Source of the DNA: an uncultured Planctomycetaceae bacterium | GTDB taxonomy: Bacteria; Planctomycetota; Phycisphaerae; SM23-33 | DNA: 64,000 bases | Direction of reading: 5' to 3' | NCBI GenBank assembly: GCA_964417755.1 | Contig: CAYQJH010000002.1 | Location: 2,693 to 66,692, forward strand | In this document: positions 1 to 64,000 of the stretch, in pieces | Layout: every line of letters begins with the position of its first letter | Numbering within the stretch: position 1 is the stretch's first letter | The notes under the pieces: generated by a model | What the model was told of the DNA's origin: nothing | Seen by the model: the letters and a program-made list of their open reading frames with translations, nothing else | The model's database searches: none | Position numbers and translations under genes: made by a program

Positions 1-94
1 ATAGATGAAGTCTCCTTGCGTTTGTCGTTCACTTCGATATTGGGAGTTCCCTGTTGGATATTCTGCGGTTCGTCGTGCATCCTTTGTTCTTGAC

Positions 95-1123
95 CTAATA
101 CAGCCCCGCTGTCTCATCGAGGCCGAACATCAGGTTCATATTCTGCACCGCCTGGCCGGATGCGCCCTTGATTAGATTGTCGATGGCGGCGAAGACGACC
201 ACCCGGCCTTTGGTTACGCGGACGGCCAGGTCGCAGAAGTTCGTGTATGCCACGTACTTCGTCGCCGGCAGCACGTCGGTGCGGACGCGGACGAATGGCT
301 TGTCCGCATAGGCGTCCTGCAGAACCTTGGTCAGGCTTTCGGTCGTCACTTCGCGCGTGGGCTTGGCATAGATGCTCGAGAGGATTCCGCGGTCCATCGG
401 GCAAAGGTGCGGCTGGAAGAGCACGTCAACCTCTTTGCCGCTGATGGCCTTGAGATTCTGCTCGATCTCGGGCATGTGGCGGTGCGAGCCGACGCCGTAA
501 GGCTCGAAGTTCTCGTTCCGCTCGGGGTAGTGGAACTTCAGGCTGGGCGTGCGGCCGGCCCCGCTGACGCCGCTGATGGAATTGCAGATAATGCCCGTCG
601 GCTCGATGAACCCGCCGAGCAGCAGGGGGGCCAGTGCCAGCGTCGCACTGGTGGGGTAGCAGCCGGGATTGGCGATAAGCCCCGCTGACTTGATCTGCGG
701 TGCGAAGTACTCCGGCAGGCCATAGACAGCCTCCGACAGGCCCTTGGCGTCCATGTGCGGGCAGTACCATTTTTCGTAGACCGCGGCGTCCTTCAGGCGG
801 TAGTCCGCAGACCAGTCGATGCAGCGGATGCCATTGGCGCGAAGCTTGGGGACATAGTCCATCGCCACCTTGTGCGGCACGCAGAGCATGGCCAGCTCGG
901 CGCCGCTGGCGACGACCTTGTCAACGTCGAAGAGTTCCTGGCTAAGCAGCACCTGCTTGGACAGCAGCGGGTAGAACTGCTCCATCGGGCCAAGTTCCTT
1001 CTCCGGGCCGTAAACGCCCACAAGCTGCGCATTGGGATGACGCAGCAGGATACGGATGACCTCAAACCCGGCATAGCCGCTGCCGCCGATCAGTACGACC
1101 TTCACTTTGCGTGTACTGCACAT
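95..1123 (-). CDS. argC: N-acetyl-gamma-glutamyl-phosphate reductase
   Basis: 342 aa. N-terminal GGSGYAG Rossmann motif and catalytic-Cys motif NPGCYPT typical of ArgC. Confidence 0.9.
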   Translation of the reverse strand: MCSTRKVKVVLIGGSGYAGFEVIRILLRHPNAQLVGVYGPEKELGPMEQFYPLLSKQVLLSQELFDVDKVVASGAELAMLCVPHKVAMDYVPKLRANGIRCIDWSADYRLKDAAVYEKWYCPHMDAKGLSEAVYGLPEYFAPQIKSAGLIANPGCYPTSATLALAPLLLGGFIEPTGIICNSISGVSGAGRTPSLKFHYPERNENFEPYGVGSHRHMPEIEQNLKAISGKEVDVLFQPHLCPMDRGILSSIYAKPTREVTTESLTKVLQDAYADKPFVRVRTDVLPATKYVAYTNFCDLAVRVTKGRVVVFAAIDNLIKGASGQAVQNMNLMFGLDETAGLY

Positions 1124-1246
1124 CTTGTTGCCTTTCTAAGAGTCAATGACGAATGACGATTCGCCATTCGGATTTTCCGTAAAGACAAGCCCCAGCGCTG
1201 CGGTAGCGCCGGGGCTTGGTTTTCGCTCTCGTTTGAATCTTGCGGC

Positions 1247-1774
1247 TTAACGCTTGGAGAACTGGAACCGCTTGCGGGCGCCTTTCTGCCCGTACTTCTT
1301 GCGTTCCTTCATCCTGGCGTCGCGGGTGAGCAGGCCATTATCGCGAAGGGCAGCCTCGGCGTCCGGGGCAGCCTTGACCAGCGCGCGGGCCAGGCCCAGG
1401 CACACGGCGCCGGCCTGTCCGACATTGCCGCCGCCGTTGACGTTCGCGAAGACGTCCCAGCTCTTGAGCATGTTGACCGTCGTCAGGGGCAGGGCTGCTG
1501 CATTCTGGTCGCGAATGTCCACGAAGTATGCGTCCTTTTCGCGGTCGTTGACCAGGAACTTGCCGCTGCCGGGGCGGACGCGAACGCGGGCGATGGCCTT
1601 CTTGCGACGCCCGGTGCCCCAGATGAACAGCACGCCCGGCGGAAGCGCCGGGGCGGTGATGGTTTTTTGCTCAGCCGGCGCGGCTGCCTGCGCCTCTGCG
1701 GCCGGGGAAACCCCGCCCAGCGTCAAGGCCGGCTCCTGCTGCGACGATTCGGATTTGTTTGTGTCTTCTGCCAT
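1247..1774 (-). CDS. rpsI: 30S ribosomal protein S9 with ~45-aa N-terminal extension
   Basis: C-terminus GGGxxGQAGA...LTRDARxKERKKYGxKxARKRFQFSKR matches S9. Sits immediately downstream of rplM on the same strand. Confidence 0.85.
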   Translation of the reverse strand: MAEDTNKSESSQQEPALTLGGVSPAAEAQAAAPAEQKTITAPALPPGVLFIWGTGRRKKAIARVRVRPGSGKFLVNDREKDAYFVDIRDQNAAALPLTTVNMLKSWDVFANVNGGGNVGQAGAVCLGLARALVKAAPDAEAALRDNGLLTRDARMKERKKYGQKGARKRFQFSKR

Positions 1775-1789
1775 CGAATGACTTCCTGA

Positions 1790-2224
1790 CTAGATCTCCA
1801 AGGTTTCAGGCTGCTGCGCCTGGTGATGATGCTCGCTGCCGGCATAGACCTTGAGCTTCTTCAGCATGGCCATGCCGAGCTTGTTCTTGGGCAGCATACG
1901 GCGGACGGCCTCGGTTATGACATCTTTGGGCTTCTTGGCCAGCATGGTGTCGAGATTGACGATCTTCTGCCCGCCGGGATACTTGCTGTAGGTCTGGTAG
2001 TCCCGCTGCTGGCCCTTGTGGGCGCCGGTGAACTTGATCTTCTTGGCGTTGATGACGATGACAAAGTCACCCGTATCAACGTGAGGCGTATACTCCGGCC
2101 GATGCTTGCCCATCAGGATCGTAGCGATCCGCGAGGCCGCCCGGCCGAGGATCTTGTCCGAAACGTCCACGACGAACCACTTCTGCGTCAGTTCGCCTTT
2201 CTTGGCCATATAAGTCGTATTCAT
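1790..2224 (-). CDS. rplM: 50S ribosomal protein L13
   Basis: WFVVDxxxKxLGRxAS...GKHxPEYTPHVDTGDFVIVINA matches L13. Start is either M at 2224 or 2209; the ORF as given runs to 2242. Confidence 0.85.
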   Translation of the reverse strand: MNTTYMAKKGELTQKWFVVDVSDKILGRAASRIATILMGKHRPEYTPHVDTGDFVIVINAKKIKFTGAHKGQQRDYQTYSKYPGGQKIVNLDTMLAKKPKDVITEAVRRMLPKNKLGMAMLKKLKVYAGSEHHHQAQQPETLEI

Positions 2225-2362
2225 TCTCGTCTCACCTGTCAAAACCAGGGCAATGACATAAAGAGCCGCGCATTATGACATCCTGTGCGCAAGAGTCAAC
2301 CTCTTTTTATCGCGCCGTTGCCGTTTTTGTGGTGCACGCCTCCGGCCCGGCAGCGATGCCCA

Positions 2363-2926
2363 TTAGAACTTTACGCTCGGCGCCTGGCGATGCTGAGTTT
2401 CCTCGACTTCAAAGAACTCAGCCGGCTGGAAGTTGAACATGCCCGCAATGATATTGTTGGGGAATATCTGCCTGGCTGTATTGTACACGGCCACAGCATC
2501 GTTATATGCCTGCCGGCTGAAGGCGATGCGGTTCTCCGTACCGGCCAGCTCCTCCTGAAGTTGTGCAAAATTCTCATTGGCCTTGAGAGTCGGGTAGGCT
2601 TCGGCCACAGCCAGCAGCTGTCGCAAAGCGCCGGTGAGCATATTCTCAGCCTCCGCGTGCTCCTTGACGCTCTTGGCGGATACGGCGGCGGCGCGGGCAT
2701 TGATGACGGCCTCCAGCGTGCCGCGCTCATGCGCGGCGTAGCCCTTGACCGTTTCGACGAGGTTGGGAATCAGGTCGTACCGCCGCTTGAGCTGCACGTC
2801 GATCTGCGACCAGCCCTCCTGCGTGCGAATCCGCTTCTGCACCAGGCTGTTGTAGATGGACACAACCGCCAGGCCCAGCAGGCCTGCGATCACGAGGATG
2901 ATTATCAGCGGCACCAGCGTGGTCAT
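2363..2926 (-). CDS. lemA: LemA family membrane protein
   Basis: N-terminal TM helix followed by the LemA-like helical region ([32 protein letters not shown]). Confidence 0.8.
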
Positions 2927-2944
2927 GGTGTTCCCTTTCAAACG

Positions 2945-3290
2945 ACAGGCTAGAGGCTACAGACTTCAGGCTACAGGAGCGGCAACGATAACGGCAGGCT
3001 CCGGGCTTCGGGCTTCAGGCGCGGCAACAACAACAACGGCAACAACGGCAACGGCAATGACGGCCGAACAGCAAAACAACAAAACGGCAACGGCTGCAGG
3101 CGGGACGCCTGCACCACAAGAACGGCAACGGCAACAGCAACGCAACAGCAAGAAGGCCTGCGGAGCCATGGCGATAGCAGACAATGGCTGGCAATGATTT
3201 GTCAATAGCTTCTCTTTGCGTTCTCTGTGGCTCTGTGAGTCTGTGGCTCTGTGGCTCTGTAGTTCTGTGCTCAGCTGTTCTGAGACTCAG
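2945..3290. repeat. Complex repeat-rich divergent intergenic region: C-family element (GGCTACAGACTTCAGG...), (GGCAAC/AACGGC)n hexamer tracts, and 8-mer (GCTCTGTG)n tandem
   Basis: Direct reading. Hexamer tracts span about 3010-3178 and five or more 8-mer copies sit at 3216-3262. Related copies at 32547-32637 and 47120-47212. Confidence 0.7.
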
Positions 3291-3336
3291 CGGCGGATGT
3301 TTGTGTTATAATGCCAGCGTTGTCACGAGGAACATC

Positions 3337-4302
3337 ATGAGAACTATCATCATCGGCGGCAGCGGGCATATCGGCAGCTATCTCGTGCCGATGCTCCTGG
3401 AGGCTGGCCATCACGTCATCAATGTCAGTCGCCAGACGTCCCGTCCTTACCGTGCGGCTGCAATGTGGCGCGAGGTAGAGTCCATCGTCCTGGACCGCCG
3501 CAGCGAGGACCAGGCTGGCACGTTTGGCCGGACTATTGCCAAGCTCCAGGCTGATATCGTCATCGATAATATTTGTTTCACGCCGGAAAGTTGCCGGCTG
3601 ATCGTGGAGGCGCTGGCTGGGAGTGTGCGGCATTTCCTGATGACCGGCACCGTCTGGGTGCACGGCCCGGCGGAGTCCATCCCTACGAAAGAAGATGCCG
3701 TCCGCAAGCCCATCGGCGAGTACGGAATCAATAAGAACGCCATCGAGCAGTACCTGATAGACTTCTCCTGCCGCACGGGCTTCCCAGCCACGGTGCTTCA
3801 TCCTGGGCACATCGTCGGGCCGGGCTGGGTGTGCATCAATCCGCAGGGCGGCGCGAACCTGGAGGTCTTCCAGACCATTGCCGGCGGCAGGGAACTGACG
3901 TTGCCCAACTTCGGCCTGGAGACGCTGCACCACGTGCATGCCGAGGATGTTGCGCAAGGCTTCATTAAGGCCATCCAGCGGCCTAGCGCTTCCATTGGTG
4001 AATCGTTCCACGTGGTCTCGGAGGCAGCACTGACGCTTCGCGGCTATGCGGAGGCTGCCTATCGCTGGTTTGGCCACCAGCCGCGACTGAGGTTCATGCC
4101 GGCAGGCGAACTGGCGAAGCTGCTTACAGAGACAGACGCGACCGACATGATGGAACACATCAGCCGAAGCCCGTGTGCCAGCATCGAAAAGGCCCGCCGC
4201 CTGCTGGACTACCAGCCCAGGCACACTTCTCTTCAGGCCTGCCGCGAGGCGGTGGCCTGGATGATTCAGCACGGAAAGATTCGTGGGCAGATGGTGGATT
4301 AG
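3337..4302 (+). CDS. NAD-dependent epimerase/dehydratase (SDR family)
   Basis: ATG at 3337 gives MRTIIIGGSGHIGSYLV, a Rossmann GxxGxxG start. The ORF 5' extension runs through the tandem-repeat region and is not coding. Confidence 0.75.
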   Translation: MRTIIIGGSGHIGSYLVPMLLEAGHHVINVSRQTSRPYRAAAMWREVESIVLDRRSEDQAGTFGRTIAKLQADIVIDNICFTPESCRLIVEALAGSVRHFLMTGTVWVHGPAESIPTKEDAVRKPIGEYGINKNAIEQYLIDFSCRTGFPATVLHPGHIVGPGWVCINPQGGANLEVFQTIAGGRELTLPNFGLETLHHVHAEDVAQGFIKAIQRPSASIGESFHVVSEAALTLRGYAEAAYRWFGHQPRLRFMPAGELAKLLTETDATDMMEHISRSPCASIEKARRLLDYQPRHTSLQACREAVAWMIQHGKIRGQMVD

Positions 4303-4329
4303 ACATTTGAGCGGTACCACCGAGAATTG

Positions 4330-4432
4330 GTGCCACCCCCAAGCGCCGTTGCCGTTTGCTTGGGGATATTGGCCAAATCAGGCGAACACCCCAAGAGTAC
4401 TTGGGGGTGGCACCACTGATAACGTACTTGGG
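4330..4432. repeat. Inverted repeat / structured element (GGTGCCACCCCCAAG ... CTTGGGGGTGGCACC plus a third degenerate arm)
   Basis: 15-nt perfectly complementary arms at 4337-4351 and 4403-4417. The spacer contains CCCCAAG / CTTGGGG sub-repeats. Confidence 0.6.
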
Positions 4433-4484
4433 AGTGGCACCCATATGGAGTCCGAACAGTAACGGAACATAAGGTTGATTTGAC

Positions 4485-7214
4485 TTGGATTCTTTCACGC
4501 TGAACAAGATCGAGTTCAATGAGCTTCGCCGCATCCTGAGCGGCTATTGCAGTTGTTCATTGGGCAAAGACCTGGCCGTCCGCATCGGCCCCAGCCGCAA
4601 CCCCACTATCATCAAAAAGTGGCTGGGCCAGGTCAGCCAGATGGTCTATGCGATCCGCGACAACGGCCTGCCGCCTTTTGGCGGCGTGAGCGACATCGCC
4701 GGTCCGATGGAGCGCGCCAGGCCCGGCGGCGGGGCCATCGGCGACGATTATGCCACTATCGCCGCCTGCCTTGAGGGGGCCGACAACGTCAAGGCGTACC
4801 TCGGAAAGCTGGACGAGCAATTCGACCTGCTGCACGAATTGATATCGGGCATCGCCGACTTCAGCGAAGAACTGACAGCCATCTGGGCCATCATCGGCCC
4901 TGATGGCTTGGTTCTCGATTCCGCCTCGGTTCGCCTGGCGGAGCTTCGCTCGAGGATCCAGTCCACCGCCCGGCAGATTCACGACGTGATCTACGGCTAT
5001 CTCCGCGACAGCGAGGTTTCCCGGCTATTGCAGAACGCGACCGTCACGCTTCACGGCGACCGCTACGTGCTGCCGGTCAAGCAGGAGAACCGCGGGCGAT
5101 TGCCCGGCGTGGTGCATCGCGAGTCGAACACGGGCGCAACGGTTTTCGTCGAGCCAAACCAGTGCGTCGAGCTCAACAACCTGCTGAGCGACCTGTACGA
5201 GGACGAACGCAACGAGGTCCGCCGCCTGCTGAACACACTGGCCATCCGCATCACTGCCAAGGCCGCGGAGATCGAATCGACGCTGAGGGTTCTGGCACAG
5301 GTGGATTTGATCTCGGCCAAGGCCCAGTACGCCTATCAGAACCAGATGGTCTGCCCGGAGATCCTCGAGCGCGGAGCGCTGCAATTGGTGCAGGCTCGCC
5401 ACCCGCTGCTGATAGATCAGGCCGTCGAACAACGGCGCGCAGGCCAGGCGCCTGCACCGCAAAACAGCCAGCCGGCACGCGAGGTCGTGCCGATCGACGT
5501 CCGGCTGGGCCAGGACTTCGACCTGCTGGTGATAACCGGCTCAAACACCGGCGGCAAGACGGTTGCCCTGAAGACGGTGGCGATGCTGGTGCTCATGGCG
5601 CAGTCGGGCATGCACATCCCAGCGCAGCGGGGCTCGAGCGTGCCGGTGTTCCACGACGTGTTCATCGACATCGGCGACGAACAGTCGCTGCAGCAGTCGC
5701 TCAGCACGTTCGGGGCGCATATCAAGCGGGTGAAGTACATCCTGAGCAAGGCCGACCGCAACAGCATGGTCCTGCTGGATGAACTGGGCAGCGGCACCGA
5801 TCCCGACGAGGGTGGCGCCATCGGCCAGGCGATTTTGGACGAACTTCGCCGCATCGGCTGCCTGGGCATGGTAACCACGCACCTGAGCATACTGAAGGCC
5901 TACGCCTTCAGCAACGAGCGGGTCGATAACGCCTCGGTGGAATTCGACACCGCGACGCTAAGTCCTACTTATCATCTAACCATCGGCCGGCCCGGCGAGA
6001 GCCACGCCATCACGGTTGCCCAGAAGCTGGGCCTGCCCAAGCGAATTGTCAGCGCAGCAAGGGGGCACCTGGGCTCAGCCGGCAAGCAGTTCCGCCGGGC
6101 GATCAGCGCCACCAATGCGGTGCGGGCATCCGCGGAGGTCGCAAGGGCTGAAGCGCAGGCGGCGGCTGTCCAGGCCCGCAGCCAGCAGGAAGTATACGAG
6201 GCCAAGCTGGCTGACCTGCACCGCTTGCAGGAGGAGTTTGAGACGTGGCTGGCGAGGCTAGGGGAGATGAAGAGCGGCGAGGCGATCTTCGTGCCGTCGC
6301 TCAAGAAGACCGGCCACCTGGTGCGGCTGGAACTGCACAGGCAGATTGCGCTGGTCGATGCGGACAACGTGCAGGTGGAAGTGCCACTTTCGGAATTGAT
6401 GCCCAGCTTGGGGCAGGATGCCGTCCGCGAGCAGATCGCCTCGCTGCGCCAGCAGATCATGCAGCAGGCCAAGGCCAGCCAGGAGGCATCTGAGGCAGCC
6501 CGGCGGACGCAGGAGCAGTACCATCGCAGCCTGCAGCAGCAGAAGGAGCGGGCGCGGCAGTTCGACCACTGGCTAGGCGCGATAGCGCGGATGAAGGTGG
6601 GCGACGAGATCACGATCTCGTGCCGGCCCGGCAGGGGCACGCTCACGAAGGTGGACCTGCCCGGCCTGCGGGCCAGCGTCAAGGCAGGCCAGCAGGAGAT
6701 GGAATTGCCGCTATCGGAGCTTTTCCCGCAGACCGGGCCATTCGCCCGCCTGAGCAGCACGGGGGCTGAAGTTGCCCGTCATGACCACGGGCGGCATGGC
6801 CAGCAGCAAGTCGGCCAGCCCCGGCAGGGGCAAGGCGTCTATCGAGATCATTATCAGCGGCCGCACTCGGCTGGGGAAATGCGGCAAAGTCAAAGTGTTC
6901 AAGAAGAGCCTGTCGAAGTAGTGGACAATCGCCCGATGCATCGCCGCAGTGGCCAGTCGCGCGCCGCCCAAGACAACAAAGCAGCCCTGCTAGGCATCGA
7001 GCCCGGCCAGCAGGTCTTCGTCGTGCCGTTCAACAAGCGGGCAACGCTGATTCGCATCCTGGCTGAAAAAGGCCAAGCTATCGTGCAAAGCGGGATCTTC
7101 GAGATGCAGTTGCCGCTGGCTGATCTTGAGCCGATCCGCGAGCCGCCGCCGCAGCAGAAAAAGCACAAGCCCAGCAAGCCGCCCAAGGCTCAAGGCCAAT
7201 CGCAGGAAATCTGA
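4485..7214 (+). CDS. mutS2: Endonuclease MutS2-like ATPase, Smr-less, with three C-terminal KOW-like modules
   Basis: MutS family Walker A LVITGSNTGGKTVALKT and MutS2-type N-terminal region. TTG start. The C-terminus has three repeats of the pattern Gx(I/V)xVxxxxxxGxLxxxxxxxxAxVxxGxxExxLPLS(E/D)LxP and no recognisable Smr motifs. Confidence 0.75.
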   Translation: MDSFTLNKIEFNELRRILSGYCSCSLGKDLAVRIGPSRNPTIIKKWLGQVSQMVYAIRDNGLPPFGGVSDIAGPMERARPGGGAIGDDYATIAACLEGADNVKAYLGKLDEQFDLLHELISGIADFSEELTAIWAIIGPDGLVLDSASVRLAELRSRIQSTARQIHDVIYGYLRDSEVSRLLQNATVTLHGDRYVLPVKQENRGRLPGVVHRESNTGATVFVEPNQCVELNNLLSDLYEDERNEVRRLLNTLAIRITAKAAEIESTLRVLAQVDLISAKAQYAYQNQMVCPEILERGALQLVQARHPLLIDQAVEQRRAGQAPAPQNSQPAREVVPIDVRLGQDFDLLVITGSNTGGKTVALKTVAMLVLMAQSGMHIPAQRGSSVPVFHDVFIDIGDEQSLQQSLSTFGAHIKRVKYILSKADRNSMVLLDELGSGTDPDEGGAIGQAILDELRRIGCLGMVTTHLSILKAYAFSNERVDNASVEFDTATLSPTYHLTIGRPGESHAITVAQKLGLPKRIVSAARGHLGSAGKQFRRAISATNAVRASAEVARAEAQAAAVQARSQQEVYEAKLADLHRLQEEFETWLARLGEMKSGEAIFVPSLKKTGHLVRLELHRQIALVDADNVQVEVPLSELMPSLGQDAVREQIASLRQQIMQQAKASQEASEAARRTQEQYHRSLQQQKERARQFDHWLGAIARMKVGDEITISCRPGRGTLTKVDLPGLRASVKAGQQEMELPLSELFPQTGPFARLSSTGAEVARHDHGRHGQQQVGQPRQGQGVYRDHYQRPHSAGEMRQSQSVQEEPVEVVDNRPMHRRSGQSRAAQDNKAALLGIEPGQQVFVVPFNKRATLIRILAEKGQAIVQSGIFEMQLPLADLEPIREPPPQQKKHKPSKPPKAQGQSQEI

Positions 7215-7372
7215 GTTACGCGATTGTGAGGCACAGCCTCCCGGGCTGTGCAATGCCATGGCGGACCGACAAAAAACAGCATGCCCGAGGGCGGGCTTCG
7301 CCTGAAGATACTGACAATGCCAACAGCATGCAGGCGAGACGCCTGCACCACAAAACAGCGACCGCCGTTCGA

Positions 7373-8758
7373 TTACTTAGCTGACGGATATTGGCCAGCG
7401 TCATCGTGGCGGTGCTTGGCGCCAGCCTGCCCGGTTGCGGCGGACTTTTCCGCCGCGACGGCCTTGATCGCCCGCGCCAGCCTGGCCACGCCTTCGGATA
7501 TGTCCTTCATTCCGGCAACGCCGAACGTCAGGCGAATGCGATTCGTCGGGATCTTCCTGGCCGGGTCGGGGCCGTAGCAGAATTCGCCGGGCAGATACAG
7601 CACGCCTTCATCCAGCGCCTTCTTGAACAGATCGCTCTTTAGCCCTGTGTCGATGTGCTGCGGCAGCGTGAGGTACACGTACAGGCCGCCCATCGGGATG
7701 GTCCACTTCGTCTGGCCGGGGAAGAAATCGCCCAGGTGCTTCTTGAGGGCCTCCAGCATCGTGTGGGCCTTCTTGTGGTAATTCTTCCGCAACTTCTCGA
7801 CGTGCTTGTAGTACAGGCCCTTCTGCAAGGCCGTCAGCAGCATGTGCTGACAGAGATTGGCTGAACCGAAATCCTGGTTGCCCTTTTGGTTCAGCACCGC
7901 ATCGACCAGGTCGCCAGGCAGCAGGCCATAGCCGGTCTTGAAGCCCGGCGCGAACGGCTTGCTGAAGGTCTGGAGCAGCGCGACGTACTGGTTGTCGCGG
8001 TCGTACTTCTTTATCGACGGCGGCGTATCGCCCTCGAAGGTCAACTCGCGGTAGGCGGCATCCTCGATCAGCAGGATGCGATGGTGCCTGGAGTACTTCT
8101 TGACGATCTCCAGCATGCGCTCGCGGCGGTCGGCTGACAGCGTGATGCCGGTGGGGTTCTGGTGATAGCTGGTGACGTAGACGACCTTGACCTTGGGCAG
8201 TTGGCCGGTTCTGTCCAGCTCGGCCAGCAGGGCCTCCAGGCTGTCGGGGATGATGCCATTGTCGTCCATCTCCAGGCAGCGGATAGTCGCGCCTAGCGAC
8301 TCCAGCACGCACGTATAGACGAAGTAGCTCGGCCAGGCTGTGATGATGATATCGCCCGGGTCGATCAGCACGTCGGCCAGAATGAATAGCAACTGCTGGC
8401 TGCCGTTGGTCACGACGATGTTGTCGGGTGTGGCCTTCCAATGGCTGGTCGGTACGCCGTCCAGGCTGGCCAGGTGCTGGAGGAGCATTTGTCGCAATTG
8501 CGTCAGGCCCTCGGTCGAGCCGTATTGCAGGGCGGTCTGGGCGGACTTGGGCGTCTTGGTCAACTCGCCGACCAACTCGGCAACGTGATCCGTTGGCAGC
8601 GTCTCGTAATCGACCAGGCCGGCGGCCAGGGAAATCAGGTTGGGTTTATCCAGCACGACGCTGAGCATGTAATTGATCGGCTGCGGCCGGGAGCGCCTGG
8701 CCCGTGCCGATAGACCAAAGCCCAGAGCCTTCTGAGCACTTCCACCTTTATTATCCAT
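7373..8758 (-). CDS. PLP-dependent aminotransferase (class I/II fold)
   Basis: SYHQNPTG motif and SKPFAPGFKTGY with the candidate PLP-lysine. The true start may lie downstream of the ORF start. Confidence 0.7.
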   Translation of the reverse strand: MDNKGGSAQKALGFGLSARARRSRPQPINYMLSVVLDKPNLISLAAGLVDYETLPTDHVAELVGELTKTPKSAQTALQYGSTEGLTQLRQMLLQHLASLDGVPTSHWKATPDNIVVTNGSQQLLFILADVLIDPGDIIITAWPSYFVYTCVLESLGATIRCLEMDDNGIIPDSLEALLAELDRTGQLPKVKVVYVTSYHQNPTGITLSADRRERMLEIVKKYSRHHRILLIEDAAYRELTFEGDTPPSIKKYDRDNQYVALLQTFSKPFAPGFKTGYGLLPGDLVDAVLNQKGNQDFGSANLCQHMLLTALQKGLYYKHVEKLRKNYHKKAHTMLEALKKHLGDFFPGQTKWTIPMGGLYVYLTLPQHIDTGLKSDLFKKALDEGVLYLPGEFCYGPDPARKIPTNRIRLTFGVAGMKDISEGVARLARAIKAVAAEKSAATGQAGAKHRHDDAGQYPSAK

Positions 8759-8858
8759 ACGCTGCTGCCTTCTTTCAGTGTGGTGGCCGTCGCGATCTTA
8801 AACGCTGCGACCACTGCGCCCGCGCTTGGTACACAACCTTTCCAGGCTGTGTCGCGCC

Positions 8859-8887
8859 TTGACGGGCCTGCGGACACGCTGTAATTT
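8859..8887 (+). promoter_or_regulatory. Candidate sigma-70-like promoter for galK giving a near-leaderless transcript
   Basis: TTGACG (8859-8864), 17-nt spacer, TAATTT (8882-8887). The galK ATG is at 8894. Confidence 0.35.
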
Positions 8888-8893
8888 CCAGCA

Positions 8894-10060
8894 ATGACGA
8901 CCATTGAGATTCTATCAGAGTTCCATCGATTTTACCAGCGCCCAGCCGACGGCCTTTCTCAAGCGCCCGGGCGGGTGAACCTCATCGGCGAACACACCGA
9001 CTATAACGGCGGTTTCGTGCTGCCCATCGCCATCGAGAAGAACACCCAGGCAGCCTTCGCGAGCCGAACCGATCGCATGGTTCGTTTGGCCTCGCTTCAG
9101 GCGGCCGGTCAGGCGGTGGAAGTGCCGCTGGATAAGAGCGTGCAACTGGGCGAGCCTAAGTGGGGCAATTACTGCAAAGGCGTCGTTGCTGAACTGCTTA
9201 AGGCCGGCATTGAACTTTGCGGCGCGGACATCCTCATCTCAAGCGATGTGCCGCTGGGCGGGGGCCTGTCGTCCTCAGCTTCGCTGGAGGTGGCGCTGGC
9301 GATGGCCTTGCTGGAACTTGCCGGCCGGGCCGGCAGCTTGCCGCCGAACGAATTGGCCCTTCTGTGCCAGCGGGCGGAAAACCTCTATGCGATGGCTCCG
9401 TGCGGCATAATGGACCAGTCGATAGCGGCGATGGCGCGCCCCGGCCATGCGCTGCTGATGGATTGCCGCTCCGGCCAGACGCAGCAGATTCCCTTCGACG
9501 ATCCGCGGGTGGTGCTGCTGGTGGCTGACACGCAGGTCAAGCACGCCATCGGCGACGGCGGGTATGGCGCGCGCCGCAGGCAATGCGCGGAGGCAGCCGA
9601 GATTCTTGGCTTATCTTCCCTTCGCGATGCTACGCCGCAGATGCTGGCCAAAGCGCAGGCAGACAGGCTGCTGGATGACAAGCAACTCATGCGGGCGCGG
9701 CACGTTATCGGCGAGATTCAGCGGACGCAGCAGGCCGTCGAGGCCCTTCAGGCCGGCCGATATGATGAGTTTGGCCAGTTGATGTATCAATCGCACAAGT
9801 CTCTGGCAAATGACTTCGAGGTCAGTTGCGTTGAATTGGATTGTATTGTTGAATTGGCTAGCCAGTTGCCGGGCGTATACGGCGCGAGGATGACCGGCGG
9901 CGGCTTCGGCGGCTGCGCGATCGTTCTCGCGCAGGCCGGACAGTCCCAGGGCATCGCTGATGCGGTTGCGGGAGGATTTGCATTGCGTTTTGGCCGGCGC
10001 TGCCCGATCTTCGCCACGCGAGCGGCGACGGGGGCATCGGCTGAGCGAATTGGCGGATAG
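8894..10060 (+). CDS. galK: Galactokinase
   Basis: GalK signature PGRVNLIGEHTDYNGG and GHMP motif PLGGGLSSSASLEVA. Confidence 0.85.
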   Translation: MTTIEILSEFHRFYQRPADGLSQAPGRVNLIGEHTDYNGGFVLPIAIEKNTQAAFASRTDRMVRLASLQAAGQAVEVPLDKSVQLGEPKWGNYCKGVVAELLKAGIELCGADILISSDVPLGGGLSSSASLEVALAMALLELAGRAGSLPPNELALLCQRAENLYAMAPCGIMDQSIAAMARPGHALLMDCRSGQTQQIPFDDPRVVLLVADTQVKHAIGDGGYGARRRQCAEAAEILGLSSLRDATPQMLAKAQADRLLDDKQLMRARHVIGEIQRTQQAVEALQAGRYDEFGQLMYQSHKSLANDFEVSCVELDCIVELASQLPGVYGARMTGGGFGGCAIVLAQAGQSQGIADAVAGGFALRFGRRCPIFATRAATGASAERIGG

Positions 10061-10084
10061 GGCGGTATGGCGGCGTCATCGCCG

Positions 10085-10205
10085 GCGCCGTGGTTTGGAA
10101 GCCTGGTGCCGTGGTTTGCGAAGCCGGAGGCGAAGCAACCACGTCTTCGGGATTGTGCAGGCCAGCGTGGTTGCTCCCGCTGCGCGTCCGCAAACCACGG
10201 CACAA
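10085..10205. repeat. Dispersed repeat, CCGTGGTTTGCG...CAAACCACGGC subfamily, with an internal tandem duplication
   Basis: Near-identical copy at 12215-12332 and a partial copy at about 50120-50200. Confidence 0.75.
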
Positions 10206-10327
10206 GCTATTCGCAACACTGGCAAGCAGCAGTTGCTATGCCGAAATAGGCTCCCTGATATTGTGGTTGCAGGCGCGGCCGCTATACTTCTTCAGTTGTT
10301 GACGCGCATCAAGAGAAAGGAAGACAC

Positions 10328-10981
10328 ATGGGCCTGAAACCTTCTCCACTTGGGCCGCAAATACTTGCTCTCAGCCTGGCCATCCTTGCAGTGGCGATCT
10401 GCATATTGCCGGCGGGCTGTGATCGCGGCGGCAATAATGATGATCAAAACGGGTCGGCGGCGGGCGTCTCAGGTGTCACCACCAAGCCGACCACGGCGAC
10501 CACCCAGGCAGGCAGGGCACTTGATGTCGATGCGCTTCTGGCAAAGGCCCTGCCTAACCTTGATGATGAAGCCAAGCCGCTTTCCCGCTACATGGGCGGC
10601 GGCGGGCTGATGCTGATGTTCGTGGATACCTCCTGCCCGTTCTGCGCCGCGGCAATGAAGGAAATGCCTGTGGTCGCGCAGGTTCTGGAGGAGCAGAAAA
10701 TCGCGGCTGTCATCATAAACAATGATGACTCAAGAGAGCGCGTGAAGGCCTTCTACGCCAAGAACCAGCCGGCGACGAAGGTGGTTTACGATTCTGGTCC
10801 CGCCACGCGTGAAGCATGGAATGTCAATGCGGTTCCGACGGTTATCTACATCACGCCGGGCAGGAACATCAGCTACCAGGGCAAGGCACTCTGGGCTGAC
10901 ATGGGCCTGGCTATCGAGAAATCGCTTTCCCTACCGGCTGGCAGCATCAAGTTCACCTCCGGCGGCACGAGCTATGGCTGA
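10328..10981 (+). CDS. Thioredoxin-fold (TlpA/redoxin-like) lipoprotein
   Basis: Lipobox LPAGC and a CPFC CxxC motif in a thioredoxin-like context. Confidence 0.65.
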   Translation: MGLKPSPLGPQILALSLAILAVAICILPAGCDRGGNNDDQNGSAAGVSGVTTKPTTATTQAGRALDVDALLAKALPNLDDEAKPLSRYMGGGGLMLMFVDTSCPFCAAAMKEMPVVAQVLEEQKIAAVIINNDDSRERVKAFYAKNQPATKVVYDSGPATREAWNVNAVPTVIYITPGRNISYQGKALWADMGLAIEKSLSLPAGSIKFTSGGTSYG

Positions 10982-11060
10982 GGCAAGGGCTGATCTCGCA
11001 CCGCCCGTGCGGCGGCGCAACTAACTGTTTGAAGAAAGCGAGACTCTCGAAGGGGAAAAC

Positions 11061-11729
11061 ATGATACGCACACCATGGATGGTGATTCTGCTTTTAGTCG
11101 GGCTTGCCGGGTTGGCCAACTGCTCAACGAAGACACAGGACAAGGCGACGACGAAGCCGGCCTCGCAGCCGGCTACAAGGAGCACATCTGACGCGCCGGC
11201 TGTGGATGCGGAACATGCGATTGTTGCCGCAGCCCGAAATCAGATCGGCAAGACGCTAAGCTATGACCCCTCCTATACGAGCCTGTCCTACCCCAATGGT
11301 GATGTGCCAATCGAGAAGGGCGTATGCACTGATGTGGTGATCCGGGCACTGAGAAGTGCTTTGCGCATGGATCTGCAGAGGCTGGTTCACGAGGACATGA
11401 AGGTCGCCTTCGACAAGTATCCGCAGCAATGGGGCCTGAAGTCGCCCGACAGCAACATCGACCATCGCCGCGTGCCAAACCTCAGGCGATTCTTTGAGCG
11501 CCAAGGCTGGTCGCTTCCGGTGACGCAAAAGAATGAAGACTATCTCCCAGGCGACCTGGTCACATGCACAGTGGCAGGCAAGTTGCCGCACATAATGGTG
11601 GTCAGCGGCCGCAAGAGTATTGACGGCATGCCGCTGGTCATCCACAACATTGGCCGGGGCGTCCAGGAAGAGCCTCGCCTCTTCGAGTTTCCCCTCACCG
11701 GCCATTACCGCGTCGGAATGAGAAGATAG
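11061..11729 (+). CDS. Hypothetical lipoprotein (possibly DUF1287-like)
   Basis: Signal peptide plus lipobox (GLANCS). No catalytic motifs recognised. Confidence 0.5.
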   Translation: MIRTPWMVILLLVGLAGLANCSTKTQDKATTKPASQPATRSTSDAPAVDAEHAIVAAARNQIGKTLSYDPSYTSLSYPNGDVPIEKGVCTDVVIRALRSALRMDLQRLVHEDMKVAFDKYPQQWGLKSPDSNIDHRRVPNLRRFFERQGWSLPVTQKNEDYLPGDLVTCTVAGKLPHIMVVSGRKSIDGMPLVIHNIGRGVQEEPRLFEFPLTGHYRVGMRR

Positions 11730-11745
11730 TTGCCTCTGCGCGCGC

Positions 11746-12159
11746 CTATCCCACGTATTGGATCACGTAATACCAGTTGCCTGCCGCCAGCAGCAGGGCG
11801 ATTGTCCAAAGGATCTTCCGCTCCATCTTGCTGGCCTGCAGGACGACCCGCCTGCCAGCCAGCATTCGCACCGTCAGCAGGGCAGAGGCGATTGCCGCGC
11901 ACGCCATCACCAGTGGGTTGAAGCGGATGGCCAGCAGGATATCCCCCTGCAGCAGCGCCAGTGCCGCCCTTGTGCAGCCGCACGTCGGGCAGGGCAATGT
12001 CGTGATGTTCTTGAACAGGCACAGGTTTACCGCCTGGCCGCTGTGCCGGCTAAGCCCAAGCGAAACCAGCACCACGCCCGCCCAGAGGGCCGCGAAGGCC
12101 AGCGCCAACCAGGGCCAACGCGGAATGCGAGCGGCAGGTTGAAGATAGAGCCTCATCAA
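11746..12159 (-). CDS. DUF2752-like membrane protein
   Basis: CPTCGCTRA motif (the CPxCGxTR motif characteristic of DUF2752) flanked by TM helices. Confidence 0.55.
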   Translation of the reverse strand: MMRLYLQPAARIPRWPWLALAFAALWAGVVLVSLGLSRHSGQAVNLCLFKNITTLPCPTCGCTRAALALLQGDILLAIRFNPLVMACAAIASALLTVRMLAGRRVVLQASKMERKILWTIALLLAAGNWYYVIQYVG

Positions 12160-12214
12160 GCAACATGATAATCCACGCCGTTCTCTTTGTCAGGCAAAGA
12201 AGACTTCTTGGTGG

Positions 12215-12332
12215 CCGTCGTGGTTGGCGAAGTTGGCGCCGTGGTTTGCGAAGCCGGAGGCTAAGCAACCACGTCTTTGGCATATGCAGGTCACCGTGGT
12301 TGCTTCCGCTGTGCGTCCGCAAACCACGGCAC
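12215..12332. repeat. Dispersed repeat (copy of the 10085-10205 element)
   Basis: GCCGTGGTTTGCGAAGCCGGAGGCtAAGCAACCACG...CCGCTGtGCGTCCGCAAACCACGGCAC. Confidence 0.75.
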
Positions 12333-12417
12333 CGGCAGGACGAAAATGTGGACACGCGCACGGCAGGAGAGTTACTCTGGCAGCGAGTCGGCGAATCTGG
12401 TAGACTCTGGAAGCCCT

Positions 12418-12462
12418 CTGCGTAAGCAGGGGGATCCCCGCCTTCCGGCGGGGGCTTCCAGT
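12418..12462. repeat. B-family hairpin repeat (CCCGCCTTCCGGCGGGGGCTTCC)
   Basis: Other copies at 21934-21985, 31127-31180, 43842-43900 and 59031-59092. Confidence 0.7.
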
Positions 12463-12532
12463 TGTTGCTTTTCAGGCCGGACGTGTTGGTCCGCAGGTCT
12501 GGAACCTGCGCCACAACTATCGGAGACGAAAC

Positions 12533-13666
12533 ATGGCGGAAGTATTGCTCAAAGGCGTTACCAAGGAGTTTCCCGGCGGCGTCCAGGCTGTCAAAAGCAT
12601 GGACCTCAAGATCGCCGATTCGGAATTCATCGTGCTGGTCGGGCCGAGCGGCTGCGGCAAGACGACCACGCTGCGAATGGTGGCCGGCCTGGAAGAAATC
12701 AGCAGCGGCACCATCAGCATCGGCGACCGCATCGTCAATGACGTGCCCCCCAAGGACCGCGATATCGCCATGGTCTTCCAGAACTACGCCCTCTACCCGC
12801 ACATGAGCGTGTACAAGAACATGGCCTTTGCGCTTAAGCTCCGCAAGTACCCCAAGAAGGAGATCGACCAGCGCGTCCGCGAGGCGGCCAAGATCCTCGG
12901 CATCGAGGCCCTGCTGGATCGCAAGCCCAAGGCCCTTTCGGGCGGGCAGAGACAGCGCGTAGCCGTCGGGCGGGCGATTGTCCGCAAGCCCAAGGCGTTC
13001 CTCTTCGACGAGCCGCTGTCGAACCTCGACGCCAAGCTCCGCGTTGAGACTCGCGCGGAACTGAAGCGCCTGCATCATCAGCTTAGAACAACCACCATCT
13101 ACGTCACGCACGACCAGGAAGAGGCCATGACCCTGGGCGATCGCATCGTGGTGATGAAGGATGGCATCATGCAGCAGTGCGGCAGCCCGCTGGAGGTCTA
13201 CCACGCGCCATCTAACCAGTTCGTGGCTGAGTTCGTCGGCACGCCGCCGATGAATTTCTTCAAGGGCAGCCTGGAGGCGGCCAATGGCGGACTGTATTTC
13301 GGCGAAGGCACGGCCCGGCTGAGGCTGCCGGAGGATAAGGCCCAGGTCCTGCGCGGCAAGAACGTTGTCGGCAAAGAGGTCTGGCTGGGTGTTCGTCCCG
13401 AGGCCATCGCCGTCGTCAGCGAAGGCCGATTCGCCGGGCAAGACAACTCGCTGCCGGTTCAACTATCAGTGATCGAACCCCTCGGCGAGAAGATGGACCT
13501 GTTTACTTCGACGGCCAAGACTCCGCACATTGTTGCCCGCGTGGACGCCCAGCGAGGCCTGAAGCCCAACATGGCCGTCACGCTGCACCTGGACATGCGA
13601 AAGGTCCACGTTTTCGAGCCGTCCAAGGGCGGAGCGAATTTGACGGTGGAAGTCGCAACGTTGTAA
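12533..13666 (+). CDS. Sugar ABC transporter ATP-binding protein (MalK/MsmX/UgpC family), orphan ATPase
   Basis: Walker [18 protein letters not shown] signature, and a C-terminal MalK-type regulatory/TOBE-like domain. No adjacent permease genes. Confidence 0.85.
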
Positions 13667-13840
13667 TGACGAATGACGAAGCCCGAATGATGGGCCCTGC
13701 TCTGCGAAGCCCGCTTCGCAGGGCGAAGCAGAGTCAATGGCGAATGCCTGGAAATGACGAAGTGAACTTGTTCGTCACTCGTCATTCAGGTATTGATTCG
13801 ACATTCTGGTTTCGTCATTCGTCATTCTTTAGCAGAAATA
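13667..13840. repeat. Cluster of GAATG(A/G)CGAA / TTCGTCATTC half-sites around a hairpin
   Basis: At least four copies in both orientations. Related clusters at 1141-1170 and 35512-35561. Confidence 0.6.
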
Positions 13841-13858
13841 ACAAGAATCAGAACCATT

Positions 13859-15748
13859 ATGAACAATGAGAACATCCCCGTCCGCATCTATTCCGATTCA
13901 CAAGCAGCATCCAGGGCGGTGGCAGAGGCCATCGCTGAACTGATTCGCGCCCGCCAGGCAGCCGGCAAGACGGTGGTGCTGGGCCTGGCAACCGGCCATA
14001 CGCCGGTCAATGTTTACCGCGAACTGATCCGCATGCATCGCCAGGAGAAGCTGGACTTCTCCAACGTCATTACGTTCAACCTGGACGAATATTGGCCCAT
14101 AGCGCACAACGCATTCCAGGCCTACCACGTCTGGATGCATGAGAATTTCTTCAAGCACGTAAACATCCCGGCCGCCAATATCCACATGCCATCAGGCGAG
14201 GTTGCAGCCAAGGACGTCGAGGCCTCGTGCCGGGCGTACGACCAGGCCATCGCCAAGGCCGGAGGGATCGACTTCCAGATCCTGGGCATCGGGCGAAGCG
14301 GGCATGTTGGCTTCAACGAGCCCGGCTCGCCATACGACAGCGCGACCCGCCGCGTCCACCTGGACGCCCTGACCCGCAAGGACGCCGCGAGCGATTTCTT
14401 CGGCGAAGACAACGTGCCGGAGATGGCCATCACAATGGGCCTGGGCACCATTCTGCAAGCCAGGCGGATCGTCCTGCTGGCCTTCGGCGAGCACAAGGCC
14501 CCGATCATCCGGCGGGCGGTCGAGGGTGAAGTCTCGATCAATGTGCCAGCCAGCTTCCTGCAGGAACATCCCGGCGCAACGATGTATCTCGACTGTGCAG
14601 CTGCCGCCGACCTGACCCGCGTGGCAACCCCTTGGCTGCTGGGGCCATGCCAGTGGGACGACATGCTGCAACGGCAGGCTGTCATCTGGCTGGCAAAGAA
14701 ACTCGCCAAGCCCATCCTCAAGCTCACCGACGAAGACTACAACGAGAACGGCCTGAGCGAGCTGACGCACGCATGCGGCGGGGCGTACCAGCTGAACATC
14801 CGGATATTCCGCCGGATGATGGAGACCATCACCGGCTGGCCAGGCGGAAAGAAGAAGAAATACCGCGTGCTGGTCTTCAGCCCCCACCCGGACGACGACG
14901 TGATTTGCATGGCCGGCACGATGACAAGGCTGGTCGAGCAGGGCCACCAGGTGCATGCCGCCTACATGGTCAGCGGGTATCTCAGCGTGTTCGACCACGA
15001 CGTCTCGCGATTCGCGGAATTTGTCCGTGAGTTCAATCGCATCTTCGGGCTGACACCGGACCAGACCGCAGCCATCGAGGATCATATAGAGAAGTTCCTG
15101 CGACAGAAGAGGCCGGGCGATATCGACTCCGCCGAGGTTCAGCAGATCAAGGCGCTGATTCGCCGCACGGAGGCCGTCGCGGCGGCGAAGTATTGCGGCC
15201 TGAAGGAAGAGCACTGCCACTTCCTGGACATGCCTTTCTACAACACGGGCAAGGTCGAGAAGCTCTCGATTGCCGAGGAAGATATCGCTGCCGTCGGCCG
15301 TAGTCTCGATGCGGTGCGCCCGGAGATCATCTTTGCCGCCGGCGACATGTCCGACCCGCACGGCACGCACCGCCTGTGCCTTGATGCCGCCCTGGCGGCC
15401 ATCGAACGGTACGCAAAGGCCGGCAACCCTAGGCCGGAGGTTTGGCTGTATCGCGGGGCCTGGCAGGAATGGCCCGGCGAGCAGATAGAGATGGCTGTGC
15501 CGCTCTCGCCTGACGAACTGCGGCGCAAACGCTACGCAATCTTTCGCCATCAGAGCCAGAAGGACCGGGCGATGTTCCCGGGCGCATACGACACGCGTGA
15601 ATTCTGGCAGCGGGCTGAAGACCGCAACATGGGCACAGCCAAGCTCTTCGACCAGATGGGCCTGCCGGAATACCACGCCCTGGAAGCATTCGCCCGGCAT
15701 CCGGTCAGACCATCGGCGCACGTGGCGTCGCTGATTACCCCTGCATAA
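13859..15748 (+). CDS. nagB: Glucosamine-6-phosphate deaminase (NagB) fused to a PIG-L/LmbE-like deacetylase domain
   Basis: N-terminal domain LGLATGHTP...FNLDEYW is NagB-like. C-terminal domain VLVFSPHPDDDVIC is the LmbE/PIG-L zinc-deacetylase motif. ATG at 13859. Confidence 0.8.
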   Translation: MNNENIPVRIYSDSQAASRAVAEAIAELIRARQAAGKTVVLGLATGHTPVNVYRELIRMHRQEKLDFSNVITFNLDEYWPIAHNAFQAYHVWMHENFFKHVNIPAANIHMPSGEVAAKDVEASCRAYDQAIAKAGGIDFQILGIGRSGHVGFNEPGSPYDSATRRVHLDALTRKDAASDFFGEDNVPEMAITMGLGTILQARRIVLLAFGEHKAPIIRRAVEGEVSINVPASFLQEHPGATMYLDCAAAADLTRVATPWLLGPCQWDDMLQRQAVIWLAKKLAKPILKLTDEDYNENGLSELTHACGGAYQLNIRIFRRMMETITGWPGGKKKKYRVLVFSPHPDDDVICMAGTMTRLVEQGHQVHAAYMVSGYLSVFDHDVSRFAEFVREFNRIFGLTPDQTAAIEDHIEKFLRQKRPGDIDSAEVQQIKALIRRTEAVAAAKYCGLKEEHCHFLDMPFYNTGKVEKLSIAEEDIAAVGRSLDAVRPEIIFAAGDMSDPHGTHRLCLDAALAAIERYAKAGNPRPEVWLYRGAWQEWPGEQIEMAVPLSPDELRRKRYAIFRHQSQKDRAMFPGAYDTREFWQRAEDRNMGTAKLFDQMGLPEYHALEAFARHPVRPSAHVASLITPA

Positions 15749-15754
15749 AGAGGT

Positions 15755-15868
15755 GCCGTTTCCTTCGATATTGCGGTTTCTTGTTGGACATTCGCTATTC
15801 AACTGTCGGCCCTTAACCGCAGAATATCCAACAATAGAACCGCAGAATATCGAAGTGAAAGAGACCGC
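15755..15868. repeat. D-family repeat, inverted pair (TTCCTTCGATATTCTGCGGTTCTATTGTTGGATATTCGATATTC)
   Basis: Forward copy at 15755-15800 and reverse copy at 15815-15868. Further copies at 1-80, 15996-16055 and 63115-63290. Confidence 0.75.
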
Positions 15869-15995
15869 CATTGATTCAGGAAACAGATGAATTGATCGCC
15901 ATATTTGTGGCCAGCACAAGGACGGCGTCCAAAGCCAAAGCATAATCCATGTCCGACGCAGCCCGCTTTGCCGAGGGACGTGACGGGAGCGTTGC

Positions 15996-16055
15996 TATGC
16001 CGTTTCCTTCGATATTCTGCGGTTCTATTGTTGGATATTCGATATTCTCTGTTCC
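15996..16055. repeat. D-family repeat (forward copy)
   Basis: Near-identical to the 15755-15800 copy. Confidence 0.75.
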
Positions 16056-16120
16056 ATTGTTTTGGTTGCTCTTGTCGGCCAGCTTGCACTAATATCTGCT
16101 CCGAAAGGATAAGAACGATT

Positions 16121-16930
16121 ATGGACAAAGCTGTAATTCTGGCGCGTGGCCTGGGCACGCGGATGCGTAAGCAGGATGGCTCGGCCAACTTGACGCAGCA
16201 GCAGGCAGCCATCGCCGAGACTGGCGTCAAGGCCCTCATTCCCGTCGCCGGCGGGACGTTCCTGGACTATGTGCTGGCTGCCCTGGCCGAGGCCGGCTAT
16301 AGCCAGGTCTGCCTGGTGATTGGCCCCGAGCACGTCGAGACGCGCGATTACTACAGCCGCCTGCAAACTAGCCGGCTTAAGATCAGCTTTGCCATCCAGG
16401 AAAAGCCGCTGGGCACCGCCGACGCGGTGGCGGCCGCAGCGGGCTTCACCGGCAAGGACCACTTCCTGGTGATCAACTCCGACAATTACTATCCGCCGGT
16501 GGCACTGAAGGGCCTGCGACAGCTTAAGGGCCCGGGCCTGGCTGGGTTCGAGAAGAACGGAATGCTGGCCGGCAGCAACATCCCCGCCGACCGGATCGCC
16601 AAGTTCGCCGTCGTCCAAGTCAATGACAGCGGCAACATGGTCCGCATAATTGAAAAGCCCGATCCCGCTGTGCTGGCCGGTATGAAGGAGCCGGTCCTGG
16701 TCAGCATGAACTGCTGGCGGTTCAACGATTCGATCTACGAAGCCTGCCGAAACATCAAGCCCTCCCCACGCAACGAACTCGAGATCACCGACGCCGTGCA
16801 GTACACCATCGACAAGCTCGGCCAGAAATACGCCATCGTCGATGTCAAGGCGCCAGTTCTGGATCTCTCCAGCCGCAGCGACGTCGAGGCCGTCGTCGCC
16901 AAACTCAACGGCCTGGAGATCAGACTGTGA
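16121..16930 (+). CDS. Sugar-1-phosphate nucleotidyltransferase (GlmU-N/RmlA-like NTP-transferase)
   Basis: ILARGLGTRM matches the G-x-G-T-R nucleotide-binding motif, with a ~15-aa insert after it. RBS AAAGGATAAG. The ORF 5' extension is repeat DNA. Confidence 0.7.
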   Translation: MDKAVILARGLGTRMRKQDGSANLTQQQAAIAETGVKALIPVAGGTFLDYVLAALAEAGYSQVCLVIGPEHVETRDYYSRLQTSRLKISFAIQEKPLGTADAVAAAAGFTGKDHFLVINSDNYYPPVALKGLRQLKGPGLAGFEKNGMLAGSNIPADRIAKFAVVQVNDSGNMVRIIEKPDPAVLAGMKEPVLVSMNCWRFNDSIYEACRNIKPSPRNELEITDAVQYTIDKLGQKYAIVDVKAPVLDLSSRSDVEAVVAKLNGLEIRL

Positions 16931-18303
16931 TGCAGTTACAGGAGTTGTCCGACCGTAAGTCCACCACGCAGCGACTTTCCGCCGGCGGTCTCAGTGCGGC
17001 GGCCGCCGCCGACAAGGCACAACTATTTTGTCAGTGCGCCGCTGTGGCGACGAAGCATGGCCTGAGCGACTCCGCCGGCGTGCATGCTCTTTATGTGCCA
17101 GGCCGCATCGAGGTGCTCGGCAAGCACACAGACTACGCCGGCGGGCGCAGCATGCTCACCGTGCCGGAAAAGGGCTTCTGCATCATCGTCGCGCCGCGCC
17201 AGGACAAGACGGTGCGGATGATCCGCGCTGATGGCCTGGACGCACCGGCCATCTACGCGGTCGATCCCGACCTGACGCCGATCATGGGGCACTGGTCGAA
17301 TTACCCGATGACGGTCGCGCGGCGCGTGGCCCGCAATTTCGCGGCCCCGCTGCACGGGGCGGACATTATCTTCCTGAGCGATTTGCCTCTGGCGGCAGGC
17401 ATGAGCAGTTCCAGCGCGCTGGTTATCGTTTCCTTCCTGGCCCTTTCTGCCGCCAACGATCTGCCCGCACGGCCGGAGTACCAGGCCAATATCCGCAGCA
17501 TCGAAGACCTGGCGGGCTATCTCGGCTGCAACGAGAACGGCCAGAGCTTCGGCCCGCTGGTTGGCGACAAGGGCGTGGGCACCTTCGGCGGAAGTGAGGA
17601 CCACACAGCCATCCTCACCTGCCGCAACGGCATGCTCAACCAGTATTCATACTGTCCGGTGAAGTTCGAGCGGCGGATCGCTCTGCCGGAGGGCTATGTC
17701 TTCGCCATCGCCTCCAGCGGCGTGGAGGCAGAGAAGACCGGCCAGGCCCGCGAGAAATACAACCGGGCATCGCTGCTCAGCCGGGCGGTCGTCGAAACAT
17801 GGAACAAGGCCACCGGGCGAAGCGAGCCCCACATGGCCGCCGCCAGCCAAAGCAGCCCCGACGCGCCTGCTCGCATGCGAGAAATCCCCCTCAGAGCCAA
17901 GCACGATCACTTCCAGCCGGCTGAAATGCTCAGCCGGTTCGATCATTTCTATGGCGAGAGCGCCGAGATCATTCCCGCGGCCGGCGATGCCCTTTCACGC
18001 GGCGACATGGTGGAATTCGGCCGGCATGTCTGGCGTTCGCAGGAGGCGGGAACAAGGCTCCTGGGCAACCAGATACCCGAGACGGTCTTTCTGGCCAAGG
18101 CAGCGTGCGACAATGGCGCGGCGGCTGCGTCGGCCTTCGGCGCTGGTTTCGGCGGAGCGGTCTGGGCGCTGGTCGAGCGAAACGATGCGGAGAGTTTGCT
18201 GAAAGCATGGGAAGCAGCCTATGCCAAGGCATTCCCCGCCCCAGCTGGCAAGGCGGTGTACTTCGTCACCGAAGCCGGCCCCGCGGCGTTCGAGTTGAAG
18301 TGA
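16930..18303 (+). CDS. GHMP-family sugar-1-kinase (galactokinase-like)
   Basis: PGRIEVLGKHTDYAGG (GalK-like motif 1), PLAAGMSSSSALVIV (motif 2) and GAGFGG (motif 3). Its start overlaps the stop of the upstream gene (GTGATG). Confidence 0.75.
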   Translation: MQLQELSDRKSTTQRLSAGGLSAAAAADKAQLFCQCAAVATKHGLSDSAGVHALYVPGRIEVLGKHTDYAGGRSMLTVPEKGFCIIVAPRQDKTVRMIRADGLDAPAIYAVDPDLTPIMGHWSNYPMTVARRVARNFAAPLHGADIIFLSDLPLAAGMSSSSALVIVSFLALSAANDLPARPEYQANIRSIEDLAGYLGCNENGQSFGPLVGDKGVGTFGGSEDHTAILTCRNGMLNQYSYCPVKFERRIALPEGYVFAIASSGVEAEKTGQAREKYNRASLLSRAVVETWNKATGRSEPHMAAASQSSPDAPARMREIPLRAKHDHFQPAEMLSRFDHFYGESAEIIPAAGDALSRGDMVEFGRHVWRSQEAGTRLLGNQIPETVFLAKAACDNGAAAASAFGAGFGGAVWALVERNDAESLLKAWEAAYAKAFPAPAGKAVYFVTEAGPAAFELK

Positions 18304-18474
18304 CTGCCCCTGACCGGAAGACGGATACCGAAAGATCGTTAGGCCGGAAGGCAGTGAAGAAGCTGACATGGCTGAAGGTATCTGATAAAGCGACAGCCAC
18401 GAGTTAACGAGTCAACCAGTTAACGCCGTTTGTCGTTAGGCCGTTGCCGTTACGCCGTTCCAAAGGGTGGAGAC

Positions 18475-21400
18475 ATGGCAGAGAACGATCACGTCAAGGC
18501 GTTGCAGGAAGTCCAGTCGAGGTTGGATGAGCTTTCGCGGCGGATGGATGGTTTCGAGAGCCGGCTGCAAAGCGTTCAGGCGCAACTGCCGCAGACGGCA
18601 GAGCCGGCCAAACCGCCTCCGCTGCCAGCGGACTATGTTCGGGGTGAAGATGCTCAGGCCGCCGCCAAGGCATTCGATGCTGCAGCCGATTGGACGCCTG
18701 TCGCCTGGCCGCCGCCTCCTGCCATTCCAGCGGAACAGAACGTTCCGTTGCCCTCACGGTCAGTTTCAGACATTGTGTCGCCGCCGACGGCAGTTGACGA
18801 GATCGGCCGGCTCATAGGCGCCACTGCGGAAGAAGCAGCCAAGCCGTCCGCAGCCGCATCCGCAACCGCACCCGCGGGGCGGACGCTGTCCATCGAACAG
18901 GTCATTGGAGCGCGATGGATGCTCATCGCCGGCGTTGTGGCGCTCATCGCAGCCGGCGGATACTTCTTCAAGCTCGCCTACGACAAGGGCTGGATCACGC
19001 CGATGCACCGCCTGGTGATGGGCGGCGTGTTTGGCCTGGTGCTTATTGCCGGCGGCTGCTGGATGCTTCGCAAAAAGCTCAACGCTTTCGCCGGGGCGAT
19101 GATGGGCGTGGGCATCGTCTGGATGTACCAGTCCATCTACGTCGCCAGCCCGAGCGGCCTGTGGCAGGGCCTGCACGCCGTCAGCACGCCCACGTCGTTT
19201 GCGCTCATGTGCGCGGTGACGATCCTGGGCATGACGCTGGCTGCCGCAACGAAGATGCAACTGACAGCCGTCATCTCGCTGGCCGGCGCCATCGCCACGC
19301 CGATGCTGCTCTCCACGGGCGAGAACCGCTTTGTCACGCTGATGGTGTACCTGCTGGCTGTCAACGTCGGCTTTGCCGCACTGGGCCTGCGGAAGCGTTG
19401 GCAGGTGCTCGCCCCGCTGGCAATGGCCGGCACGGCCATCCTCTTTGGCCTGTGGTTCGAGCGGCACTACCAGGCCGCCGCTTACGCGCAAACTATTGCC
19501 TTCGCATGGGCATTCGCCATCCTCTATGCCGCGACGGGCATCTGGGCACAGCGAAGCAGCCGGCATGATCCGCGCCTCTGCGCCGCAATGGTCTTCGCCC
19601 CAGCCATCCTGCTGGCATGGCTGCTGATCGTCGCCAATCCACCGGGCCAGCACCACCCGTTTGCTCTTCAGTTGCTGGTTCTCGCCGCAGCCGTGTTCAT
19701 GTACAGTCTGGTCAATCAGCTCAAGATGGCATCTGTCCTCACGCTGACGGCCAGCTGCGCGATGATGACGGGGCAGTTCATTGCCTCCAACCAGGACGCC
19801 CTGCGCTTGTGGTGCTGTCTGTACAGTTGGTTGATGCTGGCCTTGCCGTGCGTGGCACTTGCCCGCCCGGCCAGCAGAAGGTGGGATCGCACCAATATCG
19901 CTCTCTGGGCGATAGCGGGATTGTTCCACCTTTTCAACGTGACAATGCTTATCAATTCGGAGCGCCATCATCTCGTGCTGACACAGGTGATGCTTTTCGA
20001 CGCTCTTGTGCTGGTGATAGCACAGTGGCGCAGATGGCGATGGATCAGGATGGAATTGCTGCTGCTGACGGCAATCTGCGTCGTCGCTGCGGTGGAGTTG
20101 CCACGCCCCCAGCTCAGCGTCTGGCCGGCCTTGTCCTGGACGTGGAGCTTCTTCGCCCTGTTCATGGCTGATATCGTTCGCCGGGCATTCTGGCAGAGCA
20201 ATCGCAGGCAGATCGTGCTGGAGTGCATCCTGTCGCTGCTGGCCAGCGCCGGTATGTTTGCGTTGACGTACACCATTATGTCTGCGGCCTATCCATACTG
20301 GACCGGCCTGTACGCTGTCGTCATCTCCGCTGTGCTGGCGGGCGTGGTGTATGTGCTGCATCGCTGGCCCAAAGACAAGACCCTTGCCTCATGCATCCTT
20401 GTGCAGGCGCTGCTGCTGCTTGCCCTGGCTGCGCCGATCCAGTACGACCACACAGCCGTCACTATCGCATGGATGCTGCAGGCGCTGGCCGGCATGATTG
20501 TCGCCCGCCTGCTGAAGAAGCCCTTCCATAGCCTGCTCTGGCTGTTCTCGCCGCTGACGGTCGGCGCCGCACTGCTTCACTGGTTCATCGACGTGCAAGA
20601 GGATGGCTGGCTGGGCGGGATACTATTCAGCCCGCTCGGAGTGAACATCACTATCGGCCTGGCTGTTGGCGTCGCGATCTCGCTGACGATCCTGGCCATC
20701 GTGTGGGTGCTGCGGTTGAACCAGCCGATTCGCAGTGAAGACGAAGATCGATCTCTTGCGGCGGTGCTAACCATCGTCGCCTCGATGCTATTCGTCATTG
20801 AAGTCATATACCTGCTGCCGCCGCTGAGCCAGGCCTATTGGCTGCTGGCGTGGACAGCCCTGCTGGCCGGTGCAGCAGTGAGGGCGCGCAGCGGCTATCT
20901 GAGCATCCTGGCGACAGTTATACTCGCGCTGACCATCCTGAAATGGCTTTTCGTTGATTCCGTCGGCAATTGGCGCGACCAGGCCTTCGCAGCCATGCCG
21001 GTTGCAGCCAATTGGCACGGCCTGGCCGGCCTGCTGCTGGCGGTGGCGGCGATCGCCTGGGCCAAGGTGCTTGCTTCCCGCAAGATCCTCCAGCCGGCTG
21101 CTCTGGTTGATGCGCTGGGCCTGCTTGGGCCGGTTGTGTTGGTTTGGGCAGGCAGCGTGGAGATCGTCCGCTTCTTCCAGGCAAGCGCCCAAACCTGGAG
21201 CGGCGACGCCACGCAGGCCACCCATACCGCGCTTTCTATCTGGTGGGGCTTGTCTGCAACGGCTGCCTTGGCGGTGGGCTTCATAATCCGCAAGGCGCCG
21301 CTGCGATACCTGGCCATCGCGATCTTCGCCGTCACCATCGGGAAGATCTTCTGGGCTGACCTCTCGAAGGTCGAGATGCCGTATCGCGTGCTGAGCCTTC

Positions 21401-21504
21401 TTGGCCTGGGCATGCTGCTGCTAAGCGGCTCGTGGCTGTACCATAGAGCGGCTGCCTCGAAGGAGAAGGATCATCCGCAAGACGAAATTCCAGGGCAGGG
21501 CTGA
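18475..21504 (+). CDS. Large polytopic membrane protein (DUF2339-like) with N-terminal coiled-coil
   Basis: ATG at 18475 with RBS AGGGTGGAG. About 60 aa of coiled-coil followed by more than 20 predicted TM helices across roughly 1000 aa. Confidence 0.55.
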   Translation: MAENDHVKALQEVQSRLDELSRRMDGFESRLQSVQAQLPQTAEPAKPPPLPADYVRGEDAQAAAKAFDAAADWTPVAWPPPPAIPAEQNVPLPSRSVSDIVSPPTAVDEIGRLIGATAEEAAKPSAAASATAPAGRTLSIEQVIGARWMLIAGVVALIAAGGYFFKLAYDKGWITPMHRLVMGGVFGLVLIAGGCWMLRKKLNAFAGAMMGVGIVWMYQSIYVASPSGLWQGLHAVSTPTSFALMCAVTILGMTLAAATKMQLTAVISLAGAIATPMLLSTGENRFVTLMVYLLAVNVGFAALGLRKRWQVLAPLAMAGTAILFGLWFERHYQAAAYAQTIAFAWAFAILYAATGIWAQRSSRHDPRLCAAMVFAPAILLAWLLIVANPPGQHHPFALQLLVLAAAVFMYSLVNQLKMASVLTLTASCAMMTGQFIASNQDALRLWCCLYSWLMLALPCVALARPASRRWDRTNIALWAIAGLFHLFNVTMLINSERHHLVLTQVMLFDALVLVIAQWRRWRWIRMELLLLTAICVVAAVELPRPQLSVWPALSWTWSFFALFMADIVRRAFWQSNRRQIVLECILSLLASAGMFALTYTIMSAAYPYWTGLYAVVISAVLAGVVYVLHRWPKDKTLASCILVQALLLLALAAPIQYDHTAVTIAWMLQALAGMIVARLLKKPFHSLLWLFSPLTVGAALLHWFIDVQEDGWLGGILFSPLGVNITIGLAVGVAISLTILAIVWVLRLNQPIRSEDEDRSLAAVLTIVASMLFVIEVIYLLPPLSQAYWLLAWTALLAGAAVRARSGYLSILATVILALTILKWLFVDSVGNWRDQAFAAMPVAANWHGLAGLLLAVAAIAWAKVLASRKILQPAALVDALGLLGPVVLVWAGSVEIVRFFQASAQTWSGDATQATHTALSIWWGLSATAALAVGFIIRKAPLRYLAIAIFAVTIGKIFWADLSKVEMPYRVLSLLGLGMLLLSGSWLYHRAAASKEKDHPQDEIPGQG

Positions 21505-22148
21505 CACGCGAGCACAAAAAAAAGACCACAAGGCCATCAAGGTTCCCGTCAGTTTTCCGGACCCTTTCGGATCCTTCGGTTTCCGGTGTCCCTGATGACC
21601 CTTGTGATCTTAATCTAGTCTAGGCAGGCACCGCCCAAATTTCTTCTGCAACTGGAATTTTCTGCACTTTTTCTTCCACTGCTGCCATTTGAGACCGTCT
21701 GAATAACCTGCCGCAGAGACGCACAGGCCGCTGAGAACGTCAAGATCATTGATCTCTTCTCTCTGGCATGTTGATGCCGCCAAGACGGAGGATGCCATCC
21801 TCGCGCCGTTCTGGCTGTCCCATTTGTCGCAGGCGGCTCTCCATGGCTGAGGGCCCGCTCGTTATTGTGCTTGCCGTTGGCCCCATGGGGTAAACGCACC
21901 CTGGGCGACCAGCCGATCTTTGCTTTGAAGTCCCCTGCGTAAGCAGCGGGCCCCGCGCCTTCCGGCGGGGGCTTCCACTTGGTTCAACCAGTAAAAAAAA
22001 AACCACAGAGGCCTTTAAGGTTGTCGTATAGAGCTAATTGCTCTTTTCGATTTCCTTAATTGCCTCTGTGGCTTCTGAATTAACTATAGGCCGGCCCACG
22101 TGCGTTTTCATCTTTTCCTGGTGATTCATGTATTTCTTTCCCGCACTG

Positions 22149-22177
22149 TTGCCGCGGGGCGGCTGGGCGAGTATAAA
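22149..22177 (+). promoter_or_regulatory. Sigma-70-like promoter of the SRP RNA gene
   Basis: TTGCCG (22149-22154), 17-nt spacer, TATAAA (22172-22177). The RNA 5' end is about 6 nt downstream. Confidence 0.5.
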
Positions 22178-22183
22178 GACTAT

Positions 22184-22469
22184 GCCGTGCTAAGCGGGGC
22201 GCTAGCGGTGCCCTGACGGCCGAAAGGCCTGACCCGCAATCCGCTACAGCGGGGCTGAACGGTCCGCCGAGGGCCGCTGTTTGCAGGTTCCCTCGTCATG
22301 CGGGCGGTGTTGAAGGTTGGGTCCTCTGCAACGTTACGCCGTGAACCTGGTCAGGTCCGGAAGGAAGCAGCCATAAGCGACTTGTAACGTGTGCCGGAGG
22401 GTCACCTGGCTGGAGCCGTCTTCATGGCGATCCCTGTGAGCACGCGATTCGAAGCGGATCTGCACGGCT
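22184..22469 (+). ncRNA. ffs: Signal recognition particle RNA, long (Alu-domain, Bacillus-type) form
   Basis: Universal helix-8 sequence CCTGGTCAGGTCCGGAAGGAAGCAGCCATAAG at about 22345-22378. A 5' GCCGTGCTAAGCGGGG...GGTGCCCTG...CAATCCGCTACAGC Alu-like region. The 3' CGATTCGAAGCGGATCTGCACGGC pairs with the 5' GCCGTGC. A U-rich tract follows. Confidence 0.75.
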
Positions 22470-22522
22470 TTTCTTCACTCACGCACCAGAGTCCGACTTA
22501 CCGCGAACCAAAGGGGCCAATC

Positions 22523-24019
22523 ATGAACAGGCCGTTTACTCGGATGTATCTTCTGTCCATAGTTCTGGTCTGCGTACAAGCAGCCGATGCTGCCTCGCCG
22601 GCGACCGCAGCCGCCCCCACGGGCAGTCAATCGGCACAGACCGTCTACCCGACGCTGGAGGAGGCCGCCATCGCCGCCTGGCAATTCAGTGATCCTGATT
22701 TGCCTGCCGAATATTATGTCCACGGTCCGACAGAGGGCATGTTTGATCGGCCTGCGACTCTGAAGTTGATGAAGTCCAACGCATACGAGATATACAAGAC
22801 GCACGCCGATCTCAACGGCGACGGGGTTGACGAGGTGCTGATGGCCAATGGCCACTTCGTGAACAAGACTGGCAGAGAGTCGAGCTTCGATGGCGCTCAG
22901 AATCGCACTTGGGCAGTCCTTCAGAACACCCGGGGAGGTTGGCTTATCGTCGGAGCTGGTTTCGGTTCTCCCTGTCCGCCGGAGGTGCTCAAGGAATTAA
23001 CCAACGGCTGGAAGAACATTCGGAGCGGGCACCACCTGAGCGCCAGCAGTGGTGCCACATATCTATATGAATTCAATGGAATTCGATACAAACTGGTCAA
23101 GGAAACCGAGTATGGCCATTTGCCTACACGTCCTACCACCGGCCCTGCAACGCAGACGAGTAGTTCCCCAGCGAGCGTGCGATGGTCAAATGCCACAAAT
23201 GGCCTGAGGGCTCGAATTGAGGCAGGGCCATATCTTGCAAAGAGGTTGGGCAACCGAGTCGACGTGTATTTCGAGAACGTTTCTGATGAACCTTTTAGCC
23301 TTGATTTCGGCGAACTACAGGCGCTGTCATGGGCGGTCTTCGATGCCACAGGAAAGGACGTCAAACCCATAGCTGTGCAAAAGGCCGAGGCAGTCCCTGA
23401 CTGGCATTCGATTGCGCCCGGCCAGCAACTCGGTATGGTCCTGGGCAAGTCGGTGCAAAACCGCGACGGTCGCCTGCAGATCGGCGTCCACGAATGGAAA
23501 CTCCAGCCGGGCCGATATTCGATCCATTGCATGTTGGAGCTGCGATCAGACGCAGCGTCGAGGCCGGCTGGGCAAACACCGTGGAGCGGCCGGGTGGAAC
23601 TGCCGCCTGCGGAGTTTGAGGTCGTGGGGGAAGTCAGCGACGAGAACTTGATTGAAGCTGGTGAGCAAGTCCGCGCCGCCCATCCTGCCGGCGGTCTGGC
23701 CATGTGGCAGGCCCTGGCGGAACTGGTGCGTCCCGGCATGACGGTGCGGCAGATGTTCTTGGTTCTGCCAGCAAAGAAGATGACGCTGGAGGAAATGGGA
23801 GGGGCAGGCATCCTTTGGATGGGCGGCATCTTCTCGCTCAACTATCGGGTTGACGCTCTATGGTGCGTTGAAGCTGTCGGCGTGGGAGAAACTTCGGCCG
23901 GTTTGACCAACCCGTCCACGCAATCCCAGGCCATTGGCTTCGAGAATATGATCTTGACCCGTAAACCAGCAATAAAACCGGCGAAGGCTTCCATCGTTCC
24001 CGCCACGCAACCTGGCTAA
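22523..24019 (+). CDS. Secreted hypothetical protein
   Basis: ATG at 22523 gives a signal peptide MNRPFTRMYLLSIVLVCVQAADA. The upstream part of the track ORF overlaps the SRP RNA and is not coding. Confidence 0.55.
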   Translation: MNRPFTRMYLLSIVLVCVQAADAASPATAAAPTGSQSAQTVYPTLEEAAIAAWQFSDPDLPAEYYVHGPTEGMFDRPATLKLMKSNAYEIYKTHADLNGDGVDEVLMANGHFVNKTGRESSFDGAQNRTWAVLQNTRGGWLIVGAGFGSPCPPEVLKELTNGWKNIRSGHHLSASSGATYLYEFNGIRYKLVKETEYGHLPTRPTTGPATQTSSSPASVRWSNATNGLRARIEAGPYLAKRLGNRVDVYFENVSDEPFSLDFGELQALSWAVFDATGKDVKPIAVQKAEAVPDWHSIAPGQQLGMVLGKSVQNRDGRLQIGVHEWKLQPGRYSIHCMLELRSDAASRPAGQTPWSGRVELPPAEFEVVGEVSDENLIEAGEQVRAAHPAGGLAMWQALAELVRPGMTVRQMFLVLPAKKMTLEEMGGAGILWMGGIFSLNYRVDALWCVEAVGVGETSAGLTNPSTQSQAIGFENMILTRKPAIKPAKASIVPATQPG

Positions 24020-24207
24020 TTCACGATCTCCAGCAATCGCTCAATGAGTCGGATATGTCGTTGCTTGTCTTTGCGGAGTTGCAGGAGTTTCTGGCTGACG
24101 TTGGGGTCGCTGGCGGCCATCGATAGCTGCGTGTAGTGTTGCTGGGCCTGCTCGGTCATTCGCAGGAGCGTCTGGAATTGCTCGGCGACTTGGGCTTGCT
24201 CAAGCAT
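24016..24207 (-). CDS. Small helical hypothetical protein (63 aa)
   Basis: Starts MLEQAQVAEQF. Its start overlaps the stop of the upstream small gene by 8 nt, indicating translational coupling. Confidence 0.45.
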   Translation of the reverse strand: MLEQAQVAEQFQTLLRMTEQAQQHYTQLSMAASDPNVSQKLLQLRKDKQRHIRLIERLLEIVN

Positions 24208-24439
24208 GGCAGCACGCTTGGGTGCATGACTGGGGTAGTTGCGAGACGATCTGCCGATGCACTTCCACGTCGGTCTGAATCGCCCCAAGGATGGCATATA
24301 CCTCGGCCCGCTGTTCCTCATCGAGGCTTTCCAGCCGGGCCACTTCGTCGGCTGCCGAGGCCAGCACGTCGGCGAGTTGTGCTTCCAGTCCAGCCGTCGC
24401 AGACACGCTCATTGAAGGGTCGATTTGCATGCCAGTCAT
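24200..24439 (-). CDS. Small acidic hypothetical protein (~79 aa)
   Basis: Starts MTGMQIDPS. First gene of a two-gene mini-operon. Coordinates are approximate. Confidence 0.4.
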   Translation of the reverse strand: MTGMQIDPSMSVSATAGLEAQLADVLASAADEVARLESLDEEQRAEVYAILGAIQTDVEVHRQIVSQLPQSCTQACCHA

Positions 24440-24902
24440 CGCGGACGCTCCGTCTGGCCGACTCGAAGCAATCAGCCGGGAAAGATTATCGCATAGATCG
24501 CGTTCTGAGGCAAGAAACAAAGGCCCAAAACGACAGGAAGTCGTGGCTGCACATGTCCGCTTGGAGCAGTCGGCAGGGCGTTTGGGGGCAAATACGCCTG
24601 AGCCGGTCGCAAGACATTTTGCCCAGTGCAACTGAAATCGGAATTCCTTGATTCGCCGTTCCCCATGTCACGAAGCGCTAGTCCAGTACACAAAGCAACT
24701 TGTGCAGGTTCATCCTCAGCGAACCAGGCCGGTTTGCGGACGGAAACCCCCAAGCGGCAATCCTCTGCGCAATTCAACACCCTGCCCATGGCGTCCGATA
24801 GAAGGGAAAGCCCCTCGTGCCGCGCTGCGGCTGAGGCGCTTTGATGGTGCCTTTTTGTAACGTAAGTTTCAAGATGAGCCGCAAAATCAGTGGAGCTTTC
24901 GC

Positions 24903-25994
24903 ATGCCAATAAAGATGGTCAAGAACCAGGTCCTGCCCATCGGGGTGGACCTTGGCGCCAGCATGGTCAAAGTAGCCCAGCTTCGAAACGCCGGTGAGAC
25001 AGTGGAGCTCTTGGCTGCCGCCATTATCGAGATCAACAAGGAGCAGCGGCAGGCAAACCCTGCGCAGCGATTGGATAATCTCAGCGATTCCCTGCGCCAG
25101 GTCGTGAAGGCCAATCCCTTCCGCGGGCGCAAGTGCATCCTCTCTCTGCCGACCGAATTCGTCTTTGTGCATCATCTGAAGGTGCCCAAGATGCTTGAGA
25201 AGGAGCTGGCGGCTTCGCTGAGCATGGAGTTGCAGGGCAAGGCGCCGTTCAACGTCGACGACGCCGTGGTTCGCTACGTACTGGCCGGCGAGGTCTTCAA
25301 TGACGGCCAGCCGCGGCAGGAAGTCATCGTGGTCGCCGCCTCGCGCGACATCATCGAAAGCCACATCCGCATGGCCAACCGCGCGGGCCTGGAAGTGATC
25401 GGGATGAACATCGATGCCTGCGCAGTGGTGGAATGCTTCTCGCGGCTCTTCCGCCGAGCCAGCGATTCAGCCCGCACGATCCTGTACGTGGACATTGGCT
25501 CGGCCAGCACGCAGGTGGCGCTGTCGCATGGCAACCGGCTGGTCTTTGCCCGGAACCTGGCCATCGGCGGCGAGCAGTTGGACCAGGCCGTCGCCGAGGG
25601 CCTTGGCATTCCGCTGGACCACGCCCGCGTTCTGCGAAGAGACCCGCAGAACGCTCAGCAGGATTCGGCTGCTGTCAATGAGCTTTATCACCTGATGGAT
25701 AAACCGCTGGGCAATTTGGCTGATGAACTTACCCAGTGCCTTCATTACTACGAATCGGTATTTCGCAACCAGGGCGTAGAACGCGCGATATTCGTGGGCG
25801 GGCAGGCGTACGACAAGCGGCTGTGCCAGACACTGGCGCAGCGGCTGAACTTGCCGGCCCAGATCGGCGACCCGCTGATGCGGATCAAGCGGATCGCCGG
25901 CGCGGGGCTGCCTCTGGGCATGGATCGGCGCGAGCCGCAGCCTGACTGGGCGGTGGCGGTGGGGTTGTCCGTGGGTGCAGCAGAGGCTGCATAA
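24903..25994 (+). CDS. pilM: Type IV pilus assembly protein PilM
   Basis: Actin-like ATPase fold, IGVDLGASMVKVAQL N-terminus. First gene of the pilMNOP block. Confidence 0.8.
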   Translation: MPIKMVKNQVLPIGVDLGASMVKVAQLRNAGETVELLAAAIIEINKEQRQANPAQRLDNLSDSLRQVVKANPFRGRKCILSLPTEFVFVHHLKVPKMLEKELAASLSMELQGKAPFNVDDAVVRYVLAGEVFNDGQPRQEVIVVAASRDIIESHIRMANRAGLEVIGMNIDACAVVECFSRLFRRASDSARTILYVDIGSASTQVALSHGNRLVFARNLAIGGEQLDQAVAEGLGIPLDHARVLRRDPQNAQQDSAAVNELYHLMDKPLGNLADELTQCLHYYESVFRNQGVERAIFVGGQAYDKRLCQTLAQRLNLPAQIGDPLMRIKRIAGAGLPLGMDRREPQPDWAVAVGLSVGAAEAA

Positions 25995-26005
25995 ATGGAG
26001 CAAAC

Positions 26006-26728
26006 ATGAGCACGATTAACCTGCTGCCCGACGACTATATCCAGCGCAGCTGCCAGCGGCGCGCCAACGTGATGTGCCTTATCCTTTTTGCCGTGACGAT
26101 GATCGCGGTGGTTGCCGCCGTGGTCATCAGCGAGCGGCGCACCAGCGGCACGAGGCTGCTTGCCGACCAGGTAGACACCGCCTATGAGCACGCCCTGGCG
26201 GACATCGCGAAGATGAGGGAGATGGAGGCCCGCAGGCAGGACATGCTCGTCAAGGCCTCCGCAGCCTCGGCACTGCTTGAGCGCGTGCCTCGCAGCCATC
26301 TGCTGGGCATCATCGCCAATGCGCTTCCGAACAACACGTCCATCTACAAGCTTGAGTTGGACACCAAGCGAATCCTTGCGGCGCCGGCGGCGACGGCCAA
26401 GCCGGCGGCAAACAAGTTCGAGGCCATTGCAACCGCCAGAGAGGCCCAAAGCGCCGGCACGGTTGTGGCAATGGAGATGCTTGGGCTGGCTGGGACGGAC
26501 GTTGAGGTTGCGCGGCTGATCACCAACCTGGCCCGTAACCCGCTGATAGCCAGTGTCGACCTGGTCTACAGCCAGGAGCGATTGATCGAGAAGACGCCGG
26601 TACGGGAATTCCAGGTGCACCTGGAACTCAAGAGCAATGCTGATGCGCTCGATGACACGCAAGTGGCAGCCGCCGGCGCGGTTGAGGCACCCTCGACCGC
26701 TGACGGCGCCGCAGGAGTCAAGCAATGA
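26006..26728 (+). CDS. pilN: Type IV pilus assembly protein PilN
   Basis: Short cytoplasmic N-terminus (NLLPDDY) followed by a single TM, in PilN position. Confidence 0.7.
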   Translation: MSTINLLPDDYIQRSCQRRANVMCLILFAVTMIAVVAAVVISERRTSGTRLLADQVDTAYEHALADIAKMREMEARRQDMLVKASAASALLERVPRSHLLGIIANALPNNTSIYKLELDTKRILAAPAATAKPAANKFEAIATAREAQSAGTVVAMEMLGLAGTDVEVARLITNLARNPLIASVDLVYSQERLIEKTPVREFQVHLELKSNADALDDTQVAAAGAVEAPSTADGAAGVKQ

Positions 26729-27294
26729 AATTCGGCCTGAGAGAATTGATATTCCTGTTGATGCTGATGGCCATTCCACTGGGCAGCTATGTGATGATCT
26801 TCCGCCCGCAGGATCGCCGCCAACAGGCGATGGCGAAGGAGATCGAGGCCAAGAAGGCGAACTTGGCGCAGTTGACCCAGACGACGGCGAGGATCGGCAA
26901 CATCGAAACCGAGGTACAGGCCCTGGAGAAGGGCATCGAAAGCCTGCAGGCCAAGTTGCCCAGCGAGAAGGAAATTGACAAGGTGCTGCAGGAGGTCTGG
27001 CGCCTGGCTGAGGCCAACAAGCTGACCACCAAGAGCATCCGCACGCTGGACAAGACGCCGGATATGACGTTCGCTTCCGCCAGCGGCCCGCACGCCGAAC
27101 AGCCGATCATGATGAAGCTTGAAGGCGATTTTATGGGATTCTATGCGTTCATGCTGGCCCTGGAAGACCAGCCTCGCATCATGCGGATACGCAAGATGAC
27201 ACTGACCAAGCCTGACAAGGCCCCCGATGGGTTCATGCAGGCTGCGGTCGAAATGACCATCTTCTTCGAGCAATTCGCGAAGGACCAGATATGA
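26725..27294 (+). CDS. pilO: Type IV pilus assembly protein PilO
   Basis: N-terminal TM plus coiled-coil. 4-nt overlap with pilN. Confidence 0.65.
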   Translation: MKFGLRELIFLLMLMAIPLGSYVMIFRPQDRRQQAMAKEIEAKKANLAQLTQTTARIGNIETEVQALEKGIESLQAKLPSEKEIDKVLQEVWRLAEANKLTTKSIRTLDKTPDMTFASASGPHAEQPIMMKLEGDFMGFYAFMLALEDQPRIMRIRKMTLTKPDKAPDGFMQAAVEMTIFFEQFAKDQI

Positions 27295-27947
27295 CTACGC
27301 AGAGCGTCAATGACGCGAGCAATCCATTCGATGCGCCTCCAAGCCCGGCAGAGCTTCCGCAGGCATCTGCCTGCAGCTCGCGCAGCCGCCAGGCCAGCGC
27401 AATCATTCGCGGCAACATGCTGCTGATCGCGCTTTTTGCCGCAGGCCTGCTGGGCGTCTATTTGCTGAGCCTCCGAGGCGGGCCAGCCAAGGCGTCGGCT
27501 GAGCAACTCCAGGCCCAGCAGCAGGTGGATGAGGCCCTGAGGAGCATGTACGCGGTCGCCACTGGCGACGATCGTTCCGCCAAGAGCATCGTCGACACGT
27601 TCTACCAGGAGGCCAAGCTGCGGCAGATCCCTCTCAAGAAGCTCAAGGTCAACCCGTTTGTATTTCGCCTGAACGTGATGAACGTCTCGGTGACGCCCAC
27701 GCCGGCCAATCCTTCGGGCCTGTCGGTGCCGACGTTAGACGACCCATCATCCGTCATAGAGGCTGTCAAGCAGTTGTCGCTGCAGACGATCCTCAGCGGC
27801 GCCGACGGCAAGGCCAAGGCCATGATCTCGAACAATCTGCTCTCGGAGGGCCAGGGCATCGCCGGCTGGACAATCAGCAAGATCAATCCCAGAGACGTTG
27901 TGCTGACGTGGAAGGATCAGACATACACGCTTAAGTTGCCGGATTGA
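27291..27947 (+). CDS. PilP-like pilus assembly protein
   Basis: Called by position between pilO and pilB. 4-nt overlaps on both sides. Confidence 0.5.
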   Translation: MTTQSVNDASNPFDAPPSPAELPQASACSSRSRQASAIIRGNMLLIALFAAGLLGVYLLSLRGGPAKASAEQLQAQQQVDEALRSMYAVATGDDRSAKSIVDTFYQEAKLRQIPLKKLKVNPFVFRLNVMNVSVTPTPANPSGLSVPTLDDPSSVIEAVKQLSLQTILSGADGKAKAMISNNLLSEGQGIAGWTISKINPRDVVLTWKDQTYTLKLPD

Positions 27948-29761
27948 ACCAGGCGGCGTGGAGGAAGGCTGTCTTGTCGCGGACTCAACAAGATGTCGTT
28001 GCACCCGCTGGCGGCGCGGCCGCTGCCGAGGTGGAATTCGCCGAACTCTGGCGGCCATCCGGCGACGCGCAATTGCCGCGCGGCCCGGAGCGCATCCTCC
28101 TCCAGAAGGGCTACATCACTCAGCAGCAACTGGACCAGGCAGTGGCCCGCCAGCGCGAGAACCCCCGGCTGAGCGTCTTGCAGGCGCTTGTGCAGGCTGA
28201 GGCAATCAATGAAGTACTCGCCCTTCAGGCGGTGGCGGCATTTTTCAAGCTGCCCTTCAAGCGCATCAAGACAGCCGACGTTGACGCCAAACAACTGGAC
28301 CTGCTCGGCATCGAATTCCTCAAGGCCAAGCAGATCCTGCCTATCTGCAAGAACGAGCATGGGCTGCTGGTGGGCATAAGCGACCCGGCTGACATATTCC
28401 TCATCGACGACCTCAAGCGCCGCGTGCGATGCCAGCTTCGCCTGGTGGTCGTGCCGCCGGCGGATATCCTACAGGTCATCGAGGAACTTTCCAGCACGCC
28501 GGTTCAGCAGGTCGACGAGATCATCAAGGACATCACCGAAGACGCCGTTGAAGTGGTGGACAAGAAGGCGGAGGAAGTCGCCGACCTGGAGAAGATCGCC
28601 GGCGAAAGCCCAGTTATCCGCTACGTGAATTATCTCATCGCCTTCGCCGTCAAGGAAGGCGCCAGCGATATTCACATCGAGCCGGGCGAGGAGCGACTGC
28701 GCATCCGCCTGCGAATCGACGGCGTGCTCTTCGAGCAGCAGGCGCCGCCGCTGCAGATGCATGCAGCCATTATCTCGCGGCTGAAGATCATGGCCAATCT
28801 CGACATATCAGAGCGTCGTCTGCCCCAGGATGGGCGCATCCGCGCTGCAGTGCACGGGCGCAACGTCGATCTTCGCGTCAGTACGCTGCCGATTACGCAC
28901 GGCGAGAAATGCGTTATTCGTATTCTTGACAACCGCTCGATCCTCGTAGGCCTGGAAAACCTGGGCATGTGGAGCGACTGCCTTGCAGCCTTCCGCGAGC
29001 AGATCGTCCAGCCGCACGGCATCGTGCTGGTCACCGGACCGACCGGCAGCGGCAAGACGACGACGCTGTACTCGGCATTGCAGGTTATGGATGGCGACAA
29101 GCTCAACATCTCCACCGTGGAAGACCCGGTGGAATATGAACTGGGCTTCACCAACCAGGTCAACGTGCATGAGAGCATAGGCATGACCTTCGCAGCTGCC
29201 CTGCGCAGCCTGCTGCGCCAGGACCCTGATGTGGTCATGATCGGCGAGATTCGCGACGCCGAGACGGCGCGGATCGCCATCCAGGCCTCGCTGACCGGCC
29301 ACCTGGTGTTATCGACGCTGCACACGAATGATGCGCCCAGCAGCATCACGCGGCTGATCAATATCGGCGTGGAGCCTTATCTTATCAGTGCATCGCTGAA
29401 CGCCGTGGTTGCGCAGAGACTGGTGCGGAAGATATGTGAGAACTGCAAGGCGCCGATGACGAATCGCCGCGAGACCATCGCCGCCTACCTGCGGAAGTTC
29501 AATGCCGAGGGTATCAAGACGTTCCAAGGGGCCGGCTGCGACAAATGCCGCCAGACCGGCTACAAGGGCCGCCTGGGCATCTACGAACTGCTGCTGCTAA
29601 ACGACGATCTGCGCGACGTTGTGACCAGCAACCCGACATTGACGGAGATGCGCCGCAAGGCCTATGAAGCCGGCATGCGGTCCTTGCGAGAAGACGGCCT
29701 GCTGAAGGTTTCCGAAGGCCTGACGACGGTCGATGAGATCATGCGAGTGACGGAGACATAG
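27944..29761 (+). CDS. pilB: Type IV pilus assembly ATPase PilB (GspE family)
   Basis: Walker A GPTGSGKTTT, GspE N-terminal domain, tetracysteine motif CxxC...CxxC. TTG start overlaps the pilP-like stop. Confidence 0.85.
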   Translation: MNQAAWRKAVLSRTQQDVVAPAGGAAAAEVEFAELWRPSGDAQLPRGPERILLQKGYITQQQLDQAVARQRENPRLSVLQALVQAEAINEVLALQAVAAFFKLPFKRIKTADVDAKQLDLLGIEFLKAKQILPICKNEHGLLVGISDPADIFLIDDLKRRVRCQLRLVVVPPADILQVIEELSSTPVQQVDEIIKDITEDAVEVVDKKAEEVADLEKIAGESPVIRYVNYLIAFAVKEGASDIHIEPGEERLRIRLRIDGVLFEQQAPPLQMHAAIISRLKIMANLDISERRLPQDGRIRAAVHGRNVDLRVSTLPITHGEKCVIRILDNRSILVGLENLGMWSDCLAAFREQIVQPHGIVLVTGPTGSGKTTTLYSALQVMDGDKLNISTVEDPVEYELGFTNQVNVHESIGMTFAAALRSLLRQDPDVVMIGEIRDAETARIAIQASLTGHLVLSTLHTNDAPSSITRLINIGVEPYLISASLNAVVAQRLVRKICENCKAPMTNRRETIAAYLRKFNAEGIKTFQGAGCDKCRQTGYKGRLGIYELLLLNDDLRDVVTSNPTLTEMRRKAYEAGMRSLREDGLLKVSEGLTTVDEIMRVTET

Positions 29762-29782
29762 GAAGGCCCCAGGCTCTTTTGT

Positions 29783-29895
29783 GTGTCGCGGGCGTCTCGC
29801 CCGCGTGTACCGAGGGCATCCTGCCCTCGCTGCCTCCGACAATCCGCAGGCAAGACGCCTGCGGCACACGCGGGCAAGATGCCTGCGACACATGA
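29783..29895. repeat. A-family composite hairpin repeat (TGTCGCGGGCGTCTCGCCCGCG / GTACCGAGGGCATCCTGCCCTCG / CGGGCAAGATGCCCGCGACAC modules)
   Basis: Lies between pilB and pilT inside the pilus operon. More than 12 related copies across the window. Confidence 0.8.
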
Positions 29896-29961
29896 TTGCG
29901 CCGCAGGTTCGGGACCGGATGTTAGCGATATGCTTTCGCCGAACGAGACAAGCAAAGGAAT

Positions 29962-31116
29962 ATGACAATGTCAAACGCGATAATCGATCTGCCTGCCAAC
30001 GAACTGGGCCAGGAGCCTGAACTGCGGACGCCGCCGGTCAGTGATTCCTACCTCATGGACCTGCTGACCAAGGCCCTCAAGTCCAACGCCAGCGACGTGC
30101 ACATCATGGCCGGCCTGCCGCCGCTGTTCCGCACGCATACCGTGCTTGAGCCGGCGCCAGGCTATGGCCTGCTGTCGGCTGAGCAGGTCGAGCAGTTCGT
30201 CAAGGACATGGTCGGCCCCAAACGCTTCGCCCTGCTGCTGGAGAAGCGGGACATCGATTTCTCGACGAAGGTGCCGACGTTCGGGCCATCCCTTGGCCGA
30301 TTCCGCGTCAACGCGCACTTCCAGCGCGACACCATCGCGATAGCCTTCCGAGCCATCAGCGACAAGGTTCCGGAACTGTCCAGCCTGAGCCTGCCGCCGA
30401 TTGTCGAGCGAATGGTTGACCTGCCGCGCGGGCTGATCCTGGTGACCGGTCCGACCGGCTCGGGCAAGAGCACGACGCTGGCGTCGATGATCGACGCGAT
30501 GAACAAGCGATACAACTGCCATGTGATAACGATCGAAGACCCCATCGAGTACATGCTGCACAGCAACAAGTGCATCATTGAGCAGCGCGAGCTTGGCAGC
30601 GACGTGCCAAGCTTCGCCAGCGGCCTGCGGCATGCGCTGCGGCAGGACCCGGACATCATCCTGGTGGGCGAAATGCGCGACCTGGAGACGACCTCGGCTG
30701 CCATCACCGCCGCTGAGACAGGCCACCTCGTGCTCTCGACGCTGCACACGCAGAACGCCTCGCAGACCATCGAGCGTATCATCGACATCTATCCGGCTGA
30801 GCAGCAGAATCAGATCCGTGCAATGCTGTCCAACACGTTGCAGGCGGTCGTCAGCCAAGTGCTCTTCAAGCGCGTGGACGTGCCGGGCATGGTCCCCGCC
30901 TGCGAGGTGATGGTCTGCACGCCGGCGGTGCGCAACTGCATTCGCGAGAACCGCATTCACGAGATTCCCAACATCATCGAGACCAATCGCGCCAGCGGCA
31001 TGTGCACGCTGGATGAATCGATCAAGGCGCTGTACTTCAACGGCCGCATCAGCCGGCAGCAGGCGATTGCCGAGGCCGCCCGGCCTGATGCGCTCAGCAA
31101 GGCGCTGTGCACGTAG
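29962..31116 (+). CDS. pilT: Twitching-motility ATPase PilT
   Basis: Walker A GPTGSGKSTT. PilT-type length (384 aa). Confidence 0.85.
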   Translation: MTMSNAIIDLPANELGQEPELRTPPVSDSYLMDLLTKALKSNASDVHIMAGLPPLFRTHTVLEPAPGYGLLSAEQVEQFVKDMVGPKRFALLLEKRDIDFSTKVPTFGPSLGRFRVNAHFQRDTIAIAFRAISDKVPELSSLSLPPIVERMVDLPRGLILVTGPTGSGKSTTLASMIDAMNKRYNCHVITIEDPIEYMLHSNKCIIEQRELGSDVPSFASGLRHALRQDPDIILVGEMRDLETTSAAITAAETGHLVLSTLHTQNASQTIERIIDIYPAEQQNQIRAMLSNTLQAVVSQVLFKRVDVPGMVPACEVMVCTPAVRNCIRENRIHEIPNIIETNRASGMCTLDESIKALYFNGRISRQQAIAEAARPDALSKALCT

Positions 31117-31314
31117 TTGCTGAAAGCCCCCACCGGAAGGTGGGGGACCCCCGCCTTCCGGCGAGGGCTTTCTGGGTGGCATGGCGGGCGATTTTCCCCG
31201 CCATGCTAGGCGAGTGTGCGACATGGCGGCAGCCGTCTCCCGCTACGCTCGCCGTGCCAAGAACGACGGCCGCCATGCCACCCGAACATGGGTGCAATTG
31301 CAGGATGCAAGACT

Positions 31315-32544
31315 ATGACGACATTAAGTTACAAGTATGAAGTTCGCGATTCATCCGGGCATGTCAACACCGGCGTGATCGAGGCAAGCTCCGCCGCCGA
31401 GGCCAGCCAGCGACTAAAGAGCCAGGGCGGCTATCTGCTGAATATCGCGCCGGTCGCCTCGCCAGCCAGGAACGTGCTGGAGAAACTTCGAAGCGTCCAG
31501 GTGCAGTTGGGCCCCGGCCTGAAGGATATCCAGAGCTTCACCAATCAACTGGCCGTGATGATCAAGGCTGGCATCAGCATCCGCAATGCCGTCAGCGGCA
31601 TCGCCGAGCAGGTGGAGAATCCCAAGTTCCGCGGGATCATCGAGAAGATTCGCTCGGATGTCGAGTCCGGCCAGCCGTTCTCCGACGCCTTGGCCCGCCA
31701 CCCGAAGGTCTTCAGCCCGCTGTACATCAACATGGTTCGGGCGTCGGAACTGTCCGGCAATTTCGGCACGATGCTCGAGCGAATTTCGGCCTACCTGGCC
31801 CAGCAGGTCGAGACGCGCAGCATGGTCCGCGGCGCGATGATCTATCCCGGCATCATCGCCACGATGGCTATATCGACGACCATCTTTCTGCTGACCTTCG
31901 TCCTGCCGAAATTCCAGGCCCTCTTTGCCGGCAAGGAAGACCTCCTGCCGCTGCCTACGAAGGTATTGGTCGGCACCAGCGCGTTCATCCGCGGGTACTG
32001 GCCGGCCATCCTGGGAGTGCTGACGATCCTGGTCATGGGCTTCTTCTACGCGATCCAGACGCCCGTCGGGCGGCGCTACTGGGATATCGTCAAGCTCAAG
32101 ATGCCGCTGTTCAAGAAGATGTTCCGCGCTCTGTATATCACGCGCGGCCTGCACACGATGGGCGAACTCGTGAACGCGGGCGTACCCATGCTCGAGACGC
32201 TCAACATCACGGCTGAGGTCAGCGGCAACACGCTGTATCGATCGATGTGGCAGGACGTGCATAACGGCGTGCAGCAGGGCAGCAAGATCGCCGACCCGCT
32301 AGGCCGGCAGAGAATGCTGCCGCGCAATGTCGTACAGATGATCTCCGCGGGCGAAGAATCCGGCAAACTCGGCGAGGTCATGCGCGACGTGGCTGAATTC
32401 TACGCCCGCGAGCTGCGCAGCACGATCAAGACGGTTACAGCCATGATCGAGCCGATCATGATCGTGGCGATGGGCGGCATCGTTGGCTTTATCGCGATGA
32501 GCATCATCCTGCCGATCTTCAAGATGTCGAGCCTGGTGAAATAG
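31315..32544 (+). CDS. pilC: Type IV pilus platform protein PilC (GspF family)
   Basis: Two GspF repeats with 3+3 TM helices. ATG at 31315. Confidence 0.8.
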   Translation: MTTLSYKYEVRDSSGHVNTGVIEASSAAEASQRLKSQGGYLLNIAPVASPARNVLEKLRSVQVQLGPGLKDIQSFTNQLAVMIKAGISIRNAVSGIAEQVENPKFRGIIEKIRSDVESGQPFSDALARHPKVFSPLYINMVRASELSGNFGTMLERISAYLAQQVETRSMVRGAMIYPGIIATMAISTTIFLLTFVLPKFQALFAGKEDLLPLPTKVLVGTSAFIRGYWPAILGVLTILVMGFFYAIQTPVGRRYWDIVKLKMPLFKKMFRALYITRGLHTMGELVNAGVPMLETLNITAEVSGNTLYRSMWQDVHNGVQQGSKIADPLGRQRMLPRNVVQMISAGEESGKLGEVMRDVAEFYARELRSTIKTVTAMIEPIMIVAMGGIVGFIAMSIILPIFKMSSLVK

Positions 32545-32546
32545 CA

Positions 32547-32637
32547 GCAGGCTACAGGCTATAGGCTACAGACTTCAGGGACGGCAACGACAACGACAAC
32601 GGCAACAGCAGGCTCCCGGCTCCAGGAGCGGCAATGA
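32547..32637. repeat. C-family repeat with (GGCAAC)n tract
   Basis: GCAGGCTACAGGCTATAGGCTACAGACTTCAGGGACGGCAACGACAACGACAACGGCAAC. Homolog of the 2945-3180 element. Confidence 0.7.
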
Positions 32638-32777
32638 GAATGGCCAATCAGGAACATTCATGTTCTGACTCTTCAGGTCGTTCTTCGTGTCTTCGTGTCG
32701 TTGTGGTGAAAGTCGTTCAATCCGCAATCGCCGCAGAAGAATCTTATATTTCATGCAGTGGAACAAAGAGGTAGTTG

Positions 32778-33329
32778 ATGATGCGTTTTAGAAGTCTCAG
32801 GCCACGCTGCTCGTGCAAAGGCAGGAAAGCTGCTGCCAAGGGCTTTTCCCTGGTCGAGGTCGCGGTGGCCACTGCCATTGTTGGAGTCGGAATTGCCGCC
32901 TTGATGACGAGCATCAGCTCGGGCACCATCGTCAATTCATCCGGGCAGAAACTTACGCAGGCCAACTTCCTCGCGCAGGAAATCCGCGAGTGGACGCTGC
33001 GCTTGCCATTTAAGGACCCCGACGTCGGCGATGCGAGTAATCCGCCCGGACCCGATGGAACAAACCCGCAGACGTTTGTCGATGACTTCGATGATCTATA
33101 TGACATCAACGGCCTGACCTTCAACCCGCCACGCGATGGCACGGGGACGGCCATCTCCAACCTATCGGGCTGGTCGCAGACCATCAAACTCTCCTGGCGC
33201 GATGGCAGCAATCTAAGATCCACCGTCTCGCCGGGCTCGAGCGACTTCATCTACGTAGAGGTCATCGTGTCCTTGCAGAATCAGCCGGTCCTGACCACCG
33301 GCTGGCTGGTCTCCAGGAGGACAACATGA
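32778..33329 (+). CDS. Prepilin-type N-terminal cleavage/methylation domain protein (pseudopilin)
   Basis: KGFSLVEVAVATAIVGV class-III signal peptide (G|FSLVE). Confidence 0.7.
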   Translation: MMRFRSLRPRCSCKGRKAAAKGFSLVEVAVATAIVGVGIAALMTSISSGTIVNSSGQKLTQANFLAQEIREWTLRLPFKDPDVGDASNPPGPDGTNPQTFVDDFDDLYDINGLTFNPPRDGTGTAISNLSGWSQTIKLSWRDGSNLRSTVSPGSSDFIYVEVIVSLQNQPVLTTGWLVSRRTT

Positions 33330-33862
33330 TGACTTCAGGAAGGCGTCAGCCTCGCCGACGTGCGGGTCTTAGCCTGGTGGAAGTGCTCCTGAGCCTGGCC
33401 ATCACCGGCATGCTGCTGGGCGCGGTGGCCTTCGCGATGCAGGGCTCGTTCGACAGCTATCGCGAGAATGACGAGATATCGGCTGTCACAGCCACCGCCC
33501 GATCGATCCTGAGCAAGATGGCCCACGAGATTCGCGCCAGCGATGAGACAAGTTGCACCGGCACGAGCGTGTCGATCTTGCCGGTGGCTGACGGCAGCGG
33601 CCTGACGAGGATCGACTACACCTATAGCAACGGCAATCTCAATTACGTCAAGACGGTCGGCGGCACAGCCACCACCTATCCGCTGATCGTCAGCACGGAG
33701 AAGGTAAAGCTGACTTCGTTCACTCCCAGCGCAACTGCCGGCCTTGACGTTGCCAACAACAACTGCAACAAGGTCATCAGGCTGAGCCTCACTTTTACGG
33801 TAGGGGATCAAACCTTCAACGTTACCACCAGCGCCGCGCCAAGACGAAACCAGTTGTGGTAG
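33326..33862 (+). CDS. Prepilin-type N-terminal cleavage/methylation domain protein (pseudopilin)
   Basis: AGLSLVEVLLSLAITGMLLG prepilin N-terminus. 4-nt overlap with the upstream pseudopilin gene. Confidence 0.7.
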   Translation: MMTSGRRQPRRRAGLSLVEVLLSLAITGMLLGAVAFAMQGSFDSYRENDEISAVTATARSILSKMAHEIRASDETSCTGTSVSILPVADGSGLTRIDYTYSNGNLNYVKTVGGTATTYPLIVSTEKVKLTSFTPSATAGLDVANNNCNKVIRLSLTFTVGDQTFNVTTSAAPRRNQLW

Positions 33863-34034
33863 GCAGTACTTTGGAGTGCGGCGGCATAGACGCCGCTTTT
33901 GCCTCAAGTGCCGCTGGGCTTAACCTTCTGCCGTCCCACGTCAGTCAAAGCGGTGCCGCCGCCCTTCGGGCTCTGTCACCGCACTCCAAGGCCCATGATT
34001 GCTTCATCCAAGCCCAGGCGGTAGAATTTCCGCC

Positions 34035-35510
34035 ATGCATCAGCTTCTGCAAAAACTGAATGCGTTCCAGCCGGTACGCGTTGCCTTGGTGGGCGACTTC
34101 ATCCTCGACCGCTATGTCTATGGCGACGTCGAGCGGATCAACCAGGAGGCGCCCGTGCCGGTTCTGCAGATCGTCCGCAGCGCCAGCAGTGTTGGTGGGG
34201 CGGGCAACGTGGCGGCGGCTGTGCCGGCCCTTGACTCGAAGGTCTCCTGCCTGGGCGTCATCGGCTATGACGCCGGCGGAGAGGAACTTAGGCAATTGCT
34301 TGTTGCCGCCGGCGCTGATACGTCGTCGCTGCTGGCCCTGAGAGATCGGCCCACGTCGATCAAGACGCGGTTCGTCGGCCTGGCGCAGCATCGCCATCCG
34401 CAGCAGATGCTCCGCGTGGATCACGAGAATTCGCACGTGCTGGATGCCGCGACGCAGACGCAGCTGCGGCTGGCCTTCGGAAACCTGCTGGCCGGCAGCG
34501 ATATCGTCGTTTTGGAAGACTACAACAAGGGCGTCCTGAGCGACGCCAACACGCCGCACCTGATCGCCGACGCGACGGCCGCCGGCAAGAAGGTCATGGT
34601 CGATCCCGCCTTGGTGAGTGACTACTCGCGATATCGCGGCTGCACGGTTATCAAGCCCAACCGCTACGAGGCTGCCCTGGCCAGCGGAATCAAGATCACG
34701 GATGATGCCTCGCTGGAGGCCGCCGCCCGCAGGATTATCAATATCACAGCCTGCCAGGCCGTCGTCATCTCGCTCGACAAGGAAGGCATGTACCTCTGCA
34801 TCGCCGATGGCAAGGCTGCCCGCATTCCGCATCGCCGGCCTCGCAATGTTTACGATGTAACCGGCGCGGGCGATGAGACGCTTGCGGTGCTGGCGGTGGC
34901 GCTGGCGCAAGGCTGCGATTACCAGCAGGCGGTGGAGTTGTCCAACGTGGCCGGCGGGCTGGAGGTCGAGCGATTCGGCTTTGTGCCTGTTACACGCGCG
35001 GAGATGGCGGCGGAGATAGAAATAATGGTGGGCCTGCGAAGCGCCAAGGTGGTGGATCGCTTCACGCTGGCGCAGGAGCTGCGCCGCAGGCGCGGGCAGG
35101 GGCAGGCGATTGTCTTCACCAACGGCTGTTTCGATCTCTTGCACATGGGGCACGTTCGATATCTCAAGCAGGCACGCGAAATGGGCGACTGCCTCGTGGT
35201 TGCGATCAACTCCGACGCCAGTGTCAGCCGGCTGAAGGGTCCTTCGCGCCCGGTGATATCGCAGCAGGAGCGGGCGGAGATGCTCGGCTCGCTGGAATGC
35301 GTGGATTATGTAACCGTCTTCGACGAGGACACGCCGATTCCACTGCTGGAGATGTTCCGCCCGGACGTGCTGGCCAAGGGCGGCACCACGCCGGTTGTTG
35401 TCGGCAGGGAAATGGTGGAAGCTTACGGCGGCAAGGTGATGACGCTGGACAAGGTTGATGGCCTGAGCACCACGCAGATCATCGAGCGGATAGCTGGCGG
35501 CGGGCAATGA
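34035..35510 (+). CDS. hldE: Bifunctional D-beta-D-heptose 7-phosphate kinase / heptose 1-phosphate adenylyltransferase
   Basis: N-terminal PfkB-type kinase domain. C-terminal cytidylyltransferase motif [13 protein letters not shown]. Confidence 0.85.
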
Positions 35511-35561
35511 TGAACGACAGAATCCGAATGCCGAATCAATGACGAAATCAGAATGACGAAT

Positions 35562-36140
35562 ATGGCAACCAAGGCTGTGTTTGTCGACCGCGATCACACG
35601 TTGATCGACGACCCGGGCTATCTCGATAACCCGGACCTGGTGAAACTGCTTCCGGGCGTCGGCGGCGCACTGAAGGCCTTGTCGACAGCTGGGTACAAGA
35701 TCGTAATGGTTACAAACCAGTCCGGCATCGCCAGGGGGCTTCTCACCGAGCAGACGCTGGCGAAGATTCACGAGGAGCTTGGGCGGCAACTGGCTGAGCA
35801 TGGCGCCAGCCTGGACGCCATATATTATTGTCCGTTCCACCCGGAAGGCTCGATCCCGCGATACGCGATGGAGTCGGATCTCCGCAAGCCCAAACCTGGA
35901 ATGCTGTTGCAGGCAGCCAAGGATATGGCCATTGATCTGCCCGCAAGCTGGATGGTTGGCGACGGCGCCCGCGACATCGAGGCGGGCCAGCGGGCCGGCT
36001 GCAGGACTATTCGCCTGCGCCATCCCCAGGCGGACGCGGACTTGCGATGCGAAGATGAGGATGTTCAGGCCGATTTTACCGTTAGGAATCTGGCTGAGGC
36101 GGCCAAGATCATCCTTCGCGAAGACGTGGGACTTCATTAA
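35562..36140 (+). CDS. gmhB: D,D-heptose 1,7-bisphosphate phosphatase (HAD family)
   Basis: FVDRDHTL (DxDxT HAD motif I) and GmhB-like length. Confidence 0.8.
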   Translation: MATKAVFVDRDHTLIDDPGYLDNPDLVKLLPGVGGALKALSTAGYKIVMVTNQSGIARGLLTEQTLAKIHEELGRQLAEHGASLDAIYYCPFHPEGSIPRYAMESDLRKPKPGMLLQAAKDMAIDLPASWMVGDGARDIEAGQRAGCRTIRLRHPQADADLRCEDEDVQADFTVRNLAEAAKIILREDVGLH

Positions 36141-36199
36141 ATTTGCGGTTTATTTGAAATAGGTCTTGCTTTCATGACCGTTGCGGGCATAATCGTATC

Positions 36200-36367
36200 C
36201 GAATCCACCACTTGCCTATTTGCCGATCAAGCTTGTGCGTGTCTCCCGCACTTGCTTGGCCGTCAAGGTCGCCTCGGCGAGGGGGATCGCAGGTATTATT
36301 CTTCATCCTACGTCTGAAGCGGCAAACGTGGTGGCGCGGCGGGCCAAACCCGCCGCGAGTTTTTTAT
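36200..36367 (+). ncRNA. Candidate small RNA with its own promoter and intrinsic terminator
   Basis: TTGCTT (36166-36171), 16/17-nt spacer, CATAAT (36188-36193). A closing stem between 36206-36217 and 36321-36334. No ORF. Terminator at 36335-36367. Confidence 0.4.
36335..36367 (+). terminator. Rho-independent terminator
   Basis: CGCGGCGGG-CCAAA-CCCGCCGCG followed by AGTTTTTTAT. Confidence 0.7.
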
Positions 36368-36476
36368 GAGCCCGGGGCTGAGGAACCACCTGCCGGAGAG
36401 ACACATGCCGCACAGCCAAAGCGAGATCCTTTTCGTATAATGCCAAGGCGTTGCTACTACCTCCAAGGAGCCTGCC

Positions 36477-37658
36477 ATGAGAACGATCATGTTCGCATTC
36501 GTCCTGTGCGTGTCGCTGATTTACCAAGGAACACCTTGCTATTCGCAAAGCGCCACGACGGCTGCCTCCACCGGCGCGGCTGCCGCGGCGGCGATTGACG
36601 CTGCCCATCGCGATGCCGCGCGGAAGATGATCGACGGCGGCATTGCTTATCTGCTGTCCAAGCGCGATGCCGACGGCGGCTGGAGCGTCGGGCCAAACAA
36701 CGCATTCAAGCCCGCAGCCACCGCCCTGGCCCTGAAGGCCTTGCTGGGCGAGCAGAAATACTCGGCCCAGAGCCCGGAGGTCAAGCAGGCGCTGGGCGTC
36801 CTGCTGGGCTTCCGTCAGAAGGACGGCGGCATATATGGCAAGGACGGCCAGTCGGCCTACACTACCGCGGTAGCCGTCATGGCCCTGAAGGCGGCCAACG
36901 ATCCGCAATATAATGATGTCATTCGCGAGGCGGTGACCTACCTCAAAGGCCTGCAGGTTCTGCCCGGGCAGGAGTCGCCCGATGCCAAGCCGGTGGCCGT
37001 CGATGACCCGCGAGTTGGCGGGGTTGGCTATGGCAAGCCGCCCGCCTATCAGCCTAACCTCAGCGTGCTGGGGTTTGTAATGGAAGGCTGGGAGTCTGCC
37101 GGAGTGGCTGCGGATGACCCAGCCGTTCAGAAGGCAGCCGAGTTTCTGACCCGCCTGCAGAATCGCAGTGAGTCCAATCCTCAGGCGGTGGCAGCCAAGG
37201 GCAGCAATGACGGCGGATTCTACTATGCATTAGATGAATCCAAGGCCGGCAGTGAAGACGGCGGCCTGCGTAGTTACGGCAGCATGACATACGTTGGCTT
37301 CAAGAGCATGCTGTACGCCGGGCTGAGCAAGGACGACCCGCGCGTGCAGGCGGCCTACAGTTGGATCCGCCGGTACTGGGGCCTGGACAGCAACCCCAAC
37401 ATGCCCGACAAGCAGTCGCAGCAGGGGCTGTTCTATTATTACCAGGTCCTTGCCAAGGCGCTGCGGGCCTATGGCCAGCCGATCATCAAGGACGCAAAGA
37501 ACCAGGAGCACAACTGGCGGCAGGAACTTATCGATGCCCTGGCCAAGCGCGTGCAGCCTGACGGCTCGTGGAAGAACGACGCCGACCGATGGGAGGAAGG
37601 CAGCCCCATCCTGGTTACAGTCTACTGCGTGACGGCGTTGCAGGAGGCGATGAAGTAA
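36477..37658 (+). CDS. Secreted prenyltransferase/squalene-oxidase-repeat protein
   Basis: Signal peptide and recurring DGGW / QxxDGGxxxxG repeats of the terpenoid-cyclase alpha-alpha toroid fold. Confidence 0.65.
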   Translation: MRTIMFAFVLCVSLIYQGTPCYSQSATTAASTGAAAAAAIDAAHRDAARKMIDGGIAYLLSKRDADGGWSVGPNNAFKPAATALALKALLGEQKYSAQSPEVKQALGVLLGFRQKDGGIYGKDGQSAYTTAVAVMALKAANDPQYNDVIREAVTYLKGLQVLPGQESPDAKPVAVDDPRVGGVGYGKPPAYQPNLSVLGFVMEGWESAGVAADDPAVQKAAEFLTRLQNRSESNPQAVAAKGSNDGGFYYALDESKAGSEDGGLRSYGSMTYVGFKSMLYAGLSKDDPRVQAAYSWIRRYWGLDSNPNMPDKQSQQGLFYYYQVLAKALRAYGQPIIKDAKNQEHNWRQELIDALAKRVQPDGSWKNDADRWEEGSPILVTVYCVTALQEAMK

Positions 37659-37678
37659 AACCTGTAGCCGTTGCCATT

Positions 37679-37748
37679 TGTGGTGCGGACGTCTCGCCTG
37701 CACATGCTGGGCATTGCCGGGATCTGCGGCGGGACGCCTGCACCACAA
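37679..37748. repeat. A-family repeat arranged as an inverted pair
   Basis: GTGGTGCGGACGTCTCGCCTGCA ... GCGGCGGGACGCCTGCACCAC. Confidence 0.75.
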
Positions 37749-37761
37749 TTTCACATCGGCC

Positions 37762-38493
37762 TCAGGCCAGGCGGCAGCCGGCAGCCTCGAAGGCCTCCTT
37801 CGCCAGGCGTACATGCTCATCAGTAGCGCCGTCTTTGACCATCGCCGACATGAACCGCCGCAGGCTCTTTGCCTGTTTGACTTGCCGATTGAACCTGGGG
37901 CGATGCAGGCGCTCAAGGTCGATCAACGCCACGCCCGCACCCTTGCCGTTCTGCCCAAAGACGTGTCTTGGCAGCAGGTCAGGCCAGCACCAGCCGGCCT
38001 GAAACACCTTCACCATCGCGCCGGCCAGCTTCCGCAGCACATCCTTTATTAACGGCTGTTGAGCATCGGCAAGAAGCTCATTCAGAGGCGTTCCCTCTAC
38101 CGGCAGGGCCACCATTACGCCCTGCGTGGGCAGATTCAGAAAATGTCGCTGGCCGAAGGCAATGACCTCCGCAACGCCAATGCCGAAGCCGGCCACAACC
38201 TGCATGGCTGCATGTTCCTTGTGGATCATCGAACATGGCCGCCGGCCGGCAAGCATGTCACGAAGCATCTCGGTCCGCTCGGTGGCCAGGGCCTTCTTGA
38301 CGAAGACCATCTGGCCGCACGGCAGGACCGTGCTGCGCGTTTCACTTCTGCCGGCGTGCCAACTGAGGCATTGGCCGCCATCGAATCGCATCAGGTCTTC
38401 GAACGAGGCCAGGCCCGAAGCATTCAGACGCTGGCCCCAGCCCTCGGCTATCTCCAGGTGCAGGTTACTTTCAGTTTTCAAATCGCTCACCAC
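37762..38493 (-). CDS. Lipopolysaccharide kinase (Kdo/WaaP/InaA-like) family protein, divergent
   Basis: Protein-kinase-like fold remnants (ALIDLERLH, DLLPRHVF). Small size and motif spacing resemble Kdo/WaaP kinases. The assignment is tentative. Confidence 0.45.
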   Translation of the reverse strand: MVSDLKTESNLHLEIAEGWGQRLNASGLASFEDLMRFDGGQCLSWHAGRSETRSTVLPCGQMVFVKKALATERTEMLRDMLAGRRPCSMIHKEHAAMQVVAGFGIGVAEVIAFGQRHFLNLPTQGVMVALPVEGTPLNELLADAQQPLIKDVLRKLAGAMVKVFQAGWCWPDLLPRHVFGQNGKGAGVALIDLERLHRPRFNRQVKQAKSLRRFMSAMVKDGATDEHVRLAKEAFEAAGCRLA

Positions 38494-40138
38494 TGACTAC
38501 ATAGACAATGAACGCCCTGCCCGCAGCCGCTTCGGCAGAGCCTGTCCGCTTAAGTTTGGAAGCAACCGGGGTAGTGGATTTTGTCTTACCCATCGCAAAG
38601 AACGCGCCCAAGTCGGAAACCGCATAGGCCTTGTCCGCTCCTCCGCCATCAACCATCGCGTCGATCTTGCCCGCGACGAACTGCACCAGTCTTCCATCTT
38701 CGCTTATGACCGGCCCAGCCGCCTCGCCCGGCAGCGTCCTGAGCGTCGGGGTGATCGTGATTGCGGAATCACTGGCCAGGACCCGGCTGGAGCGGGTCTG
38801 CATGCCGCCCATTTCCTCGATGACCGGCGCGCTGTAGAGCGTGACGCTCTTGCCGGACAGCTCCGGCCCCTGGCCCTGCTCAAGCGGCGTGAATGCATAG
38901 CCCGGTACACTGATGACGGCCAGCGGCAGGTTGGCGGGCTTTCCGGGCACCGGCTTGACGACCGCACCGGCGATCGTCTTGTCATTGATTCTTACAAAGA
39001 TGTCGGCTGCGTCTGTCAGCGGCTTGCCGTCGAATTCCAGGTTGTCCACCAGCAACAGCGTGTCGGATATCGGTACCGCGACAGCCTGGCGGAAGACGAG
39101 GCGGTCGAACGTCGGCAGCGGCAAGGCATCATCTCGATGGGACCATCCCTTGCCAGCCGCGGAGGGCTTCTGACCCATCAACGGCATCGACCAGTTGAAT
39201 GATCGCGCAGCCGTCGTGCCGCTGAGATTGTTTGAAGTATCCTCGTATTGCCCCAGCAGGTCTTGTGCTTCCAGAAGGGCCGGCTGTTTTATCGATGCGC
39301 CGGGGGCCTTGGCAATGGCCCTCTTTAGCAGCATGAATGCCTCGAGCGAATCGCTTCGCATGCGGAGGAAGTCGCTGGCGGGAGTCACAGCCTCCAGGCC
39401 CTTGTTCTGGGCCAGCAGAACCAGCGCCTTGGCCTGAGCGAAGGCCGGCACCTGGGGGCACTTGCGAGCGCAGTTCTGCAACGACATCTGGGCGCCTGTG
39501 AGGTTATCGCCCTCGAGTTCCGCAATCCCGATCAGGAACTCCCGCAGCAGGGGATCTTGCCAGGTTGCAGCCGCTTCTCGGAGCTTGGCATACAGGGCCG
39601 GCCCCTTCGCATTCTTGTTCTTGCGGAGCAAGTCACTGGCCTCCGTGAGCAACTCCTGATATCGCGTCCGCCGCGCAACAAACTCCTTGGGCGAAAGCCA
39701 ATCAACGCCAATCTTCCGCTTCTTATCATGGACGGCGGCGCGCCACTTCTCGATGTCCTGCCGGAGGTTGACTGATTCGCTGCCGGGCAACGTGCTGCCG
39801 AGCCGGCGCATCAGCAGGAAGGCCATGCTCTCAGGCTCCGTCAGGGCCTCGATGTTGATGGCTCCGCCGCCGGAGGATGAAAGGCTTACCGGCCGGCTGC
39901 TGGCCACCGGCGACGCCGGAGAGGTGCTTGATGGGCCATAGCGGACATAAACCACGTCGGCGGCACTGAACTCGGTGGTCTTGCCGGCTTTCTCCAGGAA
40001 ATACTTATCGTCCTTGAGCGTAACCGTCCCTTCGTGCTTGGACTCGTCGCGAAGGTACAGCGTGTCAGCGATGGATGAGCCGGCAGAGGCCATCACGACA
40101 ACGCCGGCCAGGAGCGTCAGGCCCAGGATTCGCTTCAT
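38471..40138 (-). CDS. Secreted hypothetical protein with TPR-like middle region and degenerate trypsin-like C-terminal domain
   Basis: Signal peptide MKRILGLTLLAGVVVMASAGSSIA. C-terminal GEAAGPVI sits where GDSGGP would be expected. 23-nt overlap with the downstream kinase-like gene. Confidence 0.55.
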   Translation of the reverse strand: MKRILGLTLLAGVVVMASAGSSIADTLYLRDESKHEGTVTLKDDKYFLEKAGKTTEFSAADVVYVRYGPSSTSPASPVASSRPVSLSSSGGGAINIEALTEPESMAFLLMRRLGSTLPGSESVNLRQDIEKWRAAVHDKKRKIGVDWLSPKEFVARRTRYQELLTEASDLLRKNKNAKGPALYAKLREAAATWQDPLLREFLIGIAELEGDNLTGAQMSLQNCARKCPQVPAFAQAKALVLLAQNKGLEAVTPASDFLRMRSDSLEAFMLLKRAIAKAPGASIKQPALLEAQDLLGQYEDTSNNLSGTTAARSFNWSMPLMGQKPSAAGKGWSHRDDALPLPTFDRLVFRQAVAVPISDTLLLVDNLEFDGKPLTDAADIFVRINDKTIAGAVVKPVPGKPANLPLAVISVPGYAFTPLEQGQGPELSGKSVTLYSAPVIEEMGGMQTRSSRVLASDSAITITPTLRTLPGEAAGPVISEDGRLVQFVAGKIDAMVDGGGADKAYAVSDLGAFFAMGKTKSTTPVASKLKRTGSAEAAAGRAFIVYVVSGERFEN

Positions 40139-40752
40139 GTCGTAGCTCCACCTTTGTTGAGGGTCCCAGAGGCACTCACCTTCCGAACTATAATACCATC
40201 CCGCGCCTCAAGCACAATCATCGTCCACCCATACTCGCCCGGAAGGACACAGCCGGAGAATGATGGCATACCCCCGGCGTGATTCCTTCTGCTTCTGTCC
40301 GTGAAGCATGGCTCTCGACCTGAGCTGCATCTGCTTGCATGCAAAAACATAATCTTTGTGGCGTCAAGGGCTTGTGGTTTAGGCACCTGTTCAGTTCTGT
40401 TCAGTTCTGTACGATTCCATTCGATTTTGCCCCGGTTTTTGCGCATCTGAGCCGTCTTTGTTGTCATTCTTATTGCTCCGAGCGAACCATGAATATCCAC
40501 GTCTGCGCCGTGGCGACTGCATGGCCAGCGAACTCTCCGCGCACCCCATTAGCGCATCGCGCCCTCTCTTGTGCGCGCAAAGATGGTCAAGAAACGCGCA
40601 GGCTGGCCATAAGTCCTTGGCTGGAGCAAAGAAGAATATTATCGCAAGAGCTATTTCATGTTCCTAAATGGGATCGATATTTGCGCAGCAAGTGGGTCAA
40701 AGGCGTGCTAAGAATGCCTGGAACTGCATCAGCACAAGTTGGCTGCTTTTCG

Positions 40753-40910
40753 TGTCGCGGGCGTCTCGCCCGCGTGTACCGAGGGCATCCTGCCCTCGCG
40801 TTTCTCAACGAACCGCAGGCCAGACGCCTGCGGCGCGTGGGCAAGCTCGTGCTACGTAGCGAGCCACTTCGCGGAGTAGCAATGCCCGCGAAATGTAGCA
40901 GCCCGCGGGA
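40753..40910. repeat. A-family composite repeat, long copy including the GCTACGTAGCGAGC hairpin module
   Basis: Nearly identical over ~70 nt to the 29783 copy. Confidence 0.8.
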
Positions 40911-40957
40911 AGTCTCCCACGGGCTGCGGATATCTCGACCAGCTATGCAAGCATCTA

Positions 40958-42547
40958 TTAAGGCTTCTCTTCCTTTGAGTCCTTCTCTGCCTCGGGCTTT
41001 TCAGGCTTGAGGAAGAAATATCGCGACCCGCCGGAGCGGTCCGTTGCACGCACGCGGATGCCGTCGGAGGCCACCTTTGCCGAGGCGGCCTCGGCGAACT
41101 CCTCAGCCGACGCGACCGCCTTGCCGTTGACGCTCGTAATGACCATCCCGGGACGAAGGCCTTGTTCGTCGGCGTTGCTGCCGGGGACCACTTCGGTAAT
41201 CAGTGCGCCCTTTACCGGCCGGGTGAACCCGTACTGCCTGGCCATCTCGGCGGACATCGTTGAGACCTGGATTCCGAAGCTTGACGCACTGTTTGGCTCG
41301 GGCATCGCGCCCTCGGGCCCGATGACAGCAGTCATGTCCGCCGGCTGGGGTTCGAGCTTGACCTTGATCTTCATCTCCTTGCCGTCGCGGTAGAGCGTGA
41401 CTTCGATTTCCTTGCCCGGCTGGTATTCAGCCACCAGGCCACGGAGCTCCTCCACGTCGGCGACCTCTTTGCCCTCGATCGCGGTGATGAAGTCGCCTTC
41501 CTTGATGTCGGCCTTGGCTGCCGGCGTATCCGGCATTATCTGGCCAACAAGCGCCCCCCTGGTCGAGGGCAGATTGAAACTCTTCGCAAGGTCTTCGTTA
41601 ACCGGCTGGATCTGAACGCCCAGGTAGCCGCGAGTCACCTTGCCCTTCTCGATAAGCTGCGCCATGATCGACTTGACCATCTTGGACGGGATCGACAGGC
41701 CGATGCCCTCATTCACGCCGGTCTGCGAGACGATGGCAGTGTTTATGCCGATGACCTCGCCCTTCATGTTCACCAGCGGCCCGCCGCTATTGCCGTGATT
41801 GATCGAGGCGTCGGTCTGAATGAAGCTCTGGTATGTGTTGGGCTCCCCGGTAGAGCGTTTCATCGCGGAGATAATGCCGGCTGTCACCGTCTGCTCCAGG
41901 CCTTCGGGCGAGCCGATGGCCAGCACCCAGTCGCCGACCTGCATGGCATCGCTATCGCCAAGCGGGGCGTCGATCAGGCCCTGGGCCTCGACCTTCAGGA
42001 CCGCCAGGTCGGTCTGCTTGTCGGTGCGAATCCAGGTGGTCTTGAGGCTCTTGCCGCCGGGCAGAACCACCTGCGTCTCGTCGGCGCCGGCTACCACGTG
42101 GTAGTTCGTCAGGACGTACCCATTCTTGGCATCGACGATGACGCCGCTGCCCAGGCCGCGGCGGAGGAATTCGCGAGGCTGGCGCGGCTGAGGCTGGGGC
42201 ATTCGGGGCCTGATGCCGGGGGCCTCGTCGCCGAAGAAGCGGCGGAAGAATTCGTCCATATCGCCGCCCATGTCGGGCGTCATCATGCGAACCTTCTTTG
42301 TGACCTTGACCTCGACGACGGCAGGCTTGAGCACCTTGGCCACCTGCGCGAACAGCGCTGACATGTGGTCCTGCTTGGACATCTCGGCCAATTGGTCGCG
42401 GGCTGCTTCATTGGATGCCTTCGTCGCGGCGTCCTTGGCGGCGGCGTAAGCAATGTTGTAAACCAGGCTTGTGCCGTCCACCACGACGTAGCCAATCATC
42501 GCCAGCACCGCAACGACAAACAACGACACCCATAGCTTGGATCGCAT
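40958..42547 (-). CDS. HtrA/DegP-family periplasmic serine protease with two PDZ domains
   Basis: Catalytic GNSGGPLVN serine motif, trypsin-like domain and two PDZ-like regions. Confidence 0.85.
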   Translation of the reverse strand: MRSKLWVSLFVVAVLAMIGYVVVDGTSLVYNIAYAAAKDAATKASNEAARDQLAEMSKQDHMSALFAQVAKVLKPAVVEVKVTKKVRMMTPDMGGDMDEFFRRFFGDEAPGIRPRMPQPQPRQPREFLRRGLGSGVIVDAKNGYVLTNYHVVAGADETQVVLPGGKSLKTTWIRTDKQTDLAVLKVEAQGLIDAPLGDSDAMQVGDWVLAIGSPEGLEQTVTAGIISAMKRSTGEPNTYQSFIQTDASINHGNSGGPLVNMKGEVIGINTAIVSQTGVNEGIGLSIPSKMVKSIMAQLIEKGKVTRGYLGVQIQPVNEDLAKSFNLPSTRGALVGQIMPDTPAAKADIKEGDFITAIEGKEVADVEELRGLVAEYQPGKEIEVTLYRDGKEMKIKVKLEPQPADMTAVIGPEGAMPEPNSASSFGIQVSTMSAEMARQYGFTRPVKGALITEVVPGSNADEQGLRPGMVITSVNGKAVASAEEFAEAASAKVASDGIRVRATDRSGGSRYFFLKPEKPEAEKDSKEEKP

Positions 42548-42687
42548 GTTCTTCTCCTTTAGTCGATGAGGAACCGTAGCTTAAATGGTTGTTGCCATTT
42601 CTACGGCCCGTATTTTGAAAAGTTTGCGCAAGTCATTCAAGACCCTTAATGATAGGCGGTTGAAGGTGGACGCTAGAGCAGTGCCGC

Positions 42688-42790
42688 AGTTTTGTGCAGC
42701 GGGCGTCTCGCCTGCACATCCTTGGCATGTCAAAATCTGCAGGCACGTGGCGTGGCTTACGGAGCGAAGCGGAGTAACTACGCTTGACCG
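42688..42790. repeat. A-family repeat
   Basis: TGTGCAGCGGGCGTCTCGCCTGCACATC...GGAGCGAAGCGGAGTAACTACGC. Confidence 0.7.
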
Positions 42791-42919
42791 GCAGCATGGT
42801 CGCTCCATGCCTGCGGGACTTCACAGGCCAGGGCAGCCATCGGTCCGGTCTGGTGCAATTACGGGCAAGTATCTACTTATGCGTATATGTTGAGCGTGAG
42901 TGGGGGCGAACCCGCGTCT

Positions 42920-43090
42920 TCATCGCTGGCTGGCGCCTTTATCGATGGCACGAATTTCCTTCTCGATCAGGCGGCAGTTTTCCGAAGGGCGGCTGACGCC
43001 GGCAAAGACGCCGGTGCACTTGCTGATGTACGCGAACGTCGCAATCATCGACAATGCAATGATTAAGGCAACAAATCTTGGTGCAGTCAT
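42920..43090 (-). CDS. Candidate small membrane-anchored protein (56 aa)
   Basis: Strong SD AGGAGAatcc then ATG. N-terminal TM helix FVALIIALSMIATFAYI. Below the track's ORF length cutoff. Confidence 0.35.
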   Translation of the reverse strand: MTAPRFVALIIALSMIATFAYISKCTGVFAGVSRPSENCRLIEKEIRAIDKGASQR

Positions 43091-43381
43091 GGATTCTCCT
43101 GTTAAAACCTCCGGCGGAAAGAAACATACGATTCAGCAAACCAGGATGCGAAATGACCAATAAAATCAGGCCTTTACAGCGGTGGGGGCCTGAATCGAAG
43201 ACGCCGCGGGGAGGCGGCTGTGGCGGCAGGTCTTGAATGTCACTGAATTTGTGGAAATTTCTCTGGCAAAACGCCGGGCGGGACAGTAACCTACTGCCCC
43301 TTGTGGTGGTCCGGAAGTGTTTTCCGGCCCTGCCTTTGTAGGCAACCACGTAAAGATCACAGTTTCATGGGAGAGATTCCG

Positions 43382-43522
43382 ATGAAGAAGATCATTGCCA
43401 GCCTGCTGCTGGGAACGGCCTTCCTGGTTGTCAACGCGGTCGCCGCTGATGCACCGGCCACCAAAGCAACCACCAAGCCCGCAACCGCTACGGCCACCGC
43501 AACCGCGCCGGCCACCAAGTAG
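43382..43522 (+). CDS. Small secreted peptide precursor (46 aa; Thr/Ala/Pro/Lys-rich mature part)
   Basis: SD GGGAGAG 6 nt before the ATG. Signal peptide MKKIIASLLLGTAFLVVNAVAADA followed by PATKATTKPATATATATAPATK. A strong hairpin sits downstream. Confidence 0.4.
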   Translation: MKKIIASLLLGTAFLVVNAVAADAPATKATTKPATATATATAPATK

Positions 43523-43924
43523 TCCGAACTCAAGACAGAATCTTGAACGTTCAAGCTTCGTAGGGGCGGCCGTAAACAGCGGCCGCTCCTACGTAAAAGC
43601 TTCCAAACCACGCAGTTCCCATTTTCTCGCAGATATTTCCCCGCTCCTGAAATGCCCCGCGGCAGCATGGTTGCTCCATCCTCCGGATTTCGTAAACCAT
43701 GGCCGGCTTATCGGCCTGGACAATAATCAAGCCCCGCGGCGCCGGAATCTTGCGCAATCGCGGGGCTTTGACTCAAAGCTATTCGTTGTCGCGGCGCATG
43801 CCAGGACGAAGCGCCCGCCCCTATCTTGACGACGACATCCCCCGGCTCCCGCCGGGGGCCTCCTAACGGCTTCCAGCAGCGCCGCCGCCGGGGGCTTCCT
43901 CGGCGCGCATCAAGTCTCTCAGCA

Positions 43925-44008
43925 CTGTGTCGCGGGCGCGTGCGCCCGCGCGGGCAAGCTCGTGCTACGTAGCGAGCTACTTCGCTAAGTGGCAATGCCC
44001 GCGACACG
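43925..44008. repeat. A-family repeat
   Basis: TGTCGCGGGCGCGTGCGCCCGCGCGGGCAAGCTCGTGCTACGTAGCGAGCTACTTCGC...GCCCGCGACACG. Confidence 0.75.
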
Positions 44009-44032
44009 TTTTCATACAGGCTCTTACGGAAG

Positions 44033-44683
44033 TTACGCCTGGTTCTGCGGCTGGGGCGGTTTGGGCGCTGCGGGCTGGGCTGCCGGGGCCTGCGACGAGG
44101 CCACCTGGGTCGGCGCCGCCTTGGCCGCTTGACCCGCCGGCTTGGCCGGTGATCCCGCCGCTTCTTTTGGTTTGCCGCCTGGGGCCAGCAGCATCGTCAT
44201 GCGCTTGCCTTCGTAGCGGAAGTCCTGCTCGACCTTGGCGATCTCGGACAGGTCAGCCTTGATCTTCGCGAAAACCTTCTTGCCCTCGTCCACGTGAGCC
44301 AGCTCGCGGCCGCGGAAGCGGAGCGTGAACTGCACGCGGTCGCCCCGGCCAAGGAATTCCTTGGCGTGCATGATCTTGATTTCCAGGTCATGGTCGCCGA
44401 TCTTCGGCGTCTTGATCCGGATTTCCTTCAGCTCGGTCTCGTGGCGCCGGCCCTTGGACTTCTGCTCCTTCTTCCGCTGAGCATATTTCCACTTGCCGTA
44501 ATCCATGATCCGGCAAACCGGCGGCCGCGAGTGCGGATCGACCTCCACCAGGTCCAGCCCGACCGCTCGGGCCTTGGCGATGGATTCCTTGACGTCCACG
44601 ATTCCCAACTGGTTGTTCTCGTCGTCAATCAGACGAATCGGGGAGATGCGAATCTGCTCGTTGCATCTAAGATCTTTTGCGAT
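44033..44683 (-). CDS. infC: Translation initiation factor IF-3, non-AUG (AUC) start
   Basis: C-terminal region aligns with E. coli IF3 (GIVxxxEAxxxAxxxGLDLVEVxPxxxPPVCRIMDYGK). The homologous N-terminus (NEQIRISPIRLIDDENNQLG) lies upstream of the first TTG/ATG with no in-frame AUG/GUG. SD TAGGAGT is followed 7 nt later by ATC at 44683-44681. Confidence 0.7.
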   Translation of the reverse strand: MAKDLRCNEQIRISPIRLIDDENNQLGIVDVKESIAKARAVGLDLVEVDPHSRPPVCRIMDYGKWKYAQRKKEQKSKGRRHETELKEIRIKTPKIGDHDLEIKIMHAKEFLGRGDRVQFTLRFRGRELAHVDEGKKVFAKIKADLSEIAKVEQDFRYEGKRMTMLLAPGGKPKEAAGSPAKPAGQAAKAAPTQVASSQAPAAQPAAPKPPQPQNQA

Positions 44684-44742
44684 GGCCGTTACTCCTAAAT
44701 AGAAATAGCTGGTTCGTTTTGGCTGGCCCGCCTTGGGCCGGC

Positions 44743-46743
44743 TTAATCCTTCTTACCTTTGCTTCGGATTTCCTGCTGCAAGGCAGCCAGGAAATCCGCA
44801 ACGCTCGTAGCGCCGCGGTCGCCCTCGGTGCGATGCCGCACCGCCACGGTTTGGCTTTCCTGCTCCCGCTGGCCGATGACGGCCATGTAGGGCACCTTGT
44901 CCAGCGTGCAGCGGCGAATCTTGGCGCCGATCTTCTCGCTGGACTCATCCAACTCGATACGGATGCCGGCGGCCTTGAGTTCCGCAGCCACCTTGCGGGC
45001 ATAATCATTGAACTTCTCGCTGACGCTCAGCACAGCCACCTGCACCGGCGACAGCCACAGCGGAAACGCCCCCGCAAAGTGCTCGATCAGCACGCCGATG
45101 AATCGCTCGAGCGATCCAAACGGCGCGCGGTGCACCATGACCGGCTGATGGGGGCGATTGTCTGCGCCGATATACTCCAGGCCGAAACGCTGCGGCAAAT
45201 TATAGTCAACCTGCACCGTGCCAAGCTGCCACTGCCGGCCGATGCAGTCGTTTACAACGAAGTCGATCTTGGGCCCGTAAAAGGCAGCCTCGCCAGGGGC
45301 CTCGATGTAATTCATGCCAAGCTTCTTGACGACCGAGCGAATGTTGGCCTCGGCCATGTCCCAGTTGCGGGCCTCGCCCACGTACTTGTCGCTGGATGGG
45401 TCTCGCAGGCTCACGCGGACGTGATAGTCACGCAGGTTCAGGGCCTCCAGCACCATCTTGGCCAGGCCCACGCACGATTCCAGTTCTGCCTCGACCTGCT
45501 CTGGCGTGCAGAAGATATGCGCGTCGTCCTGGGTAAAGCCTCGCACTCGCGTCAGCCCGCCAAGTTCGCCGGACTGCTCGTAACGGTACACGGTTCCGAA
45601 CTCCGCCAGGCGCACGGGCAGGTCACGGTACGACCGCTGGGCAGCCTTGTATATCTGTATGTGGTGCGGGCAGTTCATCGGCTTGAGGAGATAGCCCTCT
45701 TCCATGCCGGCATTGGCAGCCTCGGCGCAGCAGGGGCCCTCAGCCATCAGGATCGGCGGGAATTGGCTTTCCTTGTAATACGGGTAATGGCCGCTGGTGC
45801 GGTACATGTCCAGCTTGCCGATGTGCGGCGTGAAGACGATCTGGTAGCCGCGGGCTGAAAGCTCGCTTCGCAGCCAGTTCTCCAGTTCCAGGCGGACGGT
45901 CGCACCCTTGGGCAGCCATAGCGGCAGGCCCGGGCCGACGGCGTCGCTGATGAGGAACAAGCCCAGTTGCTTGCCGATGACGCGATGGTCGCGCTTCTTG
46001 GCCTCCTCCACGCGGGCCAAGTGCTCAGCCAGCGTTTTTTCCTCGAAGAAGGCGGTGCCATAGATGCGGGTCAGCATGGCGTTCTTCTCATCGCCGCGCC
46101 AGTACGCCCCAGCCGTGGTTATCAGCCTGAAGGCCTTGAGCCTGCCGGTATCGGCCAGGTGAGGCCCGCGACACATATCAAGAAACTCGCCCTGGCGATA
46201 GAAGCTGACCTGCGAGACGCCTTCGTTGCGGACGAGGTCGTTGATCATCTCGACCTTGTACTTCTGGCCGAGGTCAGCCATCTGCTTTATCGCCTGCTCG
46301 ACGCTCAGCTCGATCCGCTCGATGGGCAGCTTCTCGGCGACGATTTTGGCCATCTCTTTTTCGATGGCCGGCAGGTCTTCGCTCTTGATCGGCGAGGGCA
46401 GGTCGAAATCGTAATAGAAGCCGTATTGGAAGTCGTCCGTCAGCGCCGGGCCGATGGTGTACTGGACGCCCCGGCCGTAGATGCGCACCATCGCCTGTGC
46501 CAGCACGTGGGCGGCTGTATGGCGAACGATCTCCATCGAGCGACCGTCGCGGTCAGTGAGGATCTTAATCTCGTGCCGGCCGGCGGCCAGCGTGGTGCTC
46601 AGGTCGCAAAGCCGGCCATCGACTTCAGCGGCAATGGCAGCCTTGGCCAGGCGCGGGGAGATATCGCTGGCGACCTGCAAAACGCTGACAGCCGCCGGAT
46701 AATTGCGACAACTGCCATCAGGCAAAACGATAGTAACGCTCAT
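44743..46743 (-). CDS. thrS: Threonyl-tRNA synthetase
   Basis: TGS domain, class II aaRS core and anticodon-binding domain. Start MSVTIVLPDGS. The ORF 5' extension runs through repeat 46779-46832. Confidence 0.85.
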   Translation of the reverse strand: MSVTIVLPDGSCRNYPAAVSVLQVASDISPRLAKAAIAAEVDGRLCDLSTTLAAGRHEIKILTDRDGRSMEIVRHTAAHVLAQAMVRIYGRGVQYTIGPALTDDFQYGFYYDFDLPSPIKSEDLPAIEKEMAKIVAEKLPIERIELSVEQAIKQMADLGQKYKVEMINDLVRNEGVSQVSFYRQGEFLDMCRGPHLADTGRLKAFRLITTAGAYWRGDEKNAMLTRIYGTAFFEEKTLAEHLARVEEAKKRDHRVIGKQLGLFLISDAVGPGLPLWLPKGATVRLELENWLRSELSARGYQIVFTPHIGKLDMYRTSGHYPYYKESQFPPILMAEGPCCAEAANAGMEEGYLLKPMNCPHHIQIYKAAQRSYRDLPVRLAEFGTVYRYEQSGELGGLTRVRGFTQDDAHIFCTPEQVEAELESCVGLAKMVLEALNLRDYHVRVSLRDPSSDKYVGEARNWDMAEANIRSVVKKLGMNYIEAPGEAAFYGPKIDFVVNDCIGRQWQLGTVQVDYNLPQRFGLEYIGADNRPHQPVMVHRAPFGSLERFIGVLIEHFAGAFPLWLSPVQVAVLSVSEKFNDYARKVAAELKAAGIRIELDESSEKIGAKIRRCTLDKVPYMAVIGQREQESQTVAVRHRTEGDRGATSVADFLAALQQEIRSKGKKD

Positions 46744-46778
46744 TGCAGTACCTTTACCGGCATGTTCCTTTGTTTCAC

Positions 46779-46832
46779 CTGTCGCGGGCGAGACGCCCGC
46801 GGTACGCGCGGGCGAGATGCCCGCGACACAGG
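46779..46832. repeat. A-family repeat in the thrS 5' leader
   Basis: TGTCGCGGGCGAGACGCCCGCGGTACGCGCGGGCGAGATGCCCGCGACAC. Confidence 0.75.
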
Positions 46833-47119
46833 TGCACGCACAAAAAGAAAACCGGCACATGACGTTGCCCAGGACTCGCCTGCTCTTGCAGGCGCACGAC
46901 GACGGCCACCGCGGGATATGCCGCAGCGGCCTAACATGTCGTCGTAGTCAAACGAGTCTTTGGCATCGCTCATGCACCGGCTGAACTACACTTCGGCTTA
47001 ATGTTACCAGTATAGCCTATCGGCAAAGTGCCCAAAGTCAATGCAATTTGAGAGTAAACAAATCGCCGCTGAGCCGCTGAGGTCGCAGAGAGAAGCATCG
47101 CTTCTGATCAGTAATCTGA

Positions 47120-47212
47120 TCCTCTCTCTGCGTTCTCAGCGTCTCAGCGGCCGCTGTTGTTGCTTCTTCTGTCGTTCCTGAAGCCTGAAGTCCGGAGCCT
47201 GAAACCCGCCGC
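47120..47212. repeat. C-family repeat (reverse orientation) 3' of glgP
   Basis: Reverse complement is GCGGCGGGTTTCAGGCTCCGGACTTCAGGCTTCAGGAACGACAGAAGAAGCAACAACAGCGGC. Confidence 0.6.
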
Positions 47213-47214
47213 TT

Positions 47215-49779
47215 TCACGACCACCGAATCAGCGCCAAGTCCCGCATCTCGCCCAGCGTCTCGTGGCATGGCATGACGCGAACGGTGTAGCCCGTCAGGC
47301 CGCTGCGATTGCAGGGCATGTTCACGGCATAGCGAACCTTATGCTCGCCGTCGGCGCCCACCTGCTGCATCGGCAACGCCAGGCCGTCGCTCAGTTGCCC
47401 GTCATCGTCCAGCCGGCCGTAATACAGTTCAACCATCACATCACGGGCGGTCAGTTGCTGACCCAGGTCGACCAGGGCCTCCACGCGAATGTCTTTGCCG
47501 ACCTTCGCGCCGCCCTCAGCCATCATGTTGTCGCCGACATTTTCAATCCGCACGCTGCTGAAATTTGCGACGATCTTGCGCTTCCAGTTGGCCAGTTCCT
47601 TCGCCTTGGTCATCTCGCCGGCCATCAGCATCTCGAATCGCTTTGCCGCCGGTGCATAGAACATTTCGGCATACTGCCGCACCATGCGATTGGTGTTGAA
47701 CATGGGAGCCAGGTAATTCATCGCCGACTTCATCTTGCTGATCCAGCCGCGAGGCAGCTTGTCGCTCCCTCGCTCGTAGAACAGCGGAACGACTTCCTTT
47801 TCAAGCAGATCATACAAGGCCTGCGACTCGACCGTGTTCTGGTACTCCAGGTCGTCGTAGCTTTCGCCCGAGCCTATCGCCCAGCCGACGCTGGTGTCGT
47901 ATCCTTCTTCCCACCAGCCGTCCAGAATCGAGACGTTCAGCCCGCCGTTGGCAGCCACCTTCATGCCGCTGGTGCCCGAGGCCTCCATCGGCCGCAACGG
48001 CGTGTTGAGCCACACGTCCACGCCCTGAACAAGATAGCGGGCGACGTTCATGTCGTAGTCTTCCAGGAAGACCACGGATCGCCTGAACGGTTCCTGCCGG
48101 CAGATGTGGATGATCTGGCGAATCAGGTCCTTGCCGGGGTTGTCGCGCGGATGAGCCTTGCCGGCAAAGATGATCTGCACGCGGCGCTGTGAGTTGCCCA
48201 GGAGCTTGGCCAGGCGTTCGGGCTCGGACAAGATCAGGTTTGCCCGCTTGTACGTGGCGAATCGCCGGGCAAAGCCGATGGTCAGGGCCTCGGGGTCGAG
48301 AATCTCCTCAGCCATCGCCAGTTCGCTCGCCCCGGCGCCTCGCTTGGCCAACTGCTGATGCAGGTGTCGCCGCGCGAAGGCCACCAGCCGTTCGCGCCGC
48401 CGCTCGTGCGTCCGCCATAGTTCGGTATCGGGAATCTGGTCGACGCCTTTCCAGGCAGACATTTCCGCCGGCTTTTCGTGCCAGTTGGGGCCCAGGTAGC
48501 GGTCGTAAAGCTCGGCCAGGTCGTGGCTGAGCCATGTCCGCGTGTGCACGCCGTTGGTGATGTGCGTTATGGGCACCTCGTTGACCGGCACGCCCGGCCA
48601 GACATTGGACCACAGCTTGCGGCTGACGGCTCCGTGCAGCTTGCTGACGCCGTTGCGGTAATTGCTCAGCCGCAATGCCAACACGGTGAGGTTCATCGGC
48701 TCGTCTTTGTTGTTAGGTTCCTGCCGGCCCAGGGCCAGGAATTGATCGCGCGTCAGGCCCAGTTGCGACCAGTAGTTTGAGAAGTACTTGTCGATGAGCC
48801 ATGGCTCGAAGGCATCGTTGCCAGCCGGCACGGGCGTGTGCGTGGTGAAGATGCTCGATGCGACGACGGCTTCGCGGGCATCATCGAACGAGACGCCCTG
48901 TTTGGCCATCATCTGGCGGATTCGCTCCAGGCCCAGGAAGGCTGAGTGCCCTTCATTCATGTGGTAGGCGCGTGGCGAAAGGCCAAGTGCCATCAGCATA
49001 CGGACGCCGCCGATGCCCAGGATGATCTCCTGGCGGATGCGCATTTCCTGGTCGCCGCCGTAGAGCTGGGCGGTGATGTGCCGGTCCTCCGGTGAATTCT
49101 CCGGGACGTTGGTGTCCAGCAGGTAAAGCTGGATTCTTCCGATGGTGGCCCGCCAGACTTGCGCGCGGATAGTCCGCTGCGGCAGCTCGACCTCGATGGT
49201 TAGCGGCGCCTTGTCGGCGGTGTGCATCGGCGTGACAGGCATGTTGTGGAAGTCATTGCGAGGGAAGAGCTCCAACTGCCAGCCATCCGCGTTAAGCCGC
49301 TGACGGAAGTAGCCCTGCTGGTACAGCAGGCCCACAGCCACCAGGGGCACGTCCAGTTCCGATGCGCTCTTGAGGTGATCGCCCGCGAGCATGCCCAGGC
49401 CGCCGGAGTAGATCGGCACGCACTCGCTGATGCCGTATTCGGCGCAGAAGTATGCCACCTGCGGCTGTCGGTCGCCGCCGTAGGTCTTGGTATACCAGCC
49501 GGCCCGCTGGACATAGAACTGGAGGTCTTTCTGCACTCGCTGAAGGTGTGCCAGGAAACCTTCGTCAGCGGCCATCTCCAACAGGCGCTTCTGATCGATC
49601 CGCCCGAGCATGGCCACCGGGTTGTGATAGCATTCCTCCCAGCCCTTGGGGTCCAGGCGGCGGAAGAGGTCTTGTGCATCGCCATGCCACGACCACCAGA
49701 GGTTATGGGCGATCTCGACTAAGCCCTGCAAAGCTTCGGGCAAATACGGCTCGACCGTGAACGTTCGTAAAGGGCGCAT
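47215..49779 (-). CDS. glgP: Alpha-glucan (glycogen/maltodextrin) phosphorylase, GT35 family
   Basis: PLP-region motif HMNEGHSAF and ~850-aa length. Confidence 0.85.
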   Translation of the reverse strand: MRPLRTFTVEPYLPEALQGLVEIAHNLWWSWHGDAQDLFRRLDPKGWEECYHNPVAMLGRIDQKRLLEMAADEGFLAHLQRVQKDLQFYVQRAGWYTKTYGGDRQPQVAYFCAEYGISECVPIYSGGLGMLAGDHLKSASELDVPLVAVGLLYQQGYFRQRLNADGWQLELFPRNDFHNMPVTPMHTADKAPLTIEVELPQRTIRAQVWRATIGRIQLYLLDTNVPENSPEDRHITAQLYGGDQEMRIRQEIILGIGGVRMLMALGLSPRAYHMNEGHSAFLGLERIRQMMAKQGVSFDDAREAVVASSIFTTHTPVPAGNDAFEPWLIDKYFSNYWSQLGLTRDQFLALGRQEPNNKDEPMNLTVLALRLSNYRNGVSKLHGAVSRKLWSNVWPGVPVNEVPITHITNGVHTRTWLSHDLAELYDRYLGPNWHEKPAEMSAWKGVDQIPDTELWRTHERRRERLVAFARRHLHQQLAKRGAGASELAMAEEILDPEALTIGFARRFATYKRANLILSEPERLAKLLGNSQRRVQIIFAGKAHPRDNPGKDLIRQIIHICRQEPFRRSVVFLEDYDMNVARYLVQGVDVWLNTPLRPMEASGTSGMKVAANGGLNVSILDGWWEEGYDTSVGWAIGSGESYDDLEYQNTVESQALYDLLEKEVVPLFYERGSDKLPRGWISKMKSAMNYLAPMFNTNRMVRQYAEMFYAPAAKRFEMLMAGEMTKAKELANWKRKIVANFSSVRIENVGDNMMAEGGAKVGKDIRVEALVDLGQQLTARDVMVELYYGRLDDDGQLSDGLALPMQQVGADGEHKVRYAVNMPCNRSGLTGYTVRVMPCHETLGEMRDLALIRWS

Positions 49780-50021
49780 AGACTTCCTTGCTTATTGACG
49801 GGCGTATGACTTCCTGGCCGGCAGCGCGGGCCTTCTGCCCCAAAGGCAGATGTTGTCTCTGATGTCATCGGCATTTCGCGATGGGCGGATTATCTTTTCC
49901 TGATTGCACGCTTTGGCAAGTTGCGAATTCCCGACGCGGTATTTTAGCGCTCATGCCGACGCAATTTCAGTTTGGGGAGACTAATGCCCCGGTCTGGCAA
50001 AGAGCAACGGGCGGCGCAGGA

Positions 50022-50268
50022 GTGGCGCGGGCATCCCGCCCGCGAATATCGCGGACCTCTCGTGCGCAGGTCGTTCCAGCAGGCAGTTTCGTGCTGGTAG
50101 CGAATGCCGCGGTTTGCGAAACCCGAAGGGATGAAGCCACGCTGCGGCCAAGCGTGGTTACTTCGCTTCGCTCCGTAAACCACGGCACCCCGCCTGCGGT
50201 TTGTTGTGAAGACGCGAGGGCAGGATGCCCTCGGTACGCGCGGGCAAGACGCCCGCGACACGCAAAGC
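50022..50268. repeat. A-family composite repeat (long copy, includes the CCGTGGTTTGCG module)
   Basis: GCGCGGGCATCCCGCCCGCG ... GTAAACCACGGCAC ... GAGGGCAGGATGCCCTCGGTACGCGCGGGCAAGACGCCCGCGACACG. Confidence 0.75.
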
Positions 50269-50599
50269 GGCCGCCGTTCCATCGATAACGAAGCTCAAGC
50301 GTAGAATGAATGAGGCAGGCGAATCAGGCCGATAAGAGTCTGTAAGGCTTGCCGTTAGTGAGAGCCAAATGCAAAGGCGGAATATGTTTGCCAGAAAATC
50401 GTCGTCTCGGGCATCTTCGGTTCGCCGGGCGCGAAGGCGCCCGCGAGGAGCGTCGTTCGCGCAAGCGCTATGGAGAAAGCTGCCTCGAACCGATAAAATA
50501 GAGGACTGTGGGAAAGAACCCCGCAACCCAGCAAGGTAAGGGCGGGCTGCACACGGTTAGTGCGTGGCGCCGGCCTGGCTCCAAAGAGGTGCGAGCAGA

Positions 50600-52282
50600 A
50601 TGAGACCCCGTCAAGTATCTTCATCGATGTTCATATGTCTAGCCGCATTGGCCATCACGTTGCCGGCCTACGCGCAGGTGCAGCAGTTGCAGGTCGGGCA
50701 GAGCCTGGACGCCAACTACCAGGTCGGCAGCGGAGGATACAACACGGTTACCGGCGGCGTAGGCGGGGTCAACAGCCAACTCTACGTTAACGGCCAGGTG
50801 ACGGGCCTGGGCAGCTTCCACGGCCGTCGAAACGCCGTCGCCGACCAGCTTCAAACAAATGTGCCTACTAACGGCCTTAGCACGTTTCAACAGCAATCGG
50901 TCGGCATGAACGATGCGATTAATAGAAGCACTTATCAGGCTGCTCCGTATTATTCTCCTTCGGCGTCGGTGAGCAATATCCGGTCTTCCGTGGCGTCGGG
51001 CGCAGGCGGCCTGCCGGGGGGCGGCTTTGCACCCAGCCGATACATCGAGAGTTCTGTCGGTCGGCAATTGTTCATCGATGCTACGGCGGATTATCGCCCG
51101 CTCATGTCGCCATCCGGCTCGGGGGCAACAGCCAGCCCGATGGTTTCCTCATCCGACAATGTCTATCTGCCGGCTGTTCCGACTTCGCCGCAGCGAATCG
51201 AGAACTTGCGGCCTGGCGCATCGGCCCTGTTCAACTCTCCGGTGGCGGCCAGCCGAGACGACCTTGCCCGTGAGCTGCGGGAAATTGATAGTCGGATAGA
51301 TAACCGCCTGGACGGGCTTGTCTCGGCGAAAGTGGAACAAGACGCCGATCCGAACAAGCTGACCGGCAGGAATGACTTGATCACGAGCGGCACGTTTGAA
51401 AAGGAAGCAAAGCCAAAGGACATGCAGCTTACGCGAACGCCGCCAGCCCCCATTCAGCCGGACAAGCCCGACGTGCCACCTAAGAAGGAAGTACCGGTTA
51501 TCTCCGCCAACCAGGATATCTTCGTGGACATGCTCGTCGCGCTGCGTCAGGCCAAGACAGGGCCTGGCTCGGCGGCCCCAACAGCGGCATCGCCGCTGGA
51601 ATCGCCGGCGGCTGATTTGAGGCTCGCGGGCACGGCGTCGTCGCTGAAGCGCCCTGGAGCTTGGAAAGCTCAGGAGCAGCCCGCTCTGCCCAGGCCGGAG
51701 CTTTTCACCTACGGGCCGGCGCAGGGCAAGGCCCGCGTGGAGTATGTGCAGGGCAAGGGCATAGTGATTCACGGCCTGGCAGGCCAGAGCAGCGACCTGT
51801 TCAACGGACAGATGGCCAAGGCTGAAGAAAACCTCAAGAAGGGCGAGTTTTACGATGCCGCATCGCAGTTTCACACGGCGGCTGTGCTCAGTCCGGGCAA
51901 TCCGCTGGCGTGGGTGGGGCAGGGCCTGGCGCTGTTCATGGCGCACGAGCCTTCCAGTGCCGCCTTGAGCTTCCAGCATGCAATGCAGGCATTCCCGCCG
52001 CTGATGGAGACGCGGCTGGATGTGGCGTCAATCATCGACATCGATAAGTTCAAGACGCAGTTGTCGATGCTCGACCAGCGGCTGGACAGAGAGGCCTGGG
52101 AGAATGACGCTCCGATGGCCTACCTTGCCGCCTACCTGCACTACTGCGTTGGCGAGGATGATGTCGCCAAGAACTATGCCCGCCTTCTGAAAGTCAAGGG
52201 CATCAAGGCGCCGGTGATGGAGTCCTTCGTCGAGTTCATGCTCTCAGGCAACAAGCCCGCCAGCCAGTCTGCAAAGCAATAA
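50600..52282 (+). CDS. Secreted protein with C-terminal TPR-like region
   Basis: Signal peptide ...MFICLAALAITLPAYAQ. TPR-like helices near the C-terminus. Confidence 0.55.
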   Translation: MRPRQVSSSMFICLAALAITLPAYAQVQQLQVGQSLDANYQVGSGGYNTVTGGVGGVNSQLYVNGQVTGLGSFHGRRNAVADQLQTNVPTNGLSTFQQQSVGMNDAINRSTYQAAPYYSPSASVSNIRSSVASGAGGLPGGGFAPSRYIESSVGRQLFIDATADYRPLMSPSGSGATASPMVSSSDNVYLPAVPTSPQRIENLRPGASALFNSPVAASRDDLARELREIDSRIDNRLDGLVSAKVEQDADPNKLTGRNDLITSGTFEKEAKPKDMQLTRTPPAPIQPDKPDVPPKKEVPVISANQDIFVDMLVALRQAKTGPGSAAPTAASPLESPAADLRLAGTASSLKRPGAWKAQEQPALPRPELFTYGPAQGKARVEYVQGKGIVIHGLAGQSSDLFNGQMAKAEENLKKGEFYDAASQFHTAAVLSPGNPLAWVGQGLALFMAHEPSSAALSFQHAMQAFPPLMETRLDVASIIDIDKFKTQLSMLDQRLDREAWENDAPMAYLAAYLHYCVGEDDVAKNYARLLKVKGIKAPVMESFVEFMLSGNKPASQSAKQ

Positions 52283-52518
52283 GACGTGGCACAGCCGCCC
52301 TTGGCTGAGCCGTTTACATGCTTCCGCAAACGACCCTTCGACGTACTCAGGGCAAGCAATGACACTGAAGCATGGCGCCACGCTGTGCAGTTGCCATCTT
52401 ACCGGAGGCGTTGAAGGCGCCGCCGCGGGAATGTATAACCCTCGACATGGCATCTCACGGGCAGGCCCGCCACGGCCCTGGCGAAGGCGGGCGGACATCT
52501 TCGTTGGGCAGCAGCGGC

Positions 52519-53268
52519 ATGCGTCGAACATCCGCAGCGCAGCCTGAGCGCCGAAGCTTTAACGGGGGACAGTTCGCAGCCACGCGATGGAGCGTCGTCC
52601 TGGCGGCCAATGAATGGCGGGCTGGGACGGCTGCTCGGCGGGCCATGGGCGATCTGGTGCAGACGTACTGGTTCCCGCTGTACGCCTATCTGCGCCGCCG
52701 CGGCCATGCGCCGGCACAAGCCGAAGACCTGGTCCAGGGCTTTTTCGCACAATTGCTGGAAAAGGATGCCCTGGCCCGCGTGGATCGCGAGCGAGGGAAA
52801 TTTCGCTCCTTCCTTCTGGCGTCCTTGCAGAACTTCCTGGCCAATGAGTGGGACAAGAGCCACGCCGCCAAGCGAGGCGGAGGCGCGGAAATCGTTGCAC
52901 TCGATGCCCTGGAGGCAGAGGCACGCTATGCGGCTGAGCCAGTGGACTCGATGACGGCGGAGCGGGTGTTCCAGCGGCGCTGGGCGCTGGCTGTGCTTGA
53001 GCAGGTGCTGGCGCGGCTGCGGGAGGATTACGCCGGGCGGAAGCAGGCTGAAATTTTTGCGGCGTTGGAGCATGTGCTGACGGCCGGCGACGGCGAAAGT
53101 TACGGTGCAATCGGCGCGCGATTAGGCATGACCGAGGCAGCCGTCAAGGTGGCTGCCCATCGCCTGCGCCGACGGTATCGAGAGCTTCTGCGAGAGGAAA
53201 TTGCCCAGACGGTCTCGCAGGATTCCCTGGTGGAGGATGAAATCCGTCAATTATTGGCCTGCCTGTAA
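52519..53268 (+). CDS. ECF-type RNA polymerase sigma-70 factor
   Basis: Region 2 (DLVQTYWFPLYAYLRRRGHAPAQAEDLVQGFFAQLLEK) and region 4 (GMTEAAVKVAAHRLRRRYRELL). Start inferred at ATG 52519. Confidence 0.75.
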   Translation: MRRTSAAQPERRSFNGGQFAATRWSVVLAANEWRAGTAARRAMGDLVQTYWFPLYAYLRRRGHAPAQAEDLVQGFFAQLLEKDALARVDRERGKFRSFLLASLQNFLANEWDKSHAAKRGGGAEIVALDALEAEARYAAEPVDSMTAERVFQRRWALAVLEQVLARLREDYAGRKQAEIFAALEHVLTAGDGESYGAIGARLGMTEAAVKVAAHRLRRRYRELLREEIAQTVSQDSLVEDEIRQLLACL

Positions 53269-53293
53269 CCTTTCTTTCCGTTTGCTTTTGTAA

Positions 53294-54889
<1,596 letters not shown>

Positions 54890-54898
54890 GGAACGAAC

Positions 54899-57664
54899 AT
54901 GAACGTATTGGTGATACTCCTATCGCCCTTGATCCTGATTGCAGCCTCAGCGCCCATAGGAGCGACGGTCTGCGGAGCAATGGCAATCTCGAGGATTCGC
55001 CGTTCTGGAGGCCGAATCTATGGCCTGGGCCTGGCTATCTTTGATGCACTCGTATTCCCGCTGTTGGCTTTGGACGGCTTGATTGCTTACGCCTGCATCA
55101 CGCTGGCTCGTCTCATCCATTTCAGCGCGATCGAATCAGACAATCTTGCCATCGGAATTCTGGCTGCTGTCGCCATCTCTGCCCTGGCCGACTTCTTCAT
55201 TATTCGCTGGGTGTGGCGAGCGAGCAAGCCCACGATTCACGCCAGCACTCAGCCGCCACCGCAAGCAAGCCAAAGCGGCGGCGATGCCGCCGCACTCCAA
55301 GACGCCCGCCAGGCTGTGAAGGCTCCGGCCTGGGCACTTATTATCGTGGCTGCCTCGCATGTCGGGTTCGCTATTTTTGCAAGCGTTGCAGCAATCACCT
55401 CCGTCCCGAGAATCGTGCCTACGAACTTTTCGTTTCCCTTTGTGGTGGTATTGGGATCGCTTTTCCTTGCCGGAAATCTGTTCGCACTGCATGCAGCCAG
55501 CGGAATGAAGCAACTGAAGAACCGTCAGGCAGCCGTGGCTGCTTGCGTAATAGTCATGCTCCCGTTTTCTGTCTTTGGCCTTATTGCTGGCATTTGGGCG
55601 CTGGTGGTCCTCAGCCGGCGGGAGGTCGTGGAGGCATTCAAGATATCTGAAAGGGGTAAGACTGTGAGTAAATCAAGGACTTTCATGTGGCTGCTGTTGG
55701 GTGTTGTCGCGATCCTAACGCCCGTGGCGCTTTGGGCGGCATCAAATACCGGGCCAGCATCCTCGCAACTGCAATCGCAAGCGAGCAGCCAATTTCCCAG
55801 CGCAGCGCATTCTGGCAATGACAAACGTTCTGCGTATGTTGTGCATGCTGGAGGAGAGGTTCATTATGTGTTCTTCTATCCAGGGCGCTTTACCTCAAAC
55901 ACCAGTGGATCGCAGAATGCCCATTCTCTGACATGGATAGATAATGGTTCTGTCAAGCTGACAAATGGGCAAACCTTCGGCTTCCTCCGAGAATCCGCAG
56001 ACCCGCTACACCTGAGCGTCAACGGAAAGGAGTATGACCTGCGGCAAGGGCGGGTACTCGTGTTGCGGGATGATGGCTCTGCCCAGCAGGTGAAGTTGTT
56101 CCCAACGTTGGCCGTGGCGCGAGATGCTGGCACATTGGCCAAGGCTGTTGACTCGGCTACGGTCACTGCACGGCCTGTTTTTGGGGCAGTGGTCGAGCGG
56201 ACGATTAACGACCTCGACGAAGGTAAAGGCAGCGAGGGGTTGAAACTAGCCACAGGTGAGGTAGTGAGCCTGCCGGCGGAGTTCGAGCGCATGTCCAATC
56301 AACAGCGTTCGAAGTGGATTGAAGACCAAGGCATCGACCTGTTCGTCGAGTACGTATCGGACCGCAACACATATGTATCGAACCGTTGGGCGCTCATGTC
56401 GTGCGGTCTTCGGTTGAGCACGCTTAATGCGACATTTGAGGCAGCGTCGCCCGAGGATGCGCAGGCATCTCTTGCTTCGACTGCCGCGTCGGGTCTCGAT
56501 GTGCTTGAGCGTAATGGCCTAAAGTTCTACCTGATGCCTAGGCTCTCCATGCCGCCGTTAGTATTCGCTTTCCAGACGCGCGAGGGTGGCGTTGGTTTGC
56601 TGGAGGTCACCAGCTATACGAACAATCCTAAGGGGATGAAGATTCGCTACAAGATGCTGCCGGGTGCCGTGGCCGCGGAGTCTGCGGCCACGCAGCCAGC
56701 CACGCAGGCCGTTACTGATCTTGCACTGAAAGTCCTTCGGGCCATGAAAGAAGAAGACTTCGATACGCTCAAGAGCCTTTCGGCGGGATCGGAACAGGGC
56801 TGGCTGGAAGTCGACTTGCGAACGGCAACCAGATATTCGGGTGTTGCAGGCGAGCTGCCGGTCGGCTGGAGCCAGAACAAGCTCAGGAATGCCATTCGCG
56901 AGATTCGCACGGATGTCTTCTCAAAACATCCTGAAGCGTCTACGAAGGTGCTCGATACGATGATTCATGGTGATTGGGCGGCCGCGCTGTCTCCGGTCAC
57001 CTCATCGCAGTACCTGGTCATGGTCTTCGTTCGAACGGCAGGCGGATGGCGATTTGCCACGCTCGACGACTCAAAAGGAAGACTCGCCGATGACGTGGCC
57101 AAGCACAGCGAGAACATCCCGAAGAATCTCAAGCTTCTGCGGAGCCTATCCTCCGCTGCCTCAACTCGGTCTGTGTCCCAATCGACGAACGGGTCGGTTA
57201 TAGACGTTCAGGCAACAGCCGGAGCGTTCCTCGTGGCGCTTCGCAATAAAGATGTGGATGGGATGAAGGCTCTCTCGCTTGGCTCGGTTCGCGGTTGGGT
57301 CAGCGACGAGCAGAGCCGTCAGCCTGGAATTGGGCAGCTGGCCGGCATGAGTGTCCGCTGGTTGGGGAAGGTGATCCGCGAGATGCACGAGAAGGTCTAC
57401 AAAGCCGACCTCGACCTGATGACGAAGATCCATGAAACCGCCGTCGATGGCGATTGGGCAGCCGTCAGGATAGACATGCCTATGCCAACAGTAACCACCG
57501 GTCCCACGGACTACCTAGTCCTCTTCTTCCTCAGGACTTCAGACGGCTGGCGCTTCGTCACCATTGATGACGCCGAGGGCCCGCTGGCTGAGGGACTTGC
57601 TGCCCGAGCGCCTCGTCTACAGGGACTCCTGGCTTCGCCGTCCAGCCAACCCGCGACGCACTAA
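54899..57664 (+). CDS. Membrane protein (921 aa) with N-terminal TM bundle and two tandem ~140-aa duplicated domains
   Basis: 9 nt after the kinase stop. Two C-terminal modules align with each other (...YLV(M/L)(V/F)F(V/L)RT(A/S)(G/D)GWRF(A/V)T(L/I)DD...). Confidence 0.6.
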   Translation: MNVLVILLSPLILIAASAPIGATVCGAMAISRIRRSGGRIYGLGLAIFDALVFPLLALDGLIAYACITLARLIHFSAIESDNLAIGILAAVAISALADFFIIRWVWRASKPTIHASTQPPPQASQSGGDAAALQDARQAVKAPAWALIIVAASHVGFAIFASVAAITSVPRIVPTNFSFPFVVVLGSLFLAGNLFALHAASGMKQLKNRQAAVAACVIVMLPFSVFGLIAGIWALVVLSRREVVEAFKISERGKTVSKSRTFMWLLLGVVAILTPVALWAASNTGPASSQLQSQASSQFPSAAHSGNDKRSAYVVHAGGEVHYVFFYPGRFTSNTSGSQNAHSLTWIDNGSVKLTNGQTFGFLRESADPLHLSVNGKEYDLRQGRVLVLRDDGSAQQVKLFPTLAVARDAGTLAKAVDSATVTARPVFGAVVERTINDLDEGKGSEGLKLATGEVVSLPAEFERMSNQQRSKWIEDQGIDLFVEYVSDRNTYVSNRWALMSCGLRLSTLNATFEAASPEDAQASLASTAASGLDVLERNGLKFYLMPRLSMPPLVFAFQTREGGVGLLEVTSYTNNPKGMKIRYKMLPGAVAAESAATQPATQAVTDLALKVLRAMKEEDFDTLKSLSAGSEQGWLEVDLRTATRYSGVAGELPVGWSQNKLRNAIREIRTDVFSKHPEASTKVLDTMIHGDWAAALSPVTSSQYLVMVFVRTAGGWRFATLDDSKGRLADDVAKHSENIPKNLKLLRSLSSAASTRSVSQSTNGSVIDVQATAGAFLVALRNKDVDGMKALSLGSVRGWVSDEQSRQPGIGQLAGMSVRWLGKVIREMHEKVYKADLDLMTKIHETAVDGDWAAVRIDMPMPTVTTGPTDYLVLFFLRTSDGWRFVTIDDAEGPLAEGLAARAPRLQGLLASPSSQPATH

Positions 57665-57702
57665 TGCCTCAGCTGCAGGGGGCAGATATGGAAAAAATCG
57701 TT

Positions 57703-57862
57703 GCAGTTTTGTGGTGCAGGCGTCTCGCCATCGTGTACCGAGGGCATTGCTACTGTGCGAAGTAGCTTCGCTACGTAGCACGAGCTTGCTCTCGCGATTT
57801 ACGAGCAGAACCGCAGGCGAGACGCCTGCGACACACGCGGGCAAGATGCCCGCGACACATAA
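57703..57862. repeat. A-family composite repeat
   Basis: GTGGTGCAGGCGTCTCGCC...GCTACGTAGCACGAGC...GCAGGCGAGACGCCTGCGACACACGCGGGCAAGATGCCCGCGACAC. Confidence 0.8.
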
Positions 57863-57895
57863 CTGCGGCGTGCTGCTGGCGAAGCTCGCGGTGCT

Positions 57896-58867
57896 TCAGG
57901 CCACTCGCAGGGCTATCTTGCCCAGGTAGTGGCTCTCCAGCGCGCGTTGGGCGTCGGCGGCCTGCTCCAGCGGAAAGACGCGAGCAATGTGCACCTCGAA
58001 CGGCCCAGCCTCGATGAGGCGGCTTAGCCTCTGGAATATCTCTGAATCGGGCATGCCGTCGTAGCTGCGGATCATCAGTCCGGGCCCTTGCGGCTCGGGC
58101 TCGACGCCGTTGGGGTAGGCCACCCGCCCGCCTTCGCGCACGGCTGAGAGGGCCTTATTGGTCGCCTCGCCGCCGGCGGTCACCAGCGCGGCGTCCAGGC
58201 CGTCCGGTGCAAACTTGCGGGCTGCGGACACGATGTCATCCTTGTGTCCATCCACGGCTGCGTCGGCGCCCAGCCGCCTGGCCAGCGCCACGCCGTCATC
58301 GCCCGACGCTACCGCAAACACTCGTGCGCCCATGCGCTTGGCAAGTTGTATGGCCATGTGGCCGATGCCGCCGCTGGCGCCGAAGATCATCAGCGATTCG
58401 CCGGCCTTCAGGCCCAGAACATCGTCCAGGCCGCGCAGGCCCGTAATTGCGTCGGCTGCCATCGCGCCTGCCTGTTCGATGGACAGCTTGTTGGGGATGT
58501 GTGCGGCATTGTCCGCCTTGACGGCTGCGAATTGGGCATAGAATCCGCCCTTGGGGCCGGCGACGCTCATGGCAAAGACGCGGTCGCCTTCCTTGAAGCG
58601 GGTGACGTTGCTGCCGACATCCACGACCGTCCCCGCGCCATCGGTGCCCAGGACGTATGGGAACTTGGGCTTGGTTCCGAACATCCCCGCAAAGCCGCCT
58701 TCGCGCTCGAAGGGGTCCCACTCAGCCACGCCAGCTGACTCGACACGCATCAGTATTTCATCCGGGCCAGCCTCTGGAACCGGAAGCGACTGCATCGAAA
58801 TCGACTCCAGGCCGCCAAAGCTGTTGATTGCCGCTGCCTGCATGGTCTTCTGCACGGTTGCCTTCAT
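57896..58867 (-). CDS. Zinc-independent medium-chain dehydrogenase/reductase (quinone oxidoreductase-like)
   Basis: MDR fold, with a GxGxxG-like nucleotide-binding region (IFGASGGIGHMAIQLAK). Confidence 0.7.
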   Translation of the reverse strand: MKATVQKTMQAAAINSFGGLESISMQSLPVPEAGPDEILMRVESAGVAEWDPFEREGGFAGMFGTKPKFPYVLGTDGAGTVVDVGSNVTRFKEGDRVFAMSVAGPKGGFYAQFAAVKADNAAHIPNKLSIEQAGAMAADAITGLRGLDDVLGLKAGESLMIFGASGGIGHMAIQLAKRMGARVFAVASGDDGVALARRLGADAAVDGHKDDIVSAARKFAPDGLDAALVTAGGEATNKALSAVREGGRVAYPNGVEPEPQGPGLMIRSYDGMPDSEIFQRLSRLIEAGPFEVHIARVFPLEQAADAQRALESHYLGKIALRVA

Positions 58868-58932
58868 GATTGCTCCCTTGTCTTCACGCCCTTGTCCCCT
58901 GAATGGTCTTTTCATTCTATGCAGATTCTGAC

Positions 58933-59092
58933 ACTGTGGTGCAGGCATTGTGGCGCAGGCATTGTGGTGCAGGCGTCTCGCCTGAATTGTGGTGCAGGCG
59001 TCTCGCCTGCATCTCGGATCACTTCGTGTTGGAAGGCCCCCACCAGAATGTGGGGAATCCCGCGTGCTTCCGCAGGGGGCTTCCTATCTGGT
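58933..59092. repeat. Tandem 14-mer (TGTGGTGCAGGCAT)n, A-family hairpins and a B-family copy
   Basis: TGTGGTGCAGGCATTGTGGCGCAGGCATTGTGGTGCAGGCGTCTCGCCTGAATTGTGGTGCAGGCGTCTCGCCTGCA, then GGGGAATCCCGCGTGCTTCCGCAGGGGGCTTCC. Confidence 0.75.
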
Positions 59093-59105
59093 ACCATGGC
59101 CAGCA

Positions 59106-61376
59106 ATGGAAGACCTGTTCCCACAACCGAGTACGCCTGATGGCGCTTCAGCGGCACGGCCGGCCGGCGGTCGGATCGTCGGCGTGGTGGTCAACAGCAA
59201 TCTTTGGCGGGTCCTGCACTATCTTTGGCCCGCCGAGATCGGCGAGCCGTCCCTGGGCCAGCGCGTCTGTGTGCCTCTGGGCAAGGGCAATCGAAAGACG
59301 CTCGCATTCCTGGTTGAAACACAACCAAAGACGGACGTGCGGCCTGGCTTTACCGGCAGACTCAAGAACGTGATCGAAGTTGTCGATGCCCAGTCGCAAT
59401 TCGATCCTTCACTCTGGCAATTGGGCCAGTGGATAAGCAATTATTACCTCACGCCGCTGGGCATGACGCTGTCTGCCATGGTGCCGTCAGCCGTCGGCAG
59501 GCACGCGCCAAAACAGGAAGCCGTTGTCTTCCTGGCCAAGGAGCGCCGCGACTGGCCGCGAAACCTGGGCCTGCGGCAGAAGAACGTGCTGGACGAACTG
59601 TACGAGGCCCGCAGGCAAGGCGTCGAACCTTTGCCGCTTGAACAAGTGATGCGTCACAGCGGGGCCAGTCGGCAGACTGTCCGCACGTTGATCGACCGGG
59701 AACTTGTCCGCATGGATCAGCGGCCGGTCAGCCTGCCGGAGCTTTCGCAGGAGCAGCAGGCCGATCCATTCGAGCTGAACGAGGAGCAGGCCTATGCGCT
59801 GCGGCAGATTCAGCCCAGGCTCGGCGAGGGGTTTTCGGTCAGCCTGCTGCACGGCGTGACCGGCAGCGGCAAGACGGAGGTCTACATCCGCGCCATCCGC
59901 CAGGTGGTGCAGGCGGGCAAGCAGGCGATATTGCTTGCCCCGGAGATCGCCCTTGCTACGCAGACATTGGCCCGGCTGATCCAGCGCCTGCCGCGGGTGG
60001 CTGTGCTGCACAGCGGCCTGACCAGTGCCCAGCGGGCTTTCTATTACCAGCAGATTCGCGACGGCCAGGCCGCCGTCGTCGTCGGCCCGCGAAGCGCCAT
60101 CTTCGCCCCGACGCGCAAGCTTGGCCTGATCGTCGTCGACGAAGAGCACGAGCCCAGCTACAAGCAGGACTCCTCCCCGCGCTACCACGCTCGCGACGTA
60201 GCCGTCATGCGCGGGCGAATCTGCGGAGCGCCCGTGATTCTTGGCTCGGCCACGCCATCGCTTGAATCGCTGCACAATGCTCAGCAGGGGCGGTATGACC
60301 TGGTTAGGCTGGGCCATCGGGTGCGGGGCCTGCCGATGCCCCGGCTGCAAGTCGTGCACCTGCGCCACGAGATGGAAGATGGGCGGATCGAGCTGCTTGG
60401 CAAGACGCTCACGGCAAAGATGGCCGGCGTGCTCGACCGCCGCGAGCAGATCATCCTGCTGATGAACCGCCGCGGCTATGCCAGCTATGTCTTTTGCCCG
60501 TCGTGCGGGTGGATTCTTACCTGCGAGCATTGCTCGCGGGCGATGGTCTTCCATCAGGCCAAGCAATTGGCGCAGTGCCATTATTGCGACGACATAGCCA
60601 TCCTGCCGGAGCAATGCCCAGCCTGCAAGAAGAAGCTGCTGCTGTTTGGCTACGGGATTCAGAGGATCGAGAACGAGCTGGCCCGCAAGTTTCCTTCTGC
60701 CCGCATCGCCCGGATGGACAGCGACACGATGACCACGCCGCGGCAGTTCCAGCAGGTCTTCGAGCAGTTCGGCAGCGGCGAGATCGACATCCTTCTGGGC
60801 ACGCAGATGGTGGCCAAGGGATTGGACTTTCCGAAGGTCTCGCTTGTGGGCGTGGTCTCCGCCGACACCTCGCTGGTGATTCCTGACTTTCGGGCAGCAG
60901 AGCGGACGTTTCAGTTGATCGTCCAGGTCGCCGGCAGGGCGGGACGAAGCGACCGGCCGGGCGAGGTGGTTGTGCAGACGCTGCATGCGGACGAGCCGGC
61001 CATTGTTTTTGCCACAACGCATGATTACGAGAGCTTTGCTGCCAACGAGCTGGCCCTGCGAAAGGAGATTCTCTACCCGCCTTTTGCCAGGATGATGCGG
61101 TTTGTCATCCGGCATGAGAACATCGACAAGGCCCGCGGCGGCGCGGATCAACTGGCGGCGGAGCTGCGGAAGCTGCTGCCGGCGGGCAAGGTTCGCCTCT
61201 TTGGCCCGCAGCCTGCCGGCGTGCTGAAGGTCAAGAACCAGTTCCGCTTCCAGGTGTTGATGCTGGCCGGTCGGGCTGGGGCCGTGCAGCAGACACTGGC
61301 TGGACGAATGGAGGAACTGACGAGGAATAACCCAGCCGAAGTCATCGCTGACATCGACCCGATGCAGTTGATGTAG
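59106..61376 (+). CDS. priA: Primosomal protein N' (replication restart helicase)
   Basis: Walker A GVTGSGKTEVY, DEEH box and a PriA-specific zinc-binding cysteine cluster. Confidence 0.85.
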   Translation: MEDLFPQPSTPDGASAARPAGGRIVGVVVNSNLWRVLHYLWPAEIGEPSLGQRVCVPLGKGNRKTLAFLVETQPKTDVRPGFTGRLKNVIEVVDAQSQFDPSLWQLGQWISNYYLTPLGMTLSAMVPSAVGRHAPKQEAVVFLAKERRDWPRNLGLRQKNVLDELYEARRQGVEPLPLEQVMRHSGASRQTVRTLIDRELVRMDQRPVSLPELSQEQQADPFELNEEQAYALRQIQPRLGEGFSVSLLHGVTGSGKTEVYIRAIRQVVQAGKQAILLAPEIALATQTLARLIQRLPRVAVLHSGLTSAQRAFYYQQIRDGQAAVVVGPRSAIFAPTRKLGLIVVDEEHEPSYKQDSSPRYHARDVAVMRGRICGAPVILGSATPSLESLHNAQQGRYDLVRLGHRVRGLPMPRLQVVHLRHEMEDGRIELLGKTLTAKMAGVLDRREQIILLMNRRGYASYVFCPSCGWILTCEHCSRAMVFHQAKQLAQCHYCDDIAILPEQCPACKKKLLLFGYGIQRIENELARKFPSARIARMDSDTMTTPRQFQQVFEQFGSGEIDILLGTQMVAKGLDFPKVSLVGVVSADTSLVIPDFRAAERTFQLIVQVAGRAGRSDRPGEVVVQTLHADEPAIVFATTHDYESFAANELALRKEILYPPFARMMRFVIRHENIDKARGGADQLAAELRKLLPAGKVRLFGPQPAGVLKVKNQFRFQVLMLAGRAGAVQQTLAGRMEELTRNNPAEVIADIDPMQLM

Positions 61377-61470
61377 GGCGTTGAACAAATGGGGATACGT
61401 TTCACTCGATAATTGGATTACACTGGCAGCACGCGCAATTATGCCTCGCGGTCATCTTGCCGGCATGTGC

Positions 61471-61545
61471 CAGACGTCTGGCCTGCGTATACGAGGGCAG
61501 GATGCCCTCGGTACACGCGGGCGAGACGCCCGCGACACATAAAAC
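61471..61545. repeat. A-family repeat
   Basis: CGTATACGAGGGCAGGATGCCCTCGGTACACGCGGGCGAGACGCCCGCGACAC. Confidence 0.8.
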
Positions 61546-61614
61546 AGCCAAGTTGCGATGTGACACTAGCCGATTAGTTTGAAGTCGCGCGCAAGTTCAA
61601 GGGTGAGCACTGAA

Positions 61615-63108
61615 ATGGGAAGAACGACGTTCATCGTCTTTCTGCTGCTGGCTGGGCTGGCTGGCTGCGGGCCTGCATCGTCGGACCTTCCAGCCGACAT
61701 GCAGGCCTATGAAGCCCTTCAGCGCTCCGGCGGGCAGGCATATTCTCAACACGTGATTCTGTTGCACAATCTTCAGCGCGTGCTCGACGGCGACCTCAAG
61801 CCCGCCCAGCGAACCGCGTCGCTGGAGGTGGTGGTCTTCCTCGGCGGCGACGCCCCCGGCATTCGCAGCCAGTTGGCGTCCATGCTTCGCGATCCAGCCG
61901 CTCCGCCGGAGGTGCGGCAGGGCATATTGAGTTTCCTGCTGCGGAAGGACTACCCCGACCTGGCCGGCCATGTCGTCCAGGCCATGCCGCAATTGCAGAG
62001 GGATTCTGCCCTGCATAATTCCGTGATGGAATGGCTTAATCGTCATCCCACCGGCAGCGTGCTGTCGGAAGTCGTAGCCTTGTGGGCGTCCGAGCCAGCC
62101 ATCACCGGTCCGGGCGAAGATCGCTATCGCATGGTCATCGAGAGGATGACCGGGCGGATGTGGCAGGACGCCTTGTTGAATGCCATCAACACGCCGGACT
62201 TCACCGCCAGCGGCCAGGCTGTCGAGGTGCTCTTCAGGCGATTGGGCAAGCAGGCGCTTCGCACGCAACTTGAGCGGCTGGCCCCGCAGGCGCAAAGCTT
62301 GCGGCTGCTGCAGATGTTCCTTTTGCGATTCGAGTACATGCCCGAGACGGCCCAGGAATATGAATGCATTGTTCAGGCCGCCGGCAGCGGCCCGGCTGCG
62401 GTGGACGACACAGCCCGCCTGGCCGTGGGATGGAACGAAGAGGGCTATCGCTTCAACATCCGCGACCTGCACCTGCTGAGCCGCCTGGCCGGCGACCCGC
62501 TGCGTCGGCCGATGCGGCGATCGCAACTGCTGGCAGAGGTCGGGCAGGCGATCAACCCGCTTCAGCACGCCAGATCGCAGGCTGCCGCGGGCCAGAAGGA
62601 CGACCGCTTCTGGATGCGGGTGGATGCCCTTAGCATGGCCGACCTTTGGAACCTCAAGCTGCTGCATGAGTTTCTCTCGCGCCAGCGGACGCACATCGCC
62701 CTGGGCAAGATTGCCGCGGAGGATCGCAAGGATACCTCCGCCGCCTATGGCGGGCTGATCTTCTATCGGGCCGGGCAGGCTGAAGGGACGCAATATCCGC
62801 CCCAATCGCAGTCGGGCAATGACCTGGCCTACGTGCCCAAGCTCAAGGGCAAGTACGGCAACAAGGAGTACGACTTCCTCAAGGAGCAGAGAAATTCGCT
62901 ATGCCGGTTCATCTGCCACTTTGAAAAAGCGGCCAACGCCACCAAGTGCGGGCCGACGGCTGAGGAACTCAAGGACGCCGAAGAAGGCAACTACTACGGC
63001 CTGGTGCTGACGAGCCTGGGCGAGGAAACGATGGCTGCGCACTACTTCAATCCCACCGGCGAGGTCATTTCGCTGGGGATATATCCGCTCGCGATATCGG
63101 GAAAGTAA
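61615..63108 (+). CDS. Hypothetical lipoprotein (~498 aa)
   Basis: Signal peptide plus lipobox MGRTTFIVFLLLAGLAGC. Confidence 0.5.
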   Translation: MGRTTFIVFLLLAGLAGCGPASSDLPADMQAYEALQRSGGQAYSQHVILLHNLQRVLDGDLKPAQRTASLEVVVFLGGDAPGIRSQLASMLRDPAAPPEVRQGILSFLLRKDYPDLAGHVVQAMPQLQRDSALHNSVMEWLNRHPTGSVLSEVVALWASEPAITGPGEDRYRMVIERMTGRMWQDALLNAINTPDFTASGQAVEVLFRRLGKQALRTQLERLAPQAQSLRLLQMFLLRFEYMPETAQEYECIVQAAGSGPAAVDDTARLAVGWNEEGYRFNIRDLHLLSRLAGDPLRRPMRRSQLLAEVGQAINPLQHARSQAAAGQKDDRFWMRVDALSMADLWNLKLLHEFLSRQRTHIALGKIAAEDRKDTSAAYGGLIFYRAGQAEGTQYPPQSQSGNDLAYVPKLKGKYGNKEYDFLKEQRNSLCRFICHFEKAANATKCGPTAEELKDAEEGNYYGLVLTSLGEETMAAHYFNPTGEVISLGIYPLAISGK

Positions 63109-63114
63109 GCGGCT

Positions 63115-63290
63115 ACGACGAACAGCAGAATATCGAACAAGGATCTACGAATCTCGAAGTGAACGACAGGGCATCCGTTGTTCATGCCTCTGTTGTTGTC
63201 GTGTGGTTCACTTGGATATTCTGCTGTGCGCGCGCGTGAATAGGCCTTTCTTGTTGGATATTCGATATTCGCTGTTTCGGCTGTCCTCAT
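63115..63290. repeat. D-family repeat cluster (inverted copies) in a convergent intergenic spacer
   Basis: GAACAGCAGAATATCGAACAAGG ... CACTTGGATATTCTGCTGTGCG ... CTTGTTGGATATTCGATATTCGCTGTTTCGG. Confidence 0.7.
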
Positions 63291-63893
63291 CTACCCCAGC
63301 TTCTTCAGCACGCGATCTATGGCCTCGAATTCGCGCTTCATTTCAGCCAGCTGGCGTCGATGGTCCTGGACGATGCTTTGCGAGGCCTGTGCGAGGAAGT
63401 CCTCGTCAGTCAATCGCTCGGAGATTTCGGCGATGGCCTCGGCCAGCATCTCCATTCGCCGCCGGAGAAGTTCGATGCGGTCTTCCTTGGTGGAGGCCTC
63501 GTTCAGTACGCTGTCCAGCACATGATTGCTGACGAAGATCGGCGTGTCGAAGGCCACGCCGAGGGCGATGGCGTCGCTGGGCCGGCTGTCGACGTGGAAG
63601 ACCTCCTCGCCGCGGCGAATGTAGAGAGTGGCGATGAAAGTATGGTCGCGAATGTCGTTGATGAGGATCTTGATCAGCTTGCCGCCAAGGGTGGAAATGA
63701 CGTTGGCCAGCAGGTCGTGCGTCATCGGCCGGGGCGTGGGCTTGCCCTTGAGGCGGCGGTCTATGGCGATGGCCTCGCTGATGCCGATCATGATGGGGAA
63801 CGTCCGCTCGCCGTTCTTTTCGCGCAGGAAGATCACCTGCTGGTCGCCCAGCTCGGTAATCAGGATGCGAGATAATTCCATCGGCACATCCAT
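63291..63893 (-). CDS. Bifunctional nuclease (BFN/DUF151) family protein
   Basis: Conserved RPSDAIALG motif and N-terminal domain FPIMIGISEAIAIDRRLKG typical of DUF151. Confidence 0.7.
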   Translation of the reverse strand: MDVPMELSRILITELGDQQVIFLREKNGERTFPIMIGISEAIAIDRRLKGKPTPRPMTHDLLANVISTLGGKLIKILINDIRDHTFIATLYIRRGEEVFHVDSRPSDAIALGVAFDTPIFVSNHVLDSVLNEASTKEDRIELLRRRMEMLAEAIAEISERLTDEDFLAQASQSIVQDHRRQLAEMKREFEAIDRVLKKLG

Positions 63894-63928
63894 TACACGC
63901 CTCGATCCTTCCTGAGTCATTCTAGCGT

Positions 63929-63975
63929 GGCACGGACATCCTGTCCGTGCGTCTCATGGGCGTCTCGCCCATGTT
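63929..63975. repeat. A-family hairpin pair
   Basis: GGCACGGACATCCTGTCCGTGC + GTCTCATGGGCGTCTCGCCCATG. Confidence 0.6.
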
Positions 63976-64000
63976 TCTTTTGCTGTCGTTGCCGTAGCCT

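Follow-up and report, generated by a model that had tools for sequence, protein, structure and literature searches.

The 64-kb stretch of planctomycete DNA analysed here (the window) contains an open reading frame that raises the question of whether a MutS2 protein has dispensed with its C-terminal Smr domain, and what a protein carrying three KOW-like modules behind its ATPase might do. The first-pass annotation had described this frame as a MutS2 gene without Smr, with a triplicated KOW-like module in its place. The frame was found exactly as described, encoding 909 amino acids (aa) between a TTG start and a TGA stop at positions 7212-7214 (Table 1), and since the N-terminus MDSFTLNKIEF is kept across homologues, the TTG start is correct. 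The TIGR01069 mutS2 equivalog model gave 674.3 bits at a cutoff of 400, and MutS1 models reached 131-152 bits, far under their cutoffs of 480-642. B. subtilis MutS2 (8qpp_W, 7qv3), whose structure has been determined on collided disomes, matched with 393-396 bits and 35% identity across aa 5-580, corresponding to its own residues 5-563, and MutS2 structures were the best Foldseek matches. The lever and clamp are present, including the clamp motif DRYVLPVK...GATVFVEP within the alignment of the N-terminal region to B. subtilis MutS2, with AF2 pLDDT values mostly >90 over aa 1-347, and neither MutS_I nor MutS_II was found in a Pfam scan of the whole protein. The MutS-type ATPase motifs are intact, comprising Walker A GSNTGGKT (352-359), the signature SLSTF (405-409), Walker B LLDE (430-433) and TTH (464-466), and their residues are invariant in the 51 homologues compared. 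Two of them, G357 and E433, align with G340 and E416 of B. subtilis MutS2, whose mutation abolishes ribosome splitting (PMC10897456). By its core the protein therefore belongs to the MutS2 lineage, as had been proposed, but it does not have the canonical Smr-bearing architecture, and because Smr is absent the name 'endonuclease' is unwarranted for it.

Table 1. Features of the mutS2-type gene, in window coordinates
Feature	Position	Strand	Basis
mutS2-type gene, complete	4485..7214	+	ORF list, TIGR01069, B. subtilis MutS2 match, Foldseek
N-terminal core/lever and clamp (aa 1-347), without MutS domain I or II	4485..5525	+	B. subtilis MutS2 residues 5-330, Pfam, AF2
MutS domain V ABC ATPase (aa 348-528)	5526..6068	+	Pfam MutS_V, E = 1e-35
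Single long alpha-helix joining ATPase to R1 (aa 519-592)	6039..6260	+	AF2 secondary structure
Module R1 (aa 595-645), SH3-like barrel	6267..6419	+	Pfam MSSS, AF2 strands at 600-634
Alpha-helix of 58 aa (aa 644-701), conserved, rich in Q/A/R/E and constant in length	6414..6587	+	AF2 helix
Module R2 (aa 703-753), SH3-like barrel, most divergent copy	6591..6743	+	Homology to R1, local module HMM, AF2 strands at 708-742
Disordered low-complexity linker, variable length (aa 755-825)	6747..6959	+	pLDDT <50 over 755-816
Module R3 (aa 838-888), best-conserved barrel	6996..7148	+	Pfam MSSS 42.3 bits alone; loop V867-Q-S-G-I-F-E873 kept
Disordered P/Q/K-rich C-terminal tail (aa 889-909), without Smr	7149..7211	+	pLDDT <50 over 888-909; Pfam and local HMM

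Two other identities were considered and rejected. KamC, the reactivase ATPase of lysine 5,6-aminomutase (NF052383), which is likewise MutS2-like without Smr, scored 187.9 bits at a cutoff of 300 and is further disfavoured by the lack of aminomutase (kam) genes among the neighbours scanned, and an anti-phage defence ATPase obtained no match in PADLOC. Upstream of the gene lies an epimerase and downstream an aminotransferase in convergent orientation, while a 73%-identical homologue in another locus (L001) has different neighbours. No conserved operon or neighbourhood was found; the neighbours are housekeeping genes that vary between relatives, and the gene context thus gives no functional hint. 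A 15-mer repeat upstream of the gene was discarded as a conserved regulatory element, since relatives do not conserve it.

The C-terminal Smr domain (PF01713) expected of MutS2 is missing. A scan with profiles for the Smr, KOW and MutS domains matched MutS_V and MSSS and neither Smr nor KOW, with no Pfam Smr match at E<=10 in the whole protein or in its C-terminal 164 aa. Likewise, a local HMM built from MutS2-attached Smr domains found nothing in the six frames of the whole window (best E = 0.48) and no Smr-like sequence in the surroundings of mutS2 in 16 planctomycete loci (~20 kb per locus, ~300 kb together). In positive controls the local HMM scored 105-116 bits on Firmicutes control loci, and Pfam Smr scored 83-101 bits on canonical Firmicutes MutS2. 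The lack of Smr in the protein, as originally claimed, is thus borne out against controls of 83-116 bits, and for a separately encoded Smr protein the answer is negative within the window and the related loci. The contrast that had been drawn with the nuclease-bearing form is weaker than it seemed, since the Smr domain of B. subtilis MutS2 aids recruitment to collided ribosomes without cleaving mRNA and a deltaSMR mutant is partly active (PMC10897456). The loss of Smr is likely to have altered recruitment rather than removed an essential cleavage step.

Behind the ATPase, the protein continues in the order helix, R1, helix, R2, flexible linker and R3. The spacer that separates the PGES motif from the first barrel measures ~90 aa, whereas for canonical MutS2 the median is 154. 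The three modules of ~50 aa each can be mutually aligned without gaps, and Smith-Waterman comparisons gave scores of 87, 63 and 57 relative to shuffle means of ~21-22 (z = 17.1, 9.6 and 8.0, the highest for R1 with R2), scores that none of 2000 shuffles reached. Since the modules are only 42-52% identical in DNA (ungapped) and ~25-35% in protein, and Tandem Repeats Finder called nothing inside the gene, they are old duplications and not assembly copies, which the first-pass annotation had named as a possible refutation. In addition, many residues are invariant in all three modules in the homologue alignment, which points to purifying selection.

With respect to the nature of the modules, Pfam MSSS (PF20297) matched the whole protein in two stretches, R1 being one of them, with 58.6 bits at a gathering score of 26.8. 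When the modules were scanned singly, R3 was recognized, R1 fell just under the gathering score with 26.3 bits, and R2 gave no match; R2 is nevertheless counted as an MSSS module because of its homology to R1 and its 79 bits with a local module HMM. In Pfam, PF20297 is the 'MutS2 and Smr-associated SH3 domain', and papers on ribosome rescue refer to the same domain as KOW. No Pfam KOW family matched the whole protein or any single module at E<=10. The modules form a five-stranded SH3-like barrel superimposable on the KOW domains of NusG/Spt5, in a structural comparison in which Tudor and other SH3-like barrels score as well as KOW domains. The three repeats that had been called KOW-like are therefore real and KOW-like in fold only, while their sequence is that of MSSS.

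The linkers between the modules had been described as low-complexity, which holds for the one between R2 and R3 (Q11 R10 G8 S7 V7 H6 of 71 residues; pLDDT ~33-50), whose length differs among homologues. Apart from this linker, the only low-complexity stretch is the C-terminal tail. The R1-R2 linker, in contrast, is predicted to be an alpha-helix, and almost every homologue listed has R1 and R2 spaced 108 aa apart. Between this helix and the one ahead of R1 there is a weak similarity in register (z = 2.8, 18/1000 shuffles), a faint hint that the duplication giving rise to R2 may have taken the preceding helix along. Two short motifs are conserved, LFPQTGPFA (aa 746-754) following R2, with residues at least 90% conserved, and a DRPMxRR-type motif (aa 815-821) in the R2-R3 linker, in which P817 is invariant and R820 at least 90% conserved.

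All of the 120 closest homologues, from Phycisphaerae/Planctomycetota MAGs, have the same three-module layout; the assemblies that include JAKJER010000003.1 and CAYRVX010000027.1 are examples of carriers of the three-module gene. On a tree of the core domains, in which two key clades have moderate bootstrap values of 66/100 and 78/100, the Smr-less MutS2 proteins fall essentially into one large clade, assigned to Planctomycetota wherever named, which contains one-, two- and three-module forms. Most of its members have a single module and end 0-5 residues past it, a form carried for instance by Planctopirus and Gemmata (Gemmata algarum JC673), and R1 is the counterpart of the first module in two-module relatives. 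The loss of Smr is both older and wider than the triplication, and the idea that the three modules stand 'instead' of Smr, correct in that both features are real, overstates the tie between the two changes. The following order of events would account for these forms: Smr was lost from a canonical MutS2 (~700-aa forms), the coiled-coil spacer was shortened (~640-aa forms), an R3-like second barrel was added, and R1 was then duplicated to give R2. In the literature searched, neither an Smr-less or multi-KOW bacterial MutS2 nor the MSSS domain is described, and only plant MutS2A surfaced. The architecture is a conserved, undescribed variant of a known protein, MutS2.

The most probable reading, to which we assign a probability of about 0.55, is that the Phycisphaerae MutS2 acts as a homodimeric ABC-ATPase clamp that splits stalled or collided ribosomes with ATP and without a nuclease. 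In B. subtilis MutS2 the KOW domain binds uS10 and the ATPase is essential (PMC10897456). The R3 loop V867-Q-S-G-I-F-E873 aligns with the uS10-contact loop of this protein, such that Q668, I671 and L672, three of the four residues changed in the B. subtilis KOW-mut with weaker ribosome binding (PMC10897456), are matched by Q868, I871 and F872, all of them conserved. From this conserved loop we infer that R3 may bind uS10. The fourth contact residue, K673, is replaced by an invariant glutamate, E873, and the ribosome interface may accordingly be a different one. R1 and R2 have no loop of the uS10 type, with DADNVQ standing at this place in R1. R3, on its long flexible tether, would thus dock on uS10 like the single KOW domain of B. 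subtilis MutS2, while R1 and R2, on rigid helical spacers, might provide extra contacts to a neighbouring ribosome or a partner protein. These contacts could stand in for the recruitment and collision recognition that Smr performs at the disome interface in Bacillus, and hydrolysis of ATP by the conserved ATPase would then separate the ribosomal subunits. RqcH, the downstream partner of MutS2 in Bacillus, has been reported in only 7 of 211 genomes of the PVC group. In Zavarzinella formosa RqcH is absent and mutS2 was scored positive. A MutS2-RqcH pathway may therefore not exist in these bacteria, which speaks against the ribosome-splitting reading. None of the 30 larger ORFs of the window that were scanned encodes RqcH/NFACT, a result that says little given that the window spans only 64 kb.

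A clearly less probable, although possible, reading is that the protein is a clamp on DNA junctions, which would bind D-loops or Holliday junctions and whose influence on recombination would be limited to binding or ATP-driven remodelling, with the SH3-like modules binding DNA or recruiting repair partners. MutS2 of Thermus and Helicobacter does act on DNA recombination intermediates, binding and cleaving branched DNA, but its anti-recombination activity has been ascribed to the Smr nuclease (PMC11275761), which is missing here; moreover, the uS10-contact loop of the Bacillus protein is retained in R3, and there are no DNA-repair genes among the neighbours. Roles on the ribosome and on DNA are not mutually exclusive. 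Similarly tentative is an extension of the ribosome-splitting reading, according to which the three barrels constitute a sensor that replaces Smr by a division of labour, with collision recognition achieved by multivalent KOW contacts alone. R3 would dock on uS10, and R1 and R2, with their fixed spacing of 108 residues, would read a second feature, which could be the neighbouring queued ribosome or a dedicated partner bound via LFPQTGPFA and DRPMxRR. If true, such a sensor would represent a distinct, Smr- and RqcH-independent route of ribosome rescue in a phylum in which RqcH is apparently mostly absent.

It is rather unlikely that Smr is supplied in trans, by a separate KOW-Smr or SmrB-like protein recruited by R1 and R2, so that canonical MutS2 would be rebuilt from two polypeptides. 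Stand-alone Smr and KOW-Smr proteins are known from other phyla (PMC10897456), the uS10-type loop has been lost from R1 and R2 through divergence, and the short conserved sequences behind them, LFPQTGPFA and DRPMxRR, resemble docking sites, but no Smr was detected in any frame of the window or in the 16 planctomycete loci with the HMM derived from MutS2-attached Smr domains only. Finally, an assembly duplication, or a decaying gene with Smr shifted out of frame downstream by a frameshift or truncation, is effectively refuted, since, although low-complexity linkers and repeats are spots where assemblies can fail and one relative (L005) looks frameshifted, the repeats have diverged to the low identities given above, the 120 homologues are independent, come from different datasets and share the three modules with conserved spacing, the six-frame HMM scan found no Smr remnant downstream in any frame, and all three modules retain many invariant residues.

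Work on the rescue of collided ribosomes in bacteria has centred on Smr-domain proteins, namely SmrB and MutS2, and surveys took the Smr domain as their starting point, so that an entire lineage of MutS2 without this domain would escape them. This lineage, in which proteins have one to three KOW/SH3 barrels, amounts to a set of naturally occurring deltaSMR variants and offers material to divide collision recognition between the KOW-uS10 contact and Smr, as well as to study the role of MutS2 in organisms apparently without RqcH. It also presents an annotation problem, as some of its proteins are labelled 'endonuclease MutS2' though they contain no nuclease domain.

Among known systems, the KOW domains of NusG/Spt5 differ from the modules described here in their protein context as well as in sequence, given the lack of any Pfam KOW match. 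Plant plastid MutS2A is likewise a MutS2 homologue without Smr, and it is required to withstand antibiotics that stall ribosomes. Unlike the planctomycete protein, however, it is of cyanobacterial origin, has lost Smr independently and occurs beside an Smr-bearing paralogue, MutS2B; a triplicated KOW/MSSS module has not been reported for it in the literature searched. B. subtilis MutS2 (RqcU; PDB 7qv3, 8qpp/8r55), a collision sensor and splitter, shares with our protein the core/lever, the clamp, the ABC ATPase with its catalytic residues, a helical arm past the ATPase and the SH3/KOW-type MSSS barrel, with R3 keeping the Q-x-G-I-hydrophobic loop. In contrast, it bears Smr and one barrel instead of three, its spacer from the ATPase to the first barrel is ~150 aa compared with ~90 aa, and it lacks the extra 58-aa R1-R2 helix, the long disordered linker before R3 and the glutamate at the position of K673. 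The single-module Smr-less MutS2 proteins of other Planctomycetota (for example Gemmata algarum, Gemmataceae and Phycisphaerales MAGs; ~635-700 aa) belong to the same clade in the core tree, and like our protein they lack Smr and have a spacer of 90 aa and a first module resembling R1. These forms, however, end 0-5 residues after their one barrel, and this barrel keeps the G-hydrophobic loop, which is gone from R1 in the three-module forms.

The single ORF encoding the mutS2-type product uses a TTG start that is correct, since the N-terminus MDSFTLNKIEF is kept in homologues. The product scores 674 bits against TIGR01069, the curated MutS2 equivalog (cutoff 400), and MutS1 and KamC identities were rejected, the ORF lying well under the cutoffs of both models. 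Among solved structures the product is closest to B. subtilis MutS2 bound to collided disomes (7qv3, 8qpp) and to the MutS2 cores of Thermus and Thermotoga. The Walker A (GSNTGGKT), signature (SLSTF) and Walker B (LLDE) motifs are invariant in 51 homologues, and G357 and E433 align to B. subtilis G340 and E416, residues whose mutation abolishes ribosome splitting (PMC10897456). Pfam found two stretches of PF20297, the "MutS2 and Smr-associated SH3 domain" (MSSS, the KOW domain of the ribosome-rescue papers), in the whole protein and neither MutS_I, MutS_II nor Smr, even at E<=10. Pfam Smr was likewise found in none of eight planctomycete proteins, with 83-101 bits in canonical Firmicutes MutS2 as positive control. 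A local Smr HMM built from 101 Smr-bearing representatives gave 105-116 bits on control loci; run over all six frames of the 64-kb window and of 16 planctomycete loci, it found no match (best E = 0.48), so that an out-of-frame Smr remnant downstream of mutS2 was also rejected. Smr is thus truly absent from the 909-aa protein, as the first-pass annotation had claimed.

That annotation had further proposed three related repeats and named assembly duplication as a refuting outcome; the repeats were borne out as three SH3/KOW-like barrels (R1-R3) following the ATPase, and they are not assembly duplicates. Pairwise Smith-Waterman z values against shuffles were 17.1, 9.6 and 8.0 (0 of 2000 shuffles reached the observed scores), DNA identity among the barrels is 42-52%, and Tandem Repeats Finder called no repeat inside the gene; by their sequences, the barrels are ancient duplications. 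Scanned alone against Pfam MSSS, R3 scored 42 bits, R1 26.3 bits (just below the gathering score) and R2 had no match, R2 being identified as a module because of its homology to R1. An AlphaFold2 model built with a 51-sequence alignment (mean pLDDT 75.8) predicts the order ATPase, helix, R1, helix, R2, disorder, short helix, R3 and disordered tail. The earlier wording of Q/R/P-rich linkers therefore holds, by composition, for the R2-R3 linker and the tail and fails for the R1-R2 connector, which the model indicates to be a conserved helix. LFPQTGPFA and DRPMxRR are conserved despite lying in or beside an otherwise variable disordered linker and are candidate docking motifs. The top Foldseek match to the full-length model was PDB 9a5o, an integrative model of the B. 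subtilis YabR-MutS2 complex, hinting at a partner protein that might bear on what the extra barrels bind.

Coordinates of the mutS2-type gene, its predicted layout and other features of the window
Feature	Residues (aa)	Window position	Basis or remark
mutS2-type ORF, 909 aa		4485-7214 (+)	ORF listing
MutS domain V	348-528		Pfam
Single 74-aa helix, ATPase to R1	519-592		AlphaFold2
R1	595-645		gapless alignment with R2, R3
Single 58-aa helix, R1 to R2	644-701		AlphaFold2
R2	703-753		gapless alignment with R1, R3
LFPQTGPFA motif, directly 3' of R2	746-754	6720-6746	highly conserved
Disordered stretch, after R2	755-816		AlphaFold2
(D/N)RPMxRR motif, before R3	815-821	6927-6947	highly conserved
Short helix, just before R3	826-836		AlphaFold2
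R3	838-888		gapless alignment with R1, R2
Disordered C-terminal tail, after R3			AlphaFold2
CTTGGGGGTGGCACC copies		4329-4343 (-), 4400-4414 (+), 4427-4441 (+)	
GC-rich hairpin		7231-7251	
Bacterial large SRP RNA		22185-22467 (+)	Rfam RF01854
REP-like element, copy just downstream of mutS2		7329-7347	
REP-like element, example sites		29787-29887, 40756-40832, 46787-46825, 57715-57854, 58968-59007, 61447-61534	
Large ORFs without Pfam family		54899-57664, 33945-36137, 50564-52282, 38471-40138, 61579-63108	

The B. subtilis MutS2 KOW domain binds uS10 in the fashion of NusG, and mutation of its residues Q668, I671, L672 and K673 weakens ribosome binding (Park et al., PMC10897456). Only R3 aligns to this domain (aa 626-694) in phmmer, with Q868, I871, F872 and E873 at the respective positions. 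Within the clade V867, G870 and E873 of the R3 loop do not vary, and conservation reaches at least 90% at Q868, S869 and F872; the equivalent loop reads DADNVQ in R1 and KAGQQE in R2. Since one-module relatives keep the G-hydrophobic loop in their single barrel and two-module relatives in both of theirs, these sequences suggest that the ancestral role in docking survives in R3, R1 and R2 having diverged once the duplications had taken place.

All of the best 120 database matches (58-99% identity, 830-1040 aa) combine MutS_V and MSSS without Smr and have three modules, and every one with a name is a Phycisphaerae or Planctomycetota MAG. Among the homologues listed, nearly all share an R1-to-R2 spacing of 108 aa; the linker between R2 and R3 varies in length. 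When the 150 best representatives of a 50%-identity library were sorted by local HMMs, 88 had one module plus Smr, 42 one module, five two modules and four three modules, the last three classes without Smr, and no module was detected in 11, of which five carried Smr and six lacked it, many of the latter being fragments. Smr and a multi-module form never occurred in one protein among these representatives, and the Smr-less clusters with a source name were from Planctomycetota. Likewise, all 15 Planctomycetota loci in species-representative genomes lack Smr; three have two modules and four have three, and in Gemmata algarum, other Gemmataceae and some Phycisphaerales the ORF ends 0-5 residues beyond a single module. 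In a neighbour-joining tree built from the core domains, the 69 Smr-less proteins fell within a 70-leaf clade, with the three-module proteins as one nested subclade and the two-module forms scattered; bootstrap values in a 65-taxon subset were moderate (78/100 for the Smr-less split, 66/100 for the three-module clade).

Smr-less one-module proteins form two classes by ATPase-to-first-barrel spacer, one of ~700 aa with a spacer of ~144 aa, near the canonical median of 154, and one of ~640 aa with a spacer of ~90 aa; the 90-aa spacer is shared by all three-module and seven of eight two-module proteins. Two-module relatives have an R1-like first barrel and an R3-like second one, and R2 most resembles R1, down to the end of the helix that precedes it (ETWLARLGEMK versus DHWLGAIARMK), although the similarity between these helices (z = 2.8) is only suggestive. 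The simplest history would be loss of Smr, followed in turn by spacer shortening, gain of an R3-like barrel and duplication of R1 into R2. At one relative's locus (CAZMVY010000202.1, 4452-6515) the planctomycete mutS2 homologue matches query residues 1-817 and its frame stops after 636 aa, probably through a frameshift that reflects either a pseudogene or a sequencing error.

In B. subtilis, MutS2 cannot split ribosomes without its ATPase, and both Smr and KOW help to bring it to collisions; Smr leaves mRNA uncleaved, and activity is partly kept in a deltaSMR mutant (PMC10897456). In plants, tolerance of ribosome-stalling antibiotics depends on MutS2A, another MutS2 without Smr. Because of these precedents, the Smr-less planctomycete MutS2 would be expected to be a competent, nuclease-free ribosome splitter whose extra barrels plausibly make up for the lost Smr contacts, a reading to which we assign a probability of about 0.55. 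It is tempered by the lysine-to-glutamate change at the K673-equivalent position, which may alter the interface, by the barrel fold, which is generic, and by RqcH, which seems uncommon among PVC-group genomes (7 of 211) and is missing from a Gemmataceae genome scoring positive for mutS2. The chief rival to ribosome splitting, a role at DNA junctions without cleavage, is considered unlikely. Still less probable is that a separate protein supplies Smr in trans, against which stands the blank six-frame Smr scan of the window and the 16 planctomycete loci.

The mutS2 gene appears monocistronic, with 183 bp between it and the end of the upstream epimerase gene and with an aminotransferase gene downstream in convergent orientation, neighbours that were not kept at the locus of one 73%-identical homologue. 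The 15-mer CTTGGGGGTGGCACC occurs three times in the 183-bp gap directly upstream, once inverted and twice direct, and could form a stem-loop or operator; the sole further match in the window (10472-10486) has two mismatches, and nine homologous loci lack the 15-mer in their upstream regions. An 8-bp hairpin (GCACAGCC-tcccg-GGCTGTGC) without a T run, 17 nt past the mutS2 stop codon, may be a terminator common to mutS2 and the aminotransferase gene. The epimerase ORF (3184-4302) opens with 51 codons (3184-3336) of non-genic appearance, with 5.9 copies of the 8-bp tandem repeat CTCTGTGG at 3223-3269, and translation probably begins in reality at ATG 3337 (MRTIIIGGSGHIG, Rossmann motif). Outside this locus the window is unremarkable chromosomal DNA, with asd, galK, type IV pilus genes, ThrRS, PriA, a Ser/Thr kinase and an SRP RNA among its contents, and PADLOC gave no match. 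The SRP RNA is a full-length match (157 bits, gathering score 60) and overlaps the 5' end of ORF 22391-24019, a mechanical call without a Pfam match; this ORF therefore probably has a wrong start or is spurious. A REP-like palindrome, GGC[A/G]AGACGCC[C/T]GCG (hairpin type TGCAGGC-gagac-GCCTGCA), is dispersed over the window, with 23 matches at <=2 mismatches versus 1.0 expected from shuffles, many between larger ORFs and often paired or tandem. Several large ORFs (509-921 aa) without a Pfam family at E<=1e-4 encode uncharacterised planctomycete proteins.

In full-text searches of the literature we found no description of a Smr-less bacterial MutS2, a multi-KOW MutS2 or the MSSS domain; the searches brought up plant MutS2A alone. 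Databases already contain hundreds of such Smr-less MutS2 proteins, labelled "MutS2/Smr-associated SH3 domain-containing protein" or "endonuclease MutS2", the latter a misleading name for proteins without Smr. The domain rearrangement is clean, conserved and biologically suggestive, and it belongs to a field that is active at present, but the gene represents no new kind of system.

Follow-up and report, generated by a model that had tools for sequence, protein, structure and literature searches.

Introduction

Several described systems turn a free sugar into a nucleotide sugar in two steps or join enzymes like those considered here. Fkp, the L-fucokinase/GDP-fucose pyrophosphorylase of Bacteroides fragilis, and plant FKGP combine an N-terminal sugar nucleotidyltransferase (NTase) with a C-terminal GHMP anomeric kinase and take a free sugar to an NDP-sugar. 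The zebrafish protein DrGKUP, in which a glucuronokinase is coupled to a putative UDP-GlcA pyrophosphorylase, likewise joins a bacterial-type NTase of ~260 residues to a GHMP sugar-1-kinase in UDP-sugar salvage; its kinase part, DrGK (357 aa), belongs to the glucuronokinase subfamily and is described as homologous to plant glucuronokinase (PMC3938481). AmgK/MurU, of Pseudomonas MurNAc/GlcNAc salvage, and HddA/HddC, of the GDP-heptose pathway, are bacterial modules of two genes, the first for an anomeric kinase (AmgK, HddA) and the second for a nucleotidyltransferase (MurU, HddC); AmgK has a phosphotransferase (APH) fold. DrGK is not known to carry the GalK signature. Galactokinase (GalK; TIGR00131) and the human GalNAc kinase GALK2 supply the fold to which the kinase described below belongs.

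Amino-sugar catabolism offers a further set of comparisons. The archaeal chitin pathway pairs Dac, a de-N-acetylase of the PIG-L family, with GlcN-6-P deamination, and the family NF002557/PRK02122 is annotated as “glucosamine-6-phosphate deaminase-like protein”. PIG-L/LmbE proteins are defined by the motifs (P/A)H(P/A)DD and HxxH.

Here, we analyse a locus within a 64-kb window, by which we mean the whole stretch of DNA that was analysed. A sequence-only reading had proposed it as a candidate integrated amino-sugar locus of four co-directional genes. We draw a distinction between the two of these genes that form a widely conserved module and the two that accompany them in a limited lineage.

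Results

Four ORFs, all on the + strand, span 12533-18303, and the domains assigned to them hold (Table 1). The four co-directional genes of the sequence-only reading, coding for a UgpC/MalK-type ATPase, a NagB + PIG-L fusion, an RmlA-like NTase and a GHMP kinase, are therefore real, although their packing is looser than had been implied: spacers of 192 nt (ATPase/NagB-PIG-L) and 372 nt (NagB-PIG-L/NTase) separate genes 1 and 2 and genes 2 and 3, each with a long inverted repeat. The repeat in the first spacer, which has a core motif in common with the second spacer, probably represents a small repeat element or a hairpin and lies outside the coding module. The 372-nt spacer folds at -130 kcal/mol (z = -5.0), and its perfect repeat looks like an insertion specific to the window's genome; the same spacer measures 0 nt in two relatives (loci L086 and L087) and 94 nt in a third (L168), and DNA homology skips the window's spacer. 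Homology to relatives begins 11 nt upstream of the ATG of the ATPase gene and at the likely start of the NTase (ATG 16121), the ORF of which opens at 15905. The NagB-PIG-L ORF opens at 13793, with ATG 13859 as the likely start.

Table 1. Features of the locus, with the canonical galactokinase gene for context (positions in the window)
Feature	Position	Strand	Basis or remark
Canonical galactokinase (context only)	8894..10060	+	TIGR00131, 304.1 bits vs 226.65
ABC-transporter ATPase, UgpC/MalK/MsmX type (CUT1 sugar importers)	12533..13666	+	ABC_tran + OB_MalK + TOBE_2
Inverted repeat, 25-nt arms, 92% complementary, 112 nt apart	13665..13826	.	Spacer ATPase/NagB-PIG-L
Bifunctional NagB (GlcN-6-P deaminase) + PIG-L/LmbE zinc deacetylase fusion, 629 aa	13859..15748	+	NF002557, TIGR00502, PF01182, PF02585
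Perfect 34-nt inverted repeat, arms 151 nt apart	15822..16040	.	Within 372-nt spacer NagB-PIG-L/NTase
Sugar-1-phosphate nucleotidyltransferase, RmlA/GalU-like, 269 aa	16121..16930	+	PF00483
GalK-fold GHMP sugar kinase, predicted anomeric, GKHTDY family	16927 (GTG) or 16930 (ATG) to 18303	+	Three GalK/GHMP Pfam domains above cut-offs

The kinase belongs to the GHMP superfamily (PF00288, 32.0 bits vs 22.3; PF08544, 28.6 vs 21), with motif II LPxAAGMSSSSA (LPLAAGMSSSSA in this protein) and motif III GAGFGG conserved. Its AlphaFold2 model (pLDDT 89) is matched by Foldseek to GALK1 and to the P. furiosus GalK at TM 0.7-0.9 and ~21% identity, so that the GalK fold is found together with the catalytic Arg and Asp. 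R60, D69, D225 and Y278 are conserved in the family, D225 aligning with the Asp of GGGMDQ in GALK2, as are the further basic residues R74, R132/R133, K270 and R280. With R60, D225 and motifs II and III all conserved, the kinase is predicted to be catalytically competent.

As a canonical galactokinase the protein fails, scoring 92.3 bits against the TIGR00131 equivalog cut-off of 226.65. Its signature reads GRIEVLGKHTDY where the galactose-binding form is GR(V/I)NLIGEH(T/I)DY with Glu: GKHTDY replaces GEHxDY, and the resulting Lys (K66) is present in 135 of 137 family cluster representatives. Similarly, the family has GGS(E/Q)DH in place of GxMDQ, the residue beside the catalytic Asp being mostly Glu (81 of the 137) or Gln (52). 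The family forms a clade of its own, ~21% identical to galactokinases, and its profile gives solved GalK and GALK2 chains 64-107 bits as against 430-720 bits for members. Judged by sequence, the kinase is thus a member of a large uncharacterised GalK-fold family and not a galactokinase, and its sugar is predicted not to be galactose, given the change of Glu to a near-invariant Lys and of GxMDQ to GGS(E/Q)DH. A literature search for the GKHTDY kinase family found no paper. The second, canonical galK that had been noted at 8894 is genuine (Table 1), and hence the GKHTDY kinase is no simple duplicate; an hhalign comparison of this galK with the family covers 328 columns at a listed identity of 27%, with a poorly aligned central region.

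The NTase scores 77.3 bits against PF00483 (gathering score 21.2); its GxGTR motif is followed by an insertion of ~20 residues that is peculiar to the family. Its conserved motifs are GLGTRMR, Q93-x-x-P-x-GTADAV, NSDNYYP, EKP and SPRGELE, of which GLGTRMR, NSDNYYP and EKP are invariant in the family alignment. Against NCBIfam it falls below every equivalog cut-off, the best score being that of Arch_glmU (103 bits vs 292), and assignment to RmlA, GlmU, GalU, MurU or HddC is rejected (rmlA_long, 98 vs 320; glmU, 39 vs 367; galU, 39 vs 327; MurU, 32 vs 250; HddC, 36.5 vs 300). The sequence-only reading would have been undone by a kinase grouping with galactokinases and an NTase grouping with GlmU/MurU; since the kinase has 92 bits against the gal_kin cut-off of 227 and the NTase lies below the GlmU, MurU, RmlA and GalU cut-offs, it survives on this point. 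Among solved structures it matches dTDP- and UDP-glucose pyrophosphorylases best, in alignments that start at profile position 37-38, past the insertion. This suggests UTP or dTTP rather than GTP, and the nucleotide is probably one of the former two. By alignment, Q93 corresponds to the Gln in the VQxxPxGLAxA motif of RmlA; the roles proposed for Q93 and for kinase K66 come from alignment to solved homologues and from structural literature.

NTase and kinase are tightly coupled. The NTase stop TGA (16928-16930) overlaps the kinase start within GTGATG, the overlap that had been claimed, and gene calls give a 4-nt overlap in L001, L086, L087 and L168. Across 83 non-duplicate kinase loci, the NTase is adjacent on the same strand in 62 (immediately upstream in 59, of which 49 have an approximate gap of <=~30 nt, and downstream in 3), and one protein, P0167 (723 aa), fuses NTase and kinase. 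Genetic coupling across lineages, the mark of salvage pairs of the Fkp, GKUP or AmgK-MurU type, is therefore present, and since the NTase is the only neighbour family of the kinase conserved across phyla, mostly within 30 nt and once fused, a kinase-then-pyrophosphorylase salvage pair is supported more strongly than when it was first suggested. For 19 of the 83 loci no NTase was found within the fetched flanks, and so the partner is unlinked or different in some genomes. The kinase family occurs in at least 585 species genomes of about eight phyla (Planctomycetota, Gemmatimonadota, Acidobacteriota, Latescibacterota, Chloroflexota, Rhodothermales, Neomarinimicrobiota and Actinomycetes); at E <= 1e-30 it comprises 964 clusters at 50% identity, which may include some canonical galactokinases.

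The NagB-PIG-L protein is a full-length member of NF002557 (927 bits, cut-off 384). Its NagB domain (PF01182, residues 13-240) passes the TIGR00502 nagB equivalog cut-off (249.8 bits vs 236.9) and its PIG-L domain (PF02585, residues 338-514) scores 67 bits against a gathering score of 28.2. The deaminase motifs FNLDEY and GHxGFNEPGS and the zinc deacetylase motifs SPHPDDD (H343, D345, D346) and HGTHR (H501-G-T-H504) are invariant in the alignment, and among solved structures the C-terminal domain is best matched by diacetylchitobiose deacetylases. In 80 loci from other lineages, its recurrent neighbours are AnmK (8), MurQ (7), a ROK kinase (7), NagX-like (7), GH20 (6) and SusC/SusD (12/8), of which AnmK, MurQ, ROK kinase and GH20 fit GlcNAc-6-P catabolism. 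With both catalytic motifs present and such neighbours elsewhere, the proposal that one polypeptide carries out NagA-like and NagB steps is a plausible one. From the AnmK, MurQ and ROK kinase contexts, the PIG-L domain, which is non-homologous to NagA, may perform the NagA-type deacetylation of GlcNAc-6-P.

None of these 80 loci has the NTase-kinase pair, and NagB-PIG-L is present in 4 of 80 genome loci of the kinase. Linkage to the pair is confined to a Phycisphaerae sublineage, in eight independent relatives' loci and the window. There, the NagB-PIG-L stop overlaps the NTase start in L003, L086 and L087, and the kinase start directly in L069; these overlaps argue for co-expression and hence for some functional link with the pair. 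The link so suggested counts against reading the region as three separable units.

The ATPase scores 476 bits against the subfamily HMM NF008653 (UgpC; cut-off 432), has the regulatory OB/TOBE domain of MalK type (PF17912, PF08402) and is 79% identical to the ATPase of L087. It had been called an orphan, able to energise an unlinked importer. Within the 64-kb window the orphan state holds, as a tblastn search with the relatives' permeases, binding protein and DUF5107 gave no match. It is, however, no property of the lineage, because in L086 and L087 the ATPase gene comes last in a complete set of ABC importer genes, with a binding-protein/permease fusion, a second permease and DUF5107 directly upstream; the ATPase there belongs to a linked importer, which tells against the unlinked one. 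DUF5107 alone precedes the gene in L168. A conserved “orphan” multitask ATPase of the MsmX kind is likewise rejected on the permease and binding-protein genes of L086 and L087. Linkage of the ATPase to the module is found only in the three closest relatives (L086, L087 and L168).

Discussion

The domain assignments, the coupling of NTase and kinase with their one fusion, the phyletic spread and the context of each unit are direct observations, and the conserved unit is a two-gene module of kinase and NTase rather than all four genes. The gene-neighbourhood check that had been called for thus gives a divided answer, the NTase-kinase linkage being conserved across phyla and the linkages of NagB-PIG-L and ATPase being lineage-limited. 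A single integrated four-gene locus is not supported, given the pair's absence from all 80 NagB-PIG-L loci of other lineages and an ATPase linked in the three closest relatives only. We consider it likely that the region is a juxtaposition of three evolutionarily separable units (NTase-kinase pair, NagB-PIG-L and CUT1 ATPase) with no obligate four-gene pathway.

The module resembles Fkp and FKGP in its NTase-then-kinase order, seen both in the gene order and in the P0167 fusion. It differs in a kinase of GalK type (PF10509 signature) rather than fucokinase type, in being usually two separate proteins, and in a short, RmlA-like NTase for which UTP or dTTP is suggested rather than GTP. Like GalK and GALK2, the kinase has the GalK fold, both catalytic residues (Arg and Asp), GHMP motifs II and III and, in the SxYNxR region, the conserved Tyr; it differs in GKHTDY for GEHxDY and GGS(E/Q)DH for GxMDQ, in ~21% identity, in an N-terminal helical extension of ~50 residues and in having an NTase as partner in place of GalT. 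As for HddA/HddC, the HddA-like structure 4n3o matches the kinase at E = 6e-4 only and HddC the NTase at 36.5 bits vs 300. NagB-PIG-L, compared with the archaeal Dac route, holds both activities in one polypeptide, with GlcNAc-6-P or free GlcNAc/chitobiose as putative PIG-L substrate.

If the sugar is not galactose, what might it be? One option, along the lines of the sequence-only reading, is uptake of GlcNAc, GalNAc or an oligosaccharide through the ATPase-driven importer, followed by conversion to HexNAc-1-P by the kinase and on to UDP-HexNAc by the NTase, the route of human GALK2 and AGX1, with NagB-PIG-L consuming the surplus. The gene order (ATPase)-NagB-PIG-L-NTase-kinase is common to the window, L086, L087 and L168, and is kept without the ATPase in L003, L004/L015 and L010; the stop/start overlaps tie NagB-PIG-L to NTase or kinase; and the need of all cell-wall-building bacteria for UDP-HexNAc would explain the wide spread of the pair. 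In addition, GFO/IDH/MocA oxidoreductases with GFO_IDH_MocA_C2, a domain typical of GH109 alpha-N-acetylgalactosaminidases, are encoded at 14-19 nt from the kinase gene in L027, L061, L075 and L074, but such genes are only weakly enriched near the kinase (0.40 per 10 kb at up to 2 kb vs 0.14-0.30 farther out). The linkage counts given above (0/80 and 4/80) run against this option, the cluster holds no 6-kinase or mutase to join its two branches, and, by alignment, human GalNAc kinase retains the Glu of GEHxDY, which leaves the invariant Lys unexplained. None of our analyses showed the kinase substrate to be an amino sugar, and we regard this option as possible but doubtful. Closer to our preferred reading, and refining it, is a C6-anionic sugar such as D-galacturonate, D-glucuronate, a 6-sulfated hexose or sulfoquinovose, whose acid group at C6 would pair with Lys66; the module would then serve bacterial salvage to UDP-uronic acid or similar. 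In the GalK structures of Thoden and Holden the signature Glu is said to bind galactose O6, and the plant GalA kinase of Yang et al. 2009 reportedly has Ala at this position, exactly where 135 of the 137 representatives have Lys; the additional conserved basic residues (R74, R132/R133, K270, R280) and the precedent of an NTase with a uronate-1-kinase in DrGKUP (PMC3938481) point the same way. Lys66 might, however, simply pair with the Glu or Gln (81 + 52 of 137) beside the catalytic Asp, uronate-related genes show no enrichment around the pair, and known glucuronokinases are of a different GHMP subfamily, so that we hold this refinement to be rather unlikely as it stands.

A role in peptidoglycan recycling analogous to AmgK/MurU, in which products of cell-wall turnover would be converted by the kinase into GlcNAc- or MurNAc-alpha-1-phosphate and then by the NTase into the UDP derivative, finds some encouragement in a SpoIID gene directly upstream of NagB-PIG-L-NTase-kinase in L003 and L004, in the AnmK and MurQ genes beside NagB-PIG-L in other phyla and in a weak MurU match of the NTase (E = 8e-8). 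That match reaches 32 bits against a cut-off of 250, the SpoIID linkage is limited to two or three related loci, AmgK has another fold, and the invariant D69, equivalent to the O3/O4-binding Asp of GalK, would be expected to clash with the 3-O-lactyl carboxylate; we find this role improbable. Hardly credible is a redundant galactose route of the Isselbacher type, bypassing GalT with a divergent galactokinase and a UDP-galactose pyrophosphorylase. The GalK fold, a mostly retained signature and the lack of galT among the annotated genes around the canonical galK (4485 to 11729) would suit it, but the kinase has 92 bits against a GalK cut-off of 227, its Glu-to-Lys and Met-to-Glu/Gln changes sit in sugar-contact motifs, its family is a clade apart at ~21% identity to galactokinases, and a canonical galK already lies in the same window.

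In light of the three-unit reading, the ATPase would power a CUT1-type ABC sugar importer whose membrane parts are absent from the window. In NagB-PIG-L, the PIG-L domain would de-N-acetylate GlcNAc-6-P (or GlcNAc) and the NagB domain would deaminate GlcN-6-P to fructose-6-P. The translationally coupled NTase and kinase would form a two-step sugar-activation module: the kinase would use ATP to phosphorylate a free sugar, presumably at its anomeric hydroxyl, and the NTase would condense the sugar-1-phosphate with an NTP, probably the pyrimidine nucleotide UTP or dTTP, to give an NDP-sugar. As far as sequence can tell, hundreds of bacterial species probably use the pair to make a nucleotide sugar from a free one, and this product may then feed glycan synthesis.

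Organisation of the region

Here, we propose that the region most likely consists of three units lying side by side: a sugar-1-phosphate nucleotidyltransferase (NTase) and a GalK-like GHMP kinase that would form a self-sufficient kinase/pyrophosphorylase module turning a non-galactose sugar into an NDP-sugar, a fusion of GlcN-6-P deaminase with a PIG-L/LmbE zinc deacetylase domain (NagB-PIG-L) that would act in amino-sugar catabolism, and an ABC ATPase that would be the remnant of a sugar importer. The sequence-only reading had placed these four genes in a single amino-sugar salvage/catabolic locus. Its four co-directional ORFs are present (see table), each domain call being upheld by Pfam and NCBIfam, as is the overlap it described between the NTase stop codon and the kinase start, the TGA falling within GTGATG; the second galK, at 8894, is canonical, as it had held.

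The window has a G+C content of about 60%, and scans for sigma-70 promoters and terminators gave background level only. Two long antisense ORFs that overlap the ATPase and NagB-PIG-L genes have low-complexity, Arg/Gly/Ala-rich translations and look like the spurious frames expected of high-G+C DNA. Directly downstream of the kinase lies the gene of a DUF2339 membrane protein, which in relatives is not kept beside the pair, and further on a type IV pilus/type II secretion cluster.

Features of the window with their positions and supporting evidence
Feature	Position	Strand	Evidence or remark
Canonical galK	8894-10060		304 bits (cut-off 227)
Palindromic REP-like element (~100 nt), copy 1	10103-10206		After canonical galK
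Antisense ORF	12050-13462	-	470 aa, over the ATPase gene
Palindromic REP-like element (~100 nt), copy 2	12235-12333		Upstream of the ATPase
UgpC/MalK-type ABC ATPase	12533-13666	+	ABC_tran, OB_MalK, TOBE_2; NF008653, 476 bits (cut-off 432)
ATPase/NagB-PIG-L spacer	13665-13826
NagB + PIG-L fusion	13859-15748 (ORF opens 13793)	+	NF002557, 927 against 384 bits; TIGR00502 (nagB), 250 against 237
Antisense ORF	14192-15943	-	583 aa, over the NagB-PIG-L gene
NagB-PIG-L/NTase spacer	15749-16120		372 nt; repeat arms 15822-15855 and 16007-16040
NTase	16121-16930 (ORF opens 15905)	+	PF00483
GHMP kinase	16927/16930-18303	+	GalK signature domain
DUF2339 membrane protein	18430-21504		1024 aa
Type IV pilus/type II secretion cluster	24903-32544		PilM, two T2SSE ATPases, T2SSF

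The GKHTDY kinase family

The window kinase is no galactokinase: with 92 bits it falls short of the GalK cut-off (227), and it does not group with the canonical galactokinases. A redundant galactose route is a less likely reading of the pair. Among solved structures the kinase comes closest to galactokinases and GalNAc kinase (E = 1e-10 to 1e-17), and human GALK1 and Pyrococcus GalK fit its AlphaFold2 model, built with 16 homologues (pLDDT 89, pTM 0.89), with TM-scores of 0.7-0.9 at an identity of about 21%. Since a profile of the family gives the solved GalK, GALK2 and Gal1 chains 64-107 bits against 430-720 bits for family members, the kinases bearing the GKHTDY signature are, judged by their HMM and PDB profile scores, a clade of their own, nested in neither GalK nor GALK2.

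Retained in the window kinase are R60, D225, GHMP motif II (LPxAAGMSSSSA), motif III (GAGFGG) and Y278, the Tyr of the SxYNxR region. D225 pairs with the Asp of GGGMDQ in GALK2 in the HMMER alignment by which it was placed, an hhalign comparison of the family with the window galK having misaligned the central region. The signature, GRIEVLGKHTDY, has Lys where GEHxDY has Glu, and this holds for 135 of 137 representatives (50%-identity clusters). Ahead of the catalytic Asp stands Glu or Gln, not Met.

Scanning a single genome per species turned up relatives of the kinase in at least 585 genomes, from about eight phyla, and a representative library holds 964 clusters at E <= 1e-30, a count that may take in some canonical galactokinases. 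Among the matches listed, the Planctomycetota that carry it belong to Phycisphaerae, Pirellulales and Planctomycetaceae, and the other lineages are Gemmatimonadota, Acidobacteriota, Latescibacterota, Chloroflexota, Rhodothermales, Neomarinimicrobiota and Actinomycetes. One of the loci (L085) comes from a cultured carrier, Gemmatimonas aurantiaca. Because two contigs of one MAG (CAZIJC01, labelled Anaerolineales; loci L027 and L028) hold near-identical kinase loci with identical neighbours, several bins labelled as non-Planctomycetota may be mis-binned or contain duplicates, and the phyletic spread could seem wider than it is. A 592-aa "galactokinase family protein" (P0002) was rejected as a domain fusion, because some 130 residues of its central kinase region are duplicated internally, probably through an assembly artefact. 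An exact-sequence look-up with the window kinase (P0001) matched no contig.

Coupling of the kinase to the nucleotidyltransferase

An NTase homologue lies directly upstream of the kinase on the same strand in 59 of 83 non-duplicate loci, with an approximate gap within 30 nt in 49 of these 59, and downstream in 3 of the 83; gene calls give 4-nt overlaps of the two genes in L001 and in the closest relatives of the window (loci L086, L087 and L168). When all flanking ORFs were clustered, the NTase was the sole neighbour family kept across phyla, and one 723-aa protein (P0167) joins the NTase and then the kinase in a single chain. This adjacency, the overlaps, the cross-phyla conservation and the fusion make a strong comparative case for two enzymes that act one after the other, and the predicted salvage pair of kinase and pyrophosphorylase is borne out at this level by the 62 of 83 loci with an adjoining NTase and by P0167.

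Other arrangements were seen. At positions 8058-11377 of L069, a 13-kb locus of a Phycisphaerae MAG, NagB-PIG-L runs straight into the kinase gene, its stop overlapping the kinase start, and there is no NTase anywhere in the locus. GFO/IDH/MocA oxidoreductases with a GFO_IDH_MocA_C2 domain, which is characteristic of GH109 alpha-N-acetylgalactosaminidases, are found 14-19 nt away from the kinase, upstream in three loci (L027, L061, L075) and downstream in another (L074), with the NTase not adjacent; their enrichment near the kinase is weak, and they were rejected as a conserved neighbour and kept only as a lead.

The window NTase reaches none of the equivalog cut-offs compared (rmlA_long, 98 of 320 bits; Arch_glmU, 103 of 292; glmU, 39 of 367; galU, 39 of 327; MurU, 32 of 250). 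Its family conserves GLGTRMR, Q93-x-x-P-x-GTADAV, NSDNYYP, EKP and SPRGELE, and has an insertion of about 20 residues following GxGTR that is family-specific, because alignments to solved structures start only past it. The closest solved relatives are dTDP- and UDP-glucose pyrophosphorylases, and Q93 aligns with the Gln of RmlA that we take to be its pyrimidine-base reader; these two points lead us to predict that the second substrate is UTP or dTTP.

The same logic operates in Fkp/FKGP, zebrafish DrGKUP (PMC3938481), human GALK2 with AGX1, plant GalAK with USP, AmgK/MurU and HddA/HddC, but by family tests the window proteins are members of none of these. The pair follows a known logic in a widespread, sharply defined and mis-annotated family: automated annotation calls the kinases "galactokinase" and the NTases "dTDP-glucose pyrophosphorylase", the only other source-database name for the latter being "nucleotidyltransferase family protein". 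Literature searches found no paper on either the GKHTDY kinase family or the NagB-PIG-L fusion.

The NagB-PIG-L fusion

Invariant in the fusion are the deaminase motifs FNLDEY and GHxGFNEP and the PIG-L metal/catalytic motifs SPHPDDD and HGTH. It adjoins the pair in the window, L003, L004/L015, L010, L086, L087 and L168, adjoins the kinase in L069, and lies near the pair on the opposite strand in L020. The link is confined to one lineage, a Phycisphaerae sublineage, and a reciprocal scan found an NTase or kinase in the flanks of none of 80 metagenomic NagB-PIG-L loci (50-70% identity). Gene-neighbourhood conservation, which had been put forward as a check on the four-gene locus, therefore holds for the NTase and kinase across phyla but not for the fusion.

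By analogy with archaeal Dac enzymes, the best solved matches of its C-terminal domain, the fusion might alternatively deacetylate free GlcNAc or chitobiose. The recurrent neighbours in the 80 loci are SusC/SusD (12 and 8), AnmK (8), MurQ (7), a ROK kinase (7), a NagX-like membrane protein (7), GH20 hexosaminidase (6) and DeoR regulators (6), genes that make or handle GlcNAc-6-P, and this context fits a conversion of GlcNAc-6-P to fructose-6-P by deacetylase and deaminase. The suggestion that one polypeptide may combine both activities is consistent with the company of AnmK, MurQ, ROK kinase and GH20.

The ABC ATPase and the intergenic repeats

Only the three closest relatives have the ATPase together with the other three genes, its DNA being 77-80% identical there. 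It ends a full ABC importer in L086 and L087 (binding-protein/permease fusion, second permease, DUF5107, ATPase), and in L168 DUF5107 alone precedes it. The DUF5107 (+TPR) protein, of about 690 aa, is always ahead of the ATPase in these three loci, and the permease genes before it in L086 and L087 are very long (853-939 aa), one being fused to a solute-binding domain. Importer permeases, binding protein and DUF5107 are absent from the 64-kb window, and no remnant of DUF5107 or of the permeases turned up either in the 800-nt gap that precedes the ATPase or elsewhere in the window. Because the importer genes lie upstream in relatives, none lie in the window, and homology between window and relatives starts 11 nt ahead of the ATPase start codon, the orphan state of the ATPase is, on this comparison, a local rearrangement and no conserved design. 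The earlier idea of an ATPase serving an unlinked importer stands in that the window has no importer genes, but L086 and L087 carry a linked one.

In the 372-nt spacer before the NTase, 151 nt separate the two 34-nt arms of a perfect inverted repeat; the folding energy of this spacer is -130 kcal/mol (z = -5.0). Since relatives have 0-94 nt at this site and DNA homology skips the window insert, the repeat looks like a MITE- or REP-like insertion within the operon. The ATPase/NagB-PIG-L spacer, too, is absent from relatives; its inverted repeat is built from GAATGACGA-type repeats and has 25-nt arms that are 92% complementary and separated by 112 nt, and the two spacers share an 18-nt core (GCCCGCTTYGC...) that occurs only twice in the window. 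The two palindromic REP-like copies have an exact 24-mer in common, GCCGTGGTTTGCGAAGCCGGAGGC.

What might the substrate be?

The NagB-PIG-L stop overlaps the NTase start in L003, L086 and L087, or the kinase start directly in L069; if the fusion and the pair are therefore co-expressed in the Phycisphaerae sublineage, the substrate there would be an amino sugar, a live possibility, if a somewhat doubtful one given that the association stops at that lineage. SpoIID upstream in L003 and L004 would agree with a peptidoglycan-recycling role for the pair, which we consider less likely.

The signature Glu of GalK (GEHxDY) contacts the sugar C6, and plant GalAK reportedly has Ala at this position. Read against GalK and GalAK structure-function data, the invariant Lys suggests altered chemistry at C6; candidate substrates would be uronic acids, sugars with a 6-sulfate or a sulfonate, and sugars that lack C6. 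The near-universal Lys could go further and mark the GKHTDY kinases as a bacterial anomeric kinase class for a C6-anionic sugar (uronic acid, 6-sulfated hexose or sulfoquinovose), which we regard as unlikely. Our preferred reading remains three separate units, with a non-galactose sugar as the substrate of the pair.

Routes from free sugar to nucleotide sugar determine which environmental or recycled sugars bacteria place directly into their envelope, and the kinase and pyrophosphorylase enzymes concerned are working tools of chemo-enzymatic glycan synthesis, to which this pair could add a new set for nucleotide-sugar synthesis. The NagB-PIG-L fusion is a candidate GlcNAc-6-P deacetylase not homologous to NagA. 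To our knowledge, no direct bacterial salvage route to a UDP-acidic sugar has been described; were the C6-anionic reading true, the GKHTDY kinases would be a previously unrecognised bacterial class, and through them and their dedicated NTase direct UDP-acidic-sugar salvage would exist in Planctomycetota, Gemmatimonadota, Acidobacteriota and other phyla. For a family this large, found in poorly studied phyla and with so sharply conserved a change in its sugar-binding signature, knowing the sugar of the kinase would mend thousands of annotations and extend carbohydrate metabolism in Planctomycetota, Gemmatimonadota and Acidobacteriota by one step.

Follow-up and report, generated by a model that had tools for sequence, protein, structure and literature searches.

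GTAG-19-like REP hairpins in a 64-kb planctomycete contig segment and in-frame copies in a protein kinase gene

REPIN-RayT systems have reportedly been described in Pseudomonas and in Enterobacteria, and TnpA-REP of E. coli, a Y1 HUH enzyme, is said to bind the folded single-stranded DNA hairpin and to cleave it at the tag. Palindromic elements have also reportedly been found in Rickettsia (RPEs), and we know of no transposase dedicated to them. The GTAG-tagged REP superfamily was defined by Di Nocera et al. (2013, BMC Genomics 14:522; PMC3733652), who reported its members in Planctomycetes, Verrucomicrobia and cyanobacteria, and who described head-head and tail-tail dimers, long-loop variants, REPtrons and in-frame intragenic copies. 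The same study gives GYRG, GTRG and GTGG as variants of the GTAG tag, with GTGG found in family GTAG-20 of Opitutus terrae, describes long structured loops for other REP families, finds head-to-tail REP dimers to be rare in most genomes, and lists the peptides encoded by intragenic O. terrae GTAG-19 copies as GTGVPPV, HGRDARAT, WHGRPAR, TGGTPVP, VARASRP and RAGRPCH (PMC3733652).

Here, we describe the hairpin repeats of a 64-kb stretch of planctomycete DNA, which was analysed as a whole and is referred to below as the window. The initial annotation regarded the family as one that could not be named; judged by sequence, however, the window repeats are REPs of the published GTAG-tagged superfamily and are GTAG-19-like, a likeness that rests on the peptides they encode and not on the GTAG-19 nucleotide consensus. 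We consider it probable that they are mostly REPINs, that is, non-autonomous elements that are copied, excised and recombined, in single-stranded form, by a RayT whose gene lies elsewhere in the genome.

Distribution and anatomy of the repeats

The gene map of the window, constructed from GC3 periodicity and Pfam matches, leaves 13.8% of the sequence intergenic, and the gene names used in the initial annotation agree with the Pfam assignments (T2SSE with MshEN for the pilB-like gene, T2SSE for the pilT-like gene, ThrRS and PriA). Repeat finding, with inspection of each site, recovered the repeats at all 16 sites that had been listed, and the repeats comprise approximately 36 hairpin units in the 64 kb (Table 1); direct and inverted copies detected by window-wide repeat finding are 65-97% identical. 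At a uniform density, the whole genome would be expected to contain hundreds to about 2000 units. Fifteen of the 16 sites are intergenic on this gene map, whereas all copies had been thought to be so: the copy at 54044-54160 is coding and lies in frame in a Pkinase ORF. The further statement that most intergenic spacers are occupied was too generous, as elements are present in about 15 of the 33 spacers of at least 50 nt, i.e. nearly half (a script count gave 14, because the element at 58933-59013 extends across the edge of a gene). With respect to the flanking genes, the copies are found in either orientation, and some occupy divergent promoter regions (3093, 12215, 50022 and 58933).

Table 1. 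Repeat elements of the window and the kinase gene that hosts two of them, in window coordinates.
Positions	Strand	Feature	Remarks
3093-3121	-	Single family-A REP unit, TTGTGG-TGCAGGC-GTCCC-GCCTGCA	Divergent intergenic spacer
7329-7351	-	Single family-A REP unit, TTTTGTGG-TGCAGGC-GTCTC-GCCTGCA	Between convergent genes
10085-10206		Family-B inverted dimer with partial third copy	Arm is GTGC, CGTGGTT, 19-21 nt loop, AACCACG
12215-12333		Family-B inverted dimer with partial third copy	84% identical to the 10085 element
29783-29891		Focal four-hairpin REPIN, pilB-like/pilT-like spacer	Doublet 29783-29831 (+) facing inverted doublet 29844-29891 (-), tags outside
37679-37748		Inverted dimer of single units, GTGGTGCGGAC...GCCTGCACCAC	Between convergent genes
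40753-40910		Doublet (+), one inverted unit and a long-loop variant unit (40834-40896)	
42688-42790		Family-A unit GTGCAGCGGGC-GTCTC-GCCTGCA and family-B unit (42747-42790)	
43925-44009		Family-A-like variant-loop unit GTGTCGCGGGC-GCGTGC-GCCCGCG, then inverted long-loop variant unit	
46779-46832	-	Doublet, thrS 5' leader	Also in contig L001
50022-50268		Composite of family-A unit with degenerate unit (+), family-B inverted dimer (50100-50188) and family-A doublet (-)	
53294-54889	+	Ser/Thr protein kinase gene, Pkinase E = 1.4e-49	Contains two REP insertions in frame
53766-53792	+	Second in-frame REP, different family, GTAG-CACAGGC-TTTCCA-GCCTGTG	Kinase beta4-beta5 loop
54044-54160		Four-hairpin REPIN, in frame in Ser/Thr kinase activation loop	Encodes CGAGVPPASGEAVSASQDQQHREQDARGTRGQDVRAT
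57703-57862		One unit and long-loop variant unit (+) facing doublet (-)	Between convergent genes
58933-59013	+	Two truncated and two full single units in tandem, ATTGTGGTGCAGGC...	Upstream of priA
61471-61545	-	Doublet (-) with degenerate partner	Downstream of priA
63929-63975	+	Variant doublet GTGG-CACGGAC-ATCCT-GTCCGTG / CATGGGC-GTCTC-GCCCATG	

The family-A unit, of which TTGTGTCGCGGGCGTCTCGCCCGCG is an example, is 23-27 nt long and is built, in order, of a 5' tag (GTGG, GTGT or GTAC) that is unpaired and abuts the stem, a 7-bp GC stem, the 5-nt loop RTCYY and the return stem. Units are arranged singly, as head-to-tail doublets, or as inverted doublet pairs that form one hairpin of approximately 110 nt (a REPIN); a REPIN may also consist of two inverted single units. 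The tags face outwards in the inverted pairs at 29783-29891, 37679-37748 and 54044-54160. What had been described as three separate modules proved to be one unit class in two orientations, CGGGCAAGATGCCCG being the reverse complement of the unit class formed by the first two. The GCTACGTAGC sequence, also taken for a module in its own right, is a long-loop variant of the main family-A hairpin, with an insert of 36-40 nt within the 5-nt loop, and was seen three times (40834-40896, 43947-44009 and 57735-57800). The CCGTGGTTTGCG...CAAACCACGG module, on the other hand, does not belong to the family in which it had been placed, but to a distinct long-loop family B, with the tag GTGC, the stem CGTGGTT/AACCACG and a structured loop of 19-21 nt. 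Family B forms inverted dimers at 10085-10206, 12215-12333 and 50100-50188 and is present as a single copy at 42747-42790; one further copy was found in a planctomycete MAG (L094), which also has the family-A units of the window.

The first half of the focal element (29783-29895) reads GTGTC-GCGGGC-GTCTC-GCCCGC / GTGTAC-CGAGGGC-ATCCT-GCCCTCG, giving two head-to-tail hairpins, and the sequence after the spacer, CCGCAGGC-AAGAC-GCCTGCGG-CACAC / GCGGGC-AAGAT-GCCTGC-GACAC, gives two inverted hairpins. Folded as single-stranded DNA with short flanks (29775-29900), the element has an energy of -48.7 kcal/mol (z = -7.5), and in the fold the outer doublet arms pair together to form a single long hairpin.

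That the repeat family is real, as the initial annotation held, is supported by the shuffle statistics. The core GGCRTCYYGCC, with at most one mismatch, is found 54 times in the window (approximately 30 of these being exact), compared with 22.6 +/- 4.8 in dinucleotide shuffles, none of 100 of which reached 54, and perfect hairpins with a 6-bp stem and a 5-nt loop number 63, compared with 25 +/- 5 in Markov shuffles, the commonest loops among them being GTCTC/GAGAC and ATCCT/AGGAT. The shuffles and the gene context together rule out a chance or coding origin of the repeats. A strict scan of the window, requiring a stem of at least 6 bp and a loop RTYNY, returned 26 hairpins, 25 of which have a GTG/GTA tag just 5' of the stem; in these 25 units, GTGG, GTGT or GTAC directly precedes a stem of 7-9 bp, and the loop is RTCYY. 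The 26th hairpin (18728-18750) lies inside a CDS and has no tag, and was treated as a chance match rather than as a member of the family.

In an alignment of 30 units, 95.7% of the stem cells are paired, a figure that is inflated by the pre-selection of 25 of the units as hairpin-forming, and compensatory changes, a pattern that is not inflated in this way, are seen in six of the seven pairs; sliding the partner column lowers the pairing to 26-51%. Because only four of the 210 cells are G-U, the stems are almost purely Watson-Crick and form equally well on either strand, an indication that the constraint acts at the level of the DNA.

The search of the window against Rfam at gathering score was passed by the SRP RNA as the sole family, with no match to any repeat element, and the focal element gave far-sub-threshold matches to generic long hairpins (miRNA precursors), none of which was at gathering score. 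A role as intrinsic terminators, one of the functions proposed in the initial annotation, is not borne out: the hairpins have no T-tail, the terminator scan called no element in 29000-48999, and the run of T lies 5' of the tag and the run of A 3' of the hairpin, which is the reverse of the order in a terminator.

Occurrence in other genomes, association with RayT and the alternatives

Across the genomes of 185,579 species, the scan for the pattern GTGKNGCRGGCRTCYYGCCYGC listed at least 119 stretches with a match, belonging to Planctomycetota, Verrucomicrobiota, Acidobacteriota, delta-proteobacteria, Armatimonadota and others. Many of the matches listed have an inverted partner ending in CCAC, and 18 of the loci listed have a GC content below 50%, mostly from Nostocales and other cyanobacteria (Aphanizomenon, Dolichospermum, Nostoc, Sphaerospermopsis and Microcoleus are among the low-GC cyanobacterial matches); chance matches are very unlikely at loci of such composition. 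A full-text literature search for the core sequences yielded unrelated primer and oligonucleotide matches only. The tag, the GGC/GCC closing the stem and the loop RTCYY are conserved across at least six phyla, and, with the tag and the loop fixed, the stem sequences vary freely with compensation. The complete four-hairpin composite is found, with its stems changed in a compensatory way, in locus L024, where the identity is 82% over 111 nt, and in loci L201 and L202; stems similar to those of the 63929-63975 doublet (CACGGGC and CATGGGC) are also found in L201.

At one of the loci matched by the pattern (L036), inverted copies of the window REP at 6082, 6194 and 6750 flank a gene of 150 aa, forming a REPtron. 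The gene matches PF01797 and scores 80.8 bits against the NCBIfam model NF047646, 'REP-associated tyrosine transposase', only just passing the cut-off of 80, compared with 22.6 bits against the IS200 model, and the best solved structure for a profile of its relatives is PDB 4er8, E. coli TnpA-REP. Its 116 database relatives, which are often annotated as RayT, include proteins from Desulfomonile, Thermodesulfobacteriota, Vicinamibacterales and Armatimonadota. The reverse test started from 80 metagenomic loci encoding relatives of this RayT, in which a GT[AG]G-tagged perfect 7-bp hairpin was sought within 400 nt of the gene. Such a hairpin was present in 68 of the 80 loci, and on both sides of the gene in 41, at a density of 2.95 per kb near RayT compared with 0.10 per kb elsewhere (a 29-fold enrichment); approximately 20 of the loci have the exact core with the RTCYY loop, typically inverted around the gene. 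The earlier proposal that the repeats are possible targets of a REP-associated tyrosine transposase thus finds support, in that RayT genes of other genomes have this tag and hairpin at their flanks. The conservation of the hairpin across phyla tracks the RayT clade that is flanked by it and, as only the tag and the loop are fixed while the stems vary with compensation, fits an enzyme that reads structure plus tag, such as TnpA-REP (PDB 4er8).

By analogy with E. coli TnpA-REP, the RayT would bind the folded single-strand hairpin, read the tag, and cut and rejoin the DNA there. Its action, to judge again from the E. coli system, would leave no target-site duplication and would give rise to dimers, arrays, and nested or long-loop variants.

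Besides the pre-selection of most of the units used for the covariation count, four observations count against the reading of the repeats as REPs copied by a RayT. A motif scan and a profile search found no RayT gene in the 64-kb window, and the gene is predicted to lie elsewhere in the genome of the organism. The tags are GTGG, GTGT or GTAC, not the canonical GTAG, and the L036 protein barely exceeds its family threshold. Finally, in contig L001, which matches the window with 98.9% identity over 4.5 kb, REPs occupy the two sites that they occupy in the window, with no difference in presence or absence; at the doublet in the thrS leader, the two sequences differ by SNPs at 46814, in the loop, which stays RRGAY, and at 46822, in the stem. 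A strain with this level of identity is represented in run SRR31366800. Judged from L001, the sole close relative compared, there is no sign of recent movement in the lineage of the window.

The alternative that survives best, although we consider it improbable, is that the hairpins are primarily host cis-regulatory RNA, acting as 3'-end stabilisers, as attenuators or in operon polarity, and are maintained by selection site by site rather than as mobile DNA. Many copies are indeed located just downstream of genes, between convergent genes or in operons (pilB-pilT, 37679, 57703 and 7329), the focal composite is very stable when folded as RNA (-84.4 kcal/mol, z = -8.8), and enterobacterial REPs are known to stabilise upstream mRNA (PMC3733652). 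However, selection of this kind sits poorly with the occupation of both orientations and of divergent promoter regions, with the constraint at the DNA level indicated by the near-pure Watson-Crick stems (four G-U cells in 210), and with a unit that flanks RayT genes, lies in frame inside genes and differs in presence between orthologs (L203 has an A-family REPIN that is absent from the syntenic ortholog in L204, the proteins being 77% identical). If the repeats are RayT-copied REPs, the transcribed hairpins would probably also serve as passive stabilisers of mRNA 3' ends or within operons, for example between pilB and pilT, in a putative and secondary role, and any regulatory role of the hairpins is best seen as a secondary consequence.

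It is considerably less likely that a host DNA-binding or nucleoid protein (gyrase, an IHF-like protein or some other) binds at the repeats and that their conservation across phyla is due to this. The REP/BIMEs of E. coli bind gyrase, Pol I and IHF, and the tag, the GGC/GCC closing and the RTCYY loop are strikingly conserved over the phyla in which they occur; however, the data contain no hint of a host factor, and the conservation follows the RayT clade, with variable, compensated stems and a fixed tag and loop, as would be expected for a reader resembling TnpA-REP.

Hardly credible is the view that the elements are MITEs, i.e. elements derived by deletion from a DDE-type insertion sequence, which move via terminal inverted repeats and make target-site duplications, because, although composites of 70-160 nt with inverted ends are superficially MITE-like, the 'ends' are repeated 23-nt tagged hairpins that are also found singly and in head-to-tail arrays, inspection of the flanks showed no consistent direct duplication, and the associated gene in other genomes encodes a Y1 HUH transposase, not a DDE enzyme. 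The initial annotation had compared the repeats with REP/BIME- or MITE-like mobile hairpins and had suggested that flanking target-site duplications be sought. The REP half of the comparison stands, given the tag and palindrome, the inverted dimers, the flanking of RayT genes elsewhere and the match to GTAG-19; the MITE half falls, there being no terminal inverted repeats apart from the hairpins and, on inspection of the copies, no consistent direct repeat that could be a target-site duplication.

In-frame copies in kinase loops

The Ser/Thr kinase of the window contains two in-frame REPs of different families (54044-54160 and 53766-53792), and its loop between DFGLA and GTPQYMAPE is 45 aa long, compared with a family baseline of 16-19 aa. 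The second of these REPs is the one true tagged hairpin among the window matches to a CTGGAAG-loop variant, the other pattern matches not being hairpins. A REP inserted into a surface loop that tolerates it can be retained in the reading frame, the copy at 54044-54160 being an example.

We aligned the window kinase with its best homologs (119 alignable sequences in all) and found that nearly all of the length variation is confined to two sites, the beta4-beta5 loop and the activation loop, at which inserts of at least 8 aa are present in 71 and 80 of the 119 sequences, respectively. The inserted peptides fall into recurring classes, which are translations of different repeats. In the kinases of L201 and L202, the spot occupied in the window kinase holds the same four-hairpin A-family REPIN, with stems that match the REPs of the respective genome. 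Three other inverted hairpin-repeat pairs are found in the activation loops of the kinases of L203, L204 and L205, those of L203 and L205 being GTAG-tagged REPINs. The syntenic kinase orthologs of L203 and L204 (77% identical) have different REPINs in this loop, and in a Geminisphaera kinase (L058) the position is taken by a single unit. Among the genomes compared, one and the same spot is filled by different REP families, homologous kinases from across the PVC bacteria have many different REPINs at the two loops, and the inserts retain perfect hairpins corresponding to the REPs of the genome concerned. Mimicry of the GTGG tag by the KLVG codons (CTGGTGGGC) was considered as a cause of the hot spot and was rejected, because L205 has CTGATGGGA and L201 has CTTGTTTCC and the mimic is therefore not general. 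A literature search on REPs in kinase activation loops found nothing relevant apart from the study of Di Nocera et al. 2013 (PMC3733652).

This pattern may be caused by permissive loops or by targeted replacement at resident REPs. A stronger version, which we put forward tentatively and regard as possible rather than probable, is that two loops of PVC (Planctomycetota/Verrucomicrobiota) Ser/Thr kinases, one after DFGLAKLVG and the other between beta4 and beta5, are recurrent REPIN landing pads, in which RayT turnover would continuously rewrite the regulatory loop and the resident REP would be the entry point for the next.

A separate observation was made in L090, where valS appears to contain a complete REPIN-RayT-REPIN unit in its reading frame.

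As intergenic repeats, the elements of the window are ordinary, though dense, and they extend the GTAG-19-like family to another planctomycete lineage; a single signature (GTRG, stem, RTCYY) and the RayT clade that goes with it are distributed over at least six phyla, low-GC cyanobacteria included. The repeats explain why ORF callers extended the starts of thrS and priA into repeat sequence and called spurious ORFs over spacers, they mark likely break points of assemblies, and they should be masked before searches for motifs or sRNAs. The in-frame copies in the kinase are a more interesting lead than the intergenic ones: were REP turnover to affect kinase regulation, selfish hairpin DNA would be shaping signalling proteins, and REPINs would be a source of rapid diversification of such proteins, going beyond their part as intergenic passengers.

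Comparison with known systems

The units of the window have the features by which REPs are recognized, namely a short palindrome that forms a stem-loop, a tag (with GTGT and GTAC as further variants) and an organization in dimers and clusters, and, as in a REPIN, two inverted REPs and the spacer between them fold into a single long hairpin. In common with the REP/BIMEs of E. coli, they carry a tag of the GT(A/G)G type 5' of the palindrome, which is imperfect in E. coli; unlike these, however, they have shorter and perfect stems and a loop of five conserved nucleotides, and there is no evident Y/Z REP alternation, fixed BIME linker or IHF site in the window.

The REPIN-RayT systems of Pseudomonas and Enterobacteria resemble the window family in having inverted REPs with a short spacer, which form one long hairpin and are spread through intergenic regions, and in having a RayT gene that is itself flanked by REPs (a REPtron), an arrangement that for the window family is seen in other genomes. 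The sequences of the hairpin and loop nevertheless differ, the arm of a window REPIN is often a doublet, and the RayT relatives recovered belong to a clade in which PVC metagenomes are represented beside the taxa named above. The kinase copies recall the RPEs, which are also palindromic, lie in frame in protein genes and persist there as additional peptide segments at the protein surface; RPEs, however, are longer than the window REPs. In PMC3733652 they are assigned to a CGTC-tagged group.

The closest match is with GTAG-19 of Opitutus terrae, with which the window family shares a GC-rich palindrome, an unpaired 5' tetranucleotide tag, a 7-bp stem, a 5-nt loop and the core GGC-GTCCC-GCC, as well as head-head dimers, clusters, long-loop variants and in-frame intragenic copies. 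When GTGGCACGGGCGTCCCGCCCGTG, whose tag and core are those of the window repeats, is translated in all six frames, exactly the published GTAG-19 peptides result; the insert in the window kinase reads GAGVPPA...RGQDVRAT. The window family differs from GTAG-19 in that its host is a planctomycete, its tags are not GTAG, its dominant form is the head-to-tail doublet and its inverted doublet pairs constitute four-hairpin REPINs. The GTGT and GTAC variants of the tag and the frequent head-to-tail doublets are traits of the window family's own.

REPINs within protein-coding genes

An entire REPtron, in which a RayT gene, encoding the REP-associated transposase, lies between two REPINs (inverted REP pairs), was found in frame within valS of a Verrucomicrobia MAG, placed between HRIPVWYKK and ...DVLDTWFSS, and the open reading frame of the gene and its insert is uninterrupted from end to end. 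In-frame insertion of REPINs recurs at two sites in a large family of PVC Ser/Thr kinases, the activation loop and the β4–β5 loop, with several different REP families represented, as seen in the window kinase, at the Geminisphaera kinase locus (L058) and at the loci of homologues of the window kinase (L201, L202, L203, L204 and L205). When the window kinase and its homologues were aligned, inserts of at least eight residues were present in the activation loop of 80 of the 119 sequences and in the β4–β5 loop of 71 of the 119. The L203 and L204 kinases, which are syntenic orthologues with 77% identity, carry different REPINs, or a REPIN in one and none in the other.

Repeats and gene starts in the window

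Family B, a second repeat family with a GTGC tag, the stem CGTGGTT/AACCACG and a structured loop of 19–21 nt, is arranged for the most part as inverted dimers; it also occurs in a planctomycete MAG that has units of family A, the main REP hairpin, in common with the window. In three family-A hairpins (pairwise identity 85–89%), a structured insert of 36–40 nt (..CTCGTGCTACGTAGCGAGC..ACTTCGC..) replaces the 5-nt loop; each is a case of nested insertion or else a variant with a long loop. Distinct from the other repeats is one of 55 nt with two hairpins side by side, GAAGCCCCCTGCGTAAGCAGGGGG..CCGCCTTCCGGCGGGGGCTTC, whose three copies are 75–87% identical. An AT-richer family, GAATATCCAACA..GAATATCGAAG, includes a perfect inverted pair of 34 nt at 15822/16007, spaced by 151 nt, and simple tracts comprise the motifs GGCTACAGACTTCAGGCT and GGCAACGGCAAC and an 8-nt tandem CTCTGTGG array, which lies at the beginning of the ORF at 3184–4302.

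In both thrS and priA the longest ORF, with its start at 46860 and 58989, respectively, reaches into REP sequence, and the true start probably lies downstream of the repeats, at about 46763 in thrS; ORF 5′ ends in this genome are inflated by REPs. A large-type bacterial SRP RNA (RF01854, 157 bits) is overlapped by the longest-ORF call at 22391–24019, so this gene probably starts farther downstream.

Coordinates of the repeats and associated features
Feature	Source	Positions
REPtron in valS	L090, Bin_73_16, VFJO01000280.1	97-2340
Kinase gene	Window	53294-54889
In-frame REP sequence in kinase	Window	54044-54160, 53766-53792
Family B	Window	10085-10206, 12215-12333, 42747-42790, 50100-50188
Family B	L094, AlinenLipids_bin-9348	6353-6388
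Family A, 36-40 nt insert	Window	40834-40896, 43947-44009, 57735-57800
55-nt repeat	Window	12410-12464, 21927-21981, 31123-31177
AT-richer family	Window	23-76, 15754-15780, 15822-15855, 15998-16040, 63115-63228
Simple tracts	Window	2940-3140, 3223-3269, 32562-32644, 47170-47214
thrS 5′ region, REP overlap	Window	46763-46860
priA 5′ region, REP overlap	Window	58989-59019
SRP RNA (+)	Window	22185-22467
CTTGTGGTGCGGGCATCTTGCCCGC array	L072, Dolichospermum MAG	3379-3574

A shared unit in cyanobacteria

The GC-rich unit CTTGTGGTGCGGGCATCTTGCCCGC is present, identical, in cyanobacterial genomes with a GC content of about 38–40%: in the Dolichospermum MAG, as an array of three copies with a period of 87 bp, and at loci of other Nostocales (L010, L012, L026, L057, L088, L093 and L107).

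Follow-up and report, generated by a model that had tools for sequence, protein, structure and literature searches.

A candidate small non-coding RNA gene between gmhB and a prenyltransferase-repeat gene in an uncultured member of the Phycisphaerae

Background

Small RNAs (sRNAs) of the 3′-UTR type that possess a promoter of their own share the terminator of the mRNA encoded upstream; examples are DapZ and MicL from enterobacteria. To our knowledge, no regulatory sRNA has been characterized in the Planctomycetota, and a non-exhaustive search of the full-text literature found no characterized regulatory RNA from this phylum. Here we analyze a 64-kb stretch of DNA (hereinafter the window) from an uncultured member of the Phycisphaerae (Planctomycetota), in which the best named protein matches of the genes flanking the segment of interest come from MAGs of Phycisphaerae. 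A preliminary description of this DNA had singled out a segment between the heptose gene gmhB and a gene for a secreted protein with prenyltransferase repeats (hereinafter pt) as either an independent sRNA, 6S-like or other, or a cis-regulatory leader. The observations presented below favor the first of these readings, and positions 36166-36365 are probably an independent small non-coding RNA gene that resembles the 3′-UTR-type sRNAs in several respects and differs from them in others.

Locus and gene context

The features of the locus are collected in Table 1. The spacer between hldE and gmhB, together with the start of gmhB (35511-35565), consists of GAATGNCGAAT-like repeats (CCGAATGCCGAATCAATGACGAAATCAGAATGACGAATATGG), and the gmhB start codon is ambiguous (ATG 35553 or ATG 35562); database entries have the 192-aa form. 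In most of the Phycisphaerae relatives (L004, L010, L011, L013, L015, L017 and L018), gmhB encodes a protein of 310-375 aa, in which the HAD phosphatase is followed by a Pro/Glu/Ala-rich linker and a conserved C-terminal module of about 80 aa with two hydrophobic helices and the motif ..VRREILRHLRQ..EEFSLSKLFAG..LLQLMALTFF... The enzyme-only form of about 190 aa is found in the lineage of the window and in a few relatives (L084, L085, L087 and L125-L128). A membrane-anchored heptose-bisphosphate phosphatase, as the long form appears to be, seems unusual. The idea that the intergenic region is a decayed remnant of the C-terminal extension of gmhB was considered and rejected, as a tblastn search yielded no match.

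Table 1. Features of the hldE-gmhB-pt locus and of the SRP RNA gene in the window, with the differences between the window and the diverged relative L083
Feature	Position	Strand	Differences from L083	Remarks
Large-type bacterial SRP RNA	22149-22467 including promoter; Rfam match 22185-22467			RF01854, 157 bits; U-rich 3′ end
hldE	33999-35510	+		PfkB kinase + cytidylyltransferase
gmhB	35553-36140	+		HAD phosphatase
gmhB-pt intergenic region	36141-36476			336 nt
AT-rich stretch, possible UP-like element	36141-36165	+	3/25	Directly 3′ of gmhB stop, upstream of -35
Candidate -35 hexamer TTGCTT	36166-36171	+	0/6 (0/12 for both hexamers)	Invariant in all 7 sequences
Promoter spacer	36172-36187	+	6/16 (37.5%)	16 nt
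Candidate -10 hexamer CATAAT	36188-36193	+	0/6	Invariant in all 7 sequences
Start-site region	36194-36204		3/11	Neutral rate
RNA body	36205-36334		9/130 (6.9%) and two small indels	p = 6.6e-6 vs 4-fold sites
P1, 5′ strand CCACCAC-UUGCC	36205-36216	+		Pairs with 36321-36334; invariant
Hairpin domain H2 (predicted)	36217-36265	+		Inner GUGCG/CGCAC 36235-36239/36247-36251; outer CAAGC/GCUUG 36228-36232/36254-36258
Invariant 27-nt block CCGUCAAGGUCGCCUCGGCGAGGGGGA	36260-36286	+		No change in any covering sequence
Invariant AU-/pyrimidine-rich block GCAGGUAUUAUUCUUCAUCCUA	36289-36310	+		Candidate single-stranded seed
Possible small hairpin H4, CUUCA-UCCUACGUC-UGAAG	36301-36319	+		Low confidence
P1, 3′ strand GGCAA-[AC]-GUGGUGG	36321-36334	+		
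Intrinsic terminator	36335-36365	+	0/31	CGCGGCGGG-CCAAA-CCCGCCGCG (36335-36357), then AG, T6 at 36360-36365; p = 4e-4 vs 4-fold sites
Post-terminator spacer	36366-36416		11/51 (21.6%) and 2 indels	51 nt
pt promoter and 5′ UTR	36417-36476		2/59	Separate conserved block
pt	36477-37658	+		Secreted prenyltransferase/squalene-cyclase-repeat protein
Kdo/WaaP-like kinase gene	37762-38493	-		

Conservation footprint

The window was compared with L083, the sole diverged relative in which the locus is retained (94% amino acid identity in gmhB). The neutral reference was provided by the 4-fold degenerate sites in gmhB and pt; of these 281 sites, 70 (24.9%) differ. The resulting pattern supports selection on both promoter hexamers, on the stretch 36205-36334 and on the terminator, with neutral drift in the promoter spacer, the start-site region and the 51 nt that follow the terminator (Table 1). 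The conserved block sets in exactly where the closing stem does and runs on to the final U of the terminator, and this footprint is, at the level of sequence, the decisive evidence for a small transcription unit. It supports the proposal that the segment is an independent sRNA unit with a promoter and an intrinsic terminator, followed by a separate promoter for the gene downstream. The TATAAT of that downstream promoter is present as described, albeit at 36436-36441, one base off the initially reported 36437-36442.

The segment had also been described as free of open reading frames. This is not strictly the case, given that mechanically called ORFs of 44-128 aa cross it in the window, but none of these survives in L083, where an insertion of 2 nt after 36286, along with an insertion of 1 nt after 36325, breaks the frame of every crossing ORF of at least 44 aa. 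There is no ATG within 36200-36365, and, because all the crossing frames are broken as well, the conserved product is not a protein.

Promoter and terminator

The candidate promoter consists of TTGCTT and CATAAT separated by 16 nt. All three elements are present as reported, but the designation “near-consensus” was an overstatement: the match to the sigma-70 consensus amounts to 8 of 12 positions (3 of 6 in the -35 hexamer), and a sigma-70 promoter scan with a threshold of 9 of 12 does not list this site. As judged from the sequence, promoters of the TTGC type look genuine for this organism because the SRP RNA gene in the same window, which was used as an internal reference, is preceded by one (TTGCCG-17-TATAAA), and because the pattern TTGC-N19-20-ATAAT is enriched, with 4 occurrences in the window vs 0.28 expected and none of 100 shuffles reaching 4. 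At least one other occurrence (24485-24513, minus strand) precedes a start codon with a GGAG Shine-Dalgarno motif. The SRP RNA starts 7 nt after its -10 hexamer; by analogy, the start site of the candidate RNA is predicted around 36200-36202.

The claim of a strong intrinsic terminator was borne out. The hairpin, with a stem of 9 G-C pairs, a 5-nt loop and a predicted energy of -19.3 kcal/mol, is the stronger of only two canonical terminators (GC-rich hairpin plus T-run) that were detected on both strands of the 64 kb. The second, weaker one (63955-63973, plus strand; CATGGGCG-TCT-CGCCCATG followed by TTTCTTTT) lies near the end of the window, just beyond the start of the minus-strand ORF 63291-63920. 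The terminator hairpin is generic, and it alone was matched in plasmid and phage collections, namely, in two Novosphingobium plasmids. A terminator scan detected no other terminator-like site from the gmhB stop codon (36140) to 36335, so that the same terminator would also end the hldE-gmhB transcripts.

Given that the operon transcripts must cross the segment, it might be only a structured 3′ UTR of hldE-gmhB with its terminator, in which case the promoter-like hexamers would be unused and the conservation would reflect mRNA stability or termination. The high conservation between close relatives could indeed result from such a cis role in the gmhB 3′ UTR, and the weakness of the -35 hexamer is also compatible with this interpretation. 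However, the hexamers are conserved at 12 of 12 positions while the spacer and the start-site region drift at 27-37%, and the chance of such conservation at the neutral rate is about 3% (0.75^12). Further, the conserved block begins not at the stop codon but about 65 nt past it, at 36205, where a transcript from the candidate promoter would begin; 93% identity over 130 nt, against 25% divergence at silent sites, is seldom seen in a plain 3′ UTR; and the SRP RNA gene is preceded by a promoter of the same type. With these observations taken together, a mere 3′ UTR appears unlikely, and an sRNA gene with its own promoter is the preferred interpretation.

Predicted structure of the RNA

The ends of the RNA body are predicted to pair in a closing stem, P1, in which CCACCAC (36205-36211) pairs with GUGGUGG (36328-36334) and UUGCC (36212-36216) with GGCAA (36321-36325), i.e., 7+5 bp with a 2-nt bulge (A36326 and C36327) between the two halves. 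In the three folded variants (the window, L081 and L083), the pair probability is 0.96-0.99 for the outer 7 bp and 0.51-0.81 for the inner 5 bp, and that of the terminator is 1.0. L083 keeps all 24 paired bases of P1 and differs in this region only within the bulge, by one inserted G (after 36325) and the substitution 36327 C>U. The closing stem noted originally is thus present, but on its own it does not exceed chance expectation: when the 135-nt body was shuffled 500 times with its dinucleotide content preserved, 42 of the shuffled sequences gave at least 12 end-to-end pairs. The folding energy gives z = -3.2 with the terminator and a marginal z = -1.9 without it.

The RNA body is predicted to be structured, although the fold of its interior (36217-36320, about 105 nt) is ambiguous, with multi-branch predictions that disagree between the two lineages. 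In the hairpin domain H2, the inner stem has a probability of 1.0 in the window, whereas L083 has an extended 9-bp helix (probability 0.97), and the L083 substitutions at 36223, 36226 and 36227 either form new pairs with the invariant strand 36259-36263 or preserve existing ones; conversely, 36237 G>A and the hypervariable position 36256 (T/C/A) break predicted H2 pairs. The predicted pairing of the invariant 27-nt block differs between the lineages. Much of the second invariant block is predicted to be unpaired in L081 (36295-36299 and the H4 loop), and the picture is less clear in the window and in L083; an 18-mer from this block is unique within the window. H4 is predicted with a probability of 0.37-0.83 in the lineage of the window but not in L083; the sole substitution in this hairpin, 36311 C>U, affects the loop and not the stem. 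RNAalifold classifies 0 of 49 predicted pairs as compensatory, in an alignment of 3 distinct sequences from two lineages only.

This architecture, an aptamer-like closing stem with a terminator right after it, located immediately upstream of pt and in the same orientation, also resembles that of a transcription-attenuating leader of pt, either riboswitch-like or controlled by a protein, such that transcripts from the candidate promoter would either terminate at 36365 or continue into pt. An alternative fold of the nascent transcript that is nearly isoenergetic in the window (-52.5 vs -51.9 kcal/mol) fits this scheme, as in it 36214-36217 and 36222-36225 pair with the 5′ arm of the terminator. 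However, the substitution 36223 C>G disrupts this antiterminator pairing in L083, and the 51-nt linker between the terminator and the pt region evolves neutrally and contains two indels, whereas pt has a conserved -10 hexamer and 5′ UTR of its own. The terminator, with its 9-bp all-G-C stem, looks constitutive; relatives with the gmhB-pt gene order keep a -10-like motif (TAnAAT, 35-45 nt before the pt start) in the absence of any such leader; Rfam contains no riboswitch or leader that matches even at E ≤ 10; and the element is limited to one narrow lineage, unlike ligand-sensing aptamers. The cis-regulatory leader that had been entertained from the outset is accordingly disfavored, and we consider it distinctly improbable; the sRNA reading, with pt served by its own promoter, accommodates these observations better.

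Distribution among relatives

Only two lineages were found to possess this locus when relatives were sought by protein searches and contig look-ups. One of these is the window-type group (L081, L120, L121, L123 and, in part, L122), with 97-98% identity over the region; the other is the diverged group, which consists of L083 and the partial L124, with protein identity of 94% for gmhB and 93% for pt. In more distant Phycisphaerae, gmhB is at most 77% and pt at most 72% identical (at most 61% for pt where the DNA was examined). Some of these distant relatives keep the order hldE-gmhB-pt, with a 100-180-aa C-terminal extension of gmhB and a short remaining spacer, whereas in others gmhB is followed by a two-component system (L085 and L125) or by a glucosamine-6-phosphate-isomerase-like gene (L087); the contigs of some distant relatives are too short to tell what follows gmhB.

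Searches for homologs of the element itself yielded none outside these two lineages. Blastn and nhmmer searches of the intergenic region against 82 loci matched the near-identical L081 alone, and a covariance model, R1, built from three variants, detected neither a homolog nor a paralog in 85 related loci or elsewhere in the window. A metagenome scan with the invariant 18-mer GGTATTATTCTTCATCCT gave 32 matches, all of them attributable to chance and lacking flanking similarity. The relatives with a short gmhB (L084, L085 and L125-L128) have different content downstream of this gene and no similar element. Hence the expectation that the closing stem is conserved in relatives holds for L083, where its paired bases are intact, but not for more distant relatives, from which the element is absent. 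The RNA gene matches no known family and is confined to very close relatives; it is probably genuine but an orphan.

Several of these relatives contain other features in the corresponding region. L087 (74% identity in gmhB) was examined for a homolog of the RNA and rejected, as the alignment score was reached by 126 of 300 shuffles and the transcribed part could not be aligned. The motif AATAG-NN-CTTGCTT recurs downstream of gmhB in L087, without statistical significance. In the same region (L087 4607-4846, 3′ of the short gmhB), AATAGCCCTTGCTT-17-TACAAT has the same -35 context as the window; about 110 nt separate this promoter-like site from a T10 run, which immediately precedes the glucosamine-6-phosphate-isomerase-like gene. 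In L085 (4667-7772; 76% identity in gmhB), genes for a sensor kinase (HisKA) and for a response regulator of the sigma-54-activator type are inserted between gmhB and pt, and the spacer before pt contains TGCACA palindromes and TGGCACGGCATTTGA, a -24/-12-like motif, which suggests sigma-54 control of pt in this relative. A 73%-identical relative, represented by L127 (980-1066) and L128 (916-1002), has an inverted repeat (CGAGCCGTCTCTCGGCTTCGCTCGGGATGGT...ACCATCCCGAGCGAAGCCGAGAGACGGCTCG) some 110 nt 3′ of gmhB; its arms, about 36 bp each, match perfectly and enclose about 15 nt.

The absence of the element at this position in more distant relatives, along with the 12-14-bp inverted repeats that flank a 130-bp segment, could point to a DNA element instead of an RNA, i.e., a miniature inverted-repeat transposable element or a protein-binding regulatory region, or else to a stretch without a function. 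Yet searches of the 64-kb window and of the 85 related loci revealed no further copy; the flanks, GAAT and CGCG, do not form a target-site duplication; conservation is not confined to the repeat-flanked segment but includes the adjoining terminator and the promoter hexamers; and conservation far above the neutral level argues against a non-functional sequence. This explanation is very improbable, and an independent RNA gene remains the best explanation.

Proposed function and significance

Under the preferred scenario, transcription would start from the sigma-70-type promoter TTGCTT-16-CATAAT near 36200-36202 and stop at the U-run 36360-36365, and the transcript would be about 165 nt long. Its two ends would pair in the 12-bp P1 stem, which abuts the terminator hairpin and would protect both ends, and the interior of about 105 nt (36217-36320) would carry the functional, strongly conserved sequences. 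Because the terminator is shared with the upstream operon, the 3′ end of the hldE-gmhB mRNA may be a second source of the RNA, whereas pt would be transcribed from its own promoter (TATAAT, 36436-36441). We infer that the RNA acts in trans; its most likely activity would be base-pairing, via 36289-36310, with purine-rich target sites, with protein binding as the second choice. A target search within the window with RNAduplex, using both the whole sRNA and the putative seed, revealed nothing above background, and the start region of gmhB was unremarkable.

Several features generally expected of an sRNA gene are present here: a promoter of its own, at the sequence level, an intrinsic terminator, no conserved reading frame, and above-neutral conservation the boundaries of which match these signals. 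On the opposite side are the closing stem that is found in 8% of the shuffles, the z-score of -1.9, the 3 of 6 matches in the -35 hexamer and the lack of a homolog in the 85 loci.

A more specific and quite speculative proposal, to which we assign a low probability, is that the RNA represents a new, structured and lineage-specific regulator linked to the surrounding envelope gene cluster (hldE-gmhB for heptose synthesis, the secreted prenyltransferase-repeat protein and the Kdo/WaaP-like kinase). If so, it could be, e.g., a protein-binding or ligand-sensing RNA that originates from the 3′ end of the heptose operon and modulates functions of the LPS core or the outer membrane in the Planctomycetota. 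As one orphan candidate with a very narrow distribution in an uncultured lineage, the RNA is of modest general significance; all the same, such a cleanly delimited candidate would offer a convenient entry point for testing riboregulation in the Planctomycetota.

Comparison with known RNA systems

Rfam searches, which had been proposed as a check on the candidate, covered the whole window at the gathering score and, at E ≤ 10, segments of 501 nt and 183 nt around the candidate, and identified no family for it, with 6S RNA, riboswitches, leaders and ribozymes all included; there was no match in L083, L085 and L087 either. The spurious matches that were dismissed are SCARNA20, sR32, STnc310 (via the terminator), mir-8521 and SOX2OT.

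Like 6S RNA (RF00013), the candidate is about 165 nt long, its ends are paired in a closing stem, and it appears to be a stand-alone gene with a promoter and a terminator. The 6S-like alternative raised at first is not supported, however: no match to the 6S model was obtained, either at the gathering score on the whole window or on 183 nt at E ≤ 10; a multi-branch fold, and not a rod with a central bubble and a terminal stem, is predicted for the interior of about 105 nt; and the candidate is restricted to one narrow lineage whereas 6S RNA is near-universal.

The similarity to terminating riboswitches and leaders lies in the closing stem that encloses a conserved, predicted multi-helix domain, with a terminator at once after it and a gene on the same strand downstream. 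Unlike these elements, the candidate has no conserved antiterminator, is separated from pt by a neutral spacer and a separate promoter, matches no known class and is absent from relatives that keep pt.

The closest resemblance is to the 3′-UTR-type sRNAs. In contrast to DapZ and MicL, the promoter of the candidate lies after the stop codon and not inside the coding sequence, its 5′ end is predicted to be tied up in a long stem formed with the 3′ end instead of offering a free 5′ seed, and it has no sequence or Rfam relationship to these RNAs; the comparison is therefore meant as an analogy and not as an assignment to this class. What the candidate appears to share with them is the location directly downstream of gmhB on the same strand, with promoter hexamers of its own, the use of the only terminator available to the upstream operon, and a short, non-coding product that includes a conserved, possibly single-stranded stretch.
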